Source of the DNA: Octopus sinensis | Lineage: Eukaryota | NCBI RefSeq assembly: GCF_006345805.1 | Contig: NW_021836134.1 | Location: 62,001-126,000, forward strand | Direction: 5' to 3' | Length of the DNA stretch: 64,000 nucleotides | Shown here: positions 1-64,000 of the stretch, piece after piece | Layout: each line of letters starts with the position of its first letter | How positions within the stretch are numbered: the stretch's first letter is position 1 | Made by a program: the position numbers and the translations under genes | The notes under the pieces: generated by a model | What the model was told of the DNA's origin: nothing | The model's input: only the letters and a program-made list of their open reading frames with translations | Databases searched by the model: none

Positions 1-2918
1 TGTGACAGAACATATCCGGGTGCATGTGCTTGGAACACATCTGGTCGCACATTCCCCACTACCAGTAATCCACTACACTACCAGTAATCCTATGCAGGAC
101 AGACTCGTGTTCAAATCCACCTTCCCCGTGGCAAATTGGACGACCAAATCAGCGAGAATGTGGACATTTTCCACACACATGTTCTCCAAGTGTCGTTCGG
201 ATATTGTCTGGACAGTCTTGAATGCCTTCTTGGTATCACTGTCATGTCACAACAGGCCATTACACTCCCCTCAGACTGTTCAATAAGAGTGACCACACTT
301 CTCCCTCCGTCGGACATGTTGATAATATCAAATTGATACAATCCAGTTGAACTCGTCTGCACTCCTCGTCGTGGGGAAGGAGGCGACCACCCGAGTAACT
401 TCAACATGCAATAGAATGACCACCATCAAAAGATCTGTACGAATTGACAAGAGGCGAATATGACAAGTCCTGAGACAAGACCGAGAGTGGCCGTCCTTAG
501 TCGTTTGTTGAGAAGGAAAGAAGTTGAAGAAGACAGTCGGTGGCCATATTCCACCACACATCGACCTTGGCAGCACACAGTCCACACAAACTCCCCAATC
601 CAGGCAGCAAAAAAAGAGGAGTTGCATGTCCTCCTAACATTAAGAGTGCCTATACCTCGTGGTGACTCAGTTTGCCCAGTCTGGCGATGTGGGACAGGAC
701 TTGCAGCTGGTCGTCCTTAGCACTGCGAATAGACAGACACACCAACCTGACATATCGGCATAGTCCGGGGATCAGACACATCTTATCCCACACAATCTCG
801 AAGGGGGGTCCTTCACAGGCACTGCAGTTGGAGGTGGAGAGCACATCCATGACTGCAGTGAAATTGAACGCAGGTCTCATTCCACGCAAAATGGCCATGT
901 TCTGGGAATATCAAACACACCCACATTAAAACACAACACAAGAGGACCCCACCCAGCCTCCAATCCTCCCTCGGAAACCAATCGAATGAGGACCTGTTCT
1001 GCCATTTCCCTTTTACGACGTTCCTATGAATGTACAGAGAAATGTGACCACACTATGAATACTTCCATAGACATCTTCGTACACGTGGGAGTACCCGAAA
1101 TCTGCAAGTCGACAGAAACCAGTACAGTTCTCCAAATACGTGTGCACATTGTCGTAGGATAACACTCCCGTGAATCTCCGAGGGAGCATCGCGGAGGACA
1201 CGAGTGCCACCAACAAGTCGACTTGGCAAGTCAGTCCCCGCCTATTCCACTCTCGCACTACTCCCTCCACCAAAGAAAGCAAATTAGTCATTTGAGAATC
1301 GCAAGTACTACAAATAACAACGAGAAGCCACCAGGATATCATAAACAGACTGAGGGATTTCACAATGTCCTCCAAAACAAGAGAAATGAGCAGAGGACCT
1401 CCCAAAGTGTCCAGAAAAAGGGTCAGCTTGGCCAACATGTCCTCCATCTGGTCATAGATCAGATTCAGCACGTGTGCAGGACTAACCGAGGGTGCCTCCC
1501 CCTCCCCCATATTGACACTGGACGATTAGGAGGGTCATCTACCAGTGCACTGAACACCCGTCCGTGTAGACCAGTTTGATGAGAGGATAAAACACGTTTC
1601 CGACACGGAATCCCATCTGGTCATAAAATTCCGCAATTCCGTGATTTTGACTCCACAAAATGGATTCACTCCAACAGAGGGCAGAATATGTACTCAGACT
1701 CACTTTGATGGCCTTAAAGTAGCAGGACCTCCTCTCACTGTCCTCCAACTCCACCGCCCTGCCACTCTCTCGCCAACCAAACCTTCTAACAAATGCGTCC
1801 TCAAGGAAAGCCTGCAGGGTCTCTGCGGCCAGAGAATAAAAGAAGACGTTCCGGTCTCCCATGAGGACCAGTTTAGACAGGAGACAGGCAATGAGATGAC
1901 TCTCCAGTGCCTACCACATCAAAACGTGTCCAAACCAGAAAGTCAAATGTCCTGACTAGTAGGAATACCAATTTCATCAATTGTTGTCTTGCCGAAAAGG
2001 ACACGTGCAGAAATTGATTTTCGAATGTACGGCCGTGGGACAAGAGTTGGACAACGACCGAGCAGACCTGTGTCCTAACCAGGTCTCGGAAGACCTCTTT
2101 CTGGAATGATGTGACACCCAAACCATGCTAAACAGCTTGTTGTTCAATACTGAAATAATTAGTTCAATAGAAAGGGCCATGCCCCCCATTTTCTGAATCC
2201 ACTTGGATTTGTCGCCTCCGGCCACTGCACACAAGTCCTGAAATAAAGGCAAAAGTGACCTGAATGAACATGTAGGCGTCCCCCTCATAGGAGTTGAGTC
2301 CCGGGGGGAGAGGACAGTCACTCACTCTCCGCGGAGTGGACGGGTCGTCGTTCAATGTCAGTGCACGATCAAATACAGAGAAGGCCAACTGATTGACCAC
2401 GGCCAGGCCTGCCATGCACGTGGTTTGTGTTGGTGACCCAATAACCCCGAAACAGAGGGAAATGACCTGTCGGAGGACATCCGAGGATATGTGCTCGTAC
2501 ATTGCCACCAGCGAAGAACACGTCTGGAGGACCCGGAGTTCCTCGATTCCGTTATTGGCAAGAAGGGAGAGGAGGGAGACCAGGTGGTCCACGCCTGCCT
2601 GAGAATAAGTCTGGTCACTACGTTGTCCAGGGCAGTCTTTGTGATGCAGTATCTGATCGACTGCAGACCGATTTTCACGGCTGAGGGAATTCGCGAATTG
2701 ACTGCCTCGAAGAAGGGGGAAAGAAAGGGGACTGAGTTTTCTCGCATGGCTTTAATCAGAAATTCATCTTGTTTAATATCTGAAAGCAGTTTTATTGTGT
2801 TTACACACGACTATATTTAGGAGATTTGGAATTACTGTTATTAGGTGCTCAGATTTCTTTTTGCTTGATTTTTAAGAGAGTTTAAATCCCTGGTCAGAAT
2901 ATCTATGAGGTCAGTCAT
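1..2918 (-). CDS. MON2: MON2 homolog (Golgi/endosome ARF-GEF-like trafficking scaffold), 5' part, multi-exon, continues beyond window start
   Basis: Spliced reading gives MTDLIDILTRDLNSLKNQAKR..., MRENSVPFLSPFFEAVNSRIPSAVKIGLQSI, LANNGIEELRVLQT, GDAYMFIQ|DLCAVAGGD and VDLNTSLSCIGLL|WGMCDQ. These follow the remembered MON2 DCB/HUS motifs (ENSLEELKLLQT, KDAYMLFQDLC, LNISLTSIGLLWNISDY). Introns seen: 2811-2835 (25 nt), 2599-2621 (23), 2238-2259 (22), 59-81 (23), among others. Exon 1 needs a 1-nt correction. Confidence 0.9.
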
Positions 2919-3208
2919 GTGCGTCCACAAGACAAATTTCTTTTTTAATTATTTAAATAGTAATCAATATGCCAATAATAATTAAACACTATTTATTAAA
3001 TAAATTACTTCGTATTTTTTTACGAAAATATTGAATTTAAAAAATATAGTTCAAGTTAACATTCAAGAAAAAATGGGGAAAAATAAAATATTTTTTAACA
3101 AATTGATTTTGACTATATTTGGCGTAATACTGATCACACGTATGTACTCCAGTATTCATATCATAAATAAAAATCTAATATTTAAAAAAAACCTATATTT
3201 CAGGACTA

Positions 3209-3390
3209 TACCATTTACAAGTCAATTTTGCAGCTGAGAACATCATTTTTGCAATCTGGAAATTAAATTTGCAGTCAAGAATGTCAATTTTGCATGTAAG
3301 AAATCCGGTTTGATCAGACCGCAAGTTAGGAAAATCATTTTTGCAAATAGTAAATGAATTTTGCAAGTGAGAAATTCTATTTTGCAAGAA
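3209..3390 (-). repeat. Left subterminal degenerate ~21-bp tandem array
   Basis: TTGC anchors recur about every 20-22 nt; inverted relative to the array at 7158-7544. Confidence 0.7.
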
Positions 3391-3397
3391 ATTTTTA

Positions 3398-4483
3398 TTA
3401 CAAAAAAGAATTGTCAGTTAAATCTTCACATCGAATAATTGAGGGGTAATATCTCTCCACATGATTCAAGAATTCCATTAACTTTTGTCATTCTGAATTC
3501 GGTTATTGACAGTCCCTTTGCAGTTTTTTTATAATTTATAATTATATCCATATTTTCACGAACTCTTTTCTTTACTTCAGCTTTGAATGAACTCCAAGCA
3601 AGTTCTATTGGGTTGATTAAATAAGAATATGGCGCTAGTCTTAATAATTCACTATTTTCTCCTGGATTTATTACAGACTCAAGTTGACTGTGAATAGGAC
3701 CATTATCAATTACGAATGTTGGGTGTGTAACTCCTGATGCATCATATTCATTAATAAGTTGCTTAAACCATGTTTTACAGGACTCCCCTGTATATGAGCC
3801 TCTTCTGCACTTAAAATTATATATTTATGACGATGACATTGCAGCTATAAATGTAAATTTGATCCTCTGCTACTGGGTGCAAGAACAATAGACCGACATC
3901 CAATTTTTGAACGTCCTTCTTTACGACGACAAAATAAATTAAAATTCGACTCATCTATCCAAATTATAGTTCTTCCTTTAGATCTCGCATTCAAAAGATG
4001 TGTTAAATACTCCATTCTTTTAATTTTATTTTCCTCTGTATTCATGTTTATTGTGATTGTCTGAATTGATTTCAATGAAATTAATTGTCCATCAAGCCAA
4101 TTTTTTACTGTATTTAAACAAACAGTAACATTGAATTGAGCTTGAATTTTTTCAGTACATTCGACCAGTGAGATCTGGCAATCACATTTAATCCAACTTA
4201 ATAGAGCAGATATAATTTCTTCACTTTTTTTACTCCAAATCTTTCCTCCTTTAGGAAGTAATTCAATTTTTTTATTTTTAATCTAATAATATGCGGTCCT
4301 TTCTTTCACTCCCAAAGACCTGCATAAAGAGCGCCAATCTCCATCTCTATCGTATGTGTCTATGATCAATTTACGTTTTTCCATTGAATATTTTCCGTAA
4401 TGTCCTCTTCCTTGTCTGTTTATGCAAATGTCTTCTGTACAATTTTCTTGTGAATTTTCGGAGGCTTCTCGATTTTGTATCAT
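3398..4483 (-). pseudogene. IS630/Tc1-like DDE transposase, disrupted (one TAG plus frameshifts)
   Basis: HTH region KYSMEKRKLIIDTYD; catalytic motifs IIWIDESNFNLF, FVIDNG and LAPYSYLINPIELAWS; C-terminus NHVERYYPSIIRCEDL. Confidence 0.85.
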
Positions 4484-4520
4484 TTTTAATTTAATTTTAA
4501 ACGTAAAAATACTTTATATA

Positions 4521-7113
4521 CGTAAACCAAATAAAAAACGAACACTACATTTTTCCTAAAATTTCCAAGAAACGAAACGAATCAAAAAAAATAAATTAGA
4601 AATTTAACAATATAAACAATAACTAATATTTTTATTTGCAAAAAACAATTATATTTACCGCCTTTTTACAACAAAAAAGTATAATCTGACCAAAATAAAA
4701 AACGAACAAAATTTTTTATTTGTAAATGTTATTAAATATATATGATTTTTTTAGAAAATTATTAATATTTGGGACGCTATAATAACTTATTATGGCCAGA
4801 CAATTGAGTTTTGAAGAAAAGGGAACAATTATCGGTATTTACAAATGCGGAAAGACGTATCGCGAAATACAACGTATAACTAAAAGATGGTAAAAGATCA
4901 CTTGATACCATATCGAAAACAATTCGAAAAATATAAACAAAATATTCCATGCTCAAGAAAATATGGTTTTGGTCGTCCCCGGCTCCTAAATGAACATGAT
5001 TTAAAAAAAAATCAAAAGGCAAGGATTGAAGATCCCAAATTAATTGCGTAAAATATGCGAAGGCACTGAAAGAAGAAAAGAAAAACTGGAAAAAGTAACA
5101 CCTGAAACAATCAGAAATACACTAAAACAAAGAGGTTTCAAAGCATTTCCGCGACTAAAAGACCACATCTTACTAAAAAACACAAAGAACGAAGAATGGA
5201 AATCTGTCAAAGATGGAATATGCTATTGGAATTACGTTATATTCAGCGACGAATGAAAATTCAACTTAGTAAACAACGACGGACGAAGATTTGTATAAAG
5301 ACAACAATCCGAAAAGTTTGTTTCACGCAATATTACTGAAACCGTAAAATTTGGAAAGGAAGTGTGATGATATGTGGTGCATTTACGTCTGAATATTTTA
5401 GTAATCTGGTTTGGATAAAAAAAATAATGAATGAATCATTGTATGTTAACATTTTGGCAAACAATTTTTTGCCATTTCTGGAAAAAATAGGATTATTGAT
5501 CCAATTTTTCAACAGGACAACGACCAAAACACACATGTGTGTTTGCAAAAATATTCTTGAGACTAATAATATCGAATTGCTACCTTGCCCAGCGCAAAGC
5601 CCGGATCTTAACCCCATTGAACACTTATGGAGCTATATGAAGGCAAAAAAATGGGGAAATCGTATTCCAAAAAAGAGGAACTTTTTGAAGAATTACAAAA
5701 ATTTGGAATGAGATAGGAGTGGATTATGCAAAATCATTGGTAGGAACTATGAGTGAACGAATATTGTCTGTAATTGCGACACGTGGTGGGCATACTAAAT
5801 AAAATAAAATTTTGTTCGTTTTGTATTTGGTTCAGATTATACTTTTTGCCGTAAAAAAGGCGGTAAATCAGTTTAAATATATTTTTTTGCAAAAAAAAAA
5901 TATTAGTTATTGATTATACGTATAACCTCCATTTGGGGCATCAATTTTGAAAAATTGCCCCAAAAATAGAGGTTTCCCCAAAAATGGAGGTCTGAAATTT
6001 TCTTTATTTTTATAAAAATTTTAATAGTTTTAGCATATTTTTCATAATTTATAAATAAATAAAGTATTTTTAAGAACATTTAAAAATGTTTCCACTAATT
6101 TTATTGATAATTAGAGTATTTTTCAAGTAGAAAAAATTTTTATCTATTACACACGAAAATAATCTGTTATTTTGTTTCCTGTTGCAGATTTCTTCATATG
6201 TATGCCCAATATTTTTCTGAAATTGTAATAGTCTTTTTTTAAAGCATCGGGAAACAAACGGTGAATATTCTCTTCAAGGTTATTCATTGCTGTTATCGTG
6301 TCCAAGTGTGAACGTTGCATTCAGTTTGGTCATATATTGACTCATCATTATTTCTTCTTCATTTTCAGCAATTACGTCTGCAATTATCGTGTCCAAATTT
6401 TCTTTCTCACTGTTAACTAAAAAATTTGAACTAGGAATCTGTTTGCCGACAGTTATTAATTGTTTCCCAACAATTCGTTATTGTTTCAGGATTTAAATTT
6501 TGCCATGTTTTTCCAACAATTATTATGACATGACGAAGATTTATTTTTTTTAAATTAACAATTTGTAACTCAACGTCCTCAAAATAAAGAGTAAAATCCA
6601 ATAAAGCGTTAAGATAATTGGACTGAAAGATTTAATAATACCCATGTCTAACGGTTGAATAATGAGGTGTATTTTTAAGGTTTCTTGAGGTTTCTACAAA
6701 TCTCGCTTCAGTAAGATGTTTATTTTCACTTAATTCCTTGGCAATTGATCTTTTTAACTCAAGACTAAGCTTACGAGCCATAACAACAAGAATACAAAAA
6801 TTACACGAGGCTTTCAAATGAAATTTTATAATTAATTTTAATTTTAATAGCAAATATGTATATAAATTAAAAATCCTGTGCCCCACTTAGAGGTTCCGGT
6901 AATTTCTAAATTTGGAAATTACCGCTAAAAATTATATCCTTTTCAAACTACCCAAAATAGAGGTTTCCCCAAAAATAGAGGTTCCCCAAGCCAGAGGTCT
7001 GCCCCAAATGGAGGTTTATATGTATTTGTTAAAATCTATTTAGATATTTTTTTTGATTCGTTTCTTGGAAATTTTAGGAAAAATGTAGTGTTCGTTTTTT
7101 TTTGGGTTTACTG
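4521..7113 (+). mobile_element. Tc1-family transposon with ~200-bp TIRs; transposase at 4792-5802 is frameshifted
   Basis: Ends TA|C(A)GTAAACC and GGTTTACTG|TA. ORF pieces MARQLSFEEKGTIIG, WNYVIFSDE, ICGAFTS, PAQSPDLNPIEHLWS, TRGGHTK. The right TIR is split by the pogo insertion. Confidence 0.9.
5919..7022 (-). mobile_element. Internally deleted pogo/Tigger-like element inserted in the Tc1 right TIR
   Basis: TIRs (C)GTATAACCTCCATTTGGGGCA and TGCCCCAAATGGAGGTTTATATG with flanking TA. Retains N-terminal MARKLSLELKRSIAK and C-terminal NKITDYF remnants. Confidence 0.75.
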
Positions 7114-7157
7114 TATATTGTTTAAACGCATTAAATGTTGCGTCGAGGTTATACAAA

Positions 7158-7544
7158 ATGAATTTGCAAAATTAAAAATTTCCTACTTGCTAAAGTAATA
7201 TTTCCTACTTGCTAAAGTAATGGAACGTCTGTCGATTGCTGTGATCCGAGGGAACGGCTTCGCCATTCGCGAGGCTGGTCGGGTGTCTCGTGAGGCCTTT
7301 AATTAACTTAGCTATCTTTAATTTATTTCTTGCTTTCAAAAAAAAAAAAATTCCTACTTGCAAGATTGGTTTTTCCTAGCCGCAAATTAAATTTCCCACT
7401 TGCAAACCGATTTTCATGACCGCAAATTAATTTTCTTGATTGCAAAATTGACTTTCTTAACCGCAAAATCATTTCTAATTGCAGAAATGAGTTTACTGAC
7501 CGCAAATTAAATTTCGTACATGCAAAATAGAGTTGTAAATGGTA
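7158..7544 (+). repeat. Right subterminal degenerate ~21-bp tandem array (interrupted by a CRE tail)
   Basis: GCAA anchors spaced 22,20,20,20,21,18,21,20 nt in 7360-7530, alternating CCGCAA and TTGCAA; duplicated near 13600-13987. Confidence 0.75.
7221..7350 (+). mobile_element. Extreme 3' fragment of a CRE-like retrotransposon with poly(A) tail (second copy near 13661-13790)
   Basis: Encodes ERLSIAVIRGNGFAIREAGRVS*, matching the REL C-termini of other CRE copies here (QRLSTTVVRGNSHAIL). Followed by an A13 run; TTCCTACTTGC occurs on both sides. Confidence 0.7.
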
Positions 7545-7546
7545 TA

Positions 7547-8530
7547 GTTAAAATCAATAGAGGTATACTGCAAGGAGATTTTCTCTCATCTCTTATCTTT
7601 GTGTTGTTAATGGACCATCTAAGCCGAATGATCAACGGAAAATTCCCGAAAGTAATGACGGGAGACTCAGGCAGGGGGAACCCGCATATGCTACTAACCA
7701 CCTTCTATTATGGACTATATAAAGCTATTTTCCAATTACAATGGCGTAATGGAAATGATGATAGAGAAAGTTGAATCTTTTTTGACATAGCTGAATTGGA
7801 AAAAAAACGTTTAAAAATTTACGACGAATTTCAAGTCTGTCTATGAAAACTTGCTTACTTGATGGGCTCGATGAATAGGGTCTTTGAGCCATGAGAGTTT
7901 GGTCAGATTGATAAGAATATCGGTCGAGTTTTATGGACAAAAATATCCGGCCAAAAAAACTTTATCTTTCAAGAAAGGAATTTGGGAGTGACCTGGAGTC
8001 AGTTAGCAATAAAGCGGAAAGGATGCTTCTTCAATTTTATGGTGATTTGAAACATAAAACAAACTACTGCCTAAAAAGAACAGGAATTCTGCGTCCATTA
8101 ATTTAAAGAAAATACATATGGCCACTACCGTGGAATTCTTATCCTGAGAATACAATGAAACTGTAAATGAATAGACAGTATCGGACCTGCCGAAAATTCA
8201 ACGCGAATATTTATTGGGAAAATATCGAAAACAAGCGTTTCCAATCTATTTTGTTCCAATGCATAAAGAATACTGAAGTTGATGTTAATTATGCTTGCGG
8301 GTTGTTAACCCATGGAAACAATTCCCCCGTCGAAGAGTGCAAATTACTCTGTGAAGATTCGTATCGATACAACAATAAATTCAAATACTAAAGTCCAGAC
8401 TAACGAGGCGGACATGAGGAGCACAATCTGCTTATAGAGATTGTGATAACCTCCCAAAAAGGCCTCATCGATTAAAACTTGCAGATTGTAGAAATTTTTG
8501 AGTAACCAGCCCATCCCATGTTAATACAAT
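7547..8530 (+). pseudogene. Degenerate R4/Dong-like non-LTR retrotransposon (RT and REL remnants); copy at about 13990-14980
   Basis: VKINRGILQGDFLSSLIFVLLMDHLSR (RT) and LLIEIVITSQ...LQIVE (REL). The frame continues across the empty IS630 site into 3190-3206 (TYISG|LVKINRG). Confidence 0.7.
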
Positions 8531-8578
8531 AAGTACATTAACCAAGTGTCTGACTCTGCAGTTCCTCGCGTAATTCGC

Positions 8579-9150
8579 AGAATTACTGTGGCAATGTTTT
8601 AATTAGAATATGGTTTATTTTTTATTAATTATTGTTTAATTATCTCAATTTTTAATGGTAAACCTAATAAATTATTTCACATGTGAGCACGCAGTTGATT
8701 CACCTTGTGCTGCTGTGTATATAGTTAACCCTTTTCTTAATTTTTTATATAATTTGATTTAGTGGGAATATTTCGAGATGCAGTTTCTTTTAATGATTAA
8801 ATTATTTGAAATTTCATCATTTTGTGATATTTTTCGAATTTATTCCTATAATTTGTTTCTTTTACTCATTTTGAAATTTCTGTAACGCTAATATTTTTTG
8901 AAATATTTATTTATTGAATTTTTAATCATTTTTTGTACTTTTTCATATACTTGTCGTTTTCCCACGACCACTTAAGTTTTTTTATATACAGTATAAACTC
9001 TATTTGGGGAATCAATTTTGTAAAATTGCCTGAAATTTTTTTCATTTTTTTTATAAACATGGCATTTTTAAGTACTAAAAATTTTTATTCTATTGACGAG
9101 TTTTTCGTTATCCTTTGTTCATTTGTAACGGTGAGTCATGTAATATGTCG
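8579..9150. repeat. AT-rich composite repeat (unclassified segment + pogo-like end TACAGTATAAACTC + TGTAACGG terminus), three copies
   Basis: Near-identical copies at about 8579-9150, 15022-15590 and 23846-24405; a diverged relative lies near 51680-51990. Confidence 0.75.
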
Positions 9151-9845
9151 CGTCCCACACGAGCTACCCATCCCATGGTAGTTACATGTCACCTGTCAAT
9201 AAATAATAATGCCTGTCGGTGACTGTCAAATTTAATAATTAATTTAATTGCATTGATTTCTAATCAATAATCGTTTCAACAATAAAAATTTATTAAAATA
9301 AAGCGTCTACGTTTTTTTAACTTGCCTCACAAATATCTAAATTCCAATATAAAACATAAATATACTTATTGCAGATGTATTTTTAACACCTTTACAAATG
9401 GCATACTTACTGTAAACGTCAATGACGGTAAATATCCATTTGTAGCCACGTTCGAATCGTTAAATTTTTTAACGTCTTTTAGGTCTGCTTGGAATCGTTC
9501 ATTTGGTCTTTTGGCAATCGCATGGTACTTAGAATCTGAAACCTGCTATATAAGTTTTTTATTTTATACTTTAAGTGGAATGGAAAACTTGCATATTGAG
9601 TACTCTTTGACGACTCGTTCGATAATTTTACGCTTTATTGTAAAATAGGAGTGTAGACATTCCTGTTGCAGTTTACGAATTCCAGAATGGCTATTCCGGT
9701 GAATAGAATCTGCAATAGTTTGCATCTCACTCTCATTATGCATGCAAATAACTAGTTTGTGCTTTTGAAATCTTTCGTCTTTGAGGTATAAGCAGTCATC
9801 AATGACAATAAATTTAGTGGATTTTTTAGTTAATTTATAAACTTA
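9124..9845 (-). mobile_element. Ginger-like integrase transposon fragment (copy at about 15568-16280)
   Basis: H2C2 motif HRNSHSGIRKL...RVVKEYSICKF and integrase core AKRPNERFQADL; 24-nt GT-AG intron at 9546-9569. Confidence 0.7.
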
Positions 9846-10689
9846 CTAGCTCGACAGCTCGCTTCGCTCACCGCGACCTAGCTCCTGCGGAGGGCCTGTT
9901 TCATCAAACAACTATAAGTTTATGTAGATGTATAAAACTACCTGGTTTAATGTAACCCTATTCTATCGCCTGTTGATAAACGATGTTTGTCGTCCGTCCT
10001 TCCTTGGCATATATGAATAAATTTTCTCTTCTGCCTACCCTCGAGCATCCCACATACAGCTGTCCATGTGAAAAGCACTCACTCTCTAAAAATAACCCAA
10101 CTACCTTTAATGACTGTCCCTGGGCCTTGTTTTTTATATTTTTTTTGTTTTTAATTATTTTTTTTTTGTTTTTTTTGTATTTTTTTTAATTTTTAATTTC
10201 TTTGTCTGTATTTTTTTATTTTTTTTGTTTTTATTTTAATTTTTTTGTTTTTTTATTTTAATTTTTATTTATTTCTTTTTTTATTTTTTAAATTTTTTTG
10301 TTTTATATGTTCCCTCTGTTCTATATTTAATTGATCTAATATAATTACAAAATTCAACATTAATATGAGCATCAAAAATCTTACATAACAGTGGATTATA
10401 AGGCACCACCCACCTGTTGTCAACTGTCATTTCATTTTCTTTTCCTTCTTTAACTTTAAAAAGATGATTCGGCATTCCAGAGGGATCAAAGTAGTTTAAA
10501 AATTCAATCCGGTTGAATTTTTAGAAAATAACAAAAAAAATAAAAAAAAACAAATAAAAATAAATAATTTAAAAACAAAAAAATAAAACAAACAAAAAAA
10601 AACTTTAAAAATTTGTAATATAGTATAAACAAAAAAATCTCTGTCGCCACGGCAAAAACCTGTCTAATTTTTTTAACAGCCTATTAAGA
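9846..10689 (-). mobile_element. Non-autonomous internally deleted Helitron
   Basis: On the minus strand it starts TCTTAATAGG and ends with a GC-rich hairpin-like segment then CTAG|T. Retains the Rep fragment DNRWVVPYNPLLCKIFDAHINVEFC and the Pif1 helicase C-terminus NKAQGQSL...CFSHGQLYVGCSRVG. Confidence 0.85.
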
Positions 10690-12393
10690 AAAATTTATTA
10701 GTTAAGGGAGGCAGTTAAAAACTAACTAAGTAGACCTTCGGCATCGCTGCCTTTTCAGTCTCCATCACACACACGCCTCCCTACACACAACCACAAGTTA
10801 AGACTTACCGCCTTACCTGCCATCCAGAAATAATCTTCTCTAGGACCTCAGAGAGGCCTTTGAGGGATGATTCCTGGGCGTCGGAGAGCTCAGTCCGGAA
10901 TCCTAAGCCATAGGCTAGCCTTATGGCTCGTCTTCTTACTTTTTTAAGCACGTCAACATGCTTATCCCTGTCCTCATAGAGGTACAAGCGTGGACGCCAT
11001 AGGTCAAGACGGGTAACACCATGGCGTTAAACACGCGGAACCAGGCACCTCTGCTCAAGCGGAAAGCACGCAACGCACCTAATCGCTGCATTGCACGCAT
11101 TTTCGTACGTGCAATGTGATCATCAAACTTACCGGACGGCTTAAAGAGCACGCCCAAATAAGTCATCCGATCAACTGCAGCGATTGCTGACCCGCTCAGC
11201 AATAACCTAGGAACAAAATTAGTGTAACCCCTCGTCCTTTTACAGACTTTAGGACACTGCACTTGTCCGCGCACATTCTCAGACCCCTACTCCCACACCA
11301 GTTTGCAAGTCCATCCACAGCAACCTGAAGCCTACGACACGCACACTCCGGTTTCATTGAGTGATCCCAGAGGATAATGTCGTCTGCATAGATTACCATT
11401 TCAGTACGAGCATTGACTGGCATAGGCGCAGTGGCCATAAACACATTGAATAGTGTCGGACTGAGCACAGAGCCCTGAGGGACCCCGCGAAGGACTGTTG
11501 CGACTTTAGAAAAGACCCCCTGATGCCGCACGACCTGTCTGCGAGATTCAAGAAACCCCGACAGCCAGCGCCTTAGACACGGAGAAACCCCGCACGTGGC
11601 AAGGGAACTCCGGAGGCCGTCGTGCCACACCGAGTCGAAGGCCTTTTCAATGTCGAGACTAACTAAAATACCGCATTCCCTTTTCTGGAGGGCGCTCTTT
11701 ATACTAGACGACACCTTGTGAAGGCAGTCCCCGCATGAGCGGCCCTCCCTGAAGCCCCATTGGAACTCAGGGAGGGCGTCTGCCACCATCAGCCCCTCCA
11801 GGAGCCTTTGGTGCATAATTCTTTCTAGGATTTTAGATATCGCGGGGAGCAAGGAAATGGGCCTATATCCCCCGGGGACATCATGTGGCTTCCGGGTTTT
11901 CCGATAAGGATCACCTCAGCTACTTTCCACCTGGAAGGAATCATCCCAAGTCGCAAGCTCCCGTTAAATAAAACCTTTAGCGCAGTGATTAACCGCGGCG
12001 GGGCCTTCTTAAAGATGGCCATCGGGATCCGATCCAAGCCCGCCGCGGTGTTCTTACTTCGGGAGATTGCTGCCAGAATCTCCGCTTCAGTAATTTCGCC
12101 TGCATCGTCCATTGATATATCCAGCTGGCAGCGCTTGTCCCACGACAATATCTGCTGGACAGTATCAAAGGACGATGTCTCTACGAACTGACTTCCGTCA
12201 GTTCCCGAGATGTCATTGAGATGGGCTGAAAGTATTTCAACCACCTCAACCGGGTCCGAAGCGAGGGTTCCATCAGAGCGTTTAAGGCGCACTGACTTAG
12301 CCCCCCTTCTCCCCGACAGGCTCTTCAACTGCTTCCAGAAGTCCGGAAAGCGAGGGTCCACCCTTCGGCAGGCCCTCTCCCACCGCGAACTTT
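10690..12393 (-). mobile_element. 5'-truncated jockey/I-like LINE, RT region, GC-rich, few frameshifts
   Basis: LPAISKILER, QWGFREGRS, LDIEKAFDSVWH, GVPQGSVLSPTLF, YADD, YLGV; AATAAA near the 3' end. Confidence 0.9.
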
Positions 12394-13556
12394 CGAGTTC
12401 CTCTTTTTTGGAATACGATTTCCCCTTATTTTGCCTTCATATAGCTCCATAAGTGTTCAATGGGGTTAAGATCCGGGCTTTGCGCTGGGCAAGGTAGCAA
12501 TTCGATATTATTAGTCTCAAAGAATATTTTTGCAAACACACATGTGTGTTTTAGGTCGTTGTCCTGTTGAAAAATTGGATCAATAATCCTATTTTTTCCA
12601 GAAATGGCAAAAAATTGTTTGCCAAAATGTTAACATACAATGATTCATTCATTATTTTTTTTATCCAAACCAGATTACTAAAATATTCAGACGTAAATGC
12701 ACCACATATCATCACACTTCCTTTTCCAAATTTTACGGTTTCAGTAATATTGCGTGAAACAAACTTTTCGGATTGTTGTCTTTATACAAATCTTCGTCCG
12801 TCGTTGTTTACTAAGTTGAATTTTCATTCGTCGCTGAATATAACGTAATTCCAATAGCATATTCCATCTTTGACAGATTTCCATTCTTCGTTCTTTGTGT
12901 TTTTTAGTAAGATGTGGTCTTTTAGTCGGCGGAAATGCTTTGAAACCTCTTTGTTTTAGTGTATTTCTGATTGTTTTCAGGTGTTACATTTTTCCCAGTT
13001 TCTTCTTTCAGTGCCTTCGCATATTTTACGCAATTAAATTTTGGATCTTCAATCCTTGCCTTATTGATTTTTTTTAAATCATGTTCATTTAGGAGCCGGG
13101 ACGACCAAAACCATATTTCTTGAGCATGGAATATTTTGTTTATATTTTCGAATTGTTTTCGATATGGTATCAAGTGATCTTTTACAACCATCTTTTAGTT
13201 ATACGTTGTATTTCGCGATACGTCTTTCCGCATTTGTAAATACCGATAATGTTCCCTTTTCTTCAAAACTCAATTGTCTGGCCATAATAAGTTATTATAG
13301 CGTCCCAAATATTAATAATTTTCTAAAAAAAATCATATATTTAATAACATTTACAAATAAAAAATTTTGTTCGTTTTTTATTTTGGTTCAGATTATACTT
13401 CTGTTGTAAAAAGGCGGTAAATATATTTTTTTTGCAAAAATAAAAATATTAGTTATTGTTTATATATTGTTAAAATTCTATTTAGATATTTTTTTTGATT
13501 CGTTTCTTGGAAATTTTAGGAAAAATGTAGTGTTCGTTTTTTATTTTGGTTTACTG
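12394..13556 (-). mobile_element. Second copy of the Tc1 element, inverted and 3'-truncated
   Basis: Reverse complement of about 4521-5690; ends GGTTTACTG|TA at 13556. Confidence 0.9.
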
Positions 13557-16280
13557 TATATTGTTTAAACGCATTAATGTTGCGTCGAGGTTATACAAAA
13601 TGAATTTGCAAAATTAAATTTCCTACTTGCTAAAGTAATATTTCCTACTTGCTAAAGTAATGGAACGTCTGTCGATTGCTGTGATCCGAGGGAACGGCTT
13701 CGCCATTCGCGAGGCTGGTCGGGTGTCTCGTGAGGCCTTTAATTAACTTAGCTATCTTTAATTTATTTCTTGCTTTCAAAAAAAAAAAAAATTCCTACTT
13801 GCAAGATTGGTTTTTCCTAGCCGCAAATTAAATTTCCCACTTGCAAACCGATTTTCATGACCGCAAATTAATTTTCTTGATTGCAAAATTGACTTTCTTA
13901 ACCGCAAAAATCATTTCTTAATTGCAGAAATGAGTTTACTGACCGCAAATTAAATTTCGTACATGCAAAATAGAGTTGTAAATGGTATAGTTAAAATCAA
14001 TAGAGGTATACTGCAAGGAGATTTTCTCTCATCTCTTATCTTTGTGTTGTTAATGGACCATCTAAGCCGAATGATCAACGGAAAATTCCCGAAAGTAATG
14101 ACGGGAGACTCAGGCAGGGGGAACCCGCATATGCTACTAACCACCTTCTATTTATGGACTATATAAAGCTATTTTCCAATTACAATGGCGTAATGGAAAT
14201 GATGATAGAGAAAGTTGAATCTTTTTTGACATAGCTGAATTGGAAAAAAACGTTTAAAAATTTACGACGAATTTCAAGTCTGTCTATGAAAACTTGCTTA
14301 CTTGATGGGCTCGATGAATAGGGTCTTTGAGCCATGAGAGTTTGGTCAGATTGATAAGAATATCGGTCGAGTTTTATGGACAGAAATATCAGGCAAAAAA
14401 AACTTTATCTTTCAAGAAAGGAATTTGGAAGTGATCTGGAGTCAGTTAGCAATAAAGCGGAAAGGATGCTTCTTCAATTTTATGGTGATTTGAAACATAA
14501 AGCAAACTACTGCCTAAAAAGAACAAGAATTCTGCGTCCATTAATCTAAAGAAAACACATATGGCCACTACCGTGGAATTCTTATTCTGAGAATACAATG
14601 AAATTGTAAATGAATAGACAGTATCGGACCTGCCGAAAATTCAACGCGAATATTTATTGGGAAAATATCGAAAACAAGCGTTTCCAATCTATTTTGTTCC
14701 AATGCATAAAGAATACTGAAGTTGATGTTAATTATGCTTGCGGGTTGTTAACTCATGGAAAAAATTCTCCCGTCGAAGAGTGCAAATTACTCTGTGAAGA
14801 TTCGTATCGATACAACAATAAATACAAATACTAAAGTCCAGACTAACGAGGCGGACATGAGGAGCACAATCTGCTTATAGAGATTGTGATAACCTCCCAA
14901 AAAGGCCTCATCGATTAAAACTTGCAGATTGTAGAAATTTTTGAGTAACCAGCCCATCCCATGTTAATACAATAAGTACATTAACCAAGTGTCTGACTCT
15001 GCAGTTCCTCGCGTAATTCGTAGAATTACTGTGGCAATGTTTTAATTAGAATATGGTTTATTTTTTATTAATTATTGTTTAATTATCTCAATTTTTAATG
15101 GTAAACCTAAAAAATTATTCCACATTTGAGCACGCAGTTGATTCACCTTGTGGTGCTGTGTATATAATTAACTCTTTTCTTAATTTTTTATATTATTGGA
15201 TTTAGTTGGAATATTTCGAGATGCAGTTTCTTTTAATGATTAAATTATTTGAAATTTCATCATTTTGTGATATTTTTCGAATTTATTCCTATAATTTGTT
15301 TCTTTTACCCATTTTGAAATTTCTGTAACGCTAATATTTTTTGAAATATTTATTTATTGAATTTTTAATCATTTTTTGTAATTTTTCATATACTTGTCGT
15401 TTTCCCACGACCACTTAAGTTTTTTATATACAGTATAAACTCTATTTGGGCATCAATTTTGTAAAATTGCCTGAAATTTTTTTCATTTTTTTTATAAACA
15501 TAGCATTTTAAGTACTAAAAATTTTTATTCTATTGACGAGTTTTTCGTTATCCTTTGTTCATTTGTAACGGTGAGTCATGTAATATGTCGCGTCCCACAC
15601 GAGCTACCCATCCCATGGTAGTACATGTCACCTGTCAATAAATAATAATGCCTGTCGGTGACTGTCAAATTTAATAATTAATTTAATTGCATTGATTTCT
15701 AATCAATAATCGTTTCAACAATAAAAATTTATTAAAATAAAGCGTCTACGTTTTTTAACTTGCCTCACAAATATCTAAATTCCAATATAAAACATAAATA
15801 TACTTATTGCAGATGTATTTTAACACCTTTACAAATGGCATACTTACTGTAAACGTCAATGACGGTAAATATCCATTTGTAGCCACGTTCGAATCGTTAA
15901 ATTTTTTAACGTCTTTTAGGTCTGCTTGGAATCGTTCATTTGGTTTTTTGGCAATCGCATGGTACTTAGAATCTGAAACCTGCTATATAAGTTTTTTATT
16001 TTATACTTTAAGTGGAATGGAAAACTTGCATATTGAGTACTCTTTGACGACTCGTTCGATAATTTACGCTTATTGTAAAATAGGAGTGTAGACATTCCTG
16101 TTGCAGTTTACGAATTCCAGAATGGCTATTCCGGTGAATAGAATCTGCAATAGTTTGCATCTCACTCTCATTATGCATGCAAATAACTAGTTTGTGCTTT
16201 TGAAATCTTTCGTCTTTGAGGTATAAGCAGTCATCAATGACAATAAATTTAGTGGATTTTTTAGTTAATTTATAAACTTA

Positions 16281-19200
16281 CTAGCTCGACAGCTCGCTTC
16301 GCTCACCGCGACCTAGCTCCTGCGGAGGGCCTGTTTCATCAAACAACTATAAGTTTATGTAGATCAGTGGTTCTTAACCTTTTTTAAGTCAGCGCCCCCT
16401 TTTGACACAATTTCGAAGCTTCAAAATTTCAGCGCCCCCCTATTATTTAATTTATTTTTTTTCAATTATAGATTTATTTGGCAATTTTTTCGCCAATTGT
16501 TTCATTTTAATATTTTCGAATATTACTTATTATTTTTTTAGAATTAAAAAGGGTATTCACAAACCAAACTTTTTTATATAAAAAAATTTTAGTGACTGCC
16601 TTGTGCTTGATGGGAATTTGTCAATCGTTTTATGTCAGCTTCAATAGTCGACAGACTTAGTCTCAAATCTCCTCTATTCACAATTTGTAATTTATTTCTT
16701 TTTTTGGTCAAAATATTAGAGACTGCACTAAATCCTCTTTCAACTAGATATGTTGAAGGAAATGCTATTATAAGTGTTTCAATTTCATTCCACAATAAAG
16801 GATATTTTTTCTATGAGTAACCCAGAATTGTTGATATCCATATTTGTTGAAAATGACTTTAGCTTCAAAGTCATATTTCAGATTTAATAAATTTTCTGTT
16901 ATTTCTTGAGATAAATTAACGTTTTCAGTTTCAAATGGATTTATATACCAATCAAAAAATTTTAAATTTTCTAAATCTTCAAAGCGGATTTTCATGTCAT
17001 CTTTTAACATTTTTAGATGCAAGCAAAAGCATTCACAGTCAGAATCCGTTAATTTTTCGACCTAATAAATATTATTACAAAAAATAACCCCAAATTTTTG
17101 TAGATTTGGAAAATTAATAAAAATCTTTTTCTTAATATTGTTTTCATAAAGTTGTAATTTTTCAATAAAAGGCATAATAATTCCTTTTACATTTATTAAA
17201 TTGATATTGTTTCCTTGCAAGCTAATATTTACTTGGTTGATTTTATAAAAAATATCAGCTAGATAAGCTATATCAGCTTTCAATAAAATCAACTTACTAA
17301 AATGATTAAGGAATAATTACCTAAAAATTCTCTGCTCATGTAACTGACAAAATTCTAAGATTGAATCATACAATTCAAAAAATCGACACAAACAGTTTCC
17401 TTTTGAAAGCCATCTAACATGGGTATGCAAAAGAAGTCGTTCATAATGCTCATCGTTTTGTTCACAAATATGTCGAAATATTCTCGAATTCAATGGGTGC
17501 ATTTTAATACGATTTATTGCACATATGACAACATTTAGTGATTCATTCAGCCTCTCACTTAAATTTTTCGCAGCTAAATGCTGTCTGTGAATGACGCAAT
17601 GGATTGTAAAATATTCGGTACTTTTTCCTTCATATATGCCAAAAACCCACGATGAACTCCAACCATCGCAGGTGCCCCATCTGTTGAACAAGCAAAAATA
17701 TTGCTAAGGGTATTTCATGTTTCAAAAAATATTGTTCAACAGTTTTGAAAATTGTTAATCCTCTTGTATCGAGTTCAAGGTGTTCAGAAAATAAAAATTC
17801 TTCTTGAATTACATCATTTTGATTAATATAACGTACGTAAACTAATAAAAGTGCAACACTATCGTTGAATGTCGATTCATCAATCTGAATTGAAAATTTT
17901 GTTGTTCTTAAAAATGCACATAGGGTTTCTTCGATATCAAATGCCATTTCATCAATTCTGGAAGAAACAGAACTATTACTCAAAGGAATTGATGAAATTA
18001 TTTGTTCAGAATCACAATCAACCATTGAATTTAACACTTCTTTGATAGCTGGTAATATTAATGACTCTCCAATAGTATGAGGTTTTCCTGATTTCGCTAT
18101 CAATTGCGATATTTTGTATGATGCTAATAGGCCTTTTTCAAGCATCTTCGAATTTTTTGTAAATAGTTGATTAATCATAAGACGATTTTCATAATTATAT
18201 TTCAGATTAGAAAAATAATTGATATCCGCATCAAGTTTGTCAGGATGACAAATCTTAAGATGATTTAGCATTCTTGAAGGCTTCATTCCTTCATTTGTAA
18301 AGACCTTTTTACACATAAGACACATTGGAAGTGAATTGTTATGGTCGTAGGGTATCACTCCAAACTTTAGGTATTCATCCGAATATATACGTCGTTTTAC
18401 TTTTTTATCAGACATCTATAAATATAATTAAATATTTATTAAAAAGTTCTAAAATATTAAATACAATTAACAAATATTTATAAATATTATCAGTGAATAA
18501 TTTTTTTACGTACACACAAGACAATTTGAATTTAGAATTAATAGAAAAGCACGTGATAATGATTTACAAAAACTAATAAAATATTTATAATAATTAAAAA
18601 AAATTAAAATTCCAGCGCCCCCCTAATATGTTCCAGCGCCCCCAGGGGGGCGCCAGCGCCCCCGTTAAGAATCACTGATGTAGATGTATAAAACTACCTG
18701 GTTTAATGTAACCTATTCTATCGCCTGTTGATAAACGATGTTTGTCGTCCGTCCTTCCTTGGCATATATGAATAAATTTTCTCTTCTGCCTACCCTCGAG
18801 CATCCCACATACAGCTGTCCATGTGAAAAGCACTCACTCTCTAAAAATAACCCAACTACCTTTAATGACTGTCCCTGGGCCTTGTTTTTTATATTTTTCT
18901 TTTTTTTGTTTTTAATTATTTATTTTTTTTGTATTTTTTTTTTTTTAATTTTTTTGTTTTTTTTATTTTTTTTTAATTTTTAATTTCTTTGTCTGTATTT
19001 TTTTATTTTTTTTTTTTTTTATTTTAATTTTTTTTGTTTTTTTTATTTTAATTTTTATTTATTTCTTTTTTTATTTTTTAAATTTTTTTGTTTTATATGT
19101 TCCCTCTGTTCTATATTTAATTGATCTAATAGAATTACAAAATTCAACATTAATATGAGCATCAAAAATCTTACATAACAGTGGATTATAAGGCACCACC

Positions 19201-19480
19201 CACCTGTTGTCAACTGTCATTTCATTTTCTTTTCCTTCTTTAACTTTAAAAGATGATTCGGCATTCCAGAGGGATCAAAGTAGTTTAAAAATTCAATCCG
19301 GTTGAATTTTTAAAAAATAACAAAAAAAATAAAAAAAAAAACAAATAAAAATAAATAATTTAAAAACAAAAAAATAAAACAAACAAAAAAAAACTTTAAA
19401 AATTTGTAATATAGTATAAACAAAAAAATCTCTGTCGCCACGGCAAAAACCTGTCTAATTTTTTTAACAGCCTATTAAGA
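16281..19480 (-). mobile_element. Helitron copy 2, interrupted by the hAT element
   Basis: 5' junction A|TC at 19481/19480 and 3' junction CTAG|T at 16281/16280; same internal sequence as 9846-10689. Confidence 0.85.
16365..18677 (-). mobile_element. hAT Buster-type (ZBED5/SCAND3-like) transposon, copy 1
   Basis: TIRs CAGTGGTTCTTAAC and GTTAAGAATCACTG, 8-bp TSD ATGTAGAT, subterminal AGCGCCCCC repeats. Transposase at 16589-18415 with introns 17297-17320 and 17062-17088. Confidence 0.95.
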
Positions 19481-20600
19481 TAATGCTAAAGAGTCTTTAT
19501 AATCCGGAGATTTAGCTTAGTGACCTTGATTGGAATCCGAGACCCCCGTGCCTGATAGGCAGGATAGCCTGTTTCCAGCCCATTTCGTCAAAATGTACGT
19601 TTGAGATTTGAACGAGAGTATTCATGAGCAGCGAATCGAATTCTCCGACTGCATCCGGGAATCGGAAACAGGGAGAAGTGCGTACTCCAAACGAGGAAAG
19701 GCAAGAAAGTTCTTCAGTAGAAAGAAAGCCACATGGGCGTCGATGGATTTAAGAGTGTCGAATGATTTTTCCATATTAAGAAGTTTAGCGCGGAGGGAAG
19801 ATGGGATTCCGGACGAGAATAGAGGCGTACCGAGAAGAGTAAGTTTTTGGGGCAGAACGGTGCGTATGGCTGGTCGATGATGGTCGAACAGGGGCTGGAT
19901 TTCCAGAGTAAAGAGTGCATGGTCGTATCCAATATTGAAAATCTCTGATTTTTGTGGGTTGACGGTAAGGCCTATAGAAGCCAGTATCGGAGCCACATTG
20001 TTCAGGTCATTTACAACACTATCGGCCGGGCCTCCAATGGAGGCGTCGTCGAGGTACCAGACGTTGAGCTCAGAAGTGCACGAGCGGACCGCTTCATCGA
20101 TGGCCAGCGAAAAAAGGAGAGGGCCGAGAGGATCGCCCTGTTGTACACCGGTGGCGGAAATAATGGTAGAAGAGCCGGAGATAAGAAGAGTAGGAGAGCC
20201 TTTGGTGCTCGAACCGATAAATGGATGGGCAACGAAGAAAGCAAGATTCCAGCACAGAGTCGCGGCGGACACTGTTAAATGCGTTGGTAATGTCTAGTTT
20301 GACTAGAATTCGGGGATGTAAACTCTCGGTCACAAAGCGTCTGGCGGCATGCACCGCTGCCTCGCAGCCTGAGGGAACCCCAACTTCTAGCTGTAACGGG
20401 AGGAAAGCTTTTGCAAGTTTCGGGGAGACCGACCAGCAGGCGAGCTTTGAAGCCAGGCGTCGGAAAATGTATCCGACGGCGATAGGACGAACTCCGCCGT
20501 CTTTTTTGGAAAAAGGAAGCAGATGGGCGGAGAAAATGCGTCCACGAGCGAATGCGGACAAGTTTGAAGAATTGAATAATAACGCTAAAAATATTAAATA
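19481..20600 (-). mobile_element. CRE-clade retrotransposon RT fragment
   Basis: KKDGGVRPIAVG, GCEAAVHAAR, KLDITNAFNSV, GVQQGDPLGPLLFSLAI, WYLDD, WKQAILPIRHGGLG. Confidence 0.88.
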
Positions 20601-20639
20601 TGCCCACACGAGTAACGAATGATTAAACCACATTAATTA

Positions 20640-21151
20640 TGACATCTGACGGCCAATGACCTCGTAAAAATGATTGATTGACAGGTGACATGTAGCCAGC
20701 ATGGGATGCGTAACCACCATGAGACGCGACATAATATGTGACATGGGCCAAATGATACGTATGCGATGCACCTCCAATTAATGTTAATCTCTCAATTTAT
20801 CGATAAACTTCAAACAATCTTATTATTGATTTATCAGCTAGAATCTAGTTGAGTCTGAGTCTATCAAATGGTTTTCCCTTCTTTGCGATCTCTTGGCTTA
20901 TCAAAAAACTGATAATATTTGCAGTCCTGGTATTGTGATACCAATATTTAAAGGCGGAATTCTCAATCTGATTATTCTTTGCAAGTTCTTCTACAGCTTT
21001 GTTTCGCAAATCACCAATTGGATATTTTTTTGCATTTTCATTCTTTCAATCTTGAAATATGTACGTCAGTTACAATGTTCCCTTTATCGTCTTCTAGAAC
21101 ATACAAATCTCCATTAACGGTTCTGACATAATAAAGCGTAGTATCTAGTCC
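20640..21151 (-). mobile_element. Ginger-like element 3' end, cut by a short hAT terminus at about 21152
   Basis: LDTTLYYVRTVNGDLYVLEDDKGNIVTDVHISRLKE* also occurs near 27080-27190. CATAGGTTTTCACGAGAAATT matches the hAT end at 58008. Confidence 0.6.
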
Positions 21152-21319
21152 ATAGGTTTTCACGAGAAATTTCTTTCTTCTGTTTCTAAATTGACGGAAT
21201 CACGTTGTTGTTGATTGAATAATTGAAAATGGATGTTAGGAACCTAATAACGACTCATATCAACATTCGATGTGGTGGAAATTACACTTTTTAAACAAGA
21301 AGTCTAGTTACTAGACTAT

Positions 21320-22400
21320 TTAATTGAAGTATACTAAACTAAATGTCAATGGGGTGCCGGAAAGACAAGCAGCGGGACAGACCCAAGATGGGATACGTTC
21401 CGAAGTGCGGCGGGAAAGGGAGACACAAGAAAGATGAAAGAACCGATAACACGATGAGCAGAGACGGCCCTTCTTTCTTTTGTTGACCATGTTGCAGATT
21501 GAGCAGGGGGAAACAGCTAGCTTTGTATCCTTTTCGGTCATTTCTGCATAATTAAAGCAGATTTTTTCGAATTGGAAAAGAACATCCTTCTCATCAATAA
21601 AAGCCAGAGAAAAGCAATCTCTGATACTCTGGTGTTGCCACTCCTTATCTTTGTATTGTACACAAAGTCCCTCGGCTTGGACTCTCCTCCAAATCATTTG
21701 CCCAAGATGAAAGTTGCACCCCGACACCCTAGCCGAAGTAAAAACTGCAGCCGAAGAGTTAATTAGCCCCTTTTCAAAGTCCAAAACAATATGTTCTGGG
21801 TCACTGTCAGTTATGGTTTTGACCTCATTAAAAAAGTGCGTATAGCACTCTTGCGTTTTATTCGCCAAAATCCCGAATACACAAGGCCAGTAACTACCCA
21901 AATATTTGACAAATATCGTCACCAATTGTTGAAAATGATTTGGGACACTTTTAAATGTTCCATCAACAATCCAAATTTTCGACTTTTTTAGAAAACAAAG
22001 CTGAAAATCAGAAGCAAAAATGACGTGTCGGTTAACGTCATTGATTCCAGAATCTTTGCAAAAAAACGTTTCACCACGTTTGTTCTTTTTACAGCCATCA
22101 GGAATATCAGATCTCGTAACAGCTGTTACTTGCATGCTTCTGTTTATGACTCGAGTCACAGTCTTAGCCATTGATTGTGTCTTTGGGAGATTCCCTTTAA
22201 CTTCTGCTGAATAGGCCGCTACTGTATTAACAACAACATTTAGTGGCCTATCCATTGACTCGGCTGCTTTTTTCTGCAGTTCAGCTTTAGCCTCGAGAAG
22301 TTTGATTGAGTTATCATCTTCTGGATGATGATTAATTATAAAGTTTTTTTATCCCCTATCGCGCTGGGGGCAAATTATAAAATGATGCTTACTTAAGACG
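21320..22400 (-). mobile_element. MULE transposase, C-terminally truncated and fused in frame to a PHD-like finger
   Basis: WIVDGTFK, HIVLDFEKGLINS and GCNFHLGQMIWRRVQ, followed by CSIC...CSSCYRFFHLSC...WVC. Confidence 0.85.
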
Positions 22401-22639
22401 GCAAGTCTAACATAGATTGATATAAAAATTCATGTTATTCTAAAATTTTTTTATTATTAGTTAGTTCTAAAAAATCGTAAAAATTATTTTATTCATGCTT
22501 TTAAACCCAACCCTCAAAAATGAAAAAACAAAAGAAAAAGAAAACTATTGAAATACAAATTTTAATACCCCAAGTATACATTTCTTCCTAGCCGAGTTGT
22601 CCGTCAGCCCGGAGATTACCACATTTTGTTTATCTAGAA

Positions 22640-23100
22640 TTTTATACAACGGAGATTACCACAATGAATGTAAGATCATCTTCGAAAATAAATTTTTTAG
22701 ATAATCTTCTGAACCTTTCCTTTTCAGATTTTTGGCTCTGCGGGCCAGACAAGTGGTCACCACGAGGAGTGCCGTTTAAAGGGCTCCCCAGACAGACAGG
22801 GATAAATGAAAGAAACTTGAACCAGTCGCACCAAGAATTCGAGGCCAGAGCCCGCTCAATAGCCAGAGCTAGGGAATTAGCCACTTGGATCCTGGCCGAT
22901 TTAGGAATGCCTGACGGGATAGCCTTCGATTTCCGGAAACAAGACAAAAGTACAAGAAATTCACGAGCCTTGGAACAAGACCGGTCCTTAGGTATTTTGG
23001 GAAGAGTCGGGGCCTCGATGTACAGAGGAGTAGAAGAACAGCGAAAGCATTTTCAGTTTGCGATGCTTCTTTTTCAGGTTCACGAAAAATTTCAAAACGT
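22640..23100 (-). mobile_element. CRE-like N-terminal fragment
   Basis: AIPSGIPKSARIQVANSLALAIERALASNSWCDW resembles IPIRLPKPARPAAAEALS (about 31500) and RIPKHARFLAADCLS (about 55980). Confidence 0.6.
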
Positions 23101-24524
23101 GTCTCAAACTGTGATCCTGTTATTTTCACTTTATAACGACTCATATCAACATTCGATGTGGTGGAAATTACACTTTTTAAACAAGAAGTCTAGTTACTAG
23201 ACTATTTAATTTGAAATATCTCGAAGCAACGCCATCCCACGTCAAGACAATCGGGATAATCTTTACCTTTGCATCATAAAGTATTGAAAGTTCGTTTGCG
23301 AGCATATCATATTATGAAATTTCTCGGTTTCGACTTGTTTGAGGCGGTCTTGGAAGTGATGCCAACTTCGATTAGGGTTATCTTTTGTTTAGTTTTGTCA
23401 TAGACGAAAATATGTCCGAATAAGTTGCAATTTGTCCGAATAAGTTGTAACCAATATCCTCGATTAGTTGTCCAATCGTATTTGCTTCAAGACTTATATT
23501 TTTAAATACATGAACCAAATGTTCGACTCTTTAGTTCCTTGCGTAATTTAAAGAATTATTATTTAACCCAAGAATCACTAACAGTTAATTAGGGTAATTA
23601 ATTAGGTGATTCCAACAATCCTCAAAATCCTTCTCAGCTTTTCCCGATGTTGGACTCTGGACCCAACGCAAGTGCGGGACGGGCGGGGAGCAGTTTTTGA
23701 GAGGAATTGTATCGGGGTGATGTGCTTCTTGTTGTTAAAGTCCTTTGGCAGGTGGTCTTGTTGGATGGCTAAGAAACCCTTTCCATCTTTCTTAATAAGT
23801 TGGTCAAGCGGAGTTGGGGTAATGTTGTTCAATTTGGAAATTTAAAGAATTACTGTGGCAATGTTGTAATTAGAATATGGTTTATTTTTTATTAATTATT
23901 GTTTAATTATCCTATTTTTAATGGTAAACCTAATAAATTATTTCACACGTGATCACGCAGTTGATTCACCTTGTGGTGCTGTGTATATAATTAACCCTTT
24001 TCTTAATTTTTTATATAATTTGATTTAGTGGGAATATTTCGAGATGCAGTTTCTTTTAATGATTAAATTATTTGAAATTTCATCATTTTGTGATATTTTT
24101 CGAATTTATTCCTATAATTTGTTTCTTTTACTCATTTTGAAATTTTTTAACGCTAATATTTTTGAAATATTTATTTATTGAATTTTTAATCATTTTTTGT
24201 ACTTTTTCATATACTTGTCGTTTTCCCACGACCACTTAAGTTTTTTTATATACAGTATAAACTCTATTTGGGGCATCAATTTTGTAAAATTGCCTGAAAT
24301 TTTTTTCATTTTTATAAACATAGCATTTTTAACCACTAAAAATTTTTATTCTATTGACGAGTTTTTCGTTATCCTTTGTTCATTTGTAACGGTGAGTCAT
24401 GTAATATCTGACATGGGCCAAATGATACTTATGCGATGTGCGTTACAATGGCCTTCAATTAATGTTAATCTGTCAGTTTATCGATTAACTTCAAACAATC
24501 TTGTTATTGATTTATTGACTAGAG

Positions 24525-26840
24525 CAGTGGTTCTTAACCTTTTTTAAGTCAGCGCCCCCTTTTGACACAATTTCGAAGCTTCAAAATTTCAGCGCCCCCC
24601 TATTATTTAATTTATTTTTTTTCAATTATAGATTTATTTGGCAATTTTTTCGCCAATTGTTTCATTTTAATATTTTCGAATATTACTTATTATTTTTTTA
24701 GAATTAAAAGGGTATTCACAAACCAAACTTTTTTATATAAAAAAATTTTAGTGACTGCCTTGTGCTTGATGGGAATTTGTCAATCGTTTTATGTCAGCTT
24801 CAATAGTCGACAGACTTAGTCTCAAATCTCCTCTATTCACAATTTGTAATTTATTTCTTTTTTTGGTCAAAATATTAGAGACTGCACTAAATCCTCTTTC
24901 AACTAGATATGTTGAAGGAAATGCTATTATAAGTGTTTCAATTTCATTCCACAATAAAGGATATTTTTTTCTATGAGTAACCCAGAATTGTTGATATCCA
25001 TATTTGTTGAAAATGACTTTAGCTTCAAAGTCATATTTCAGATTTAATAAATTTTCTGTTATTTCTTGAGATAAATTAACGTTTTCAGTTTCAAATGGAT
25101 TTATATACCAATCAAAAAATTTTAAATTTTCTAAATCTTCAAAGCGGATTTTCATGTCATCTTTTAACATTTTTAGATGCAAGCAAAAGCATTCACAGTC
25201 AGAATCCGTTAATTTTTCGACCTAATAAATATTATTACAAAAAATAACCCCAAATTTTTGTAGATTTGGAAAATTAATAAAAATCTTTTTCTTAATATTG
25301 TTTTCATAAAGTTGTAATTTTTCAATAAAAGGCATAATAATTCCTTTTACATTTATTAAATTGATATTGTTTCCTTGCAAGCTAATATTTACTTGGTTGA
25401 TTTTATAAAAAATATCAGCTAGATAAGCTATATCAGCTTTCAATAAAATCAACTTACTAAAATGATTAAGGAATAATTACCTAAAAATTCTCTGCTCATG
25501 TAACTGACAAAATTCTAAGATTGAATCATACAATTCAAAAAATCGACACAAACAGTTTCCTTTTGAAAGCCATCTAACATGGGTATGCAAAAGAAGTCGT
25601 TCATAATGCTCATCGTTTTGTTCACAAATATGTCGAAATATTCTCGAATTCAATGGGTGCATTTTAATACGATTTATTGCACATATGACAACATTTAGTG
25701 ATTCATTCAGCCTCTCACTTAAATTTTTCGCAGCTAAATGCTGTCTGTGAATGACGCAATGGATTGTAAAAATATTCGGTACTTTTTCCTTCATATATGC
25801 CAAAAACCCACGATGAACTCCAACCATCGCAGGTGCCCCATCTGTTGAACAAGCAAAAATATTGCTAAGGGGTATTTCATGTTTCAAAAAATATTGTTCA
25901 ACAGTTTTGAAAATTGTTAATCCTCTTGTATCGAGTTCAAGGTGTTCAGAAAATAAAAATTCTTCTTGAATTACATCATTTTGATTAATATAACGTACGT
26001 AAACTAATAAAAGTGCAACACTATCGTTGAATGTCGATTCATCAATCTGAATTGAAAATTTTGTTGTTCTTAAAAATGCACATAGGGTTTCTTCGATATC
26101 AAATGCCATTTCATCAATTCTGGAAGAAACAGAACTATTACTCAAAGGAATTGATGAAATTATTTGTTCAGAATCACAATCAACCATTGAATTTAACACT
26201 TCTTTGATAGCTGGTAATATTAATGACTCTCCAATAGTATGAGGTTTTCCTGATTTCGCTATCAATTGCGATATTTTGTATGATGCTAATAGGCCTTTTT
26301 CAAGCATCTTCGAATTTTTGTAAATAGTTGATTAATCATAAGACGATTTTCATAATTATATTTCAGATTAGAAAAATAATTGATATCCGCATCAAGTTTG
26401 TCAGGATGACAAATCTTAAGATGATTTAGCATTCTTGAAGGCTTCATTCCTTCATTTGTAAAGACCTTTTTACACATAAGACACATTGGAAGTGAATTGT
26501 TATGGTCGTAGGGTATCACTCCAAACTTTAGGTATTCATCCGAATATATACGTCGTTTTACTTTTTTATCAGACATCTATAAAATATAATTAAAATATTT
26601 ATTAAAAAGTTCTAAAATATTAAATACAATTAACAAATATTTATAAATATTATCAGTGAATAATTTTTTTACGTACACACAAGACAATTTGAATTTAGAA
26701 TTAATAGAAAAGCACGTGATAATGATTTACAAAAACTAATAAAATATTTATAATAATTAAAAAAAATTAAAATTCCAGCGCCCCCCTAATATGTTCCAGC
26801 GCCCCCAGGGGGGCGCCAGCGCCCCCGTTAAGAATCACTG
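24525..26840 (-). mobile_element. hAT Buster-type transposon, copy 2, nearly identical to copy 1
   Basis: Same TIRs; 8-bp TSD GACTAGAG at 24517-24524 and 26841-26848. Confidence 0.95.
24748..26576 (-). CDS. Buster-type hAT transposase, about 592 aa after removing two introns and one homopolymer indel
   Basis: Zn-finger CLMC...HLKICH, FSIQIDEST, CSTDGAPAM, HCVIHRQHL, HTHVRWLSKG, STYLVERGFS. Introns at 25457-25480 (24 nt) and 25222-25248 (27 nt). Confidence 0.85.
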
Positions 26841-26848
26841 GACTAGAG

Positions 26849-27989
26849 TCTAGTTGAGTCTATCAAATGGTTTTCCTTTTTTTGCGATCTCGTGGCTTAT
26901 CAAAAAATTGGTAATATTTGCAGTCCTGATACCAATATTTAAAAGCGGAATTCTCAATCTGATTATTGTGATACCAATATTTAAAAGCGGAATTCTCAAT
27001 CTGATTATTCTTTGCAAGTTCTCCTACAGCTTTGTTTCGCAAATCACCAATTGGATATTTTGTTGCTTTTTCACTCTTTCAATCTTGAAATATGTTGGTC
27101 AGTTACAATGTTCCCTTTATCGTCTTCTAGAACATACAAATCTCCATTAAAGATTCTGACATAATAAAGTGTAGTATCTAGTCCATCATATAAAGGCAGC
27201 TATGGTCGATTTGCGTCCGAATCAGTTCTTAAAATCACCCGATCTCCCTCAATTATCACATCTTCGTCGTATTTCTACTTTCGCCTCTTTATCATTTTAT
27301 TTTGTCCGTTGGATTTCCGCATTTTCATTTTGACCATCAAAATCTAATAGTGCTTCCAATTTCCTTTTTTCGTATTTTTTGGAAAGATCCACGTTGAAAA
27401 ATATTTCGAAGGGTCTCTGCTTTGTTGTATCGTGAGTAGAATTGTTGTAATCACGAACAACATCTTTTAGGAAATGGATGTAGCATCCAAAATTTCCTCT
27501 CGATCCACCTGCATTGTTCCTGGCGTTTGTTTGCACTTGGTTTGCACCAAGGGGATCCACCTGCATTGTTCCTCTATCTGGATTAAGCAACAAAAAATAC
27601 CGTTCGACTTGTCCCTGTATCCATGGTGCTCGTGGCCGTCCAGAAACATGAGAAATGTTATATTTTTCCCAAAGTTGTTCCATATGAGAATTTTTGAATT
27701 CCTTTCCGTTATCGGTATGAAGAATTGTTTCAGTAAAACTTTCGATCCACCTATTATAGGGTCCTCATCGTATCTCCATTTTCGTTTATTTATCATTTTT
27801 TCTCCGGCAATAATTATATTCGTGTATGCATTTTCTTGTGCATCAGATATCGCGGAATCGATCTCATATGCCTTCATTCCTTCAAGATCCAGATCTGATA
27901 TTGTATTTGGATATTCACAGCCCATAAAAATGTAAAAAAAGGAATTTGTTTCGTAGTATTATGCATCTTGTTGTTATAATCAAAAATTA
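26849..27989 (-). mobile_element. Ginger-like integrase C-terminal region, degenerate (continues at about 24405-24524 across the hAT)
   Basis: GRPRAPWIQGQVER, DVVRDYNNSTH, KRKWRYDED. Confidence 0.65.
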
Positions 27990-30900
27990 AAATGACTTTT
28001 TATTTTGTTGCAATTCCGTGAGTAAAAAAATGTTTCTTTTATTTGGGAAATATAAATTTCTGAAAAAATTAAAAAAAATTAAAAATACAAAAATAAATAA
28101 TTAAAATCCAGATTCTAGAATCGTTAAAGAAAGACAAAAGAAAATATAGGTTAATTAAGGTTGCTTAAGAGCAGAAAGGATAGCGTGGCTATTACCCCTG
28201 ACAACGGTTGTTGAAAGGCGTTGAAACAGCCATTCGGTCTCCCTTCTATCTTTCGTCTGAACCGAGATCAAGGATCCAAGTTTCCTAATGAAAGAGATTG
28301 ATTCCGGACCGAAGACTCCAGATGACTCCACAATAATCGGTTGCACTATGAACCTGTCCTTGAGCTCTGAATATTTTAATTTTTTAATTTTTTCGTAGTT
28401 CTGTGAAGCATATCCTGGAAAGGAGGCTGAGGCGATCAGGTTTGTCTCTGAGAAGGTGTCGGTGCAGGCGCAGTCCCAAACAAGGCACTTCCCGTTGGTG
28501 TACGGAAAAATTGTTATCCCATCAGGCCTTTTTCCGTCTGTGCGGATGAGACCAGGAGGCTCCAGCTGTGCCGGGAAACCAGCTGCATGCAAAGCGTTCT
28601 TGACAATTAGGTTCATTGCATGATGTCTTGGAAACCGGCCTGCACTGCGTCTGCATGAGAGAGCATGCCGTCCGAATTCGTCAACGGAAGCCCCGCAACT
28701 ACAGCGGTGCTGGCGACAGATCTTCATGCAAAGGAGTAAGGAGATCGCAATTCGCAATGTCTCGTCGTCCAGTTTGTTTCCGACTGAAGGGATAGGACAT
28801 GCATTGAGCCACGCTCTTAGGTATAGAGTCATTCCTTATAACATTATCGGTATATCAAGTGTACAGGTACATACAAGAAAGAAGCTTGTTATGAGTCTCC
28901 ACAAAATGCAACGTTTACACATTTTGGGAGGGTAGGGAGTTAGGACCTTCTTGATTTGAAAATTTGAGTTAGTGATCGCTAAGTTTCTGAGTTAGATAAA
29001 AAGGATTGTGAAGTCAGGATGACAAGCGGGATCCGCTTGGTGTGTTTTGCTTCCGAATTTAGAAACTACATAAACTCTTGTTTGGCTTTAAGCAATAGCG
29101 TTTCCTATTCTTAATACACTGAACGTGCTCAGAAGCCTATCCGTTTATAGAAAACAGTTCCCATTCGGTATTGGCGTATATTTACCGACGATACTTTGAA
29201 CCGTCCATTTCATACGTCTGCGGATGATGGGCACCGTGGCTATCGTGGTCCAACAGGAGGTGAATCGAGGAGGTCCAACAAAGGGTCCACAGATTAAACG
29301 AACGTTGGTCGCACAATAACGATATTCTTTCGATTAAATACCGGTGCTCACACGGGTCGCCGGTAACTCTTTCGATTAATGAGGCAATGCGCTGGAGTAG
29401 GGTCCGAGTAGAAGGCCCCTGTATTCCTGACGTCTCAACTGCCAGGGGGACAAACACTCTCCCATTCCCAATTCCAGCGTATTTCTCAGCTTTTCTCTTC
29501 TCAGCCCGTTCAGACTGGGCTCCAGGATTCTCGATGCATAATTTGATATTCTGATTGGAGAAGGAGTTCACACACGTGACGTCCCAAACCAGACACTTTC
29601 CCTCTGGAACGAAAATGTGGTCATCCCATCGGGTCTTCTGCCGTCCTCTACGAAAATCCCTCCAGGTTCCAATTGTGTGTAGAATCCAGCAGTTCGAAGA
29701 GATCGACAGACGATCTGGTTCAGTTAGGAATGCCGTGAGGAACGTCCAATTCCGTTTCGACATGAGAGGGAGTGATATCCAAACTCGTCAGTCCACACGC
29801 CGCACCGGCATTGGTGTTTTTCATAAACGCGTAGACCGAGGCGCAGACAAACTCCAATTCTTACGGCTTCATCATTAAGAAGGCAGCCAGTTGTATTACA
29901 AGGGCAACAGTTTAGCCACGCCCGCTTAGGGGCTGGCTGCCCGCTTGTAAACAAGGAGATTGCAATTCGCAATGTCTCGTCGTCCAGTTTGTTTCCGACT
30001 GAAGGGATAGGACATGCATTGAGCCACGCTCCGGATTGTTTTTGTGAAACGCTTCTAAGGCATGCAAGTCGAGATTGATCAGAGACTTCTTCCAAGTGGT
30101 GGTAAATTGACATAGAAGACAGGTCGTCCCAACATCTCTGTGAGAATGAGTTAGCAGGTATCTTGAGGCCTTTGTTCGACCAAATTTCGATTGCCATCTG
30201 ATACCAGGAGGATGCGTTACGTTCAGCGGAAAGGGGGAGAATAGCATCCACCAGTGAGTCACACGACAATCGAGAAGACAGGAAAGCGGGTAATGCAATA
30301 TCTGCTTGGGAGCGGACACCAATGCCTCCGAATCGTATTGGAAGCGTGGCTTGGGTCCACGAGGCTTCGTCAAAACGAATGTTGCAGAGATTTTCGGCAC
30401 TGTGTTTCAGCCCTGATTCCAGTTCTTTGAGAAGTTCAGGGTTTATAAAGCAGGGGGCAGAGCGGAGAACGTGTTGTGGCTTGGGGAGTGATATGAAGTT
30501 TTTCAACAAGAAAAACCTTTCGTGAGCGTCCAGGATGGATAGCCTGCTTGACATAAACTCAAAAGTGGATAATTTTCCGGACAGTATTTTCTCGATTCCT
30601 TCCGAGAAAATGGGAGATCATAAGACTTCAAGCGACCCTTTCCTGGTTATAATGCCACCCGGTAAGACTGAGTGATATTTTTCCACTATAGTCGCGAAAT
30701 CTTCCTCGTTAGCGTTGAGGTTTATGATCTCAAATTTTGAAGGGTTCAACTGTAATCCAATTTTGTTCAGACTTACATCGATTGATTCGATATCCAAGAT
30801 GACTTGGTGAGTAGGACCACCGATAGTAATGTCATCCAGATACCAAACGTTGAGCGGTGATTTACGGCGTGTGCTGTTGGGTTAACACCCATGGAGAAGA

Positions 30901-32051
30901 GTAATGGACCAAGGGGGTCACCTTGTTGGACCCCAGAGGAGGACAAGATCGTGTGTCCGTCTATCATTAGTTCAAGTGTGCAACCGTAGCACATGCTGGC
31001 CATCGGGAGTAATGGAATGTTATGTTTGCTGCATTTTTAAGGAAGCATGAGCGGTCGATGCAATTAAAAGCATTTTTCATGTCCAATTTAGCAAGAATAC
31101 AGTCGTTATAAGCAGAGTGTGAAAACTCTGTAAAATCCCTCACGGCGTAAACAGTGGCTTCGCAGCCACCTTTAACACCTTTATCGTCTGAGGAAATTAT
31201 TCTCAAGGCGGCCGAGAAGTCGCCCGACATTAACTTGGAACGTACTCTCTTGCGTAGGTTTTCGTTGTGGTTTAGTCTTGGTTTTGACAGTGAGTGGCTT
31301 TCCTGAGATATTAATGTGTCGATGGAAAAGGGGAGGTAAGAAGAAATATATCTTTTAAGTTTGGAAGTAAAATTCCCGGGCAATTTATCTCCACGGGTCA
31401 GGCCAAGTCCGAAAAAGGGGAAGCAGAATGCTTTTGCCCAATCCTAGTCCCTGTTTGAGGACATAGCTCTGGATATCAGATGAGACAAGGCCTCCGCAGC
31501 TGCTGGACGAGCTGGTTTCGGTAAACGGATAGGGATGCTTCTCGAATGACGATATCTTGATAGATAGGATAGTATTGCGTTCGATGAAGTTAGTATATTG
31601 GGAGATTGATCATGGGAACTATCAAACAATGTGGGTGTGTCGTGGAATGAGGCAGCTGCCAGGCAAGAGTTACAGTGCCATATTGGGATGCTGGAAGCAG
31701 ATTTCTTCGAAACCTTGAGACATCCAATATGGAAGTAAGCATGGCAGTTGGCGCAGTAAATGCCGTTTTTGCGGCAGTTAATTTTACTGCATTTACCACA
31801 TGGTAATGGATCGTGGAAAAGGGATGACATGTAAAAATAGGAAAGAAGTATTAAGAAAGATAACAGAAATATCGACGAAAGTATTAAAATATACAAAAAA
31901 TATGAAAAATAACAAATAAATGAAAAAGTACACCACAACAGTTCAACAGTTAAAGAAAAATCTCTGAAATGTCTGAAAAAACTTTAATCCAGAAGTTAAT
32001 GAAGTATGATTCAGGGAGTAAGTTATTCACGAATTTATAAAGAGTCTGGGG
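27990..32051 (-). mobile_element. Near full-length CRE-clade retrotransposon (CRE-A): PHD, partial RT, REL; contains the CRE-B insertion
   Basis: MSSLFHDPLPCGKC...CANCHAYFHIGC...WHCNSC; GCEATVYAVR, KLDMKNAFN, GVQQGDPLGPLLF; QATLPIRFGGIG; CRRSAGRFPRHHAMN, KRPDG, WDCAC, EKIKKLKY, FQRLSTTVVRGN; stop at 28155. Confidence 0.88.
28817..29952 (-). mobile_element. 5'-truncated second CRE family (CRE-B) inserted in CRE-A
   Basis: AWLNCCPCNTTG...HQCRCG...HSLSC, GKCLVWDVTC, KRKAEKY, PLAVETSG; flanked by 79-bp direct repeats. Confidence 0.8.
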
Positions 32052-32720
32052 TCAGATATCGCGGAATCGATCTCATATGCCTTCATTCCTTTAAACCCAT
32101 AAAAATGTAAAAAAAAAAGGAATTTGTTATATTTGGATATTCAAAACCCATAAAAATGTAAAAAGGAATTTGTTTCGCAGTAGCTTGCGTCGTGTTGTTA
32201 TAATCAAAAATTATACCTTTAATAATTTCTACATAGCGTTTAAATAGACCAGATGACGAGCTTGTTGAGGATATCCAACGTTTTAGGCTTTCGTTTAACC
32301 TGAATTTTATTTAATAATTTCAGTTTTTAAACCTCTCAACTTGCCCTTGTATTTAGGGAGCTCGCGGTCTTCCGAAGATATGATAAATATTGTACTTTTC
32401 ACACAATTTAGTCATATAGGAAGTAGTAAATTCCTTTCCATTATCAGTATGTAAAATCCGTGGTGGTTTTTTGAATACCTCTAAAGTTTTTTCCCTTAGT
32501 TCCACTTCGTCCTCACAAAAAACGTAACCGAAGGCCCTTGTGTAAAATATACACTTTATCTTCATTGAATATCATTTTTTGGCCAAATTTTTGTATCGAA
32601 ATCTTTTCTTACGGTCGACATTCCCATCCGGCTCATCAATTGACTGGCCGTCTTGAATTTCTTTGATTATTTTTAGATCCGAAGCTTTCAGTTTCACAAA
32701 ACCCATCTTGCACGCTTAAA
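32052..32720 (-). mobile_element. Ginger-like integrase core fragment
   Basis: PPRILHTDNGKEF and IFGRPRAP; collinear with the 26849-27989 fragment. Confidence 0.7.
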
Positions 32721-32991
32721 AAAATAATTAAAAATATTAACTATTAATATTTTAATTAATTCAAAATGCATTTTCAATCAATTATTTATAGAATTTGCTA
32801 TTTATTTTGCTTTTTATGCTCTAGTGTCCATTCAACGGCGTGTCCGTTCTATGGACGGTCACATCTAATAAGTTTTATTTTTTATTATTAATAATTTTTT
32901 CCAATGAAAAGTTTTCTAAAAAAAATATGTTTGTTGCATTTTAAGCATTGACCTCGCAACCCTGGACGGCTCGTAGCCCTGGACTGTGACA

Positions 32992-33444
32992 TATCATATT
33001 ATAAAATTTCTCGGTTTCGACTTGTTTGAGGCGGTTTTGGAGGTGATGCCAACGTCGATTAGGGTTATCTTTTGTTTAGTTTTGTCATAGACGAAAATAT
33101 CTGGTTTGTTGGATTGAACTTTTGTTGTCAAATGCCCAACCGTTTTTTTGTTTCTCATACAATGATAGCACAATGCTCCCTTGGTTGAAAAGAACAGATT
33201 TTTGTCTTGCAGTAGGCAATATTGTGCCTCACTTCTGGGAGAAACATTTATACTGAAAGCCATCCACTTGACGTTTCTATATCGATATTCTGGCCATCTA
33301 GACATTTGAATAATATGGAATGCACAGCTTTAAATTCGATCCTCTTGATTAACCAAAACCAATTTTCGACGCTCTCTGGAGTTGAACACTCAAATGAATC
33401 TTCCATTTGCTCTGAAATAGCACAATCATTTGAATCATCTAAAA
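32992..33444 (-). pseudogene. R4-like LINE C-terminal (Zn knuckle/REL) remnant
   Basis: HSILFKCLD, GWLSVNVSPRSEAQYCLLQD, CYHC, NKPDIFVYDK...LIDVGIT. Confidence 0.75.
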
Positions 33445-34055
33445 CAGGGATCTCAAACTTTTGACAAGGCGGGACGGATAGAATATTTGGTAGATGACCG
33501 TGGGCCATAGTGTAAAATCAATTAGATTTAATAATGCTCCTAATTTTTTAACCACGACTAAGAAGACAGAATAACAAAAAAAGATTTAAACATTGAATAA
33601 TATTCAAAATTTATTGCCTTGGTTGCAATTTGTCCGAATAAGTTGCAACCAATATCCTCGATTCGTCGTGCAATCGTATTTGCTCCAAGACTTATATTTT
33701 TAAATACATTTTCTTTTTCCGGGCATAACTCTTCTACTGTTTGCCTTATACATTCTTTTATTAACACTCCATCAGAAAAAGGCTTTCCATTTTTAGCCAA
33801 GAGATAAGCTATTTTACAGCTTACCATAGTAATTGATTCATTTTCATTATATTTTCTTTTGAACATAATTTGTTGAGATAATAAAATTCGACTCAGTGAT
33901 TCAAATTTTTCTAAACGGACATCACCTGTTAACTGTGAATATGTTTGTCTATGTTTGGTTTCATAGTGACGTCGAATATTGTATTCTTTCATAACTGCAA
34001 TTTTGTCATTGCATATGACACACACAGCATTTTTATTGAATTCGATGAAAAAGTA
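33445..34055 (-). mobile_element. hAT (GTF2IRD2/SPIN-like) transposon fragment with one terminus
   Basis: Terminus CAGGGATCTCAAAC at 33445; ORF CVIC...KEYNIRRHYETKH, KPFSDG, NISLGANTIARRI. Confidence 0.85.
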
Positions 34056-34056
34056 T

Positions 34057-35330
34057 TTAAGTAACTTTCTTGTTAAATGTTGGTGGTTGAATCTCTCTAC
34101 AATCCCCTGTGTCCGTGGATTTTTGGGCCTTCCTGAATTTGTTTGATTTTAAAATGAAAACTGCCGTGGATCTGTTGAATTTTGAACTCGCAAAGAACCC
34201 GAATTCTGTCCGATTGTCGGATTGTAGATTCTGACAGGGACCATTCAGATAAAATAGGGACTCAAGATTTTTTGAAACCTCGACTCCTGACTTATTAATT
34301 AGTGGCCTAGAAAAAGCAAAACTATGATAATTATAATCATAAAACCGACTATAGACGTCAATAACGGATAGAATCAATTTGTATTCTCTTTTAACGTTTT
34401 CAAACCTTTTCAGATCAATAAGATCTATTTGAAACCGCTCATTCGGAACAGAGGCGAAAACATGTTTAGTTTCATCCACGGTCTAAACCAGGGGTTCTCA
34501 ACCTTTTTAGCTCAAGGGCCAAATCGATAATTAAGATTAGCTTCGCGGGCCGCACAAAAATATTTTATATATTTTTATATTTTCAATTTTACTAAATATT
34601 GATTCGCATAAATATGTAGATTCATATATGCATTGTGTGTTATATTTTTGAATTTGTCTTGAGGAATTAATTCGTAAAAATTAATAATGGACGCATTTTT
34701 GAATAATGCCGCCAGTTCTATATCATGTTGCAAACTAATGAGTTCTAGTTGAAACTTTGCAGGCGCATCCTTAATTTCCACGCTGAATGGAGTTACGAAT
34801 ATTTTCATTAAAGGAAGGAATTCTTTAAAATTCTAAAAATTAAATTTATAATGTACCCCAAAACGTGCTTCAAATTGATTAATGAAATCACCAATTATGG
34901 ATATGTTTAACCTTAAGAATGAATAATTAAATTTAAACATTATTAAAAAATTAAAAAAGTTAGTTACTCTAGAGGGGCCGCAAAAAAAATCCTGGGGGCC
35001 GCATTTGAGAACCGCTGGTCTAAACCATTACTAAAACAGACTTAACTTAAGTGGAAGAGAAAACTTGCAGACATCGCACTCTGATATGACTTTTCTTACG
35101 ACCTCACTTTTCACGATAAAGTAATTCCGGCAACAGAGAAATTCAATTTTTTGACGCCTTCGCGAGACATCAAGTGTAGAGAACAAGCATGGGTCTCTAT
35201 CTCTGCTAGACAGTCCGAAGGAATTACTAATTTTTCAATTTTCCTTTTCAAATAAAGTCTTTAAATTAAAAAAGATTAATACTTATCATTTTTTACAAAA
35301 ATTGGAAGCTTTTTTTGGCCAACCGACGTT
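34057..35330 (-). mobile_element. Ginger-like integrase gene interrupted by a hAT MITE
   Basis: VRKVISECDVCKF, PNERFQIDLIDL, SVIDVYSR|FAFSRPL (24-nt intron at 34322-34345), QSDNRTEF. Confidence 0.75.
34489..35017 (-). mobile_element. Non-autonomous hAT element (529 bp)
   Basis: Termini CAGGGGTTCTCAA and TTGAGAACCGCTG, 8-bp TSD GTCTAAAC; carries a transposase C-terminal remnant (FQLELISLQ). Confidence 0.92.
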
Positions 35331-35649
35331 TGCTTCTATCACGCGGGCCTCTCGCAATGATTGGCGTAATAGGAGGTTTTGTTGCCATCAATCTCTTTGA
35401 CTAATCGTTTATTTTAATTATTATACATTACAAAAACACAGTTTTAATATCATTTTCAATTTCATTTCGAGTAACACCGTAAATTTGTTCTGACAGCTGA
35501 CTAATCATTCTATCTCTTCCAAAATGATTAGTGTGCCTTCTACACATAAGGAGAATTATAGATAACCTAAATCATTGTTAGCTTTACTTCTTCCTCTTCT
35601 ATACAAAAAAATCTGAGTAAGCAATTGTTTTTTTGAATAAATGCCTTTC

Positions 35650-35830
35650 CGTCAGAGAATTCAAAATCTATGCTTTTCAACAGTTCCCCCACAGCGGCAT
35701 TTATGCGCCTGGCAGATTTTTATCCCGACACGGAGGGAGATTGCGATTCTTAGGCATTTCTTATCCACCAGGTTCCCGATGGAAGGGAAAGCCTTTAACC
35801 AGACACTGCTGCCTTCACAGCGACCTGCAC
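35650..35830 (-). mobile_element. CRE-like fragment
   Basis: WLKAFPSIGNLVDKKCLRIAISLRVGIKICQAHKCRCG. Confidence 0.7.
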
Positions 35831-36059
35831 GGAGGCAAGCGACACGGTGTTGATTGGAGACAAGAAGGAGGCCTTCGAAAATTGCTTGACAAGAGATTTC
35901 GTCCCATTGACGCTGGACAGATTGAGAAATTATTTAACTTAAAACTCAATTTTATTTATTGCTTCCTGGATATTTTTAAAAAAGCGTTAGTCACTTGTTT
36001 TAAAATTTGAAAAACACTTTTTTCTTTTATGATTTTCCAATGGAAATTAAATCAAAAAA

Positions 36060-36900
36060 TTATTGTTTATTAAAATTTATAAATTTGGTTTCGGCTCCCG
36101 CGTTGTTGTAAACACGGTAAAACAAAAGGATCTTCAACATTTTTCTTTTTAGCGTAGTCCCGGTAATTCGTGGTCTTCCTCGGAAGGTCGTTCCCGGATG
36201 AGGAGCGTAGTGGTGTTCCATTGCGAGATTTGCGGGAGTTTTCCTGTCCATTTTTATGATGTGACCGAATAAGCCTCATCTATTACTTCTTATTTCTTCG
36301 TCCGAAGGATGTACATTGTAATTGGAGTAGAGATGTTTGTTTGATATGCGCTTTGGCCAAAAGATTTTTAGAATGTATTTCAGCTCCATTCTATGGAAGG
36401 AATTCAGTTTTTCCATTTCGTGCACTGTGAGTGCCCAAGAAGAGGAGTTGTAGAATAAGACTGGTTTTACAAACATATTGTATAGTTTGATTTTTAAGAC
36501 GCAGAAATTTGTTTACCTCTCAACCATACGTTGTTTAATCTTTTAAGCGCGAACGTTTTTAATGATTTTCTTCGTATCATGTCTTCTGTATTTCCTAAGA
36601 GAGTTTCTTTGTATGCCTCCATTTTTCCTCGTGTCGTTGTTCACATAGCCTCATCATAGTGTATTCTGTTATCTCAGTGTTAATTTTTAAGAATGATTTT
36701 TCGAAAGTGTTGGCCAAATGTATTGACAATTTGTCCAAAATTTAATAATATATGAAAAATTAATCTTTGGAATATTTAAGAATTTTCCTTTGTCATTTAT
36801 TTTTTTGTGCAAACTCAAAATAACAACGTCTCGATCTGCGAGCGCGACGGGGCAGGGATTTTCATTTGTAATTTATTAGTTTGCTCCCCAAACTCTATTG
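36060..36900 (-). pseudogene. RTE-like LINE 3' remnant
   Basis: LKIKLYNMFVKPVLFYNSSSW, LNSFHRMELKYILKIFWPKRISN, FGHII, RGRPR. Confidence 0.7.
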
Positions 36901-37270
36901 GCATACCCTTCAACTCTCAAGTTGTTTATTTAGTATCTAAAGAAAATTTTAAACTTTGAGCATTCACAAAGCATAAATTTTCTTGTCTTCAGTCAAACTT
37001 TCTAGCTTTAAAAGTTTTGATGTACATGTACATGCGCGCAATAAATTTCCATCTACTTCTTTAAATTTCTCCTTTAAATAATAAATGATCCAAGTGAATT
37101 AAGAACGACCAACTTCACTGATTAAAGTGAATTGGAGTTTGTTGTCATGTTTTGAACTCGGTCAGCTAAACCATGTGGATGACTTCAATGCGGATGACGT
37201 CACAATTAAAAACTACAAGATTATCTTGAGGAACAATTCCATCATTAATTTAAGTCCCCAACCATTTACT

Positions 37271-37695
37271 TTTTGTTAGTTAGTTATAGGACGTTTGCGT
37301 TACCAATAAACACTGTTTATAATTTCGCTTGTGCCATGTTCTTTGTAGTATCGTCACTGTGACGTTAGTACATTAGGTGGTATTTTCCGAAAAACTTCAT
37401 CCTCCCTCGACTTTTTTATCTTGAAGACAACATACATCCATTTCATAACGATCCTTGTACAGATGTACCTTTTAAAACTCGCTGCTAGTCCTCTAACATT
37501 AAATGAGGCGATAGTAAATGGCCCTGATCGAATAGAACGAGAACATATTTGAGGAAATTGTCTAATTTTAGTTGAAAATTAAGTAAAGGCATTGTTAAAG
37601 ACTAGCCTTTTTGACGTCAAGTAAAAAGTTTAATTGGCTTGTGTTTACTGATCAAGAAGTTTTGCACGTTTTGTAAGGAGAATGTCGAATTGGTG
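37271..37695 (-). mobile_element. 425-bp LINE derivative with AP-endonuclease N-terminal remnant, tail and 20-bp TSD
   Basis: FTIASFNVRGL and DRYEMDVCCLQ; ends TAACTAACTAACAAAA; flanked by identical TAAGTCCCCAACCATTTACT at 37251-37270 and 37696-37715. Confidence 0.7.
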
Positions 37696-38014
37696 TAAGT
37701 CCCCAACCATTTACTATCAGTGTAAATACGCAAGGTCAAATATTTATGGCACATTTATTGCAATCTTCCTTAAAGGCGTTAAGATCCATTAGAAAAGTGG
37801 GCATTGTCAGCATAATTGTCAGATTTGTTGACCAATCCCTCCAAACCACCGAAATAGAGATGTCTCAAAGACAACCAAGAAGATGGCCTCCAAAAATGAG
37901 GGCCAAAAACGAGTATGAAAAGATGCTCTTTAGTAAGTGCTGCTTTCTCTACATCTCTAGCCATATGCTTAAATGTAGCCATGTAGAAAGTATATTAATT
38001 TTATTAAATAAAAA

Positions 38015-40625
38015 TTAACTTCTGAGAAGTTTGTTCCTCAGACGGAGGTCCTCGATATATGTGACAAAGTCCTTTTTGGTGATGATTCCACCACCTCACT
38101 ACACGACAGTCTTACCACATACGCACTTATTTTGGTGATCAAAACTTGCCGGATTCCCAACTTTTGGAACATTTCCAACGTGATGTGGATAGACCCGAAC
38201 ACAGTCATTGTCATTGGACTCTGTGGTTGGCCCAAAGACCTGACCTGGTCGAGGATGACGGAGAGTCTGGCCGACTTGTGCTGTTCCGGGCGAGGACCAG
38301 AAAAATAGACGATTGTGCTATCGGAAAATCCATTCAATCGGTCTGTCATTAAGTAGAAGGTGTACCCAGTGCATATTCGAGGTCTCTTCGATAAACAAAC
38401 CCCGCCAACACTTTGTAGTGCCTGGACACGACCACTGGAAATCCGTTATAGTTCGTTTCCTCGAGAATTTGTTCTGAAATGGAAAGAAATGAATACTGAT
38501 TTCGGAAATGGTCATTTTGTTCTGCTCGATGACAGTCAGTTCGGCCGAGTTGTCCCTGCGAGTGAATGCCCAACAAAACATTGCGTGAAGAACGTCATTG
38601 GCCGTGCCACTCTCGGAAATCTCGTCCTTTCCATCGAGGAATGGGAAGCCGTTCAGATGGATGTGTCGGTCGTATCTATGAAATAAAACCAGTGCCTACA
38701 TCCCCTCCTTCCCAAACCAGTCAGCAATCCACTTGCTGGTCATTGTGGCCATCATTATGGGGATTATGTAGGAAATCCCGCCAGTCATCTCGTACATAAT
38801 CACCACCAGGGACACTACTATAAATACTCAACAACACCAGTCATTCGGGTGACCCCCCCAAGTGTGGCGGCAGCTCCCACAAGCGCGTACACTCCGGGGT
38901 TGATCACAGCCACCAGAGAGGTCGAGTTGATGTAGAACGTCCTACAATGACCATAGTCCCCAACCGGGCAATCTGCTGCACTCCTATGCCCACGATTCGC
39001 CCCATTATGGCCCCCGCACAAATCGTGGGAATGAATAATCCAGCAGGCACCTTCGAATAAGTCCACACAACACCTTCAGTCCAAACGTGGTCACCGTGAA
39101 CACAAATTTGAGGACAAGGATGATGACCAACTGCCACATGGAAGTGTATATTCCAGCCCCAAGAGAAGGGTTCCCCTGACGGTCCTGCCCGACCGAGTAG
39201 TCCCATTGGTAGTCACTAAGACATGGAAAAGTCCACTACCAGAGTGGATTGGAATCTCCGACGTGGCAGGCAGCAAAGAGTTGTCGGATGAAGGAATTGG
39301 AGTCCTGACGAGTGAAGGAGAAGGGGTACGAGGCCAAGACAGTAACAAGAGTGACCACCACAACCTAAAATAGTAGGAAAGAGAGACCTCAGTAATAGGA
39401 AACCTCCCTATAAAAGAATTCTTTCTGTAGGCGCAGTATTTGACGTTAAGTCGAATAAAGAGAACTCCATAAAACCCCTGAATAGAGAGGAGAGACAACC
39501 CCGATTATGCCCAGGAGGAGGAAGGGAATTAGTTCGACGTAAGCAGTGGGATCGTCGTAGCCAATGTAAAACAGAATGTCCTGACCACCCCTGTTGACGC
39601 CCGACAGATGGACGGCAAATGTGGCCACCAATGCACAGAAGAAAGACCTCCAAATAGTCTTGAGGGGAAAAAAGTAGCTCACTTCTTCCAGGCTAAATAG
39701 AACCCCTCCCACAGGGGCACCAAAGGCCACCGAAACACCCGCAGCCACGGCCGAGGACAGAATCTGATAAGTGAGTCATCACACCTCTCTCTTCTTGACT
39801 TCATTCCGCCTGAACTTGGGAAAGAGTTTGGAAATAAGATTGCCAATCGAACAGCAAATCTGCACGAACGGACCCTCCTTTCCCAACGACAGTCCCCCGG
39901 CCGAAGACAGAACTATTCCAAAACATTTGATGATAAGTGTCCACGTGCTGAGGTACCCCCGAATGATGTAACCACTCAGAATGGTCTTCATCTGAAAGTG
40001 AGTGAAGACAATACCTCGGGAATGCCCGACCCACTGGCGTAGGGGGCGAGGAACTTAACCATCATGGCTGCGGCAGTAGTGTAGAGCACAGAGAGGAGAC
40101 AAAACATGAAATAGTCGAATATATATGCACCATTCTCCTTTCCCCCTGCCAATTCCGACCAGGGCTTCCACTGCCAGTCAGTCACTCCATTACATTGGGA
40201 CACGTCTTGGAGTCCACTGTGTTGTTGGCAGTCCAGCAGCAGTCCTCTCTCCCCAGTAGACGGTCGGATAGACAGATTCCATGCACAAGCGAGCCCATCC
40301 ACTTGTAGGACATATCGATATAGGCAGCCGTCAGTCCCGAAAGGACCCCCACGATAAGAATGCAGATCCAAGACGACGAAGAGTCGAAAATGTACTTAAA
40401 AAGTCCGACCGATGACTTTTTTGACTCGACTACAATTTGTCTATGACGAATGCGGTTTCGCTGAAAGTTCCGTTGCCAGTCGATCGTATGGAAGTCGTCG
40501 TATTTCACGGCTTCCATCATTTTCAGGTGGAAAGACCCCCGAGAATGGTCGGCTACTCCGTGGAGACATTGCCGTCCGTCCACGGCCACGTCAATGAACT
40601 CGTCGTCCGAAAGGTGCACGTCCAT
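38015..40625 (-). CDS. CLCN3/4/5: CLC-3/4/5-type 2Cl-/H+ exchanger with C-terminal CBS domains, about 15 tiny introns
   Basis: [20 protein letters not shown] (gating Glu), [10 protein letters not shown] (proton Glu), PAGLFIP, GGVTRMT, NGFPVVV, GIITKKD. Example introns: 40171-40193, 39992-40014, 39764-39784, 39216-39239, 38676-38699. Confidence 0.95.
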
Positions 40626-41020
40626 GCTTTAAGCTAATAATTAAATTTATTATTTTTTTGAATATCAATTGCTTTCGATTATCTAATTGTAATATAATTA
40701 TAAATAATTAAAAATGCTTGTTTTTTCAATATCAATTTTTCACACTTAATTTTAGTGGAACTTTCGAGAACTAGAACAACATAAACCACAAGTCAATGGG
40801 TAATTACTAATTATGCAGTCTTAGCTGCCTTCTTTTACTAATTCATTATCAAATTCCTAAAATAGGCTACAAATGTTTCTATTTATGGAGACTAGGGTTT
40901 CGAATAATTGGATATTTTGGAAATTTTTTAATAGTATGTAAAATACGAGAATTTAATTAAGTAATATTATATTTAATTAAATATATAATTAGAATAAAAA
41001 AATAATATACAACGATATAT
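40626..41020. promoter_or_regulatory. AT-rich divergent (bidirectional) promoter region between CLC and PI4K2
   Basis: 395-nt AT-rich spacer between two head-to-head start codons; called from position only. Confidence 0.5.
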
Positions 41021-42302
<1,282 letters not shown>

Positions 42303-42361
42303 TGTGTGTGTATTCACTTGGAGATATTATTTATTAATAAATTTATGTTGTCTTTGGTTAG

Positions 42362-45300
42362 TCATTTAAGTGAGGGGAATGTGGCCATTCTTAGTCGCTC
42401 GGCCTCTGCCCGAAGTGTGGCCAGTTGAGTGGCGTTCTCCTGAATTTGGTCGACCATTCTTCTCCGCATGACCATGTCTGCGTAGCGACTGGTCCTCTCG
42501 TCGATTTCGTTTTCGTGTGCTAAGAGTGAGTGGCGTGCTTACTGTTCATTTCATAAGTTATTCTCCGTTCACTCACTTCCACGCCAACCTCCAAATTCGT
42601 CTCCAACAGAGTCTCGTTATTTTTGAGCACACGCCTGTTTTCAGAGCGAAGGACTGAGAGGAGATTCTGCTTCTCCCTGATGACTTTGACTCCGTGCTGC
42701 AGTGACGGCACACCAATACCTCCTGCTGCTTGACTATGGCCTGTTCCAGTGCTGAAATTTCCCCCTGACTGGTAGAGTTGGCGAACGTGTTGGAAATGAC
42801 CTGCTATGAGGAAACCATTACTTTGTGCATATCTCTGGAAACCTTAAAGTTTTTGATTTCTCTCATTCGGTTGATAATGTCCTCGTATTGCATTTCCATC
42901 TTCTTGTGCTCCCTACAAGTGAGTAGGCGACTGTGCCATTCGAGTTGTGCTATCGAGTTCATCACGTCCTTGCCCTCCCTCATTATGCCTACTTTAACGT
43001 TCGCCACTTTCTACCACGTCCTCATGGAACACCACCTTTATGTCCGCGTTTAGTTCCTCCACGATCGACCTCTCCAGCAGCACCGCGTCGGAGTAATTGC
43101 GGATTCCATTCTCCACGTTTATCTCCACTTGTCCCTGTTTTATCGCGAATTGGATCTCCAAGTTGTAGTATAACTCATTTCTCTTGTCCGCAATCCTATC
43201 AGAGTGTCCACCACCACCAACATTCCAAATGTCCGCGTTATTTCCGGCACTACCACCTTCGTCAAGTCCTCGACTTCTTTCGTCGTCCTTCCCTGCAGAC
43301 ACGCGGCCTCCGTCACCTGAATGTATTTTTTCTTCATCTGCAGTAGTGTCACACGCTCACCTGGAACTCGCTCTCCAGTTTCTGTCGTCGGAAGGCGGAG
43401 AATCTTTCCCACACGTGAGGGTCCACGTCGTCCGGGCGCTGTGCTTCGGCCAGTTTGAGGGTGTTCTCGGCGTGTTTGTAGGACTGCAGCAACTCCTCGA
43501 TCGTGTCAGCACTCCTCAGTCTGCCGTGTCACCTTACACATTCACTTTGGACGTTTTTTGAATATTCTGGACAATCTTTCCGCCCAAGTCGAGTCGAACT
43601 TGGATTTGAGGCTTTTCTCAAGCATTTTGTCGGTGGCCACCAGGATGTCGTACTCCTCGTGAAGTCCCTCGATTATCTGTCGACACTGCTCCCTCAACAA
43701 GGTTTTCCGTTCCTTTCTATTTGAGGCACAATTACAATTTTGTTTTGCGTCGCTGCCAACTTGTTTCTCATCTCGACCTCCCAAAAATCCAATTCCTGTT
43801 CTACCAAAATGAGTCTCTTCATTCGGGCGATGGTCACCTCTTCCTGAGATCTTGGCCTCACGACAACCTGGAATATCGCCGACTGGGAGTTTATTCGACT
43901 TTTGAATAAGTTGTGCAGTTTCGAGTCAAACCCTTTCATCACCTCCTCTATCGAAGAGTCGATTTTCTTGATTTCGTTTTCCAGGACCTGCCGTGTACTC
44001 AAAAATGACCTTTTTGTATTGCTCGTATTCTTCCATGTTCTGTTTCAACTTACGATTGTATTCTTCTGCAAGGTGCAGTTCTTCTACCGTCCACTTTGTC
44101 TGGTCTTTCTCCGCCATAAAGCTCGGCATTTCCGGTTCCTGACCATAATTACCAGCTAAACCTTCCACACGAACTCTTTCTTCACTTGGAGGACTCCTTC
44201 CATCATCAGCTTGAGCCCCCGTTCTCTCCAATTATCCCCATCTGTGCCCTCCATGTCATGTGCAGTGCACGTGTGGTCGCTGTATTTAAGTTTTCCTGCA
44301 ATCTGGCGGGTTATATCGTAGAGTGACCTCCTCCTCTGAGACCAGGAACATGTCGGATGGGTTCTCGACCGGTGCTAGTTTGTAGGGAGTGTCAATGGGC
44401 ACAGTTCCACTTAATTCTTTCACGATCTTGGCCTTGTTTTCGATTTTCTGGTTGATTTGAATAAGTGCTTGTCTCTTCAGTTGCAATGTTTCCTCAAATA
44501 AAGCATTGAAAGACGTCTTGATTTGCTTAATGTTTCTCTGGAGTAACTTCACAGCACTACTTCTGAGAGGCGGATCTGGTCGAATCGGTACTCCATCGAC
44601 TGCGGGTGGAACTGCGTGTGCAGTGGCTCATCCAGATAACGTTCCTGGTGGGCCTACACTGTGATTTGAAGTTGTCAACCGAGTCGTCTACGAGATCTTG
44701 AATCAACTGCAAGTTAGGTGTGATAGTCAACCTTTCTTTCAAACGTGCCTGTTTTGTCTCGGGATTCCATTTTGTGAATTGTTTCCGTCTCCCGCTCGCA
44801 CTGTCGAAGCATCGGGAAATTGCAGACTTGCAAATCTCCTCTGAACATCTTGGAATAAGCACGTGTTCAATAACAAGGAGGGATTGTCCCTTCACTTCGT
44901 AGTTGTCCCAGTACTTGGACTTGATTTGAGACATCTCCGCCGCCTTGGACATGTTCTCCTCCTCGCAGTCGAGTCTCATCTTTGGAATGACTGAAGAAGG
45001 TACCCGATTGATGGCACTGTCGCTCTCCTCGTAGGCACGGGACTCCCTCTCGACGTCGATCACCATTTCGGCCAACTCCAATCTCTCCGTTTCCGGCAGT
45101 TCTTCATTTTCTCGTCGAATCAATTCAATCTGGTCATTTAATGTGGCTACTCACCGATTCCCTGATTTCCTCAAACTTGGATCGGATGTCCCTCTTTTGT
45201 TCTGAGTATTTCTCATTTTCTTTGATGTTGTGTTCGAGTTCACGTTTTTCCTTCCACGTCAAGTCGTCCAAGTTGAGGGAATACACGTCAAAGTCCATTT

Positions 45301-47711
45301 CACCACTCCAAGCGAGACTCTAAAGGTCATAGACACGACGCACCTTTCCTTCCTCGTAAGTTTTGAGGCCACCAAGTGATTTTTCTGTTTGCCAGGAATT
45401 TGATTTTAACTGACTGGAATATTGCCCCTCGCTAACTTGGTCACTGCAAATGAGTAGCTCGTCTCACTTGAGAAACAGAGGAGACTCCCCGAAGTTGTCG
45501 ACAGAACAATGTGCCGTCCGCTGAATGAAGACATGACTTTGGCACCACTTTTGGGGAAGGCACAGAACTGAGTAGTCTTGTCCTGAACAAATAACACAAA
45601 CAGCCACCAATTCCACAGAACTTGTGAAGAGTGATCCGTCAGTCCTCAAACCTGCCAAAGTCAATCCGTCCTGGGAGTTGCAGATACTCCTCACATTCGT
45701 AATTTGAGGGCGGCCGTTTCTGACCGATGGACCTCTCTAGAGTGGTCAGTCGTAAAGACAACGTCGAGAATGTCCCACTGAACAAGAGTGCCCCCCTCGA
45801 TAATGGCGACAAACGAGCGAGGTGAAGTCAATAGACACTCATACAATCTCTCTTTCAACGTGAACATATATTCGCGACTGATTTGGACTGCAATTTAGAA
45901 ACTAGTTTCTTTACAGTTGTCAATGTAAAACACCGCAAGTTTTGTCCCCGAATTGCTGGCGACGAGGCAGACTGTTGGTTGGGCAGAAAAGAGAGAAACA
46001 CTGTCCACTGTCCCCAATTCGACATCTGCCAATAAAACGGTTCAGTCACCAGTCCATCCAAAGACTTCAAATTTTCTGGAGGGATCGGCACTCATAAAAT
46101 AAATTTGCCCCGCCGACTTTGAGGCAAAGGAGACGACCGATTGGTCTGATCTGAGGAATAGTATGTGAACACTCAACGTGATCAAGTCGATTGGATTGTG
46201 AAACAGTTTGACTTGTTGAATCAGTCGAAATTCCTTGAGAGTAGTGGTGTCATAGACATGCAGAATCCCCGATGTGTCACCCACAAACAGAACAGTCGAG
46301 AGAGCACAGAGAGACGAAATCTGCAAGTAAGAGGACTGAGAAAGACTTCAAATGGCATGCACTGACTTGTCACAACACTGCCATCTTCTATTCTCCAAAT
46401 CGACAGTTTTCCCCCCGGTTGGGTAGTCTAGGATCATCAATCCTTGGTTTACAGTCAGGTAGTCTCCGTTTCTGTAAAACGTGCACATGTCAATGATCCC
46501 AACGCAATTGTCATGTTCGATGACGGACACCTCTCCGGGACCAGTTTCATAGGCCATTGTGAGGGACTGCACGTGCTAACACTCCACTACTTTGTCCCCG
46601 AATATCACAATACGACAGTTGGCTGGATCGGGAATTAATCGCACTCTGTCGACTCTCATATTGAATGTGTTCAATTTCTTGACAATTTTGATTTGGTTGT
46701 TCTGTTCTTTCGCAACACACAGGTCGAGATCTGGCAATTAGTGACATATCACCACATTAGTCACAAAGTAGATTTCCGGCCCGTCGACGCAAATGCATTT
46801 CACTGGCCAACATGTGTCAGCTAGTTCGTCTGTCAAGGCCAGTTCGTTGATGTAGGGAGAAGTCTCCGAGTTATACTTGAGTGAAAGAACATCCCTACCT
46901 TGATGAAACGACTTTTATCGCAGACAAAAAGCATGTTATGAGCGTCCAACCAACAGCAACATTCCACGCGGATGGTCGGTCTCTTCTTGGTGTGAGCGAG
47001 GTATTTTTCATAATTTTCCCTATCCAAGTTCAGCAGACAAAAGGCGGGAAATGAATCGTTTGTCGGGTGGTCAAAGAAACTAATAAGTCGGTTGCGGAGG
47101 AATTGGTTGGTGGGCTCCTCATTCGGAGACATCTCGACGAGACTGCAAGTCAGCCCACCCGACGGGCTACCTTTTAGTGATTTCACAGACACTTCCGCAG
47201 AGAGACACGACATACACAAACACGTTCATGTCAAGTGTCAAAATGAACTTGCGTCCGTCCCACTGGTTGGGGACCAGAACAAATTCTCGGAAGGACTCGA
47301 CCTGATCTTGTCCCAGGAACTGTTTGTTGACCCAATCCCTATTTAAATAGACAATCCAGACGACCATAATTTGAGTGTTTTTTCGGATAAAGTAAGAAGA
47401 ATGTTGGTGGAAAGGAATTGGAGGTGCACCAACTGTTCCTGATCGGTAAATTGATAGATAATTTGAAGACTGGGATACTCCCAGACAGTAACCGTCCACT
47501 CTGACAAATTTCCTTCACACGTCGCAAACAAGGATTTGGAGACATGTCCTACCATCAGGGCGGTGTCACGTGAATGAAGTAAATGGTTACAAGACCCTCC
47601 GTGACTGTCGACAATGCGGAGTAAGTTTCCGCTAAGATGGATTACATTTCCTGCACAGAGGGAAGGCAATTCATTATCTCGTCCCTTTATCCACCTTATG
47701 TTGTCAGGCAT
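42362..47711 (-). CDS. CFAP43: Cilia- and flagella-associated protein 43 (WDR96): WD40 N-terminus, coiled-coil C-terminus, many tiny introns
   Basis: IRWIKG start, LKLW|DW, KYWDNYEVKGQSL, IKQIKTSFNALF, ENPSDMFLVSEEEV, and C-terminus EAERLRMATFPSLK* (remembered human EVERLRMKTFPAL). Span fits a protein of roughly 1600 aa. Confidence 0.88.
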
Positions 47712-47756
47712 TCACAAATCAGTTGCCAAGAAACAAATATTAATAAAAACAGTTAA

Positions 47757-48289
47757 TTAATTCTCGTTAGTAAGGAATTCCTCGTACATATCTCTCGACA
47801 TGAGCGTGGAGACGTCGGCCGAGGAGTCCAACTGCATTTTGAATATCCACACTACCAATGGCCATACTTCCTAACCGTCGTTCTTCTCAGATTTGTCAAG
47901 CAAGGAAGGTTTGTCGACCAATGCAGAGTTCACTTCGGAAACAAGTCCAGGGAGAGGGGGGAATACACTGCTGACTGCCTTGACACTCTCCACAGTGCAG
48001 CAGCTCTCTTGGGTGAACCAAATAGACTAACCAGATGTGTTAGCGACTGAGTTCTCTTGGGGTAGTTCTACGTAGACAATTTCTCCCAGACTATCCTAAA
48101 GTGAATGATGTAGAGTAATACAGTGGCATGGGTGGTTAGTCCTACCTTCCCAGTGGTGGACTCGACGTCGATCCATTCGTGGTTTCTGGTAAACAGACGC
48201 TCTGTTGTGATGAATTTGTTGACACCTGGACGGGAAGAGTTCAAAGTCCTCACAGACATTGCCGAACAAATGAGACTTCTCCACCACAT
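47757..48289 (-). CDS. GCSH: Glycine cleavage system H protein (mitochondrial lipoyl carrier), 152 aa
   Basis: RLFTRNHEWI, GKVGLT, LGEIVYVELP, lipoyl motif VESVKAVS. Introns 48096-48121, 48008-48031 and 47852-47875 leave 459 nt in frame. Confidence 0.95.
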
Positions 48290-48594
48290 TCAGAAAATTG
48301 AAATATATTTATAGAAATAAATATAATCATAAATTGCCAGCTTTTTATAACATTTTTTTATTCGATTCATTTAATTGGGAGCCGTTCTTTGGCGCTGAGG
48401 GGACTGGTCATCAAAGATATCAGACATTCACAGCCAATTCAGGCAGATCAAAAAAAGCATGTTTAAAGTACAAATTGGTCAGGTCTGGTTTGAATTGTGT
48501 CTCTCTCCTCTCTTTGGTCTGTTAAATATATTCTCTGTACATGTTAATTCCATTTATCATTAAAAATGTGTATTTTATTATATAAATAGTAACC
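48290..48594. promoter_or_regulatory. Divergent promoter region between GCSH and CCDC191
   Basis: 305-nt spacer between head-to-head genes, with an internal GC-richer patch; called from position only. Confidence 0.4.
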
Positions 48595-51094
48595 ATGGAT
48601 ATTAAATGAGAAAGGATTGTACTCGTGGGAGCCCTCAATCGAACATCCCAAAAAGAAGGAGGACGTCCGAACGTGGATTAAAGTACACAAATGTCTATAT
48701 TCAGAAAATTGAAGAATCTGCCACAAATGCAGTCAAAAACTATTCTTTTCAGGAGTGCGGCGTCCATAGCGAAGGTGCCTTCCATTGGCTGAAACCAAGC
48801 CGAACTGATTCTGCGAGAGTGGCTGGACGACGCCTTCATGGCCAACATTTCAGTGCAGGACGCGTGCGACGTGGACGACATAGTGGAAAGGCTGAAAAGA
48901 AATAAGAAAATTGGAAAGGCGGGAATGGAAGAGTGCCTGGATCCCCGAATTAGGATGAATATGCGCCAAGACAGGGTGATTTCCTGGCATGACTTTTCTC
49001 AGATTAAGCAAAACAGGCAGGATCGAATCAACGAAAAAAAAGAAGCAGAAAAACTCAAACAACTCAAAAAAGCGGCTCGCGAGGAGGTTAGCGAGTCTCC
49101 TGTTATTGCAGGTGCTTCAGGAATTGGCAAAAGAAGAACGAGTTCAGAAACAGCGAGAAATGAAGGAGAAAGCAGTCGTGCGACACCAAATGGCTGAGTT
49201 CAGGAAGGACATGTTGGAATGGAAGCAGCACGTGCACGACGGATTCAGGTCCTGTGGGTTAAGTAGTGGCAGGACGATCACGAATGTCAGAGAGTGTGCT
49301 GTCCAAATACAGCAAAATTGTGCACTCAGAGACAAGAACAAGATTGAGAAGCAGAAAAAAGCTTCCAGAATCATTTCCAAACTAAACGAGGACTTGTTAT
49401 TAAACGTTTTTGTTTTCATGTAGTGTAGACCCAATTCGCCTACTTTTCAGTCTGGAAAGAAACCGTGGAGGACACAAAGCAGTTGGTCCACACGGCACAA
49501 ACGCGGATTTCCCGTCGGAGAATTTACGGATGTTGGTCCCAGTGGAGGGCAAGCTACAAGCAGGCCCTGAGTCGGCAAAATAAAGCGGCAGTTTTTCGAG
49601 AGGAGGAAAAAAACCGACTGTTGATATAAATGAGTAATGTCTAGTCTGAAGGCACGTGCTGATTCGTGGAGAAAATCACGACTGAGCCACAAATATTTTA
49701 TCAAATGGATTATCCAAGTGCAGGTCAATCGTCCGTTCCGTCAAACTGGCGTGGACTTCAAGAGCAAAGTTAAGACATTTCTTGCAAAAACACCCAAAAA
49801 GAAAGACCAAATGACTACAATTGTCACTCCCCAGTTGAAGGTTGTTGAGATTAGTTATTCTCAGGACGAGGCCACGTGGGTAAAGGATATTCCAGAGGCA
49901 GTGTCTAAGGACAAAGAAATGGCTGGGAGGCAGAATCAACACACCAAACTGCTAGAGACTCAGCGAAAGGAAATTGAACGACAAAAATCAGAAATTGAAT
50001 TTTTGAGACAGAAGAGTGTCACAGTTTGATTAAGGAGTCACCCAATCAGGAATGCTTAGAAGCCCGAGCAGCCGCCTGGAGAGAGGCAGAACACGTCCTG
50101 CAGACAAAACAGCGTGAATTGGAGTGATATCAATTTTTTTTACTTGCCAGGAACAGCAAGAGTTTCAAAGAAGAGAAAAAGTTCCGAGAGGGTTGAGTGT
50201 CATTTGGAATTGTAGAAATGGAATCGCGCAACAAACGACGACGGGAATTACGAGATGAAAGAGAGCAGCGCCGTCGAGAGGTGGAGGCAGAGAAATCAGT
50301 ATTTTAAAAAAGAGATGTTCTTAGAGAGCACTGGCCGAGTCCAATGAACGGAAGCAACGCGAGTCTGAGGCAGCAAAGCGGGAACAGCTTCTTTTGGTCA
50401 AGCAAGCACGGAAAGCCAAAGCGCAAAAAGAGGAACAGCGGAAGAAGTTGATGGAAAGAAACATGCGACTAAACGACATGGCCATGCGACATCACCAAGA
50501 CTACTTACTCAGATTCGTTGGCTGGTTTGCCTGGCGGACTTTCCTTGCAACTCAACAACGAAATCAAGAGCGAGCAGTGGCCTTCGATCGGAGTAGACTG
50601 ATGAGGTAAGACCAATTCCTGCACCCCAGGAAAGCCTTGCTGCTGTGGAATGGGGAGGCTGCAAGAAATGTCCAACTATCTTTTGAGTGGGCACGAATAA
50701 AGCACGATTTGGGACTTAAGAAAAGATCTCTCAGGGCACTTGCACAGGTAGTTGACATTGTCGAATGGAAGGTCGTGGCAAATGAAGAAAAACGATTATC
50801 AGATGCTGATTTAGTCTATCGACGAAGAATAATGAGGATTACCCTTATTGACTGGGTCAACACAACCACGGATATACGCATGCAGGAGTATAAATGCCAA
50901 CGAATCGCTCAGAGACACGACCAAAGGTGGTTATTCTTATTTAACGGTGGCTAAGACGTGTTATAGGGAAGTGTTTTTGCGAGTGGAGGGAGGCGATTGT
51001 CCTCAAACGTGAACTCGAACGAGTTGAGAGGAACCGAGATCAGCTCAGGAATAAAGTCAGAGAAATCCTGCCTGATTTTTCTGACTGTTCTTAA
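48595..51094 (+). CDS. CCDC191: Coiled-coil domain-containing protein 191 (KIAA1407)-like, multi-exon, a few probable assembly frameshifts
   Basis: VRTWIK|KIEESATNAV, LREWLDD, DPRIRMNMRQ and C-terminus RDQLRNKVREILPDF, matching remembered CCDC191 motifs HWIKRVEKASEFAV, DPRLTMEMRH and QQLRRKVVEILPDF. Confidence 0.8.
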
Positions 51095-52004
51095 AAATTA
51101 TATTTCCCAATGTATAGTCGTTATTTTATCCCCATTATGTTTTACTATGAACATTAGGTGTGCTTGCTCTATACGATTTTTATTATATTAGACATTACCG
51201 ATCAATATTCGAGTTAGTTTGATCAATATTAGAGTAAAGCGATCGACTAAATCAGTTGTATGTGTCACAGAAAGAAAAAATAATGAAAGAGAATAAATAA
51301 AATAAGATTTCAATCTTCTATAAACTTTCATTGCTTGAAACAAGTCGAAAATTTAAATTTCATTCTTAAAAATCAAGTCTGCTTGGCAGTTGTTAAAAGG
51401 AATCATCCCTAAATGTTTTTGTTGCCAACGCTCGTAGAGAAAATCTCGGTACTCACAGTAGGTAAAAAAATTTGAACATGTTGATCTTGATAATTGAAGT
51501 GTTTTTGTTAAAATGCTTAAATACACTTCTATCTTGGATACATATAGAACAGAAAAATAATATACGAATGAATTTAATTAAGTTTTTTTAATTTAGAAGT
51601 GAACCAAGAGACAAAGTCAAATAATCTGGCTATTAATCTGGTCAAATAATCTGGTTATTTTCGGCTGACAAGGATAAAAACTAACATTTAGTAAAGTTTA
51701 TTTTTTATTAATTATTGTTTCATTATCTTAATTATCAATGGAAAAGCAAACATAACCACGCGTGAGCACGCGTTTGGTTAGCAATGTGGTCATGCTTATT
51801 TTAGTTAAATTTTATTATTTTTGTAATTGGAAACAGAAGGAATATTTTGGGATGTAATTTCTTTTAATTATTAAGTTAATTGAAATTTCACCATTTTGTG
51901 ATATTTTTCCAGTTTATTCCTTTAATCTGTTCTTTATACTTATTTTCAGATTTCTGTACCACTATTTTCTCTGTATTCTTTATTTATTCAATTTTTAATC
52001 TTTT

Positions 52005-52310
52005 TTCTCGCCTGTTGATAAACGATGTTTGTTGTCCGTCTTTCCTTAGCATATATGGATAAATTTTTCTTCTTCCTACCCTTGAACATCCCATGTACAG
52101 CTGTTCATGGGAAAAGCAATTACTCTCTAAAATTATTGGATTAGAGAATATTACATTATTGGATAACAATGCAAAGAAGAACCATGCAACATCGTGTGAA
52201 GTTAAGCAGAAACAGTTTTAATTACTTTGAGCTGAGATTTTTCACATTCTGCTCTGCCTGCTCTCTTTCGTTTTAAAATAAGTCAACTACTTTTAATGAC
52301 TGTCCCGGCC
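52005..52310 (-). mobile_element. Diverged Helitron helicase C-terminal remnant
   Basis: CFSHEQLYMGCSRVG; homologous to 9965-10125. Confidence 0.75.
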
Positions 52311-53602
52311 TTGTTTATTATCATCCCGAGCTCACTATTTTTCTATTTTTGATTTTTTGTTGTAAGAGGGGAGTTTTTTGATACACATTAATCAAACATT
52401 TCAACAATCTGGGCGATCAGATTTTCACTTTGAACCAAAATTTCAATCCATTTTTTGGTCAAATTTAGAAAACAATTTTTTCTAATTTGGCTTAGACAAG
52501 TTTTCATTAAAAAGCAATTTAAACACTCAAAATCGAAATATTTCTAACAATTTCATGAATAAGTCAACTTGCAGTTCAGTTTCGTACGTAATAAACTTGC
52601 TTGGAAATATCTGTGCCTCATAAGATATTGAAAATGTATTTTTAATTTCTAAAGTTAATAAATTGAATAACCTTTTTTTGTCATTCCCATGTCTAAACAT
52701 TTTTTTAGCCTACAAAATCTGCAATTATTTCTTGTTTTGTATGTTAAAATACAATTTCCCTCAAATCTATAAAAGAACATATATTTATTGTTGATGCATC
52801 TTCTAATAATAAATTATACAAGAATATACTGAAAAAAATTTTTGCACCCGTGACAACTTCTGACAGAATAGTGTGTTTTATTAGCTCTGGCTCCGCAGAT
52901 TTCACATTATTTCATTTTGATTATAGAGCAAATAAAGTTAAATTTATTTATAGACGGATATGATTGAAATTTTTTGAAATGAATCTCAATTTGAAAAAAA
53001 TTTGCTATTATATATTTTTTGATAATGATATCATAGATGGCTGACAATATTTGATATTGTATCTAATCAGATTAAAAATGTGGTTTCAAATCAGCAAATT
53101 TCAATTAATGACATACAAGAAAAAATAAGAGAAACTGGGAATTCTATTTGTTTAAGACATATTCTTTGGATAACTCTTAGTACGAAAATTGACTATTTGT
53201 TAAATTCCTTTAATTTAAATCGTCTGGCGGGTTCCTTCAGACCTGTGACAATTAATTCCTTTAAGCTGAGATTTTTGCATTCTGTTTGCTCTCTTTCGTT
53301 TATTAATTGATAAAATTGTTTTTGCATAATAAAAAAGATTAGGAAAAGAGGGATTTTAGAATAAAGAAAAATATTTATTTAAATAGAGAGGCTGTTCGAA
53401 GAAATATTTTTTGATTTTAATTAAAATGAACAACAAGCATTTCGAGGCCCATTAAACCTCACTCGAAAAAATTAGCAAAATATTTTTTAGATTTTGGTTA
53501 AATCCGTAATTTCTGGTTTTTGTATTTTATGTATACTATTTCTTTTTTTTTAATTGAATGCATTTATTACGAAAAAAGAATTCGGTCAAGTATTTGAAAG
53601 CT

Positions 53603-54540
53603 TCATGGACGGGAAGCCGACGCGATCGAGAAAAAATTAGAGCGTACTATCGCAAGGGATATCCGCTCGAAAAACCATCTTGATTCGCGGGCGTCGCCTG
53701 TGATAGCAGACATGCGGGACCCGATCTCCTGAACGAAGCTGATTGCCTTACTGCCCAAGGAACCGGAAGTCTCAACCGCGAATGGAAGGAATTGGAACTT
53801 CTCCATAAGTGAGGAGTACTTCCGCATTTTTTTGCATTCCGCGGTTGTGACAATAGATCCAGGGGCGGATGCGGACATCAGCAGGTTCTGAGGCGAGAAA
53901 GGCTCGCATAGGCGGAGATCGAGACGTAAACAAATTCCAGTCCGTACGGACTCACTGTCCAGAAAATTCCCAATACTCGGCAGTGGAGTGGCATTTAGCC
54001 AGGCTCCGCTGTGAGGGCGACATGCCGTCTCAAAGCAGGCCAAGCGGTGTTGGTCGAGGGATTTACGTAACGCTTGGATGCGGGATTGTAGGCGGACTTG
54101 GTCCCAAACAAATTGCTTATATTGATCCTCTGGGATTTCCTATCCTAGCGAGTGCCACTTCAGGACCGCCGATGATAACTCAGAGAGCACGTAATGTTCA
54201 AAATCGGTTGGGAGAACCGTGCCCATGAGTTTCTGGCATGAAGAAAGTGACGACAGGTAGGCAGGCAGTGCGACATCATTCGGCCACCGAAGTCCAAGGC
54301 CTCCGTGGCGTATGGGGAGTGAAGCTTAACTCCACCCCAAAGAGTCGAACTCGACATTGCATATTGATTCGATCTTCAAACGAAGGGAGTCATTGAGATC
54401 AGTGAGAATGTTCACATGTAGGTAACAAGGTGCACTTCTGAGGGAGTAGAGTAATTTAGGCAGGGCGAAAAAGTTTCTCGCGAAAAACAGGCCGACGTGG
54501 CTGTTTAAAAACGTGAGGCGGTCCAGCAAACCAGTTAGCG
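53603..54540 (-). mobile_element. CRE-clade 3' half (thumb + REL)
   Basis: FFALPKLLYSLRSAPC, HSGAWLNATP, KKMRKY, PFAVETSG, FERISLAIVRSN. Confidence 0.85.
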
Positions 54541-55133
54541 TGGAATGTTTAGTAAGAAGATCACTCTTAATAGCTTAATAGCGGTCGGCAGGATCACTCT
54601 TAATACTATTTCTTGTTTTTCAAAAATAAAATTGTTCTTGTAATTTTTTGTATTTTTTAGATTTTTTAAATCGGTCGATAAAAAAATACATCTAATTGAA
54701 TTTTTCTGAGTTAGTCAAGTTCATTTTAGTAACATTGAGTAAACCATTTCTGAAATAAATATTTGCAATAAATAAGGCCTTTAATTAACTTAGCTATCTC
54801 GCTACAAAATGAAGTTCACGTTAAAATAAGGCGTAAGAAATTAATGTGTACAAAAAAATATTTTCAAAAATCTGCACGTCAAATTAATTTAAAAAAATCT
54901 GTAGATTATTCGCGTGTATTTTATTCTGACTGAGACATCTTGTAATATGCAACGCCCACTGTGAGCAACCATGCACTACCAGAAACCCAACGAGTTTTAA
55001 TCAATATCACGATAATAGGATTTGATAGACATTTTAGATAATGAAATGATTTATCATCGAATTAATAAAAAGAATGAAAGAGGTCACATAGCCTTGGCGG
55101 ATAAAATTGTTTAGCTAAAACAGCCATTGTGTC

Positions 55134-56330
55134 TCACGAGGGTCCTTTGTGCACACAGAAATCAGCCATTAGAGCCGTATAACGAAAGAGAGAGTGGTAT
55201 TGATCTTTGGCTAGCTTTAATTTTTCACATTCTCTTGCAGCTGACCCCGGGTCGGAGGCCGAGTTACCCAGATTGAACTGGGAGAAAGTGTCAGTATAGT
55301 CCCATGCTAAACATGTAGCCTTCAAGAAAATGAACTACATCTAAGAGTTTTCCATCTTCGCGAATAAGCCCAAGGGGTTCCAGTTGAGCTGGAGTGCCCA
55401 CAGAGTCTAAGACGTTCTTAATAATTCCGTTGAGTGCTTTATGTCTCGGGAAACGGCCGATACTGCGCCTACACGAGAGAGCATGTCTGTCCAGTTCATC
55501 CATAGTCGATCCACATTTGCATAAATGTGGAGAGTATATTCTCAGACATAAACGGGTAAGAACTGGAACCTCGAGTCCTCTGTCTTGCCAATTTTGAGAC
55601 CCATGCACACCATAGACCTCTTACGATCGAAATAAAATGTGAAAACGACGTCAAAGAGAGGAGTTGCAAATACTTTTAAAAGAGACTTGAAATATCAGTT
55701 CAAGTTTGATAGAATCCTCAATGACGCGGAGAACTTTTTCTGATATTGGCATTGGGGATTGAAATATTGTCGGCAAGTAGCAAATTATAAATTCAATGGA
55801 GGAATCGCAGTAAGTGCCAATGGAATTTTTAATTTTGGTGGTCAACGAATCGGGTAAAAGTTTTCTAATGGGCAAAATTAGGCTGATAAAAGGAAAAAAA
55901 ATTTTCTTCCAGTCTTTGTTGCAGTTGGTTTGTATTGCATTCTTGCTAAAAATTGACAAGCAATCGGCGGCTAGAAATCTGGCGTGCTTTGGAATTCTAA
56001 TTCGGATTCGTCCCAAGCAACAATATTTGGAAAGATATGTCAAAATCTCATTAGGGCTACGATTAAAACTTCTTGGAGTGAATATTCATAAATAAGGGAT
56101 AGGTGAAGTAGTAGTTATAAAAATTCTTTTTCAAACAATCATGCAACGAGCACAAAGCCAGTTTGGAAGAGCACTCATTTTAATGCAGCCAAGGTGAAAG
56201 TAGTTAGAGCAAGAATCACATAGAATCCAAAATTTCCTGTTTTTAGAGGATTGGCAGGTGACACATTCCACAACTAAGCGATGGGGTACAATCTTATGGG
56301 CCTTGGGTTTGTCTTCTTCCATAATCAATG
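55134..56330 (-). mobile_element. CRE-clade derivative with PHD/N-terminal part joined to the REL part; RT absent
   Basis: CVTC...LCDSCSNYFHLGC...WLCARC; RIPKHARFLAADCLS; HLCKCG...HALSCRRSIGRFPRHKALN; CLAWD. Confidence 0.75.
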
Positions 56331-56453
56331 AAATTAAAAATTTATATCATCAACGTTAATCTATTGTATCAAAAACAATTCAATTTTTTCGCCATGTTTC
56401 CGAGTCGTTAAACGAACCTAAAAATATTTTTTTACATATACTAACCTCTAGAC

Positions 56454-56984
56454 CAGTGGTTCTTAACCTTTTTAGCTCAAGGGCCAAATCGATAATTAAG
56501 ATTAGCTTCGCGGGCCGCACAAAAAATATTTTATATATTTTTATATTTTCCATTTTACTAAATATTGATTCGCATAAATATGTAGATTCATATATGCATT
56601 GTGTGTTATATTTTTGAATTTGTCTGAGGAATTAATTCGTAAAAATTAATAATAGACGCATTTTTGAACAATGCCGCCAGTTCTATATCATGTTGTAAAT
56701 TAATGAGTTCTAGTTGAAACTTTGCAGGCGCATCCTTAATTCCCACGCTGAATTGAGTTGCGAATAATTTCATTAAAGGAAGTAATTCTTTAAAATTCTA
56801 AAAATTAAATTTATATAAATGTACCCCAAAACGTGCTTCAAATTGATTAATAAAATCACCAATTATGGATATGTTTAACCATAAGAATAAATAATTAAAT
56901 TTAAACATTATTAAAAAATTTAAAAAGTTAGTTATTCTAGAGGGGCCGCAAAAAAATCCTGGGGGCCGCATTTGAGAACCGCTG
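56454..56984 (-). mobile_element. Non-autonomous hAT element, second copy of 34489-35017
   Basis: Termini CAGTGGTTCTTAA and TTGAGAACCGCTG; 8-bp TSD CTCTAGAC. Confidence 0.92.
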
Positions 56985-56999
56985 CTCTAGACGATTGTT

Positions 57000-57560
57000 T
57001 GATAATAAATTTGAAATTTCTACATTATCGCTGTAAGGGCTCTCAGTTTATCAAATCGCAAATTTGTCAAGTCTGATATGATTTTCTTTTTAAATATTAA
57101 AATATTACCGAAAAACAAACATTTATAGGAGTAGAAAACTTACAGATTTCACATGAGTTTATAACGCCCCTATAACACTTCTTTTAACGTGGAAGTAGTA
57201 CTTATTGAATAGATCCTCCATTTTATTCATACCAAAATGAGCCTGAATATGGAGTGCGGAGATAGAAACTTCCATCTCTTTTTCATTATCCAAGCAAATT
57301 AAGAGCTTTTGATTTCTATTCGAATATGTAAAGTACATTTTGTCGCTAATCATCATGAATTTTTTTTGCTTTTTGCTGGAGCCAGAATTTATTGTGTTTG
57401 TTCAGAATTGTAATCGTTTCTCCTTTAAGGATTTGTTCAATTATTAGGTTTCATGCGAGCATTTTACATAGCCTCTGTATGGAGACATCTTTTTCATACA
57501 GCGTTATTATACGTCGCACCACGCTACTGTCGAATTGCGTGGCGTGTTGCGCTACTATCG
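57000..57560 (-). mobile_element. Ginger-like integrase N-terminal remnant
   Basis: LHIQAHFGMNKMEDLFNKYYFHVKRSVI (H2C2 integrase Zn-binding pattern). Confidence 0.6.
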
Positions 57561-58948
57561 TGATATTGATTTAAACGCGTTCGGTAGCTCGTAGTGCAGG
57601 TTGCTCACAGATTCTTTATTTTTTATTAATTCACAAACAATGTCAATTAATAGCGTGTACCATTGATGATCCCGGTTATAGTAGTTTTATACTGGATCAC
57701 TTGTTGGATTAAAATAATAATTTAAGGAGACAATCTTTTATCACGAAATTGAATTCATTTTTCGAGTCAATCTTGGCCAGAATTCTTAGTGTACTTATCA
57801 ACGAATAAATTGACTAGCGCAAAGCATGGACTGGACTCCAGTTACAGCATAAGGCCTTCTTTTAGCTCTAAAGAAAAGAAAAAAATTTTCTTCGAGGACA
57901 ATATGGATTTAAATGCGACATATTAACTGAAGTAATTTTGAATTTAAATATGTACAACCATATTCTCTTTTTATGAATCCCATAAAAAGTATATTCTTTG
58001 TATAAAGCATAGGTTTTCACGAGAAATTCTCGCGGCGCAAATGCTAATAAAAAATAATCTCGCGGCACATAATCAAAATCAAAACATAATTATAAAATTC
58101 CAAATTCAAAATTTATTATTTTTACATAATTTTTCTATGTCTGGCTCAATATTTGATAAGGCCAGCCGCATTTCTGAATCTAAATCCAGTAGATTTTCTC
58201 GCTTATTTGTTTTAATGTTTTGTAATGCAGAAAATCCCTTTTCACACAAATAAGTTGTTGCAAATTGTAGAATGATCCGCATTGCTTTATCTGTTATTTT
58301 TGGAAATCTAGAACGAATTTTGATCCAAAATTCGCCAATATTTAATTCCGTATGTGATAATTTTAAGGTACGATCATTAAATAGTTCAATAAGCTCCATA
58401 TTTTCGAACAATGATAACTCATTACTATGACTAACCAAAAATAGATTCCGTATCTAAAACTAATTATTTAAAATAAATACCCAATCATATTTTTCAATGT
58501 CTATGTCTGGAAAATAATTATTGACTTTTTGTTCCAATGATGTCAAATGCTCATATATAAGACTTTGTATTATGGTACCGTCAGAATCTAAATTGGCTTT
58601 ATAAATTAGAATGCGAAACCATTAGTCTTAGGAAACATGCTAAAATCCCCACTTAATACTAGTCTTCTCCAATATGTAATATTCATTTTTAAAGCATTTA
58701 ACTTGTCCGTACAACTCAAAATTGTCTCATTATTTCCTTGCATGCTTAGATTCACATCATTCAATATCGAAAATATGTCCGTTAGATATGCTAATTTTAA
58801 TTTCCAATTCGAATTGCTGATCAATTCATGAAATTGATAGCATTGTTCTCTCGTGAAAAATTCAGCTATCGTGTCCCTTAATTCATACACTCTGGCCAGT
58901 ACCCTTCCCCGTGATAACCATCGTATTTCGGTATGTAACAATAAATTT

Positions 58949-60353
58949 GGTACTTTTGTCGAAGTGGTCGCAGTTTTTTTAGAAGATAATTAAAATTAAT
59001 TAATTTTTTTAGTGAAAAATAGATTATTTAATTTATAACCCTCTATCAATAATTTAAATGGTTATTAAAATTATTTAAAAATTTATTTAACCAATTTAGT
59101 CATTTTTAGTACGCGGCATCCAAATTCCAGGACTGTAGAAGGAATTTATGTCTTTTACAATCTGTGCAAAAGATTCCTTATAGTTCTGTATTTGTTTTCG
59201 CCACATAAATTCTGAAAAAATAACTAACTAAAAAAACCTGCGAAATAAGATCCCAGATGATGTCTTACAGCTCCTCTTTGAGCTTTATTCTTGCATTTTG
59301 CACTTCCCCACATTCGTTCTACTGTCTGGGTGTGCACTCCCGTCGTTGGATCCACAAAGAATTTTCTGAATATATTATATTTCCTTACTTATGGTTAACG
59401 GTTTCGTGTGTGTAGCCGTTTTCAACCAATTGATCAGTTGAATACCCTAAATGTTAATCAAATAATGCTAACCTTTCCAGCAGTCACTATAAATAATGCT
59501 TCCCACCTCGACATATCGAATTACTAGACTGAGCAGTGTTTCTCTGCTCCTATCCGCGACTGGTTGCAGAAAACACTGTTTGGTGGCTCGACAAATACCA
59601 CCGAAGACCCACTGTTTTGGTAAAACTCTTCCAGAGTTGTTTTTCCGTTTGGAAAACATACTCTCGTCTACCTCCACAATCATACCAGGACCACCTGAAA
59701 TAAACATTAATAATACCAATTTTGCCGTCAGATCTTTTAACAAGTGCGTCCACACAGACTTCACGTAAAAACATAGCCCAATCGACATATGTATGTTCAC
59801 CCCAATTGTATTCGTGATGAAGCCATTTGAAGGTATGCCTATCGTAACTCCATAAGTATATGTAGGCGATGACATCCTCAAATGGCAATCTACAATTCTC
59901 TAACCAGGTATCTAGAATTATTTGAGAGAAATTATACCTTTTTTAATAGAACATTGGACTCTACAACCAACTCTTGAGCATTTCCAATTGAGCTTCGGTC
60001 CCAAGACTAATTCCATCTGATGTCCCTTCGGACATATACGTGATTTTGAAAGGATATCCACATTTTGCAGAAAATGCACTGCATCCTCCTTACTTATTGG
60101 GAGCTGTCGGAATTTGATGTTGCATAAGTCCACAACAGAATTTTCCATGTGACCTATAGTGCCAGTTTATATCAATATTAGGTACATGCTCGCCATAATA
60201 TTAAAAAAATTAGAAAATAAATTAGTAAAAAATTTAATAATATTTTAAATTATTGATAGAGCGACTTAAATAAAATATAATATATTCCACCTCAAAAATT
60301 ATTAGATTTTTTAAAAGGCCTAAAAAAACTGCGACCACTTCGACAAAAGTACC
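58949..60353 (-). mobile_element. Merlin (IS1016/IS1595-related) transposon with perfect TIRs of about 31 bp
   Basis: TIR GGTACTTTTGTCGAAGTGGTCGCAGTTTTTT at both ends. Confidence 0.93.
59096..60148 (-). CDS. Merlin transposase, intact 309 aa over six exons
   Basis: Exons 60148-59938, 59911-59717, 59694-59473, 59446-59389, 59365-59238 and 59211-59096 total 930 nt. Splicing restores KIG|GPGMIVEVDE, QWVFGGI, IYSDCWKG|Y, VNHK|KFFVDP, HTQTVERMW and FA|EFMWR. Confidence 0.92.
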
Positions 60354-61789
60354 ATAAAGGTACTTTTGTCTTAGTAAAGAAACCTGAATTTAATCATATA
60401 ATAAAACAATATACAAGTCCATTAAGTCTTCCAGACATAGATGGTGCCCCATCTGTGCATACACCAACACAATTTTTAAAGGAAATATTATGTTGATTAA
60501 AATAATCAAATTGTACATATCAATTGCACGAGTAGTAGTAACTAGTGCCTTGCAGAAAAGAAATTGTTCAATAATACTTCTGACTTTTCAGTACGAATAT
60601 AAATAAGCAACTGTGCAATTCCTGCTACGTCAGTTGATTCGTCAATTTGCAATGAATATAAATTGTTTTTCATTATAGATACCACTTTTTCTTCAATATC
60701 AAACGACATTGTACTAATTCTTCGACAAATAGTATTGTCAGAAAAGGGAATTTTCAATAATTTTTTTTCAAATTCCACGCCAAACATTGTTCGGACTATT
60801 AATTTGCATGCTGGAAGGATAAGATTTTCGGCAATTGTATGAGGTTTCATTTTCTTGGCAATCAATTCCGATACTAGATAAGAGCACTTTACTGCATCTT
60901 CTGATTTTCCAAATGATTTTGAAAATGATTTTTTACTTACTCTAAATATGTATATATATAATTATTAACACTACCTATGTTTTTTGCTTAATTCTTTAAA
61001 ATAATCAATTGAATAATCTTTATATTCCGGGTGCTTAGATAAAAAATGTCTACGAAGTTTAGATGGAACCATTGATTCATTCGACAACACCTCCATGCAA
61101 ATCAGGCACTGTGGTAAACTATTTCCAGTGCCACAACAGTCAAAACCCATAGATAAAAAAGATGATTTGTAATGACGAATACTCCGATGCACAGACATAA
61201 CAAATAGCAACGTGATTATAATTTATTATAATTGTTTCATTATAAATAATTTTTAAGTTAAAAATTAAACAAAAAATAAGTAAATATAGATCTTCACGCG
61301 GCACATTTTTTATCGTCCTGCGGCACAAAAATGTGCCGCGGCGCAGTGTTTGAAAACCTCTGGTATAAAGCGTCTTGTGATTTCTGAAAATTTTGTTTTG
61401 ATTTAACATTATTGCTTTCGTAAAAACTTTAATGCTTGTTTATATACAGTTTAAAAGCTAATTTTTTGACCCCTGACGCTAATGCTTAATTCATTAACAC
61501 TAATTCTCAAAAAGTCGACACTAAAGTTTGCGTTTTCTACGATTTTTAGCCATTGCAAATCAACAAGACACGTGAAGGCCATGACTGTCAGAAACAGAAT
61601 AAAATCTTGTTTTTTGTTGAGACAGAAACAGTAAAAGAAGATTTTGTAATTTTGGCGGAACTAGTTTCAACATACCATAGCTTCATCAGCTTTGCCCCTC
61701 TGACCCTCGGGACTTAAATTTGCACTGAAAAAAAATCCACCAAACAGAACATCAGCAAAATCTTCTCTCTACCAAAGACTTCTCCTGCA

Positions 61790-63253
61790 AACTTGTCCTT
61801 CTCACAACCCACGAAGAATAACAACAAGCACCCTAACCTGGACTACAACTCCGGGCGGAACTTGAATGAACGCGTCAGTAGCAACCTGGCTGAAGGCGAC
61901 ATCCGAGCTGCTATCCGCACTGTCATGAACGACGACACGGTCTTACTTCCAACTCCCGACGTTCTCGATAAGCTGAAAACCAAACATTCGGACCCTCCCG
62001 TCGACCTCCGACTTCTTGAACGTCCAAGAGACACTTCAGTTCTAACTCTGACGAACGAGGAAATCAAGCGTTCAATTCGATCTTTCGGGAAAAGCAGCTG
62101 TGGGGGCCTAGACGGACTATTCCTTTTTTCTACTGAAAAACAGTCTTCACATGCCAAGATTCCTTTTCGCTCTACGTTGCCTACCATGCTTCCCTCAGCC
62201 TGACATCTTGAATTCTTTGGATTCTTCTTTGAGATCCACAGCCGAATCAATTCTCAACGTAAAATTTGATGACATTGGGTGGAGACAAGGAAAACTTTCC
62301 GTCAGGTTTGAAGGTATTGAATTTCGCTCGCCAAAGGATCTGACCCCGCAAGCATATCTTTGGTCTAGCTTTGGTTTCATCTTCGATGTGTATCAGCCGT
62401 CACCTAGCCAATGAGATTCTACTCTCCTATAACGAACTCTCATTGCACTTGCCGGCTGAAGTTGTATCGAATTTCTGAACCGACGCTAACTTACCCCTCC
62501 CGTCCGACATGTCCGTGCAACGGAAATGGGATGAAATCTGGGCCGCCGACTCGTTTTCGAAGATGAAACCAGAGCTAGACCAACACTGGCTAGCGTGCCT
62601 ACTCTCGGCCGCACATCCTCACAGCGGCGCATGGCTCGGCGTCTACCCATCTACATCAACCGGAACCTTTTTGGATGACGACTGCCTGAGGATCGGGATC
62701 TCCCGATGTGGAGCCAAAGTCGACGCTAAAGGGCTCCACCCTCTTTCGTGTTGCAGGAGTGCCGGTCGAAGTCCTTGCCACGCCTCGCTAAATGACGTCG
62801 TGTTTAGAGCCCTCAAGGCTGCAGGCTTTCCGTCACAACTTGAGCCTGTCGGATTAGACCGTGGTGACGGCAAACGCCCAGACGGAATGACAATCTTTCC
62901 TTTTCGGGACGGCAAGTGCCTCGTCTGGGGTGCTACGTGAATCGATTCTTTCTCCCCATTGGCAATCATGTCATCTGCTACTTCCCCGGAAAAGGCTGAG
63001 ACGGCCAAAATTAAAAAATACCAAGAACTTGGACGCCAAAATTAAAAAATACCAAGAATTCCTACCAATCGCTTTGGAGACATCGGGCGTCGCCGGTCCT
63101 CTTACCTCGGCCTTCATCAGCGACATCGGGAGGAAATTGGCCCACAGGATGAAAGACCCACGCGAGGTTTCGTGGCTATTGAAGCGGATATCTATCGCCA
63201 TTCTCCGTGGCAACACGCATGCGGTACTTTCCGCAAGAGGGTGCGTGCTTTAA
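61790..63253 (+). mobile_element. CRE-clade derivative: N-terminal linker joined to thumb/REL, RT core deleted
   Basis: LAEGDIRAAIRTV...SCGGLDG is followed almost directly by ILNVKFDDIGW...HSGAWLG, KRPDGMTIFP, LVWG, PIALETSG, LKRISIAILRGN. Confidence 0.85.
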
Positions 63254-63549
63254 CCCCCCCGGAGTTTCCCCTCTGCCCATTCCTTACTTAATTTGTTTTC
63301 ATTTGAAATTTCAAATTATTAACATATCAAGATAATTCGAAAAATTGTACAAGCTTAATTTTATTGATAAGTAAAACTAAGGTAAACAATAAGGTGGGAT
63401 GTGCCGGAAATAAAGGGTTGGACTGTATTCGACCCTATTTGAAATTACCCTGGGTCAAGTGTTATTTTTTATTTGATTTTTGGGATTTTGACAGATTCGA
63501 AAAAAACATTTTCAGATTATTCATTTCTATGTATCACATGATAAATGAA

Positions 63550-64000
63550 TATTATAAATTTCATTCTGGAAAAATAAAAAATGGGAAATCTAATAAAGAA
63601 ATAAGTGACTATATAAACATGCCTTAATCCTCAATAAGTCAAATATTTTTTCAATAGAGAAAATCTGGTGATATTGAGAGCAAACCGCGTGGTGGAAACC
63701 GTTCTTCCAAATTGAATGATTTACACAACCAAAACATTCTTATTTTGATCGACGATAATCAATTATTAACACTATCAAAGCTAAAAGACGTGTTGTTTTA
63801 GGAATATAGGATAAACATTAGTCTGAGTACAATTAACAGAGGTCTTAAAAACTTTCACTACAGAGTGAAATAAATTGTGAAAAGATTAGCAAGGAAAAAT
63901 ATTGATAATATCATTGCACTAAGAAAAAGATATCCAGATAATTTACGAATTTTACAAATTAGAATCGAAAATAAGACTATCATTTTTCTCGCTGAAGTAA
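63550..64000 (+). pseudogene. Degenerate IS630/Tc1-like transposase 5' part, runs off the window end
   Basis: KPRGGNRSSKL, ISLSTINRGL, TIIFL; several stop codons. Confidence 0.6.

Follow-up and report, generated by a model that had tools for sequence, protein, structure and literature searches.

An ultra-short MON2 intron with an interior probably overwritten by a nearby duplicate of the 5' junction

The ultra-short introns of Dicyema japonicum and of myxobolid myxozoans have median lengths of 22-27 bp (Hadjez et al. 2026, PMC13644364; Lu et al. 2019, PMC6736024). Animals with introns of 20-27 nt have been characterised only recently, and they pose the question of how introns of near-minimal length are maintained. 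In Daphnia, new introns occupy novel positions and carry exon-terminal repeats of 4-12 bp that abut the junction (PMC4202315; Farlow et al. PMC3020277).

Here we analyse a predicted 23-nt intron at the start of a 64-kb stretch of DNA, referred to below as the window. Like the introns of D. japonicum and the myxobolids, it has GT-AG ends, a length within 20-27 nt (the mode in the window is 23), signals reduced to about GTa...AG, a weakly conserved A set a constant number of bases before the AG and a position that is conserved among metazoans. Unlike the introns reported in the two papers on these animals (PMC13644364, PMC6736024), it has a body that copies its own 5' junction, a feature undescribed there, and functionally there is no difference.

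The MON2 gene and its 23-nt intron

The following features of the gene are used below (a slash in a sequence marks a splice junction).

Positions 239-263, minus strand: neighbouring 25-nt intron GTAATGGCCTGTTGTGACATGACAG, predicted.
Positions 82-238, minus strand: MON2 exon upstream of the intron, encoding ..V DTKKAFKTVQTISERHLENMCVENVHILADLVVQFATGKVDLNTSLSCIGLL (three-frame translation, tblastn with mite MON2, alignment).
Positions 59-81, minus strand: predicted 23-nt GT-AG intron GTAGTGTAGTGGATTACTGGTAG, phase 0 (spliced frame, Pfam Mon2_C, modal length).
Positions 1-58, minus strand: opening part of the downstream MON2 exon (WGMCDQMCSKHMHPDMFCH..), an exon that extends past the window edge; its W and D fall in register with the W-N-x-x-D conserved in other MON2 proteins.

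The first-pass annotation had assigned this gene to MON2, and by its domain content and sequence similarity it is indeed a MON2-like trafficking gene. Its N-terminal DCB domain is recognised by Pfam (PF16213, E 6.9e-24, 85 bits against a cutoff of 25.6), a search with the 113-aa DCB exon and this search exon returned four hits to distant relatives, of which the MON2 of a mite was the sole full-length one. The motif F..LN.SLS..GL.W...D is common to MON2 fragments and this gene. No Sec7 domain was hit in about 870 spliced residues, in which the segment 570-264 is modelled uncertainly, and because no Sec7 stands between the DCB/HUS and the C-terminal regions the gene can be distinguished from BIG/GBF. 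Nothing was found in a homologous-protein search with the 867-aa spliced protein, in a PDB sequence search or in an exact exon search of metagenomes, and a search with a metazoan MON2 N-terminus gave short fragments only, none of them informative on the junction.

The reading frame near the start of MON2 contains in-frame TAA and TAG codons, which together with the tiny introns had prompted us to consider a ciliate code (TAA/TAG = Gln), under which the read-through would contain no stop. This was rejected because the transposon ORFs, CLC, PI4K2 and a CFAP43-like gene read cleanly with the standard code; a dynamic programme with TGA as the sole stop gave poor gene models. The N-terminal break of the MON2 frame can be explained by a 1-nt homopolymer indel, since lengthening the A5 run near 2860 by one A gives a continuous MON2 N-terminus, and the assembly probably carries at least one such indel in this gene. 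The window has a GC content of 37.8% (mean of 32 2-kb bins), its repeats are LINE-rich and the CFAP43-like gene is intact. On these circumstantial grounds the source would sit better with Dicyema than with the myxozoans, which are not known to be ciliated.

The intron is flanked by the codons GGA TTA CTG (G L L) and TGG GGA ATG (W G M), and its termini (81-59) are GTAG...GTAG, that is, GT...AG. Read unspliced, the sequence meets a TAG stop two codons in, and a stop-free path through the gene under the standard code needs the intron. The Pfam profile Mon2_C (PF16206) is matched by the spliced product only, with an E value of 0.012 and 14.2 bits (the curated cutoff is 27), and of the profile no more than positions 1-46 are covered by the window; the match runs seven residues beyond the junction and is absent from the read-through, 19-nt-deleted and truncated versions. 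The junction GLL/WGMCDQM aligns with the conserved GL[LVIM]/WN[IVTE][AS]D[FY][FL], and residues 1099-1131 of mite MON2 (P0004), placed by tblastn onto 174-82, give an alignment that stops exactly at the junction. The downstream exon contributes 19 codons inside the window, where the support for the frame is a short motif. An alternative 20-nt intron with its donor at 78 is likewise in frame and adds one Val. As far as sequence can show, the 23-nt segment between GLL and WGM is a real, ordinary functional spliceosomal intron, as had been claimed, and the frame, Mon2_C and the conserved motif agree on this.

The intron also fits the local norm. Our catalogue for the window holds 61 introns, predicted ab initio with a dynamic programme using the standard code and with a codon-score version of it, and contains some errors (for example, the CLC intron 40034-40015 is probably wrong). 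The modal predicted length is 23 nt (22/61), and 54/61 introns measure 21-27 nt. GTAG is the top 5' tetramer (9/61) and among the top 3' tetramers (9/61), and GTAGTG is the top donor hexamer (4/61). In the 22 predicted 23-nt introns, A stands at positions 16/17 in 10/13 cases and G in 0/1, respectively.

A direct repeat across both splice junctions

The first-pass annotation had drawn attention to a 15-mer that occurs twice with a 19-nt period, once over the donor and once over the acceptor, and we find it exactly so: GGATTACTGGTAGTG (minus strand) is present in two perfect copies, at 90-76 and 71-57 with a spacing of 19, one covering the donor and the other the acceptor of the 23-nt GT-AG segment (81-59). 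A repeat search over window positions 1-400 returned this as the single direct-repeat family, CACTACCAGTAATCC at 57-71 and 76-90 on the plus strand, 15 nt and 100% identical. The parts of the repeat and the sites within it are as follows.

Positions 76-90, minus strand: repeat copy 1, the final nine exon bases GGATTACTG (90-82) plus the donor GTAGTG (81-76).
Positions 72-75, minus strand: spacer TAGT, 4 nt between the copies, which with the bases before it reads GTAGT GTAGT.
Positions 57-71, minus strand: repeat copy 2, intron bases GGATTACTGGTAG (71-59) plus the exon bases TG (58-57); the acceptor AG (60-59) comes from its GTAG.
Positions 65-68, minus strand: TTAC within copy 2, with a branch-point-like A at intron position 16 (window 66).
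Positions 41-62, minus strand: cryptic 22-nt GT..AG segment GTAGTGGGGAATGTGCGACCAG, which overlaps the intron and begins at the donor copy in repeat 2.

Intron positions 11-23 are a copy of the last nine exon bases plus GTAG and positions 1-10 are GTAGT twice, so that the region has the layout A-B-B-A-B, with A being GGATTACTG and B being GTAGT, and the earlier description of the intron as almost entirely a copy of adjacent sequence is a fair one. The putative branch A sits eight bases upstream of the acceptor AG, at a position preferred for A in the 23-nt introns of the window. All 13 copied intronic bases are perfectly identical to their source, which argues for a recent copying event.

No further exact copy of the 15-mer is present within the window; at up to 2 mismatches there are 3 matches in the window against 0.01 expected. 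The similar sequence GGGTTTCTGGTAGTG, found at 54974-54988 in a non-genic, AT-rich stretch, seems to have no relation to the 15-mer. Introners and transposon-derived introns are recognised by multiple dispersed copies, and no other copy of the 23-mer GTAGTGTAGTGGATTACTGGTAG was found in the 64-kb window at up to 3 mismatches.

To judge the repeat against expectation, a local-repeat statistic was computed over the 61 predicted introns and compared with a shuffle null, as had been proposed by the first-pass annotation for all introns of the genome. The longest local repeat is 15 nt in the MON2 intron, whereas it is 4-8 nt in each of the remaining 60, matching the null. Among 122,000 shuffles a value of at least 12 was reached in 8 and a value of 15 in 1, which gives P(>=12) = 6.6e-5 per intron and about 0.004 across 61 introns. 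The repeat in this intron is far beyond chance. The junction copy is absent from the other 60 predicted introns in the window. It has to be considered that splice-site preference alone brings some of the matching bases together: both intron ends favour GTAG (9/61 each) and no donor hexamer is commoner than GTAGTG, which would make about 6 of the 15 matched bases cheap. However, for the other nine bases, an exon copy at a fixed offset, the probability is about 4e-6 (4^-9), and together with the shuffle result this leaves coincidence as an explanation that is hardly credible.

A second possibility is that the 19-nt unit was spuriously doubled during assembly or polishing, for which the probable homopolymer indel in the same gene might speak. 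However, typical long-read errors are homopolymer indels of 1-2 nt, and a perfect 19-nt duplication is unlike them. Furthermore, the gene is frameshifted (+4) without the second copy, the presence of which gives an intron of precisely the modal length with normal signals, and we consider an artefact very improbable.

The second copy also recreates a perfect CTG/GTAGTG donor, which is followed by the 22-nt GT..AG segment at 62-41. Spliced out alone, this segment would leave an in-frame TAG; it is not predicted to be used and is without an A at the usual branch position. A pairing of donor 81 with acceptor 41 (41 nt) would be in frame and lose WGMCDQ. Splice sites that can act either as donor or as acceptor have been described (PMC10809524), and one may ask whether copy 2 is a functional decoy donor, the choice between 81 and 62 toggling between productive mRNA and a stop-containing or six-residue-shorter isoform. 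However, the branch context of the cryptic intron is poor, the event appears recent and has no support from conservation, and the pattern does not recur among the other 60 introns; a regulatory role of this kind therefore has very little probability.

Age of the intron and origin of its body

A phase-0 intron at the identical codon boundary, after GL[LM] and before W, is found in 8/15 MON2 loci from other organisms. In these eight (L001 and L009-L015) GT follows directly after the GL[LM] codon, and in five of them (L009, L010, L012, L013, L015) the reading resumes at ..ttcag/TGGAA (WNISDYF) after 59-1636 nt. Because the same phase-0 site bears an intron in so many other loci, its position is old and ancestral, and the comparison with these loci goes against intron gain.

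The first-pass annotation had read the repeat as a sign of intron gain or rewriting by double-strand-break repair. For gain, an intronless GLL-W site would have taken up a 23-nt filler by such repair or by tandem duplication, and it is true that the last nine exon bases recur near the far end of the intron, in the manner of the 4-12 bp exon-terminal repeats of new Daphnia introns (PMC4202315, PMC3020277). However, in addition to the shared site, the junction CTG/TGG is no AGGT proto-splice site, the period of 19 does not equal the intron length of 23 and removal of one unit still does not open the frame, and GTAG stands between the exon copy and the 3' junction, so that the copy does not abut it. 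Gain is thus unsupported and, in our view, highly unlikely, whereas rewriting is retained as the best reading.

We think it likely that this is an ancestral ultra-short MON2 intron whose interior has recently given way to a local duplicate of its 5' junction. The host would be an animal of the dicyemid or myxobolid type, in which all introns have shrunk to about 21-27 nt. In such an animal, 15 nt consisting of the exon bases GGATTACTG and GTAGTG would have been inserted a second time, 19 nt further downstream and behind a 4-nt spacer. This copy would have supplied a mini-intron with a working 3' half, in which the acceptor is the AG from the duplicated GTAG donor and the branch-like A belongs to the TTAC of the copied leucine codons; the TG after the copy would coincide with the TG in the conserved Trp codon. 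The old intron body would also have been lost, either in a single complex repair event or through duplication followed by deletion to the preferred length. We infer this mutational mechanism and the order of events from one sequence.

A precursor with a single copy (GGATTACTG GTAG TGGGG) would not be viable, so that a deletion has to be postulated as well. We considered and rejected a mere insertion of 19 nt into a viable starting sequence, as the single-copy form would have to splice out either 4 nt or, at the cost of the conserved W..D, 22 nt. The latter form is the intermediate of a two-step rescue, in which an imprecise deletion down to a GTAG remnant would have been tolerated through splicing of the 62-41 type with loss of WGMCDQ, until a 19-nt duplication restored an acceptor before the Trp. 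Deleting one unit gives exactly A-GTAG-TGGGG, where GTAGTGGGGAATGTGCGACCAG/ATG is a frame-keeping 22-nt GT-AG segment; every step would be a simple mutation of a kind present in the window, and NHEJ-type intron deletion via splice-site microhomology has been proposed earlier (PMC3020277). However, this route requires a viable intermediate without the conserved W..D motif, its 22-nt segment has no A at the preferred branch position, and it offers no gain in parsimony over one complex repair event. We therefore regard the rescue as unlikely, and favour the overwriting of an old intron body.

With regard to the cause of such overwriting, short local duplications are frequent in the window: counting perfect repeats of >=14 nt within <=45 nt and excluding low complexity, there are 9, against 0.005 expected. 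Eight of these lie elsewhere, seven of them independent (two are copies of one element), and the type consisting of a repeat plus a spacer of a few nucleotides is also seen at 23413 (15 nt, spacing 20) and 63004 (24 nt, spacing 31). Because similar short duplications occur in non-genic DNA, nothing intron-specific is required. Short local duplication is a general mutation class in the window, in which the MON2 intron is a one-off, and the same duplication or templated-repair process that lies behind the eight other perfect short-range repeats would be the likely cause here.

It might be suggested that the bodies of ultra-short introns generally turn over by copying their own 5' junction, with the MON2 intron as a fresh example of a general maintenance route. 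If this were true, a junction copy would amount to a ready-made 3' half-intron, as the GTAG donor contains AG and nearby codons give a branch A, and it could restore introns that had dropped below the length limit through deletion. We consider so general a route improbable, and with a single instance and 60 neighbouring introns without the pattern, the case is of modest weight, an illustrative curiosity and not a new mechanism. It does suggest that the whole 3' half of a mini-intron, with branch-like A and acceptor, can be obtained at once by duplication of the 5' junction, and that a deeply conserved intron position is compatible with a very young intron sequence. For studies of intron gain there is a caution in this, as junction-spanning direct repeats, which tend to be taken for the mark of a new intron, can also arise in ancient ones.

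Comparison with described duplication and splice-site systems

Microhomology-mediated end joining of the polymerase-theta type leaves templated insertions and short scars of duplication plus filler. The MON2 intron resembles such scars in that a 15-nt copy of the flank lies about 20 nt away, behind a 4-nt spacer and with a 2-nt identity (TG) at the junction, which would be consistent with this type of repair; replication slippage or unequal exchange could yield the same product.

In the tandem-duplication/AGGT model of Rogers (review PMC3443670; examples PMC3265369, PMC4974935), a local direct duplication provides one splice site and the copy of the junction motif becomes the other junction, and in this respect the two cases are alike. 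In contrast to the model, however, the intron measures 23 nt against a period of 19, so that removal of one unit leaves GTAG (+4) and not an intact exon; AGGT is missing at the junctions CTG/GTAG and GTAG/TGG; the intron start GTAGTGTAG differs from the downstream exon start TGGGGAATG; and the intron position pre-exists in other animals.

The double-strand-break-repair footprints of Daphnia share with the present case repeats that are statistically non-random, and secondary duplications inside introns are known there too (PMC4202315). Unlike in the new Daphnia introns, the site is ancestral here, the repeat of 15 nt extends across both junctions, and the 9-nt exon copy lies 4 nt (GTAG) off the 3' junction.

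Finally, the locus bears a likeness to dual-specific splice sites (PMC10809524), as the motif CTGGTAG would act as a donor in one copy (G/GTAG) and as an acceptor in the other (GGTAG/). The difference is that the dual-specific sites described are AGGT, whereas the motif here is GGTAG and the two predicted roles are split over two copies.

The junction repeat and predicted splicing of the intron

On the minus strand, the junction in the MON2-like gene reads ...TGC ATA GGA TTA CTG / GTAGTGTAGTGGATTACTGGTAG / TGG GGA ATG TGC GAC..., the slashes marking the predicted 23-nt intron 81-59. A direct-repeat search of the first 400 bases returned a single family, 15 nt long and 100% identical (57-71 and 76-90, spacing 19), whose two copies lie over the two splice junctions:

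90-76, minus strand: repeat copy 1, nine terminal exon bases and the donor GTAGTG
71-57, minus strand: repeat copy 2, intron GGATTACTGGTAG and the TG that opens the next exon

The region is laid out as A-B-B-A-B followed by GGGGAATG, where A is GGATTACTG and B is GTAGT, and no further occurrence of the 15-mer or the 23-mer was found in the 64-kb window. The first-pass annotation had described the repeat and the intron geometry accurately throughout.

Several lines of evidence bear on the splicing of this intron. Unspliced read-through gives GLLVV and then TAG, and with the standard code all stop-free spliced paths from the N-terminal region to position 1 need 81-59. When four versions (spliced, read-through, one repeat unit deleted, truncated at GLL) were compared against Pfam, the spliced version alone matched Mon2_C (E 0.012; 14.2 bits, below the cutoff of 27), and the match continues seven residues beyond the junction. 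By tblastn, residues 1099-1131 of a mite MON2 align to 174-82, ending exactly at the junction. A gap-free multiple alignment sets ..DLNTSLSCIGLL/WGMCDQM against ..ELNVSL[TS]A[IV]GL[LVI]/WN[IVE]AD[FY]L, in which F, L-N, S-L and G-L never vary, and every sequence that extends far enough has the W and the D; just 58 nt of the downstream exon lie inside the window.

The intron also resembles others predicted here by a codon-score dynamic programme (GT-AG introns of 18-60 nt; ab initio, with some errors included), which yielded five multi-intron genes and, with two MON2 3' introns, 61 introns. Lengths of 21-27 nt account for 54/61 and the mode is 23 nt (22/61), the length of the target; its donor GTAGTG is the commonest donor hexamer in the window (4/61), and GTAG, present at both its ends, occurs at each end in 9/61. 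It has an A at position 16, and among the 22 predicted 23-nt introns A stands at position 16 in 10 and at 17 in 13, G almost never. Splicing from the GT at intron position 4 would give a 20-nt intron, also in frame and with an additional Val in the product; this alternative is less likely, since homologues lack the extra residue and the sole 20-nt prediction in the set appears wrong. Within 41-62 (minus) a cryptic 22-nt GT..AG (GTAGTGGGGAATGTGCGACCAG) begins at the donor copy in repeat 2; splicing 81 to 41 would lose WGMCDQ in frame, and with 62-41 splicing alone a stop would remain.

The repeat was set against chance by scoring every one of the 61 introns, together with 15 nt either side, for its longest exact direct repeat. 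The target scores 15, and the remaining introns score 4 (20 introns), 5 (26), 6 (8), 7 (5) and 8 (1), in agreement with a null of 122,000 shuffles (4 in 36%, 5 in 40%, 6 in 15%, 7 in 4%, 8 in 1%), of which eight reached at least 12 and one reached 15. About 6 of the 15 matched bases come cheaply, GTAG(TG) being favoured at intron ends, but this does not apply to the 9-nt exon copy, and the duplication is therefore genuine and beyond chance. By the same statistic the pattern was not found in the other 60 predicted introns, so that the junction copy is clearly an isolated case among the window's introns. The second-longest such repeat, ATTCATAG (1024-1060, minus; period 29), is found in the exon, 4 nt upstream of the donor, and again at the 3' terminus of the 25-nt intron 1048-1024; its length is within chance, since P(>=8) is ~1.4% per intron and 0.9 are expected among 61.

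The MON2-like gene and its genome setting

At 2918-1 (minus) lies a MON2-like gene (Pfam DCB, E 6.9e-24), in whose product no Sec7 domain was found. Scanned exhaustively by HMMER, the 113-aa DCB exon gave four distant matches, MON2-type N-terminal fragments and one full-length MON2; in the junction region the latter shares 87% identity with a protein of the mite Euroglyphus maynei that is named MON2-like. At 2843 an in-frame TAA interrupts exon 1 (2805-2918, minus). With one A more in the A5 run near 2858-2862 the exon reads MTDLIDILTRDLNSLKNQAKKKSEHLITVIPNLLNIVV and joins, via a 25-nt intron (2804-2780), to YIKQDEFLIKAMRENS...; the joined sequence is a continuous MON2-like N-terminus, which makes an assembly indel at the run likely. 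Because the assembly of this gene has at least one probable homopolymer indel, the 19-nt unit might be suspected as an artefact as well, but the reading frame at the target intron argues for the unit and makes an artefact unlikely. At 264-570 (minus) the homology-supported frame (..DCLLQLLSFSTND ... EGEVWSLLLNSL) contains in-frame TAA and TGA and the MON2 model is uncertain; ~190 nt between STND and EGEVW are without counterpart in other MON2 proteins, and a different frame is open over ~105 codons.

Four neighbouring genes have 5-25 tiny introns apiece:

38086-40625, minus strand: CLC chloride channel
41063-42206, plus strand: type II PI 4-kinase
42383-47394, minus strand: CFAP43-like cilia protein
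48681-50792, plus strand: coiled-coil protein

A ciliate origin, to which the tiny introns and TAA/TAG in frame close to the start codon had first pointed, was rejected: the standard code fits the abundant ORFs of LINE-type reverse transcriptases, hAT and Tc1/mariner elements, as it does the CLC, PI 4-kinase and CFAP43-like genes. Introns this short are known in two animal groups only, myxobolid myxozoans and Dicyema (Hadjez et al. 2026, PMC13644364). Dicyema japonicum is ciliated, with 36.7% GC and 49% repeats (PMC6736024); the window is like it in mean GC (37.8%, 32 2-kb bins), LINE-rich repeats and an intact cilia-associated gene, features that favour a dicyemid rather than a myxozoan. Among large dispersed or segmental repeats (16805-18007 and 24965-26169, 100% identity; 7801-8100 and 14244-14543, 98%; 9957-10256 and 18712-19011, 87%) a hAT-type transposase ORF is present twice, along with poly-T/poly-A low-complexity tracts (10130-10602, 18885-19393).

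Age of the position and a possible history

From the repeat, the first-pass annotation had proposed intron gain or rewriting by double-strand-break repair. A protein search with the mite junction region returned exon-sized fragments, of which P0100 ends ...VSLTAVGLL and then VGAGTSSCLF; its genomic contig, L001, reads CTC CTG / GTCGGT and carries the previous MON2 exon 320 nt further upstream. Metagenome contigs, scanned with a profile as guide, gave 14 additional MON2 loci. Seven have an uninterrupted GL[LMV] WN..D, and seven carry GT directly after the GL[LM] codon (GTAAGG, GTATAG, GTAAAG, GTAAGA, GTAAGT and, twice, GTAGTG); in 5/7 of the latter the next exon starts exactly at ..ttcag/TGG AA. 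(WNISDYFYQNR..), 59-1636 nt downstream. The orthologous site thus has an intron or GT at the target's position in 8 of 15 other MON2 loci. Since the same phase-0 GL[LM]/W junction carries an intron in other MON2 loci, this is an old, widely retained MON2 intron whose position the target shares; gain is not supported, and rewriting of an existing intron is the part of the earlier interpretation that stays plausible. In L014 (1069-) and L015 (78-) the conserved-position intron also starts GTAGTG (TTG/GTAGTGTTAC), a start shared with the target probably by coincidence.

With one repeat unit removed, the sequence has four extra bases and could be expressed only via a 22-nt GT..AG (62-41 type), at the cost of the conserved WGMCDQ. 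This excludes a plain 19-nt insertion into a normal precursor; loss of the old intron body has to be assumed too. Rewriting could have occurred in a single complex repair event, a deletion with a templated copy of the flank, or in two steps, duplication then deletion or deletion then compensating duplication. The 13 copied intronic bases GGATTACTGGTAG would hold what the 3' half of a mini-intron requires in this genome: a branch-like A eight bases ahead of AG, and a TAG acceptor whose AG is that of the favoured donor motif GTAG. TTAC or TTAT stands at positions 14-17 in several other predicted 23-nt introns. The right-hand end of the copy falls on the TG of the conserved Trp codon, which resembles 2-nt microhomology but may be chance. 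Perfect identity of these 13 bases to their source suggests that the rewriting was recent.

Nothing about the duplication has to be specific to introns. Nine perfect, non-low-complexity direct repeats of at least 14 nt within 45 nt occur in the window, eight of them independent, against 0.005 expected from shuffles preserving local composition. Besides the target these include:

23413-23447: 15 nt, spacing 20, repeat plus short spacer as in the target
63004-63058: 24 nt, spacing 31, repeat plus 7-nt spacer, likewise of the target's form
26927-27009: further short-range repeat
7178-7221 / 13618-13661: further short-range repeat
22610, 51616 and 54559: further short-range repeats

The non-target repeats (14-41 nt, spacing 20-42) lie in non-genic or transposon sequence; that at 63004 is close to where a retroelement-like ORF (62509-62940) ends on its 3' side. 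Mutation by short local duplication seems to be frequent in this genome, and one of eight falling on an intron is unremarkable, since intron and junction sequence makes up ~5% of the window. What is notable is that a normal-looking intron was left behind.

Comparison with known duplication-type introns

In the tandem-duplication model the intron equals one repeat unit with AGGT at both junctions, its 3' end is a repeat of the end of the upstream exon and its 5' end of the start of the downstream one, and removal of one unit restores the exon (PMC3443670). In contrast, the target has a period of 19 and an intron of 23, its junctions are CTG/GT and AG/TG, and removal of one unit leaves GGATTACTG-GTAG-TGGGG, four bases in surplus; we therefore rejected it as a classical duplication-made intron. 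The nearest described pattern is that of the Daphnia neo-introns (PMC4202315, PMC3020277), although the target lies at an ancestral site, its repeat spans both junctions and its exon copy is offset by GTAG. The predicted role of a single motif as donor in one copy and as acceptor in the other is reminiscent of dual-specific splice sites (PMC10809524).

What the first reader, a model, noticed from the sequence alone, without database searches (positions are those of the whole stretch)
58949..60353. Intact Merlin transposase split by five 22-26 nt spliceosomal introns
The ORF track shows only fragments. Removing five GT-AG introns (59912-59937, 59695-59716, 59447-59472, 59366-59388, 59212-59237; 26/22/26/23/26 nt) gives an uninterrupted 309-aa ORF, and the junctions restore conserved Merlin motifs. 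The TIRs are perfect. An IS1016-related transposon here has the same intron size class and similar density as host genes. Inference: the element is long resident and depends on the host's miniature-intron spliceosome, or the genome is actively inserting tiny introns into transposons. Splicing could also regulate transposase by cell type, as with the P element germline-specific intron.
Basis: partly seen in the sequence, partly recalled or inferred. Interest (0 to 1): 0.85.

Follow-up and report, generated by a model that had tools for sequence, protein, structure and literature searches.

The report
Merlin transposon with five tiny introns
A young, probably still mobile Merlin "jumping gene" has its transposase gene split by five 22-26-base introns of the same size and density as the surrounding genes; it sits on a contig of a tiny-intron parasite (most likely a dicyemid) inside an octopus genome assembly, and three related families share intron positions, so this transposon lineage has lived in that genome for a long time.

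Summary
Window 58949-60353 (- strand) is a 1405-bp Merlin/IS1595-type DNA transposon with perfect 32-nt TIRs starting GG. Four intronless Merlin proteins from other organisms each recover exactly these five introns by spliced alignment.

The window is not octopus DNA. It lies on a 399-kb unplaced contig of a tiny-intron bilaterian, almost certainly a dicyemid, co-assembled with Octopus chromosomes. A neighbouring CLC gene has 13 introns of 21-24 nt (one uncertain call of 32 nt), about one per 180 nt. That matches Merlin's one per 186 nt.

Family A is young. Copies are 96-100% identical, many are deletion derivatives, there are 221 TIR termini, none on the chromosome scaffolds, and TSDs are 8 bp. 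The lineage is old. Three families, 33-35% divergent at non-synonymous sites, form one clade and share intron positions. The nearest outgroups and the octopus's own Merlins have none. The spliced frame is under purifying selection (dN/dS about 0.2).

No RNA evidence was obtainable, and P-element-like regulated splicing is untested. Verdict: a new variant of a known kind, moderately interesting.

The parts
58949..60353 (-). Complete Merlin family-A element, 1405 bp
   Evidence: TIR to TIR. 130 DNA matches of 96-100% identity elsewhere in G000.
60322..60353 (-). 5' terminal inverted repeat, 32 nt, starts GG
   Evidence: Identical to the reverse complement of 58949-58980.
58949..58980 (-). 3' terminal inverted repeat, 32 nt
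60215..60353 (-). 5' subterminal imperfect inverted repeat (element positions 1-139; 78% to the other end, 58949-59088)
   Evidence: Self inverted matches.
59938..60148 (-). Exon 1 coding part (aa 1-70 plus 1 nt), ATG at 60148
59912..59937 (-). Intron 1, 26 nt, GT..AG, phase 1. Position shared by families A, B, B' and C.
59717..59911 (-). Exon 2, 195 nt
59695..59716 (-). Intron 2, 22 nt, phase 1. Position shared by all families.
59473..59694 (-). Exon 3, 222 nt, encodes D145 and D206 of the DDE triad
59447..59472 (-). Intron 3, 26 nt, phase 1. Position shared with family C.
59389..59446 (-). Exon 4, 58 nt
59366..59388 (-). Intron 4, 23 nt, phase 2. Position shared with family C.
59238..59365 (-). 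Exon 5, 128 nt, encodes catalytic E245. Families B and C have an extra intron just after this residue; family A does not.
59212..59237 (-). Intron 5, 26 nt, phase 1. Position shared with family C.
59096..59211 (-). Exon 6 coding part, ends with TAA at 59098-59096
58941..58948 (.). Target-site duplication ATAAATTT (intact copy)
   Evidence: Paralogous hAT copies read ...AATAAATTTATA... at the empty site. Six other copies have clean 8-bp TSDs.
60354..60358 (.). Remaining 5 nt (ATAAA) of the second TSD copy
60359..60370 (.). 12-nt fragment of a Merlin terminus (GGTACTTTTGTC) abutting the element. It is followed by a 187-bp deletion of the carrier hAT.
58008..61362 (-). Carrier element: an internally deleted hAT transposon in which the Merlin is nested. 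TIRs are CATAGGTTTTCA / CAGAGGTTTTCA and the 8-bp TSD is GTATAAAG (58000-58007 and 61363-61370). It is absent from the allelic contig C8853.
   Evidence: hAT transposase ORF pieces appear.
38045..40619 (-). Comparator, not part of the element: host CLC-3/4/5-like gene with 13 introns of 21-24 nt (one uncertain call of 32 nt)

Best explanation
The feature is an autonomous cut-and-paste DNA transposon of the Merlin superfamily (IS1595/IS1016-related DDE transposase). It lives in the genome of a tiny-intron bilaterian parasite, most likely a dicyemid, whose contigs were co-assembled with its octopus host.

The element has 32-nt GG-terminated TIRs and makes 8-bp target duplications. Its 930-nt transposase gene is split into six exons by five 22-26-nt GT-AG introns. 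The host's U2-type spliceosome, which handles such ultra-short introns in ordinary genes, must remove them to make the 309-aa enzyme (D145, D206, E245). Because no intron length is a multiple of three, any unspliced intron truncates the protein.

Shown: the anatomy; the exact junctions; the match in intron size and density with a neighbouring host gene; the recent amplification of family A; the sharing of intron positions among three diverged families of one clade; and the absence of introns in outgroups.

Inferred:
- The introns are spliced in vivo.
- They were acquired after this Merlin lineage entered the parasite's ancestors.
- The most parsimonious path is three introns (aa 71, 136, 246) on the stem, three more (210, 229, 272) on the A+C branch, and loss of 246 in family A.
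- The lineage has therefore persisted and diversified vertically while depending on host splicing.
- Whether the introns were born tiny or shrank together with the host's introns is open.
For: Anatomy and junctions.

Merlin hallmarks:
- PF12762 only.
- GG-TIRs.
- 8-bp TSDs in six copies.

Activity:
- 130 DNA matches at 96-100% identity, many of them internal-deletion derivatives.
- 221 TIR termini against 0 in the control.
- Two copies encode the identical intact protein, one more differs by a single residue, and one is open to aa 307.
- The window copy is nested in a hAT that is absent from the 98-99.6%-identical allelic contig.

Host intron class: the CLC gene has 13 introns of 21-24 nt, one doubtful call of 32 nt. 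D. japonicum has 6.2 introns per 1155-nt CDS, and ultra-short introns occur only in dicyemids and myxobolids among animals (PMC6736024, PMC13644364).

Old lineage:
- Families B/B' have introns at aa 71, 136 and 246.
- Family C has introns at 71, 136, 210, 229, 246 and 272.
- Family A has introns at 71, 136, 210, 229 and 272.
- Phases are the same and the intron sequences are unrelated.
- The families form one clade with SH-aLRT 97.
- Families A and C share the first 9 nt of the TIR.

Selection on the spliced frame: dN/dS 0.19-0.26 at dS 0.5-0.6 between C subfamilies, while intron lengths differ by non-multiples of 3 (31/27, 34/27, 33/26).

Intronless outgroups:
- P0001: 879-nt ORF on a 982-nt contig.
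- Planthopper: 843-nt gene for 280 aa.
- Strongyloides: 828 nt for 275 aa.
- Octopus-chromosome copies: continuous ORFs.
Against: - There is no RNA evidence. The protein database held nothing closer than 51% identity to the spliced product, so no spliced transcript was seen.
- Several full-length copies carry 1-nt frameshifts. These could be decay or long-read homopolymer errors.
- The sampling of relatives is biased towards single-ORF predictions, so intron-bearing outgroups could have been missed.
- The branching order of A, B and C is unresolved in the tree.
- The dicyemid identity of the contig is inferred, not shown with a reference sequence.
- The window copy's own TSD is incomplete on one side.
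Confidence: 0.8

Rival explanations
1. Shrinkage rather than gain in place. The Merlin lineage already carried ordinary-length introns, either before it reached this parasite or early in the parasite's ancestry. They shrank to 22-34 nt along with all the other introns of the genome.
For: Dicyemid introns are thought to be shortened versions of conserved ancestral introns (PMC6736024, PMC13644364). Intron ages cannot be read from 22-34-nt sequences that are unrelated between families.
Against: Every relative examined outside the clade is single-exon at all six positions. This includes the sister sequence P0001, the insect and nematode relatives, and the octopus copies. The A/B/C pattern needs gains at more than one time.
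Confidence: 0.2
2. Recent horizontal arrival. Family A, already carrying its introns, entered this parasite genome recently from another tiny-intron organism, for example a co-infecting dicyemid species. The element in this genome would then not be long resident.
For: Family A copies are 96-100% identical, and the window copy sits in a polymorphic insertion. Several dicyemid species commonly share one host (PMC12953835).
Against: Two other diverged families of the same clade, with shared intron positions, sit on the same class of contigs. The clade as a whole is therefore resident. Bursts of young copies are normal for an active family.
Confidence: 0.1
3. Regulated splicing. One or more of the introns is retained in some cell types or stages, so that transposase is made only in germline-like axoblasts, as with the third intron of the P element.
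For: Every intron shifts the frame if retained. Retention of intron 1 would leave a 70-aa N-terminal peptide. Nothing more supports this.
Against: No data bear on it. The introns look like ordinary host introns in size and boundaries.
Confidence: 0.08
4. The segments are not spliced. The element is a dead relic and the open frame after removal is a coincidence, or the segments are removed at the DNA level.
For: No transcript evidence was available.
Against: - Four independent queries give identical junctions, and the reversed control fails.
- Junctions align without gaps.
- Positions are conserved across families with frame-shifting length changes, and dN/dS is about 0.2.
- The same GT-AG class is seen in a host gene.
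Confidence: 0.02

Closest known systems
Merlin superfamily DNA transposons (Feschotte 2004; survey in PMC8101967), related to bacterial IS1016/IS1595
   Same: - DDE_Tnp_IS1595 domain with a D-60-D-38-E triad.
- No Zn_Tnp_IS1595 domain.
- TIRs that start GG.
- 8-bp TSDs.
- Compact 1.2-1.4-kb elements.
- Nearest relatives are animal 'ISXO2-like' transposases at 45-51% identity.
   Different: The transposase gene carries 3-6 ultra-short introns at host-like density. All other Merlins examined here are single-exon. The Merlin survey paper does not mention introns at all.
Intron-containing transposase genes of other superfamilies (P element, Ac/hAT, CACTA; CACTA exon/intron evolution in PMC4158355)
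   Same: Transposase production depends on host splicing. Intron number differs between related families through gain and loss.
   Different: The superfamily differs. The introns are 22-34 nt, below the usual animal minimum. There is no evidence here for tissue-specific splicing.
Ultra-short introns of dicyemid (and myxobolid) host genes (PMC6736024, PMC13644364)
   Same: GT-AG boundaries, a length of about 21-27 nt, a weak extended consensus, and a density of about one per 186 nt of CDS.
   Different: These introns are in a mobile element of bacterial-IS ancestry. They cannot be conserved ancestral metazoan introns and must be lineage-specific.
Use of transposon-derived (domesticated) genes as a zero-intron baseline for intron gain (PMC3369469)
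   Same: The logic is the same: an intronless ancestral state makes every intron a gain.
   Different: Here the carrier is a still-mobile multicopy transposon clade, not a domesticated single-copy gene.

Membership tests
Merlin superfamily (eukaryotic IS1595/IS1016-like transposons) | Transposase with a DDE_Tnp_IS1595 (PF12762) catalytic domain | tested here: met
   E=5e-19, 69.3 bits against a cut-off of 27, residues 150-276.
Merlin superfamily (eukaryotic IS1595/IS1016-like transposons) | Conserved DDE triad, with blocks 1-2 about 50-70 aa apart | tested here: met
   D145 (VEVDES), D206 (YSDCWK) and E245 (QTVERMW) lie in columns conserved in relatives. Spacing is 60 and 38 aa. Criterion from PMC8101967.
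Merlin superfamily (eukaryotic IS1595/IS1016-like transposons) | TIRs of 24-462 bp with terminal 5'-GG | tested here: met
   32-nt perfect TIR starting GGTAC. Families B and C also start GG.
Merlin superfamily (eukaryotic IS1595/IS1016-like transposons) | 8- or 9-bp target-site duplication | tested here: met
   Clean 8-bp TSDs in six other copies. The window copy has ATAAATTT on one side and only ATAAA on the other, next to a 187-bp deletion.
Merlin superfamily (eukaryotic IS1595/IS1016-like transposons) | Lacks the N-terminal Zn_Tnp_IS1595 domain | tested here: met
   PF12762 is the only Pfam family at E<=0.01.
Merlin superfamily (eukaryotic IS1595/IS1016-like transposons) | Mobility (cut-and-paste transposition) | not testable with these tools
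   Indirect evidence only:
- Near-identical copies at different sites with different TSDs.
- Deletion derivatives.
- 221 TIR termini.
Spliceosomal (U2-type GT-AG) ultra-short introns of the host class | GT..AG boundaries and a length within the host's intron class | tested here: met
   Five of five are GT..AG and 22-26 nt long. Introns of the host CLC gene are 21-24 nt.
Spliceosomal (U2-type GT-AG) ultra-short introns of the host class | Removal restores the reading frame and collinear homology | tested here: met
   (four independent queries, no stops or frameshifts).
Spliceosomal (U2-type GT-AG) ultra-short introns of the host class | Position and phase conserved while sequence and length drift | tested here: met
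   dN/dS of the spliced frame is about 0.2.
Spliceosomal (U2-type GT-AG) ultra-short introns of the host class | Spliced junctions observed in RNA | not testable with these tools
   No transcript data could be reached. No near-identical spliced product is in the protein collection.
Spliceosomal (U2-type GT-AG) ultra-short introns of the host class | Branch-point A residues upstream of the AG, as described for D. japonicum | not tested
   A-rich stretches are visible by eye in all five introns. No statistical test was done.
P-element-type regulated (tissue-specific) intron retention | An intron retained in somatic cells and spliced in the germline | not testable with these tools
   No expression data.
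Introner-type introns (introns created by copies of a mobile element) | Many near-identical intron copies | tested here: not met
   The five introns are unrelated to each other, and the introns at the same positions in families B and C are unrelated to them. A genome-wide search was not done because 22-26 nt is too short.

The most novel reading that the evidence does not exclude
The Merlin clade records stepwise creation of ultra-short introns inside a mobile element of intronless ancestry. The most parsimonious path is three introns, then six, then five. The end point is the host's own density of about one intron per 186 nt.

If so, dicyemid genomes do not merely keep shrunken ancestral introns. 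Either they actively make new ones, or they select for host-like exon lengths and intron-dependent expression. Transposons that persist there would become 'naturalised' to host gene architecture, and could be used to date and measure intron gain in this lineage.
Probability: 0.4. Interest if true: 0.7.

Novelty: new variant of a known kind. Interest (0 to 1): 0.5.

Why it matters
Introns shorter than 30 nt were only recently accepted as real in animals (PMC13644364). In dicyemids they have been described as shortened versions of conserved introns.

A transposon clade descended from intronless relatives now has 3-6 such introns at conserved positions and at the host's density. That gives a clean, datable set of lineage-specific introns. 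With it, whether and how intron gain happens in an ultra-short-intron genome becomes directly testable.

It also predicts a simple host-range barrier. The genomic element should be inactive in any cell that cannot splice 22-26-nt introns, including its octopus host, whose chromosomes carry none of its 221 termini.

A practical point follows too. A public octopus chromosome-level assembly contains hundreds of kilobases of parasite contigs, which can mislead annotation and claims of horizontal transfer.

Tried and rejected
(1) Ciliate origin or a ciliate genetic code. Rejected: the standard code with a TAA stop fits, and the neighbouring genes are bilaterian.

(2) Parasite-to-host horizontal transfer of this Merlin into the octopus. 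Rejected:
- All DNA matches and all 221 TIR termini lie on small unplaced contigs.
- None lies on the chromosome scaffolds.
- Octopus-chromosome Merlins are only 34-42% identical, intronless and in another clade.

(3) Ab initio splicing of the host CLC gene by longest open path chose wrong introns. It was replaced by homology-guided spliced alignment.

(4) A Tc1/mariner-like remnant at 3426-4282 looked as if it had a tiny intron. Reading it showed a 1-nt frameshift plus a stop instead.

(5) Looking for a named parasite protein. The CLC query found nothing above 52% identity, so the parasite's proteins are not in the collection or are withheld.

(6) Looking up the sample of the sister sequence (SRR28250917) in the literature found nothing.

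(7) The allelic contig did not provide an empty site for the Merlin itself, because the whole carrier hAT is absent there. Paralogous hAT copies were used instead.

(8) Not run: structure prediction, Rfam searches and tRNA searches. They would not bear on the question.

Full report
**Observation.** On the minus strand, window 58949-60353 is a 1405-bp element bounded by perfect 32-nt inverted repeats, GGTACTTTTGTCGAAGTGGTCGCAGTTTTTTT. Read without splicing it gives only ORF fragments, the longest 143 and 130 aa. Removing them gives an open frame of 309 codons from ATG 60148 to TAA 59098-59096. The exons are 211/195/222/58/128/116 nt and the intron phases are 1,1,1,2,1. The product matches Pfam DDE_Tnp_IS1595 and nothing else (E=5e-19).

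To avoid circularity I wrote a protein-to-DNA aligner that allows GT..AG introns of 15-60 nt. I ran it with four intronless Merlin proteins from other organisms. Each recovered exactly the same five introns with no stop or frameshift. The reversed sequence scored 38, against 511-770. In a multiple alignment, all junctions fall in gap-free conserved motifs: KIG|GPG, SDCWK|GY, VNH|K and YFA|EFMWR.

**Where the window comes from.** The assembly G000 has 2.72 Gb in 13,516 contigs. It is a mixture. Chromosome-size scaffolds (C1, C2, C18, C29) carry chloride-channel exons tens of kilobases apart. The window's contig C12605 (399 kb), C8853 and C11519 carry compact copies.
- An intact Merlin ORF on scaffold C25 is 88% identical to an Octopus bimaculoides protein.
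- 2.72 Gb is the size reported for the Octopus sinensis chromosome-level assembly (cited in PMC12564688).
- The window's CLC-3/4/5-like gene (40619-38045, minus strand) aligns to a mollusc homologue over 773 residues, with 13 GT-AG introns of 21-24 nt and one uncertain call of 32 nt.
- Its best database hits are all bilaterian and reach only about 50% identity.
- Among animals, introns this short are known only from dicyemids and myxobolid myxozoans (PMC13644364).
- The window's GC content is 37.8%, against 36.7% for Dicyema japonicum. It is repeat-rich, as that genome is (49%). A second contig is 99.2% identical to it, in line with the reported heterozygosity of 1.24% (PMC6736024).

I therefore take the window to be a dicyemid contig co-assembled with its octopus host. 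This is an inference, at about 0.9.

Merlin has five introns in 930 nt, one per 186 nt. The CLC gene has about one per 180 nt. D. japonicum is reported to have 6.2 introns per 1155-nt CDS, again one per 186 nt.

**Membership.** The Merlin criteria come from PMC8101967, and all that could be tested are met:
- the IS1595-type DDE domain without the IS1595 zinc-finger domain;
- the triad D145/D206/E245 with 60- and 38-aa spacing;
- GG-terminated TIRs;
- 8-bp target duplications in six other copies: cttatttc, catatgct, caatagtc, tcgaggac, aaatattt, aaaacaaa.

Relatives at 45-51% identity are animal 'ISXO2-like' transposases from nematodes, spiders and hemipterans.

**Family A is young and probably active.**
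- The genome holds at least 130 DNA matches at 96-100% identity, many with internal deletions that keep both ends.
- There are 221 TIR termini, against 0 for the control pattern. The sorted list begins at contig C126, so none is on the octopus chromosome scaffolds.
- Of twelve long copies, two encode the identical 309-aa protein, one differs by a single residue, and one is open to residue 307. The rest have 1-nt frameshifts that may be long-read errors. Ten keep all five introns; in the other two the aligner did not call intron 2.
- The window copy is nested in a 1.9-kb internally deleted hAT element (58008-61362, TSD GTATAAAG). The whole hAT is absent from the allelic contig C8853.

**The lineage is old.** A protein search of the genome found further Merlin families on small contigs, and many intronless copies on the octopus chromosomes at 34-42% identity. 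Spliced alignment gave these results:
- Families B and B' have introns at aa 71 (phase 1), 136 (phase 1) and 246 (phase 2).
- Family C has introns at 71, 136, 210, 229, 246 and 272.
- The window's family A has introns at 71, 136, 210, 229 and 272.
- Phases are identical. The intron sequences are unrelated and 22-34 nt long.
- The octopus copies have none.

These are true elements with their own GG-TIRs, and families A and C share the first nine bases of the TIR. In a maximum-likelihood tree the parasite families form one clade (SH-aLRT 97). An intronless sequence (P0001) is its sister, and the octopus copies sit in a different clade. P0001, a planthopper gene and a Strongyloides gene are all single-exon by arithmetic: 879 nt for 292 aa, 843 nt for 280 aa and 828 nt for 275 aa.

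Between family C subfamilies the spliced frame has dN/dS 0.19-0.26 at dS 0.5-0.6. Homologous introns differ in length by non-multiples of three (31/27, 34/27, 33/26). That pattern is expected only if these segments are removed before translation.

**How it most likely works.** The element is transcribed. The parasite's spliceosome removes five ultra-short introns. The 309-aa DDE transposase binds the GG-terminated TIRs, excises the element and inserts it with an 8-bp duplication. Abortive gap repair produces the many deletion derivatives.

The intron pattern is most simply explained as follows. Three introns were gained on the stem of the clade (71, 136, 246). Three more were gained on the A+C branch (210, 229, 272). 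Family A then lost 246 precisely. That is seven events, against ten if all six were ancestral.

The anatomy, junctions, conservation and selection are shown. Splicing in vivo, the order of gains, and whether the introns were born tiny or shrank with the rest of the genome are inferred. No RNA data could be reached, and the protein collection held no product closer than 51%.

**Comparison with what is known.** Transposase genes with introns are ordinary in other superfamilies, and their intron numbers evolve (PMC4158355). Transposon-derived genes have been used before as a zero-intron baseline for intron gain (PMC3369469). Ultra-short introns in dicyemids are established (PMC6736024, PMC13644364).

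What I did not find described is a Merlin, or any transposon of this genome type, with 3-6 ultra-short introns at host density and with positions conserved across families. The Merlin survey does not mention introns, and the six papers pairing Dicyema with 'transposable element' showed no such element in their titles or abstracts. I rate it a new variant of a known kind, with interest about 0.5.

**Side observations.**
- At five loci, including the window (60342-60370), a Merlin end abuts a short inverted fragment of a Merlin terminus at a constant 5-6-nt spacing.
- In the window this goes with loss of 3 nt of the TSD and 187 bp of the carrier hAT, as shown by paralogous hAT copies. I cannot decide between insertion of a second copy targeted to the end followed by deletion, and templated snap-back repair.
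- Tandem arrays of the right-terminal 276 bp occur elsewhere.
- A second hAT family in the window (24748-26577) also has tiny introns. One (25480-25457, 24 nt) was confirmed by spliced alignment. Tiny introns in transposase genes are therefore not peculiar to Merlin in this genome.

Noticed in passing
whole window (G000:C12605:62001-126000); also C8853 and C11519: The window is not from the animal that makes up most of the assembly. G000 mixes Octopus chromosome scaffolds with contigs of a tiny-intron bilaterian, most likely a dicyemid parasite, present as two haplotypes about 99% identical. The octopus scaffolds have CLC exons tens of kb apart and a Merlin ORF 88% identical to O. bimaculoides. 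Parasite contigs in a host reference assembly can mislead annotation and claims of horizontal transfer.
   Followed up: partly
window 58008-61362: The Merlin is nested in a 1.9-kb internally deleted hAT element (TIRs CATAGGTTTTCA / CAGAGGTTTTCA, TSD GTATAAAG). The hAT is present on this contig and cleanly absent from the allelic contig C8853, where the empty site reads ctttGTATAAAGcgtcttg. It is therefore a recent insertion polymorphism.
   Followed up: yes
window 60342-70; C8597:118561 and 374688; C9061:262137; C12471:229227: Abutted Merlin ends: GACAAAAGTACC, then 5-6 nt, then GGTACTTTTGTC. This occurs at five loci and in none of the controls. One partner is always a remnant of 12-81 nt. In the window it goes with loss of 3 nt of the TSD and 187 bp of hAT. 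It may be end-targeted insertion followed by deletion, or snap-back repair; this is unresolved.
   Followed up: partly
L052 (C8597:118.5-119.3 kb), L053 (C2502:395.2-396.0 kb): The right-terminal about 276 bp of the element (positions 1130-1405) occurs as head-to-tail tandem arrays of two to three units next to short deletion derivatives.
   Followed up: no
window 24748-26577 (- strand): A full-length hAT transposase gene of another family also has tiny GT-AG introns. One (25480-25457, 24 nt) was confirmed by spliced alignment to a paralogous, uninterrupted hAT peptide. A second, of about 27 nt near 25220-25246, was seen by eye only. This copy also has a 1-nt frameshift in an A-run near 26315.
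   Followed up: partly
window 38045-40619 (- strand): Compact CLC-3/4/5-like H+/Cl- exchanger gene: about 773 codons in 2.6 kb with 13 introns of 21-24 nt. It is at most 52% identical to any protein in the collection, and all top hits are bilaterian.
   Followed up: yes
G000 chromosome scaffolds, e.g. C25:19779886-19780719 (L045), C27:10839548-10840381 (L046): The octopus itself carries many intronless Merlin copies, several with intact 288-290-aa ORFs. They are 34-42% identical to the parasite's element and fall in a different clade.
   Followed up: partly
e.g. C8460:56544-57230, C8694:445106-445792, C8702:1023716-1024402: Pairs of TIR termini recur about 670-715 bp apart. This suggests an amplified non-autonomous (MITE-like) derivative of family A. 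It was seen only from coordinates.
   Followed up: no
L003, L005-L010, L012 (family A copies): Many otherwise 99-100% identical copies differ by single-base indels, often in homopolymers. These may be long-read assembly errors rather than real decay.
   Followed up: no
window 3426-4282 (- strand); also 10.9-12.4 kb, 19.6-22.3 kb, 28-31.5 kb: The window holds a Tc1/mariner-like transposase remnant with a frameshift and a stop (not introns), and several reverse-transcriptase/LINE-like ORFs. Well over a third of the window looks transposon-derived.
   Followed up: partly
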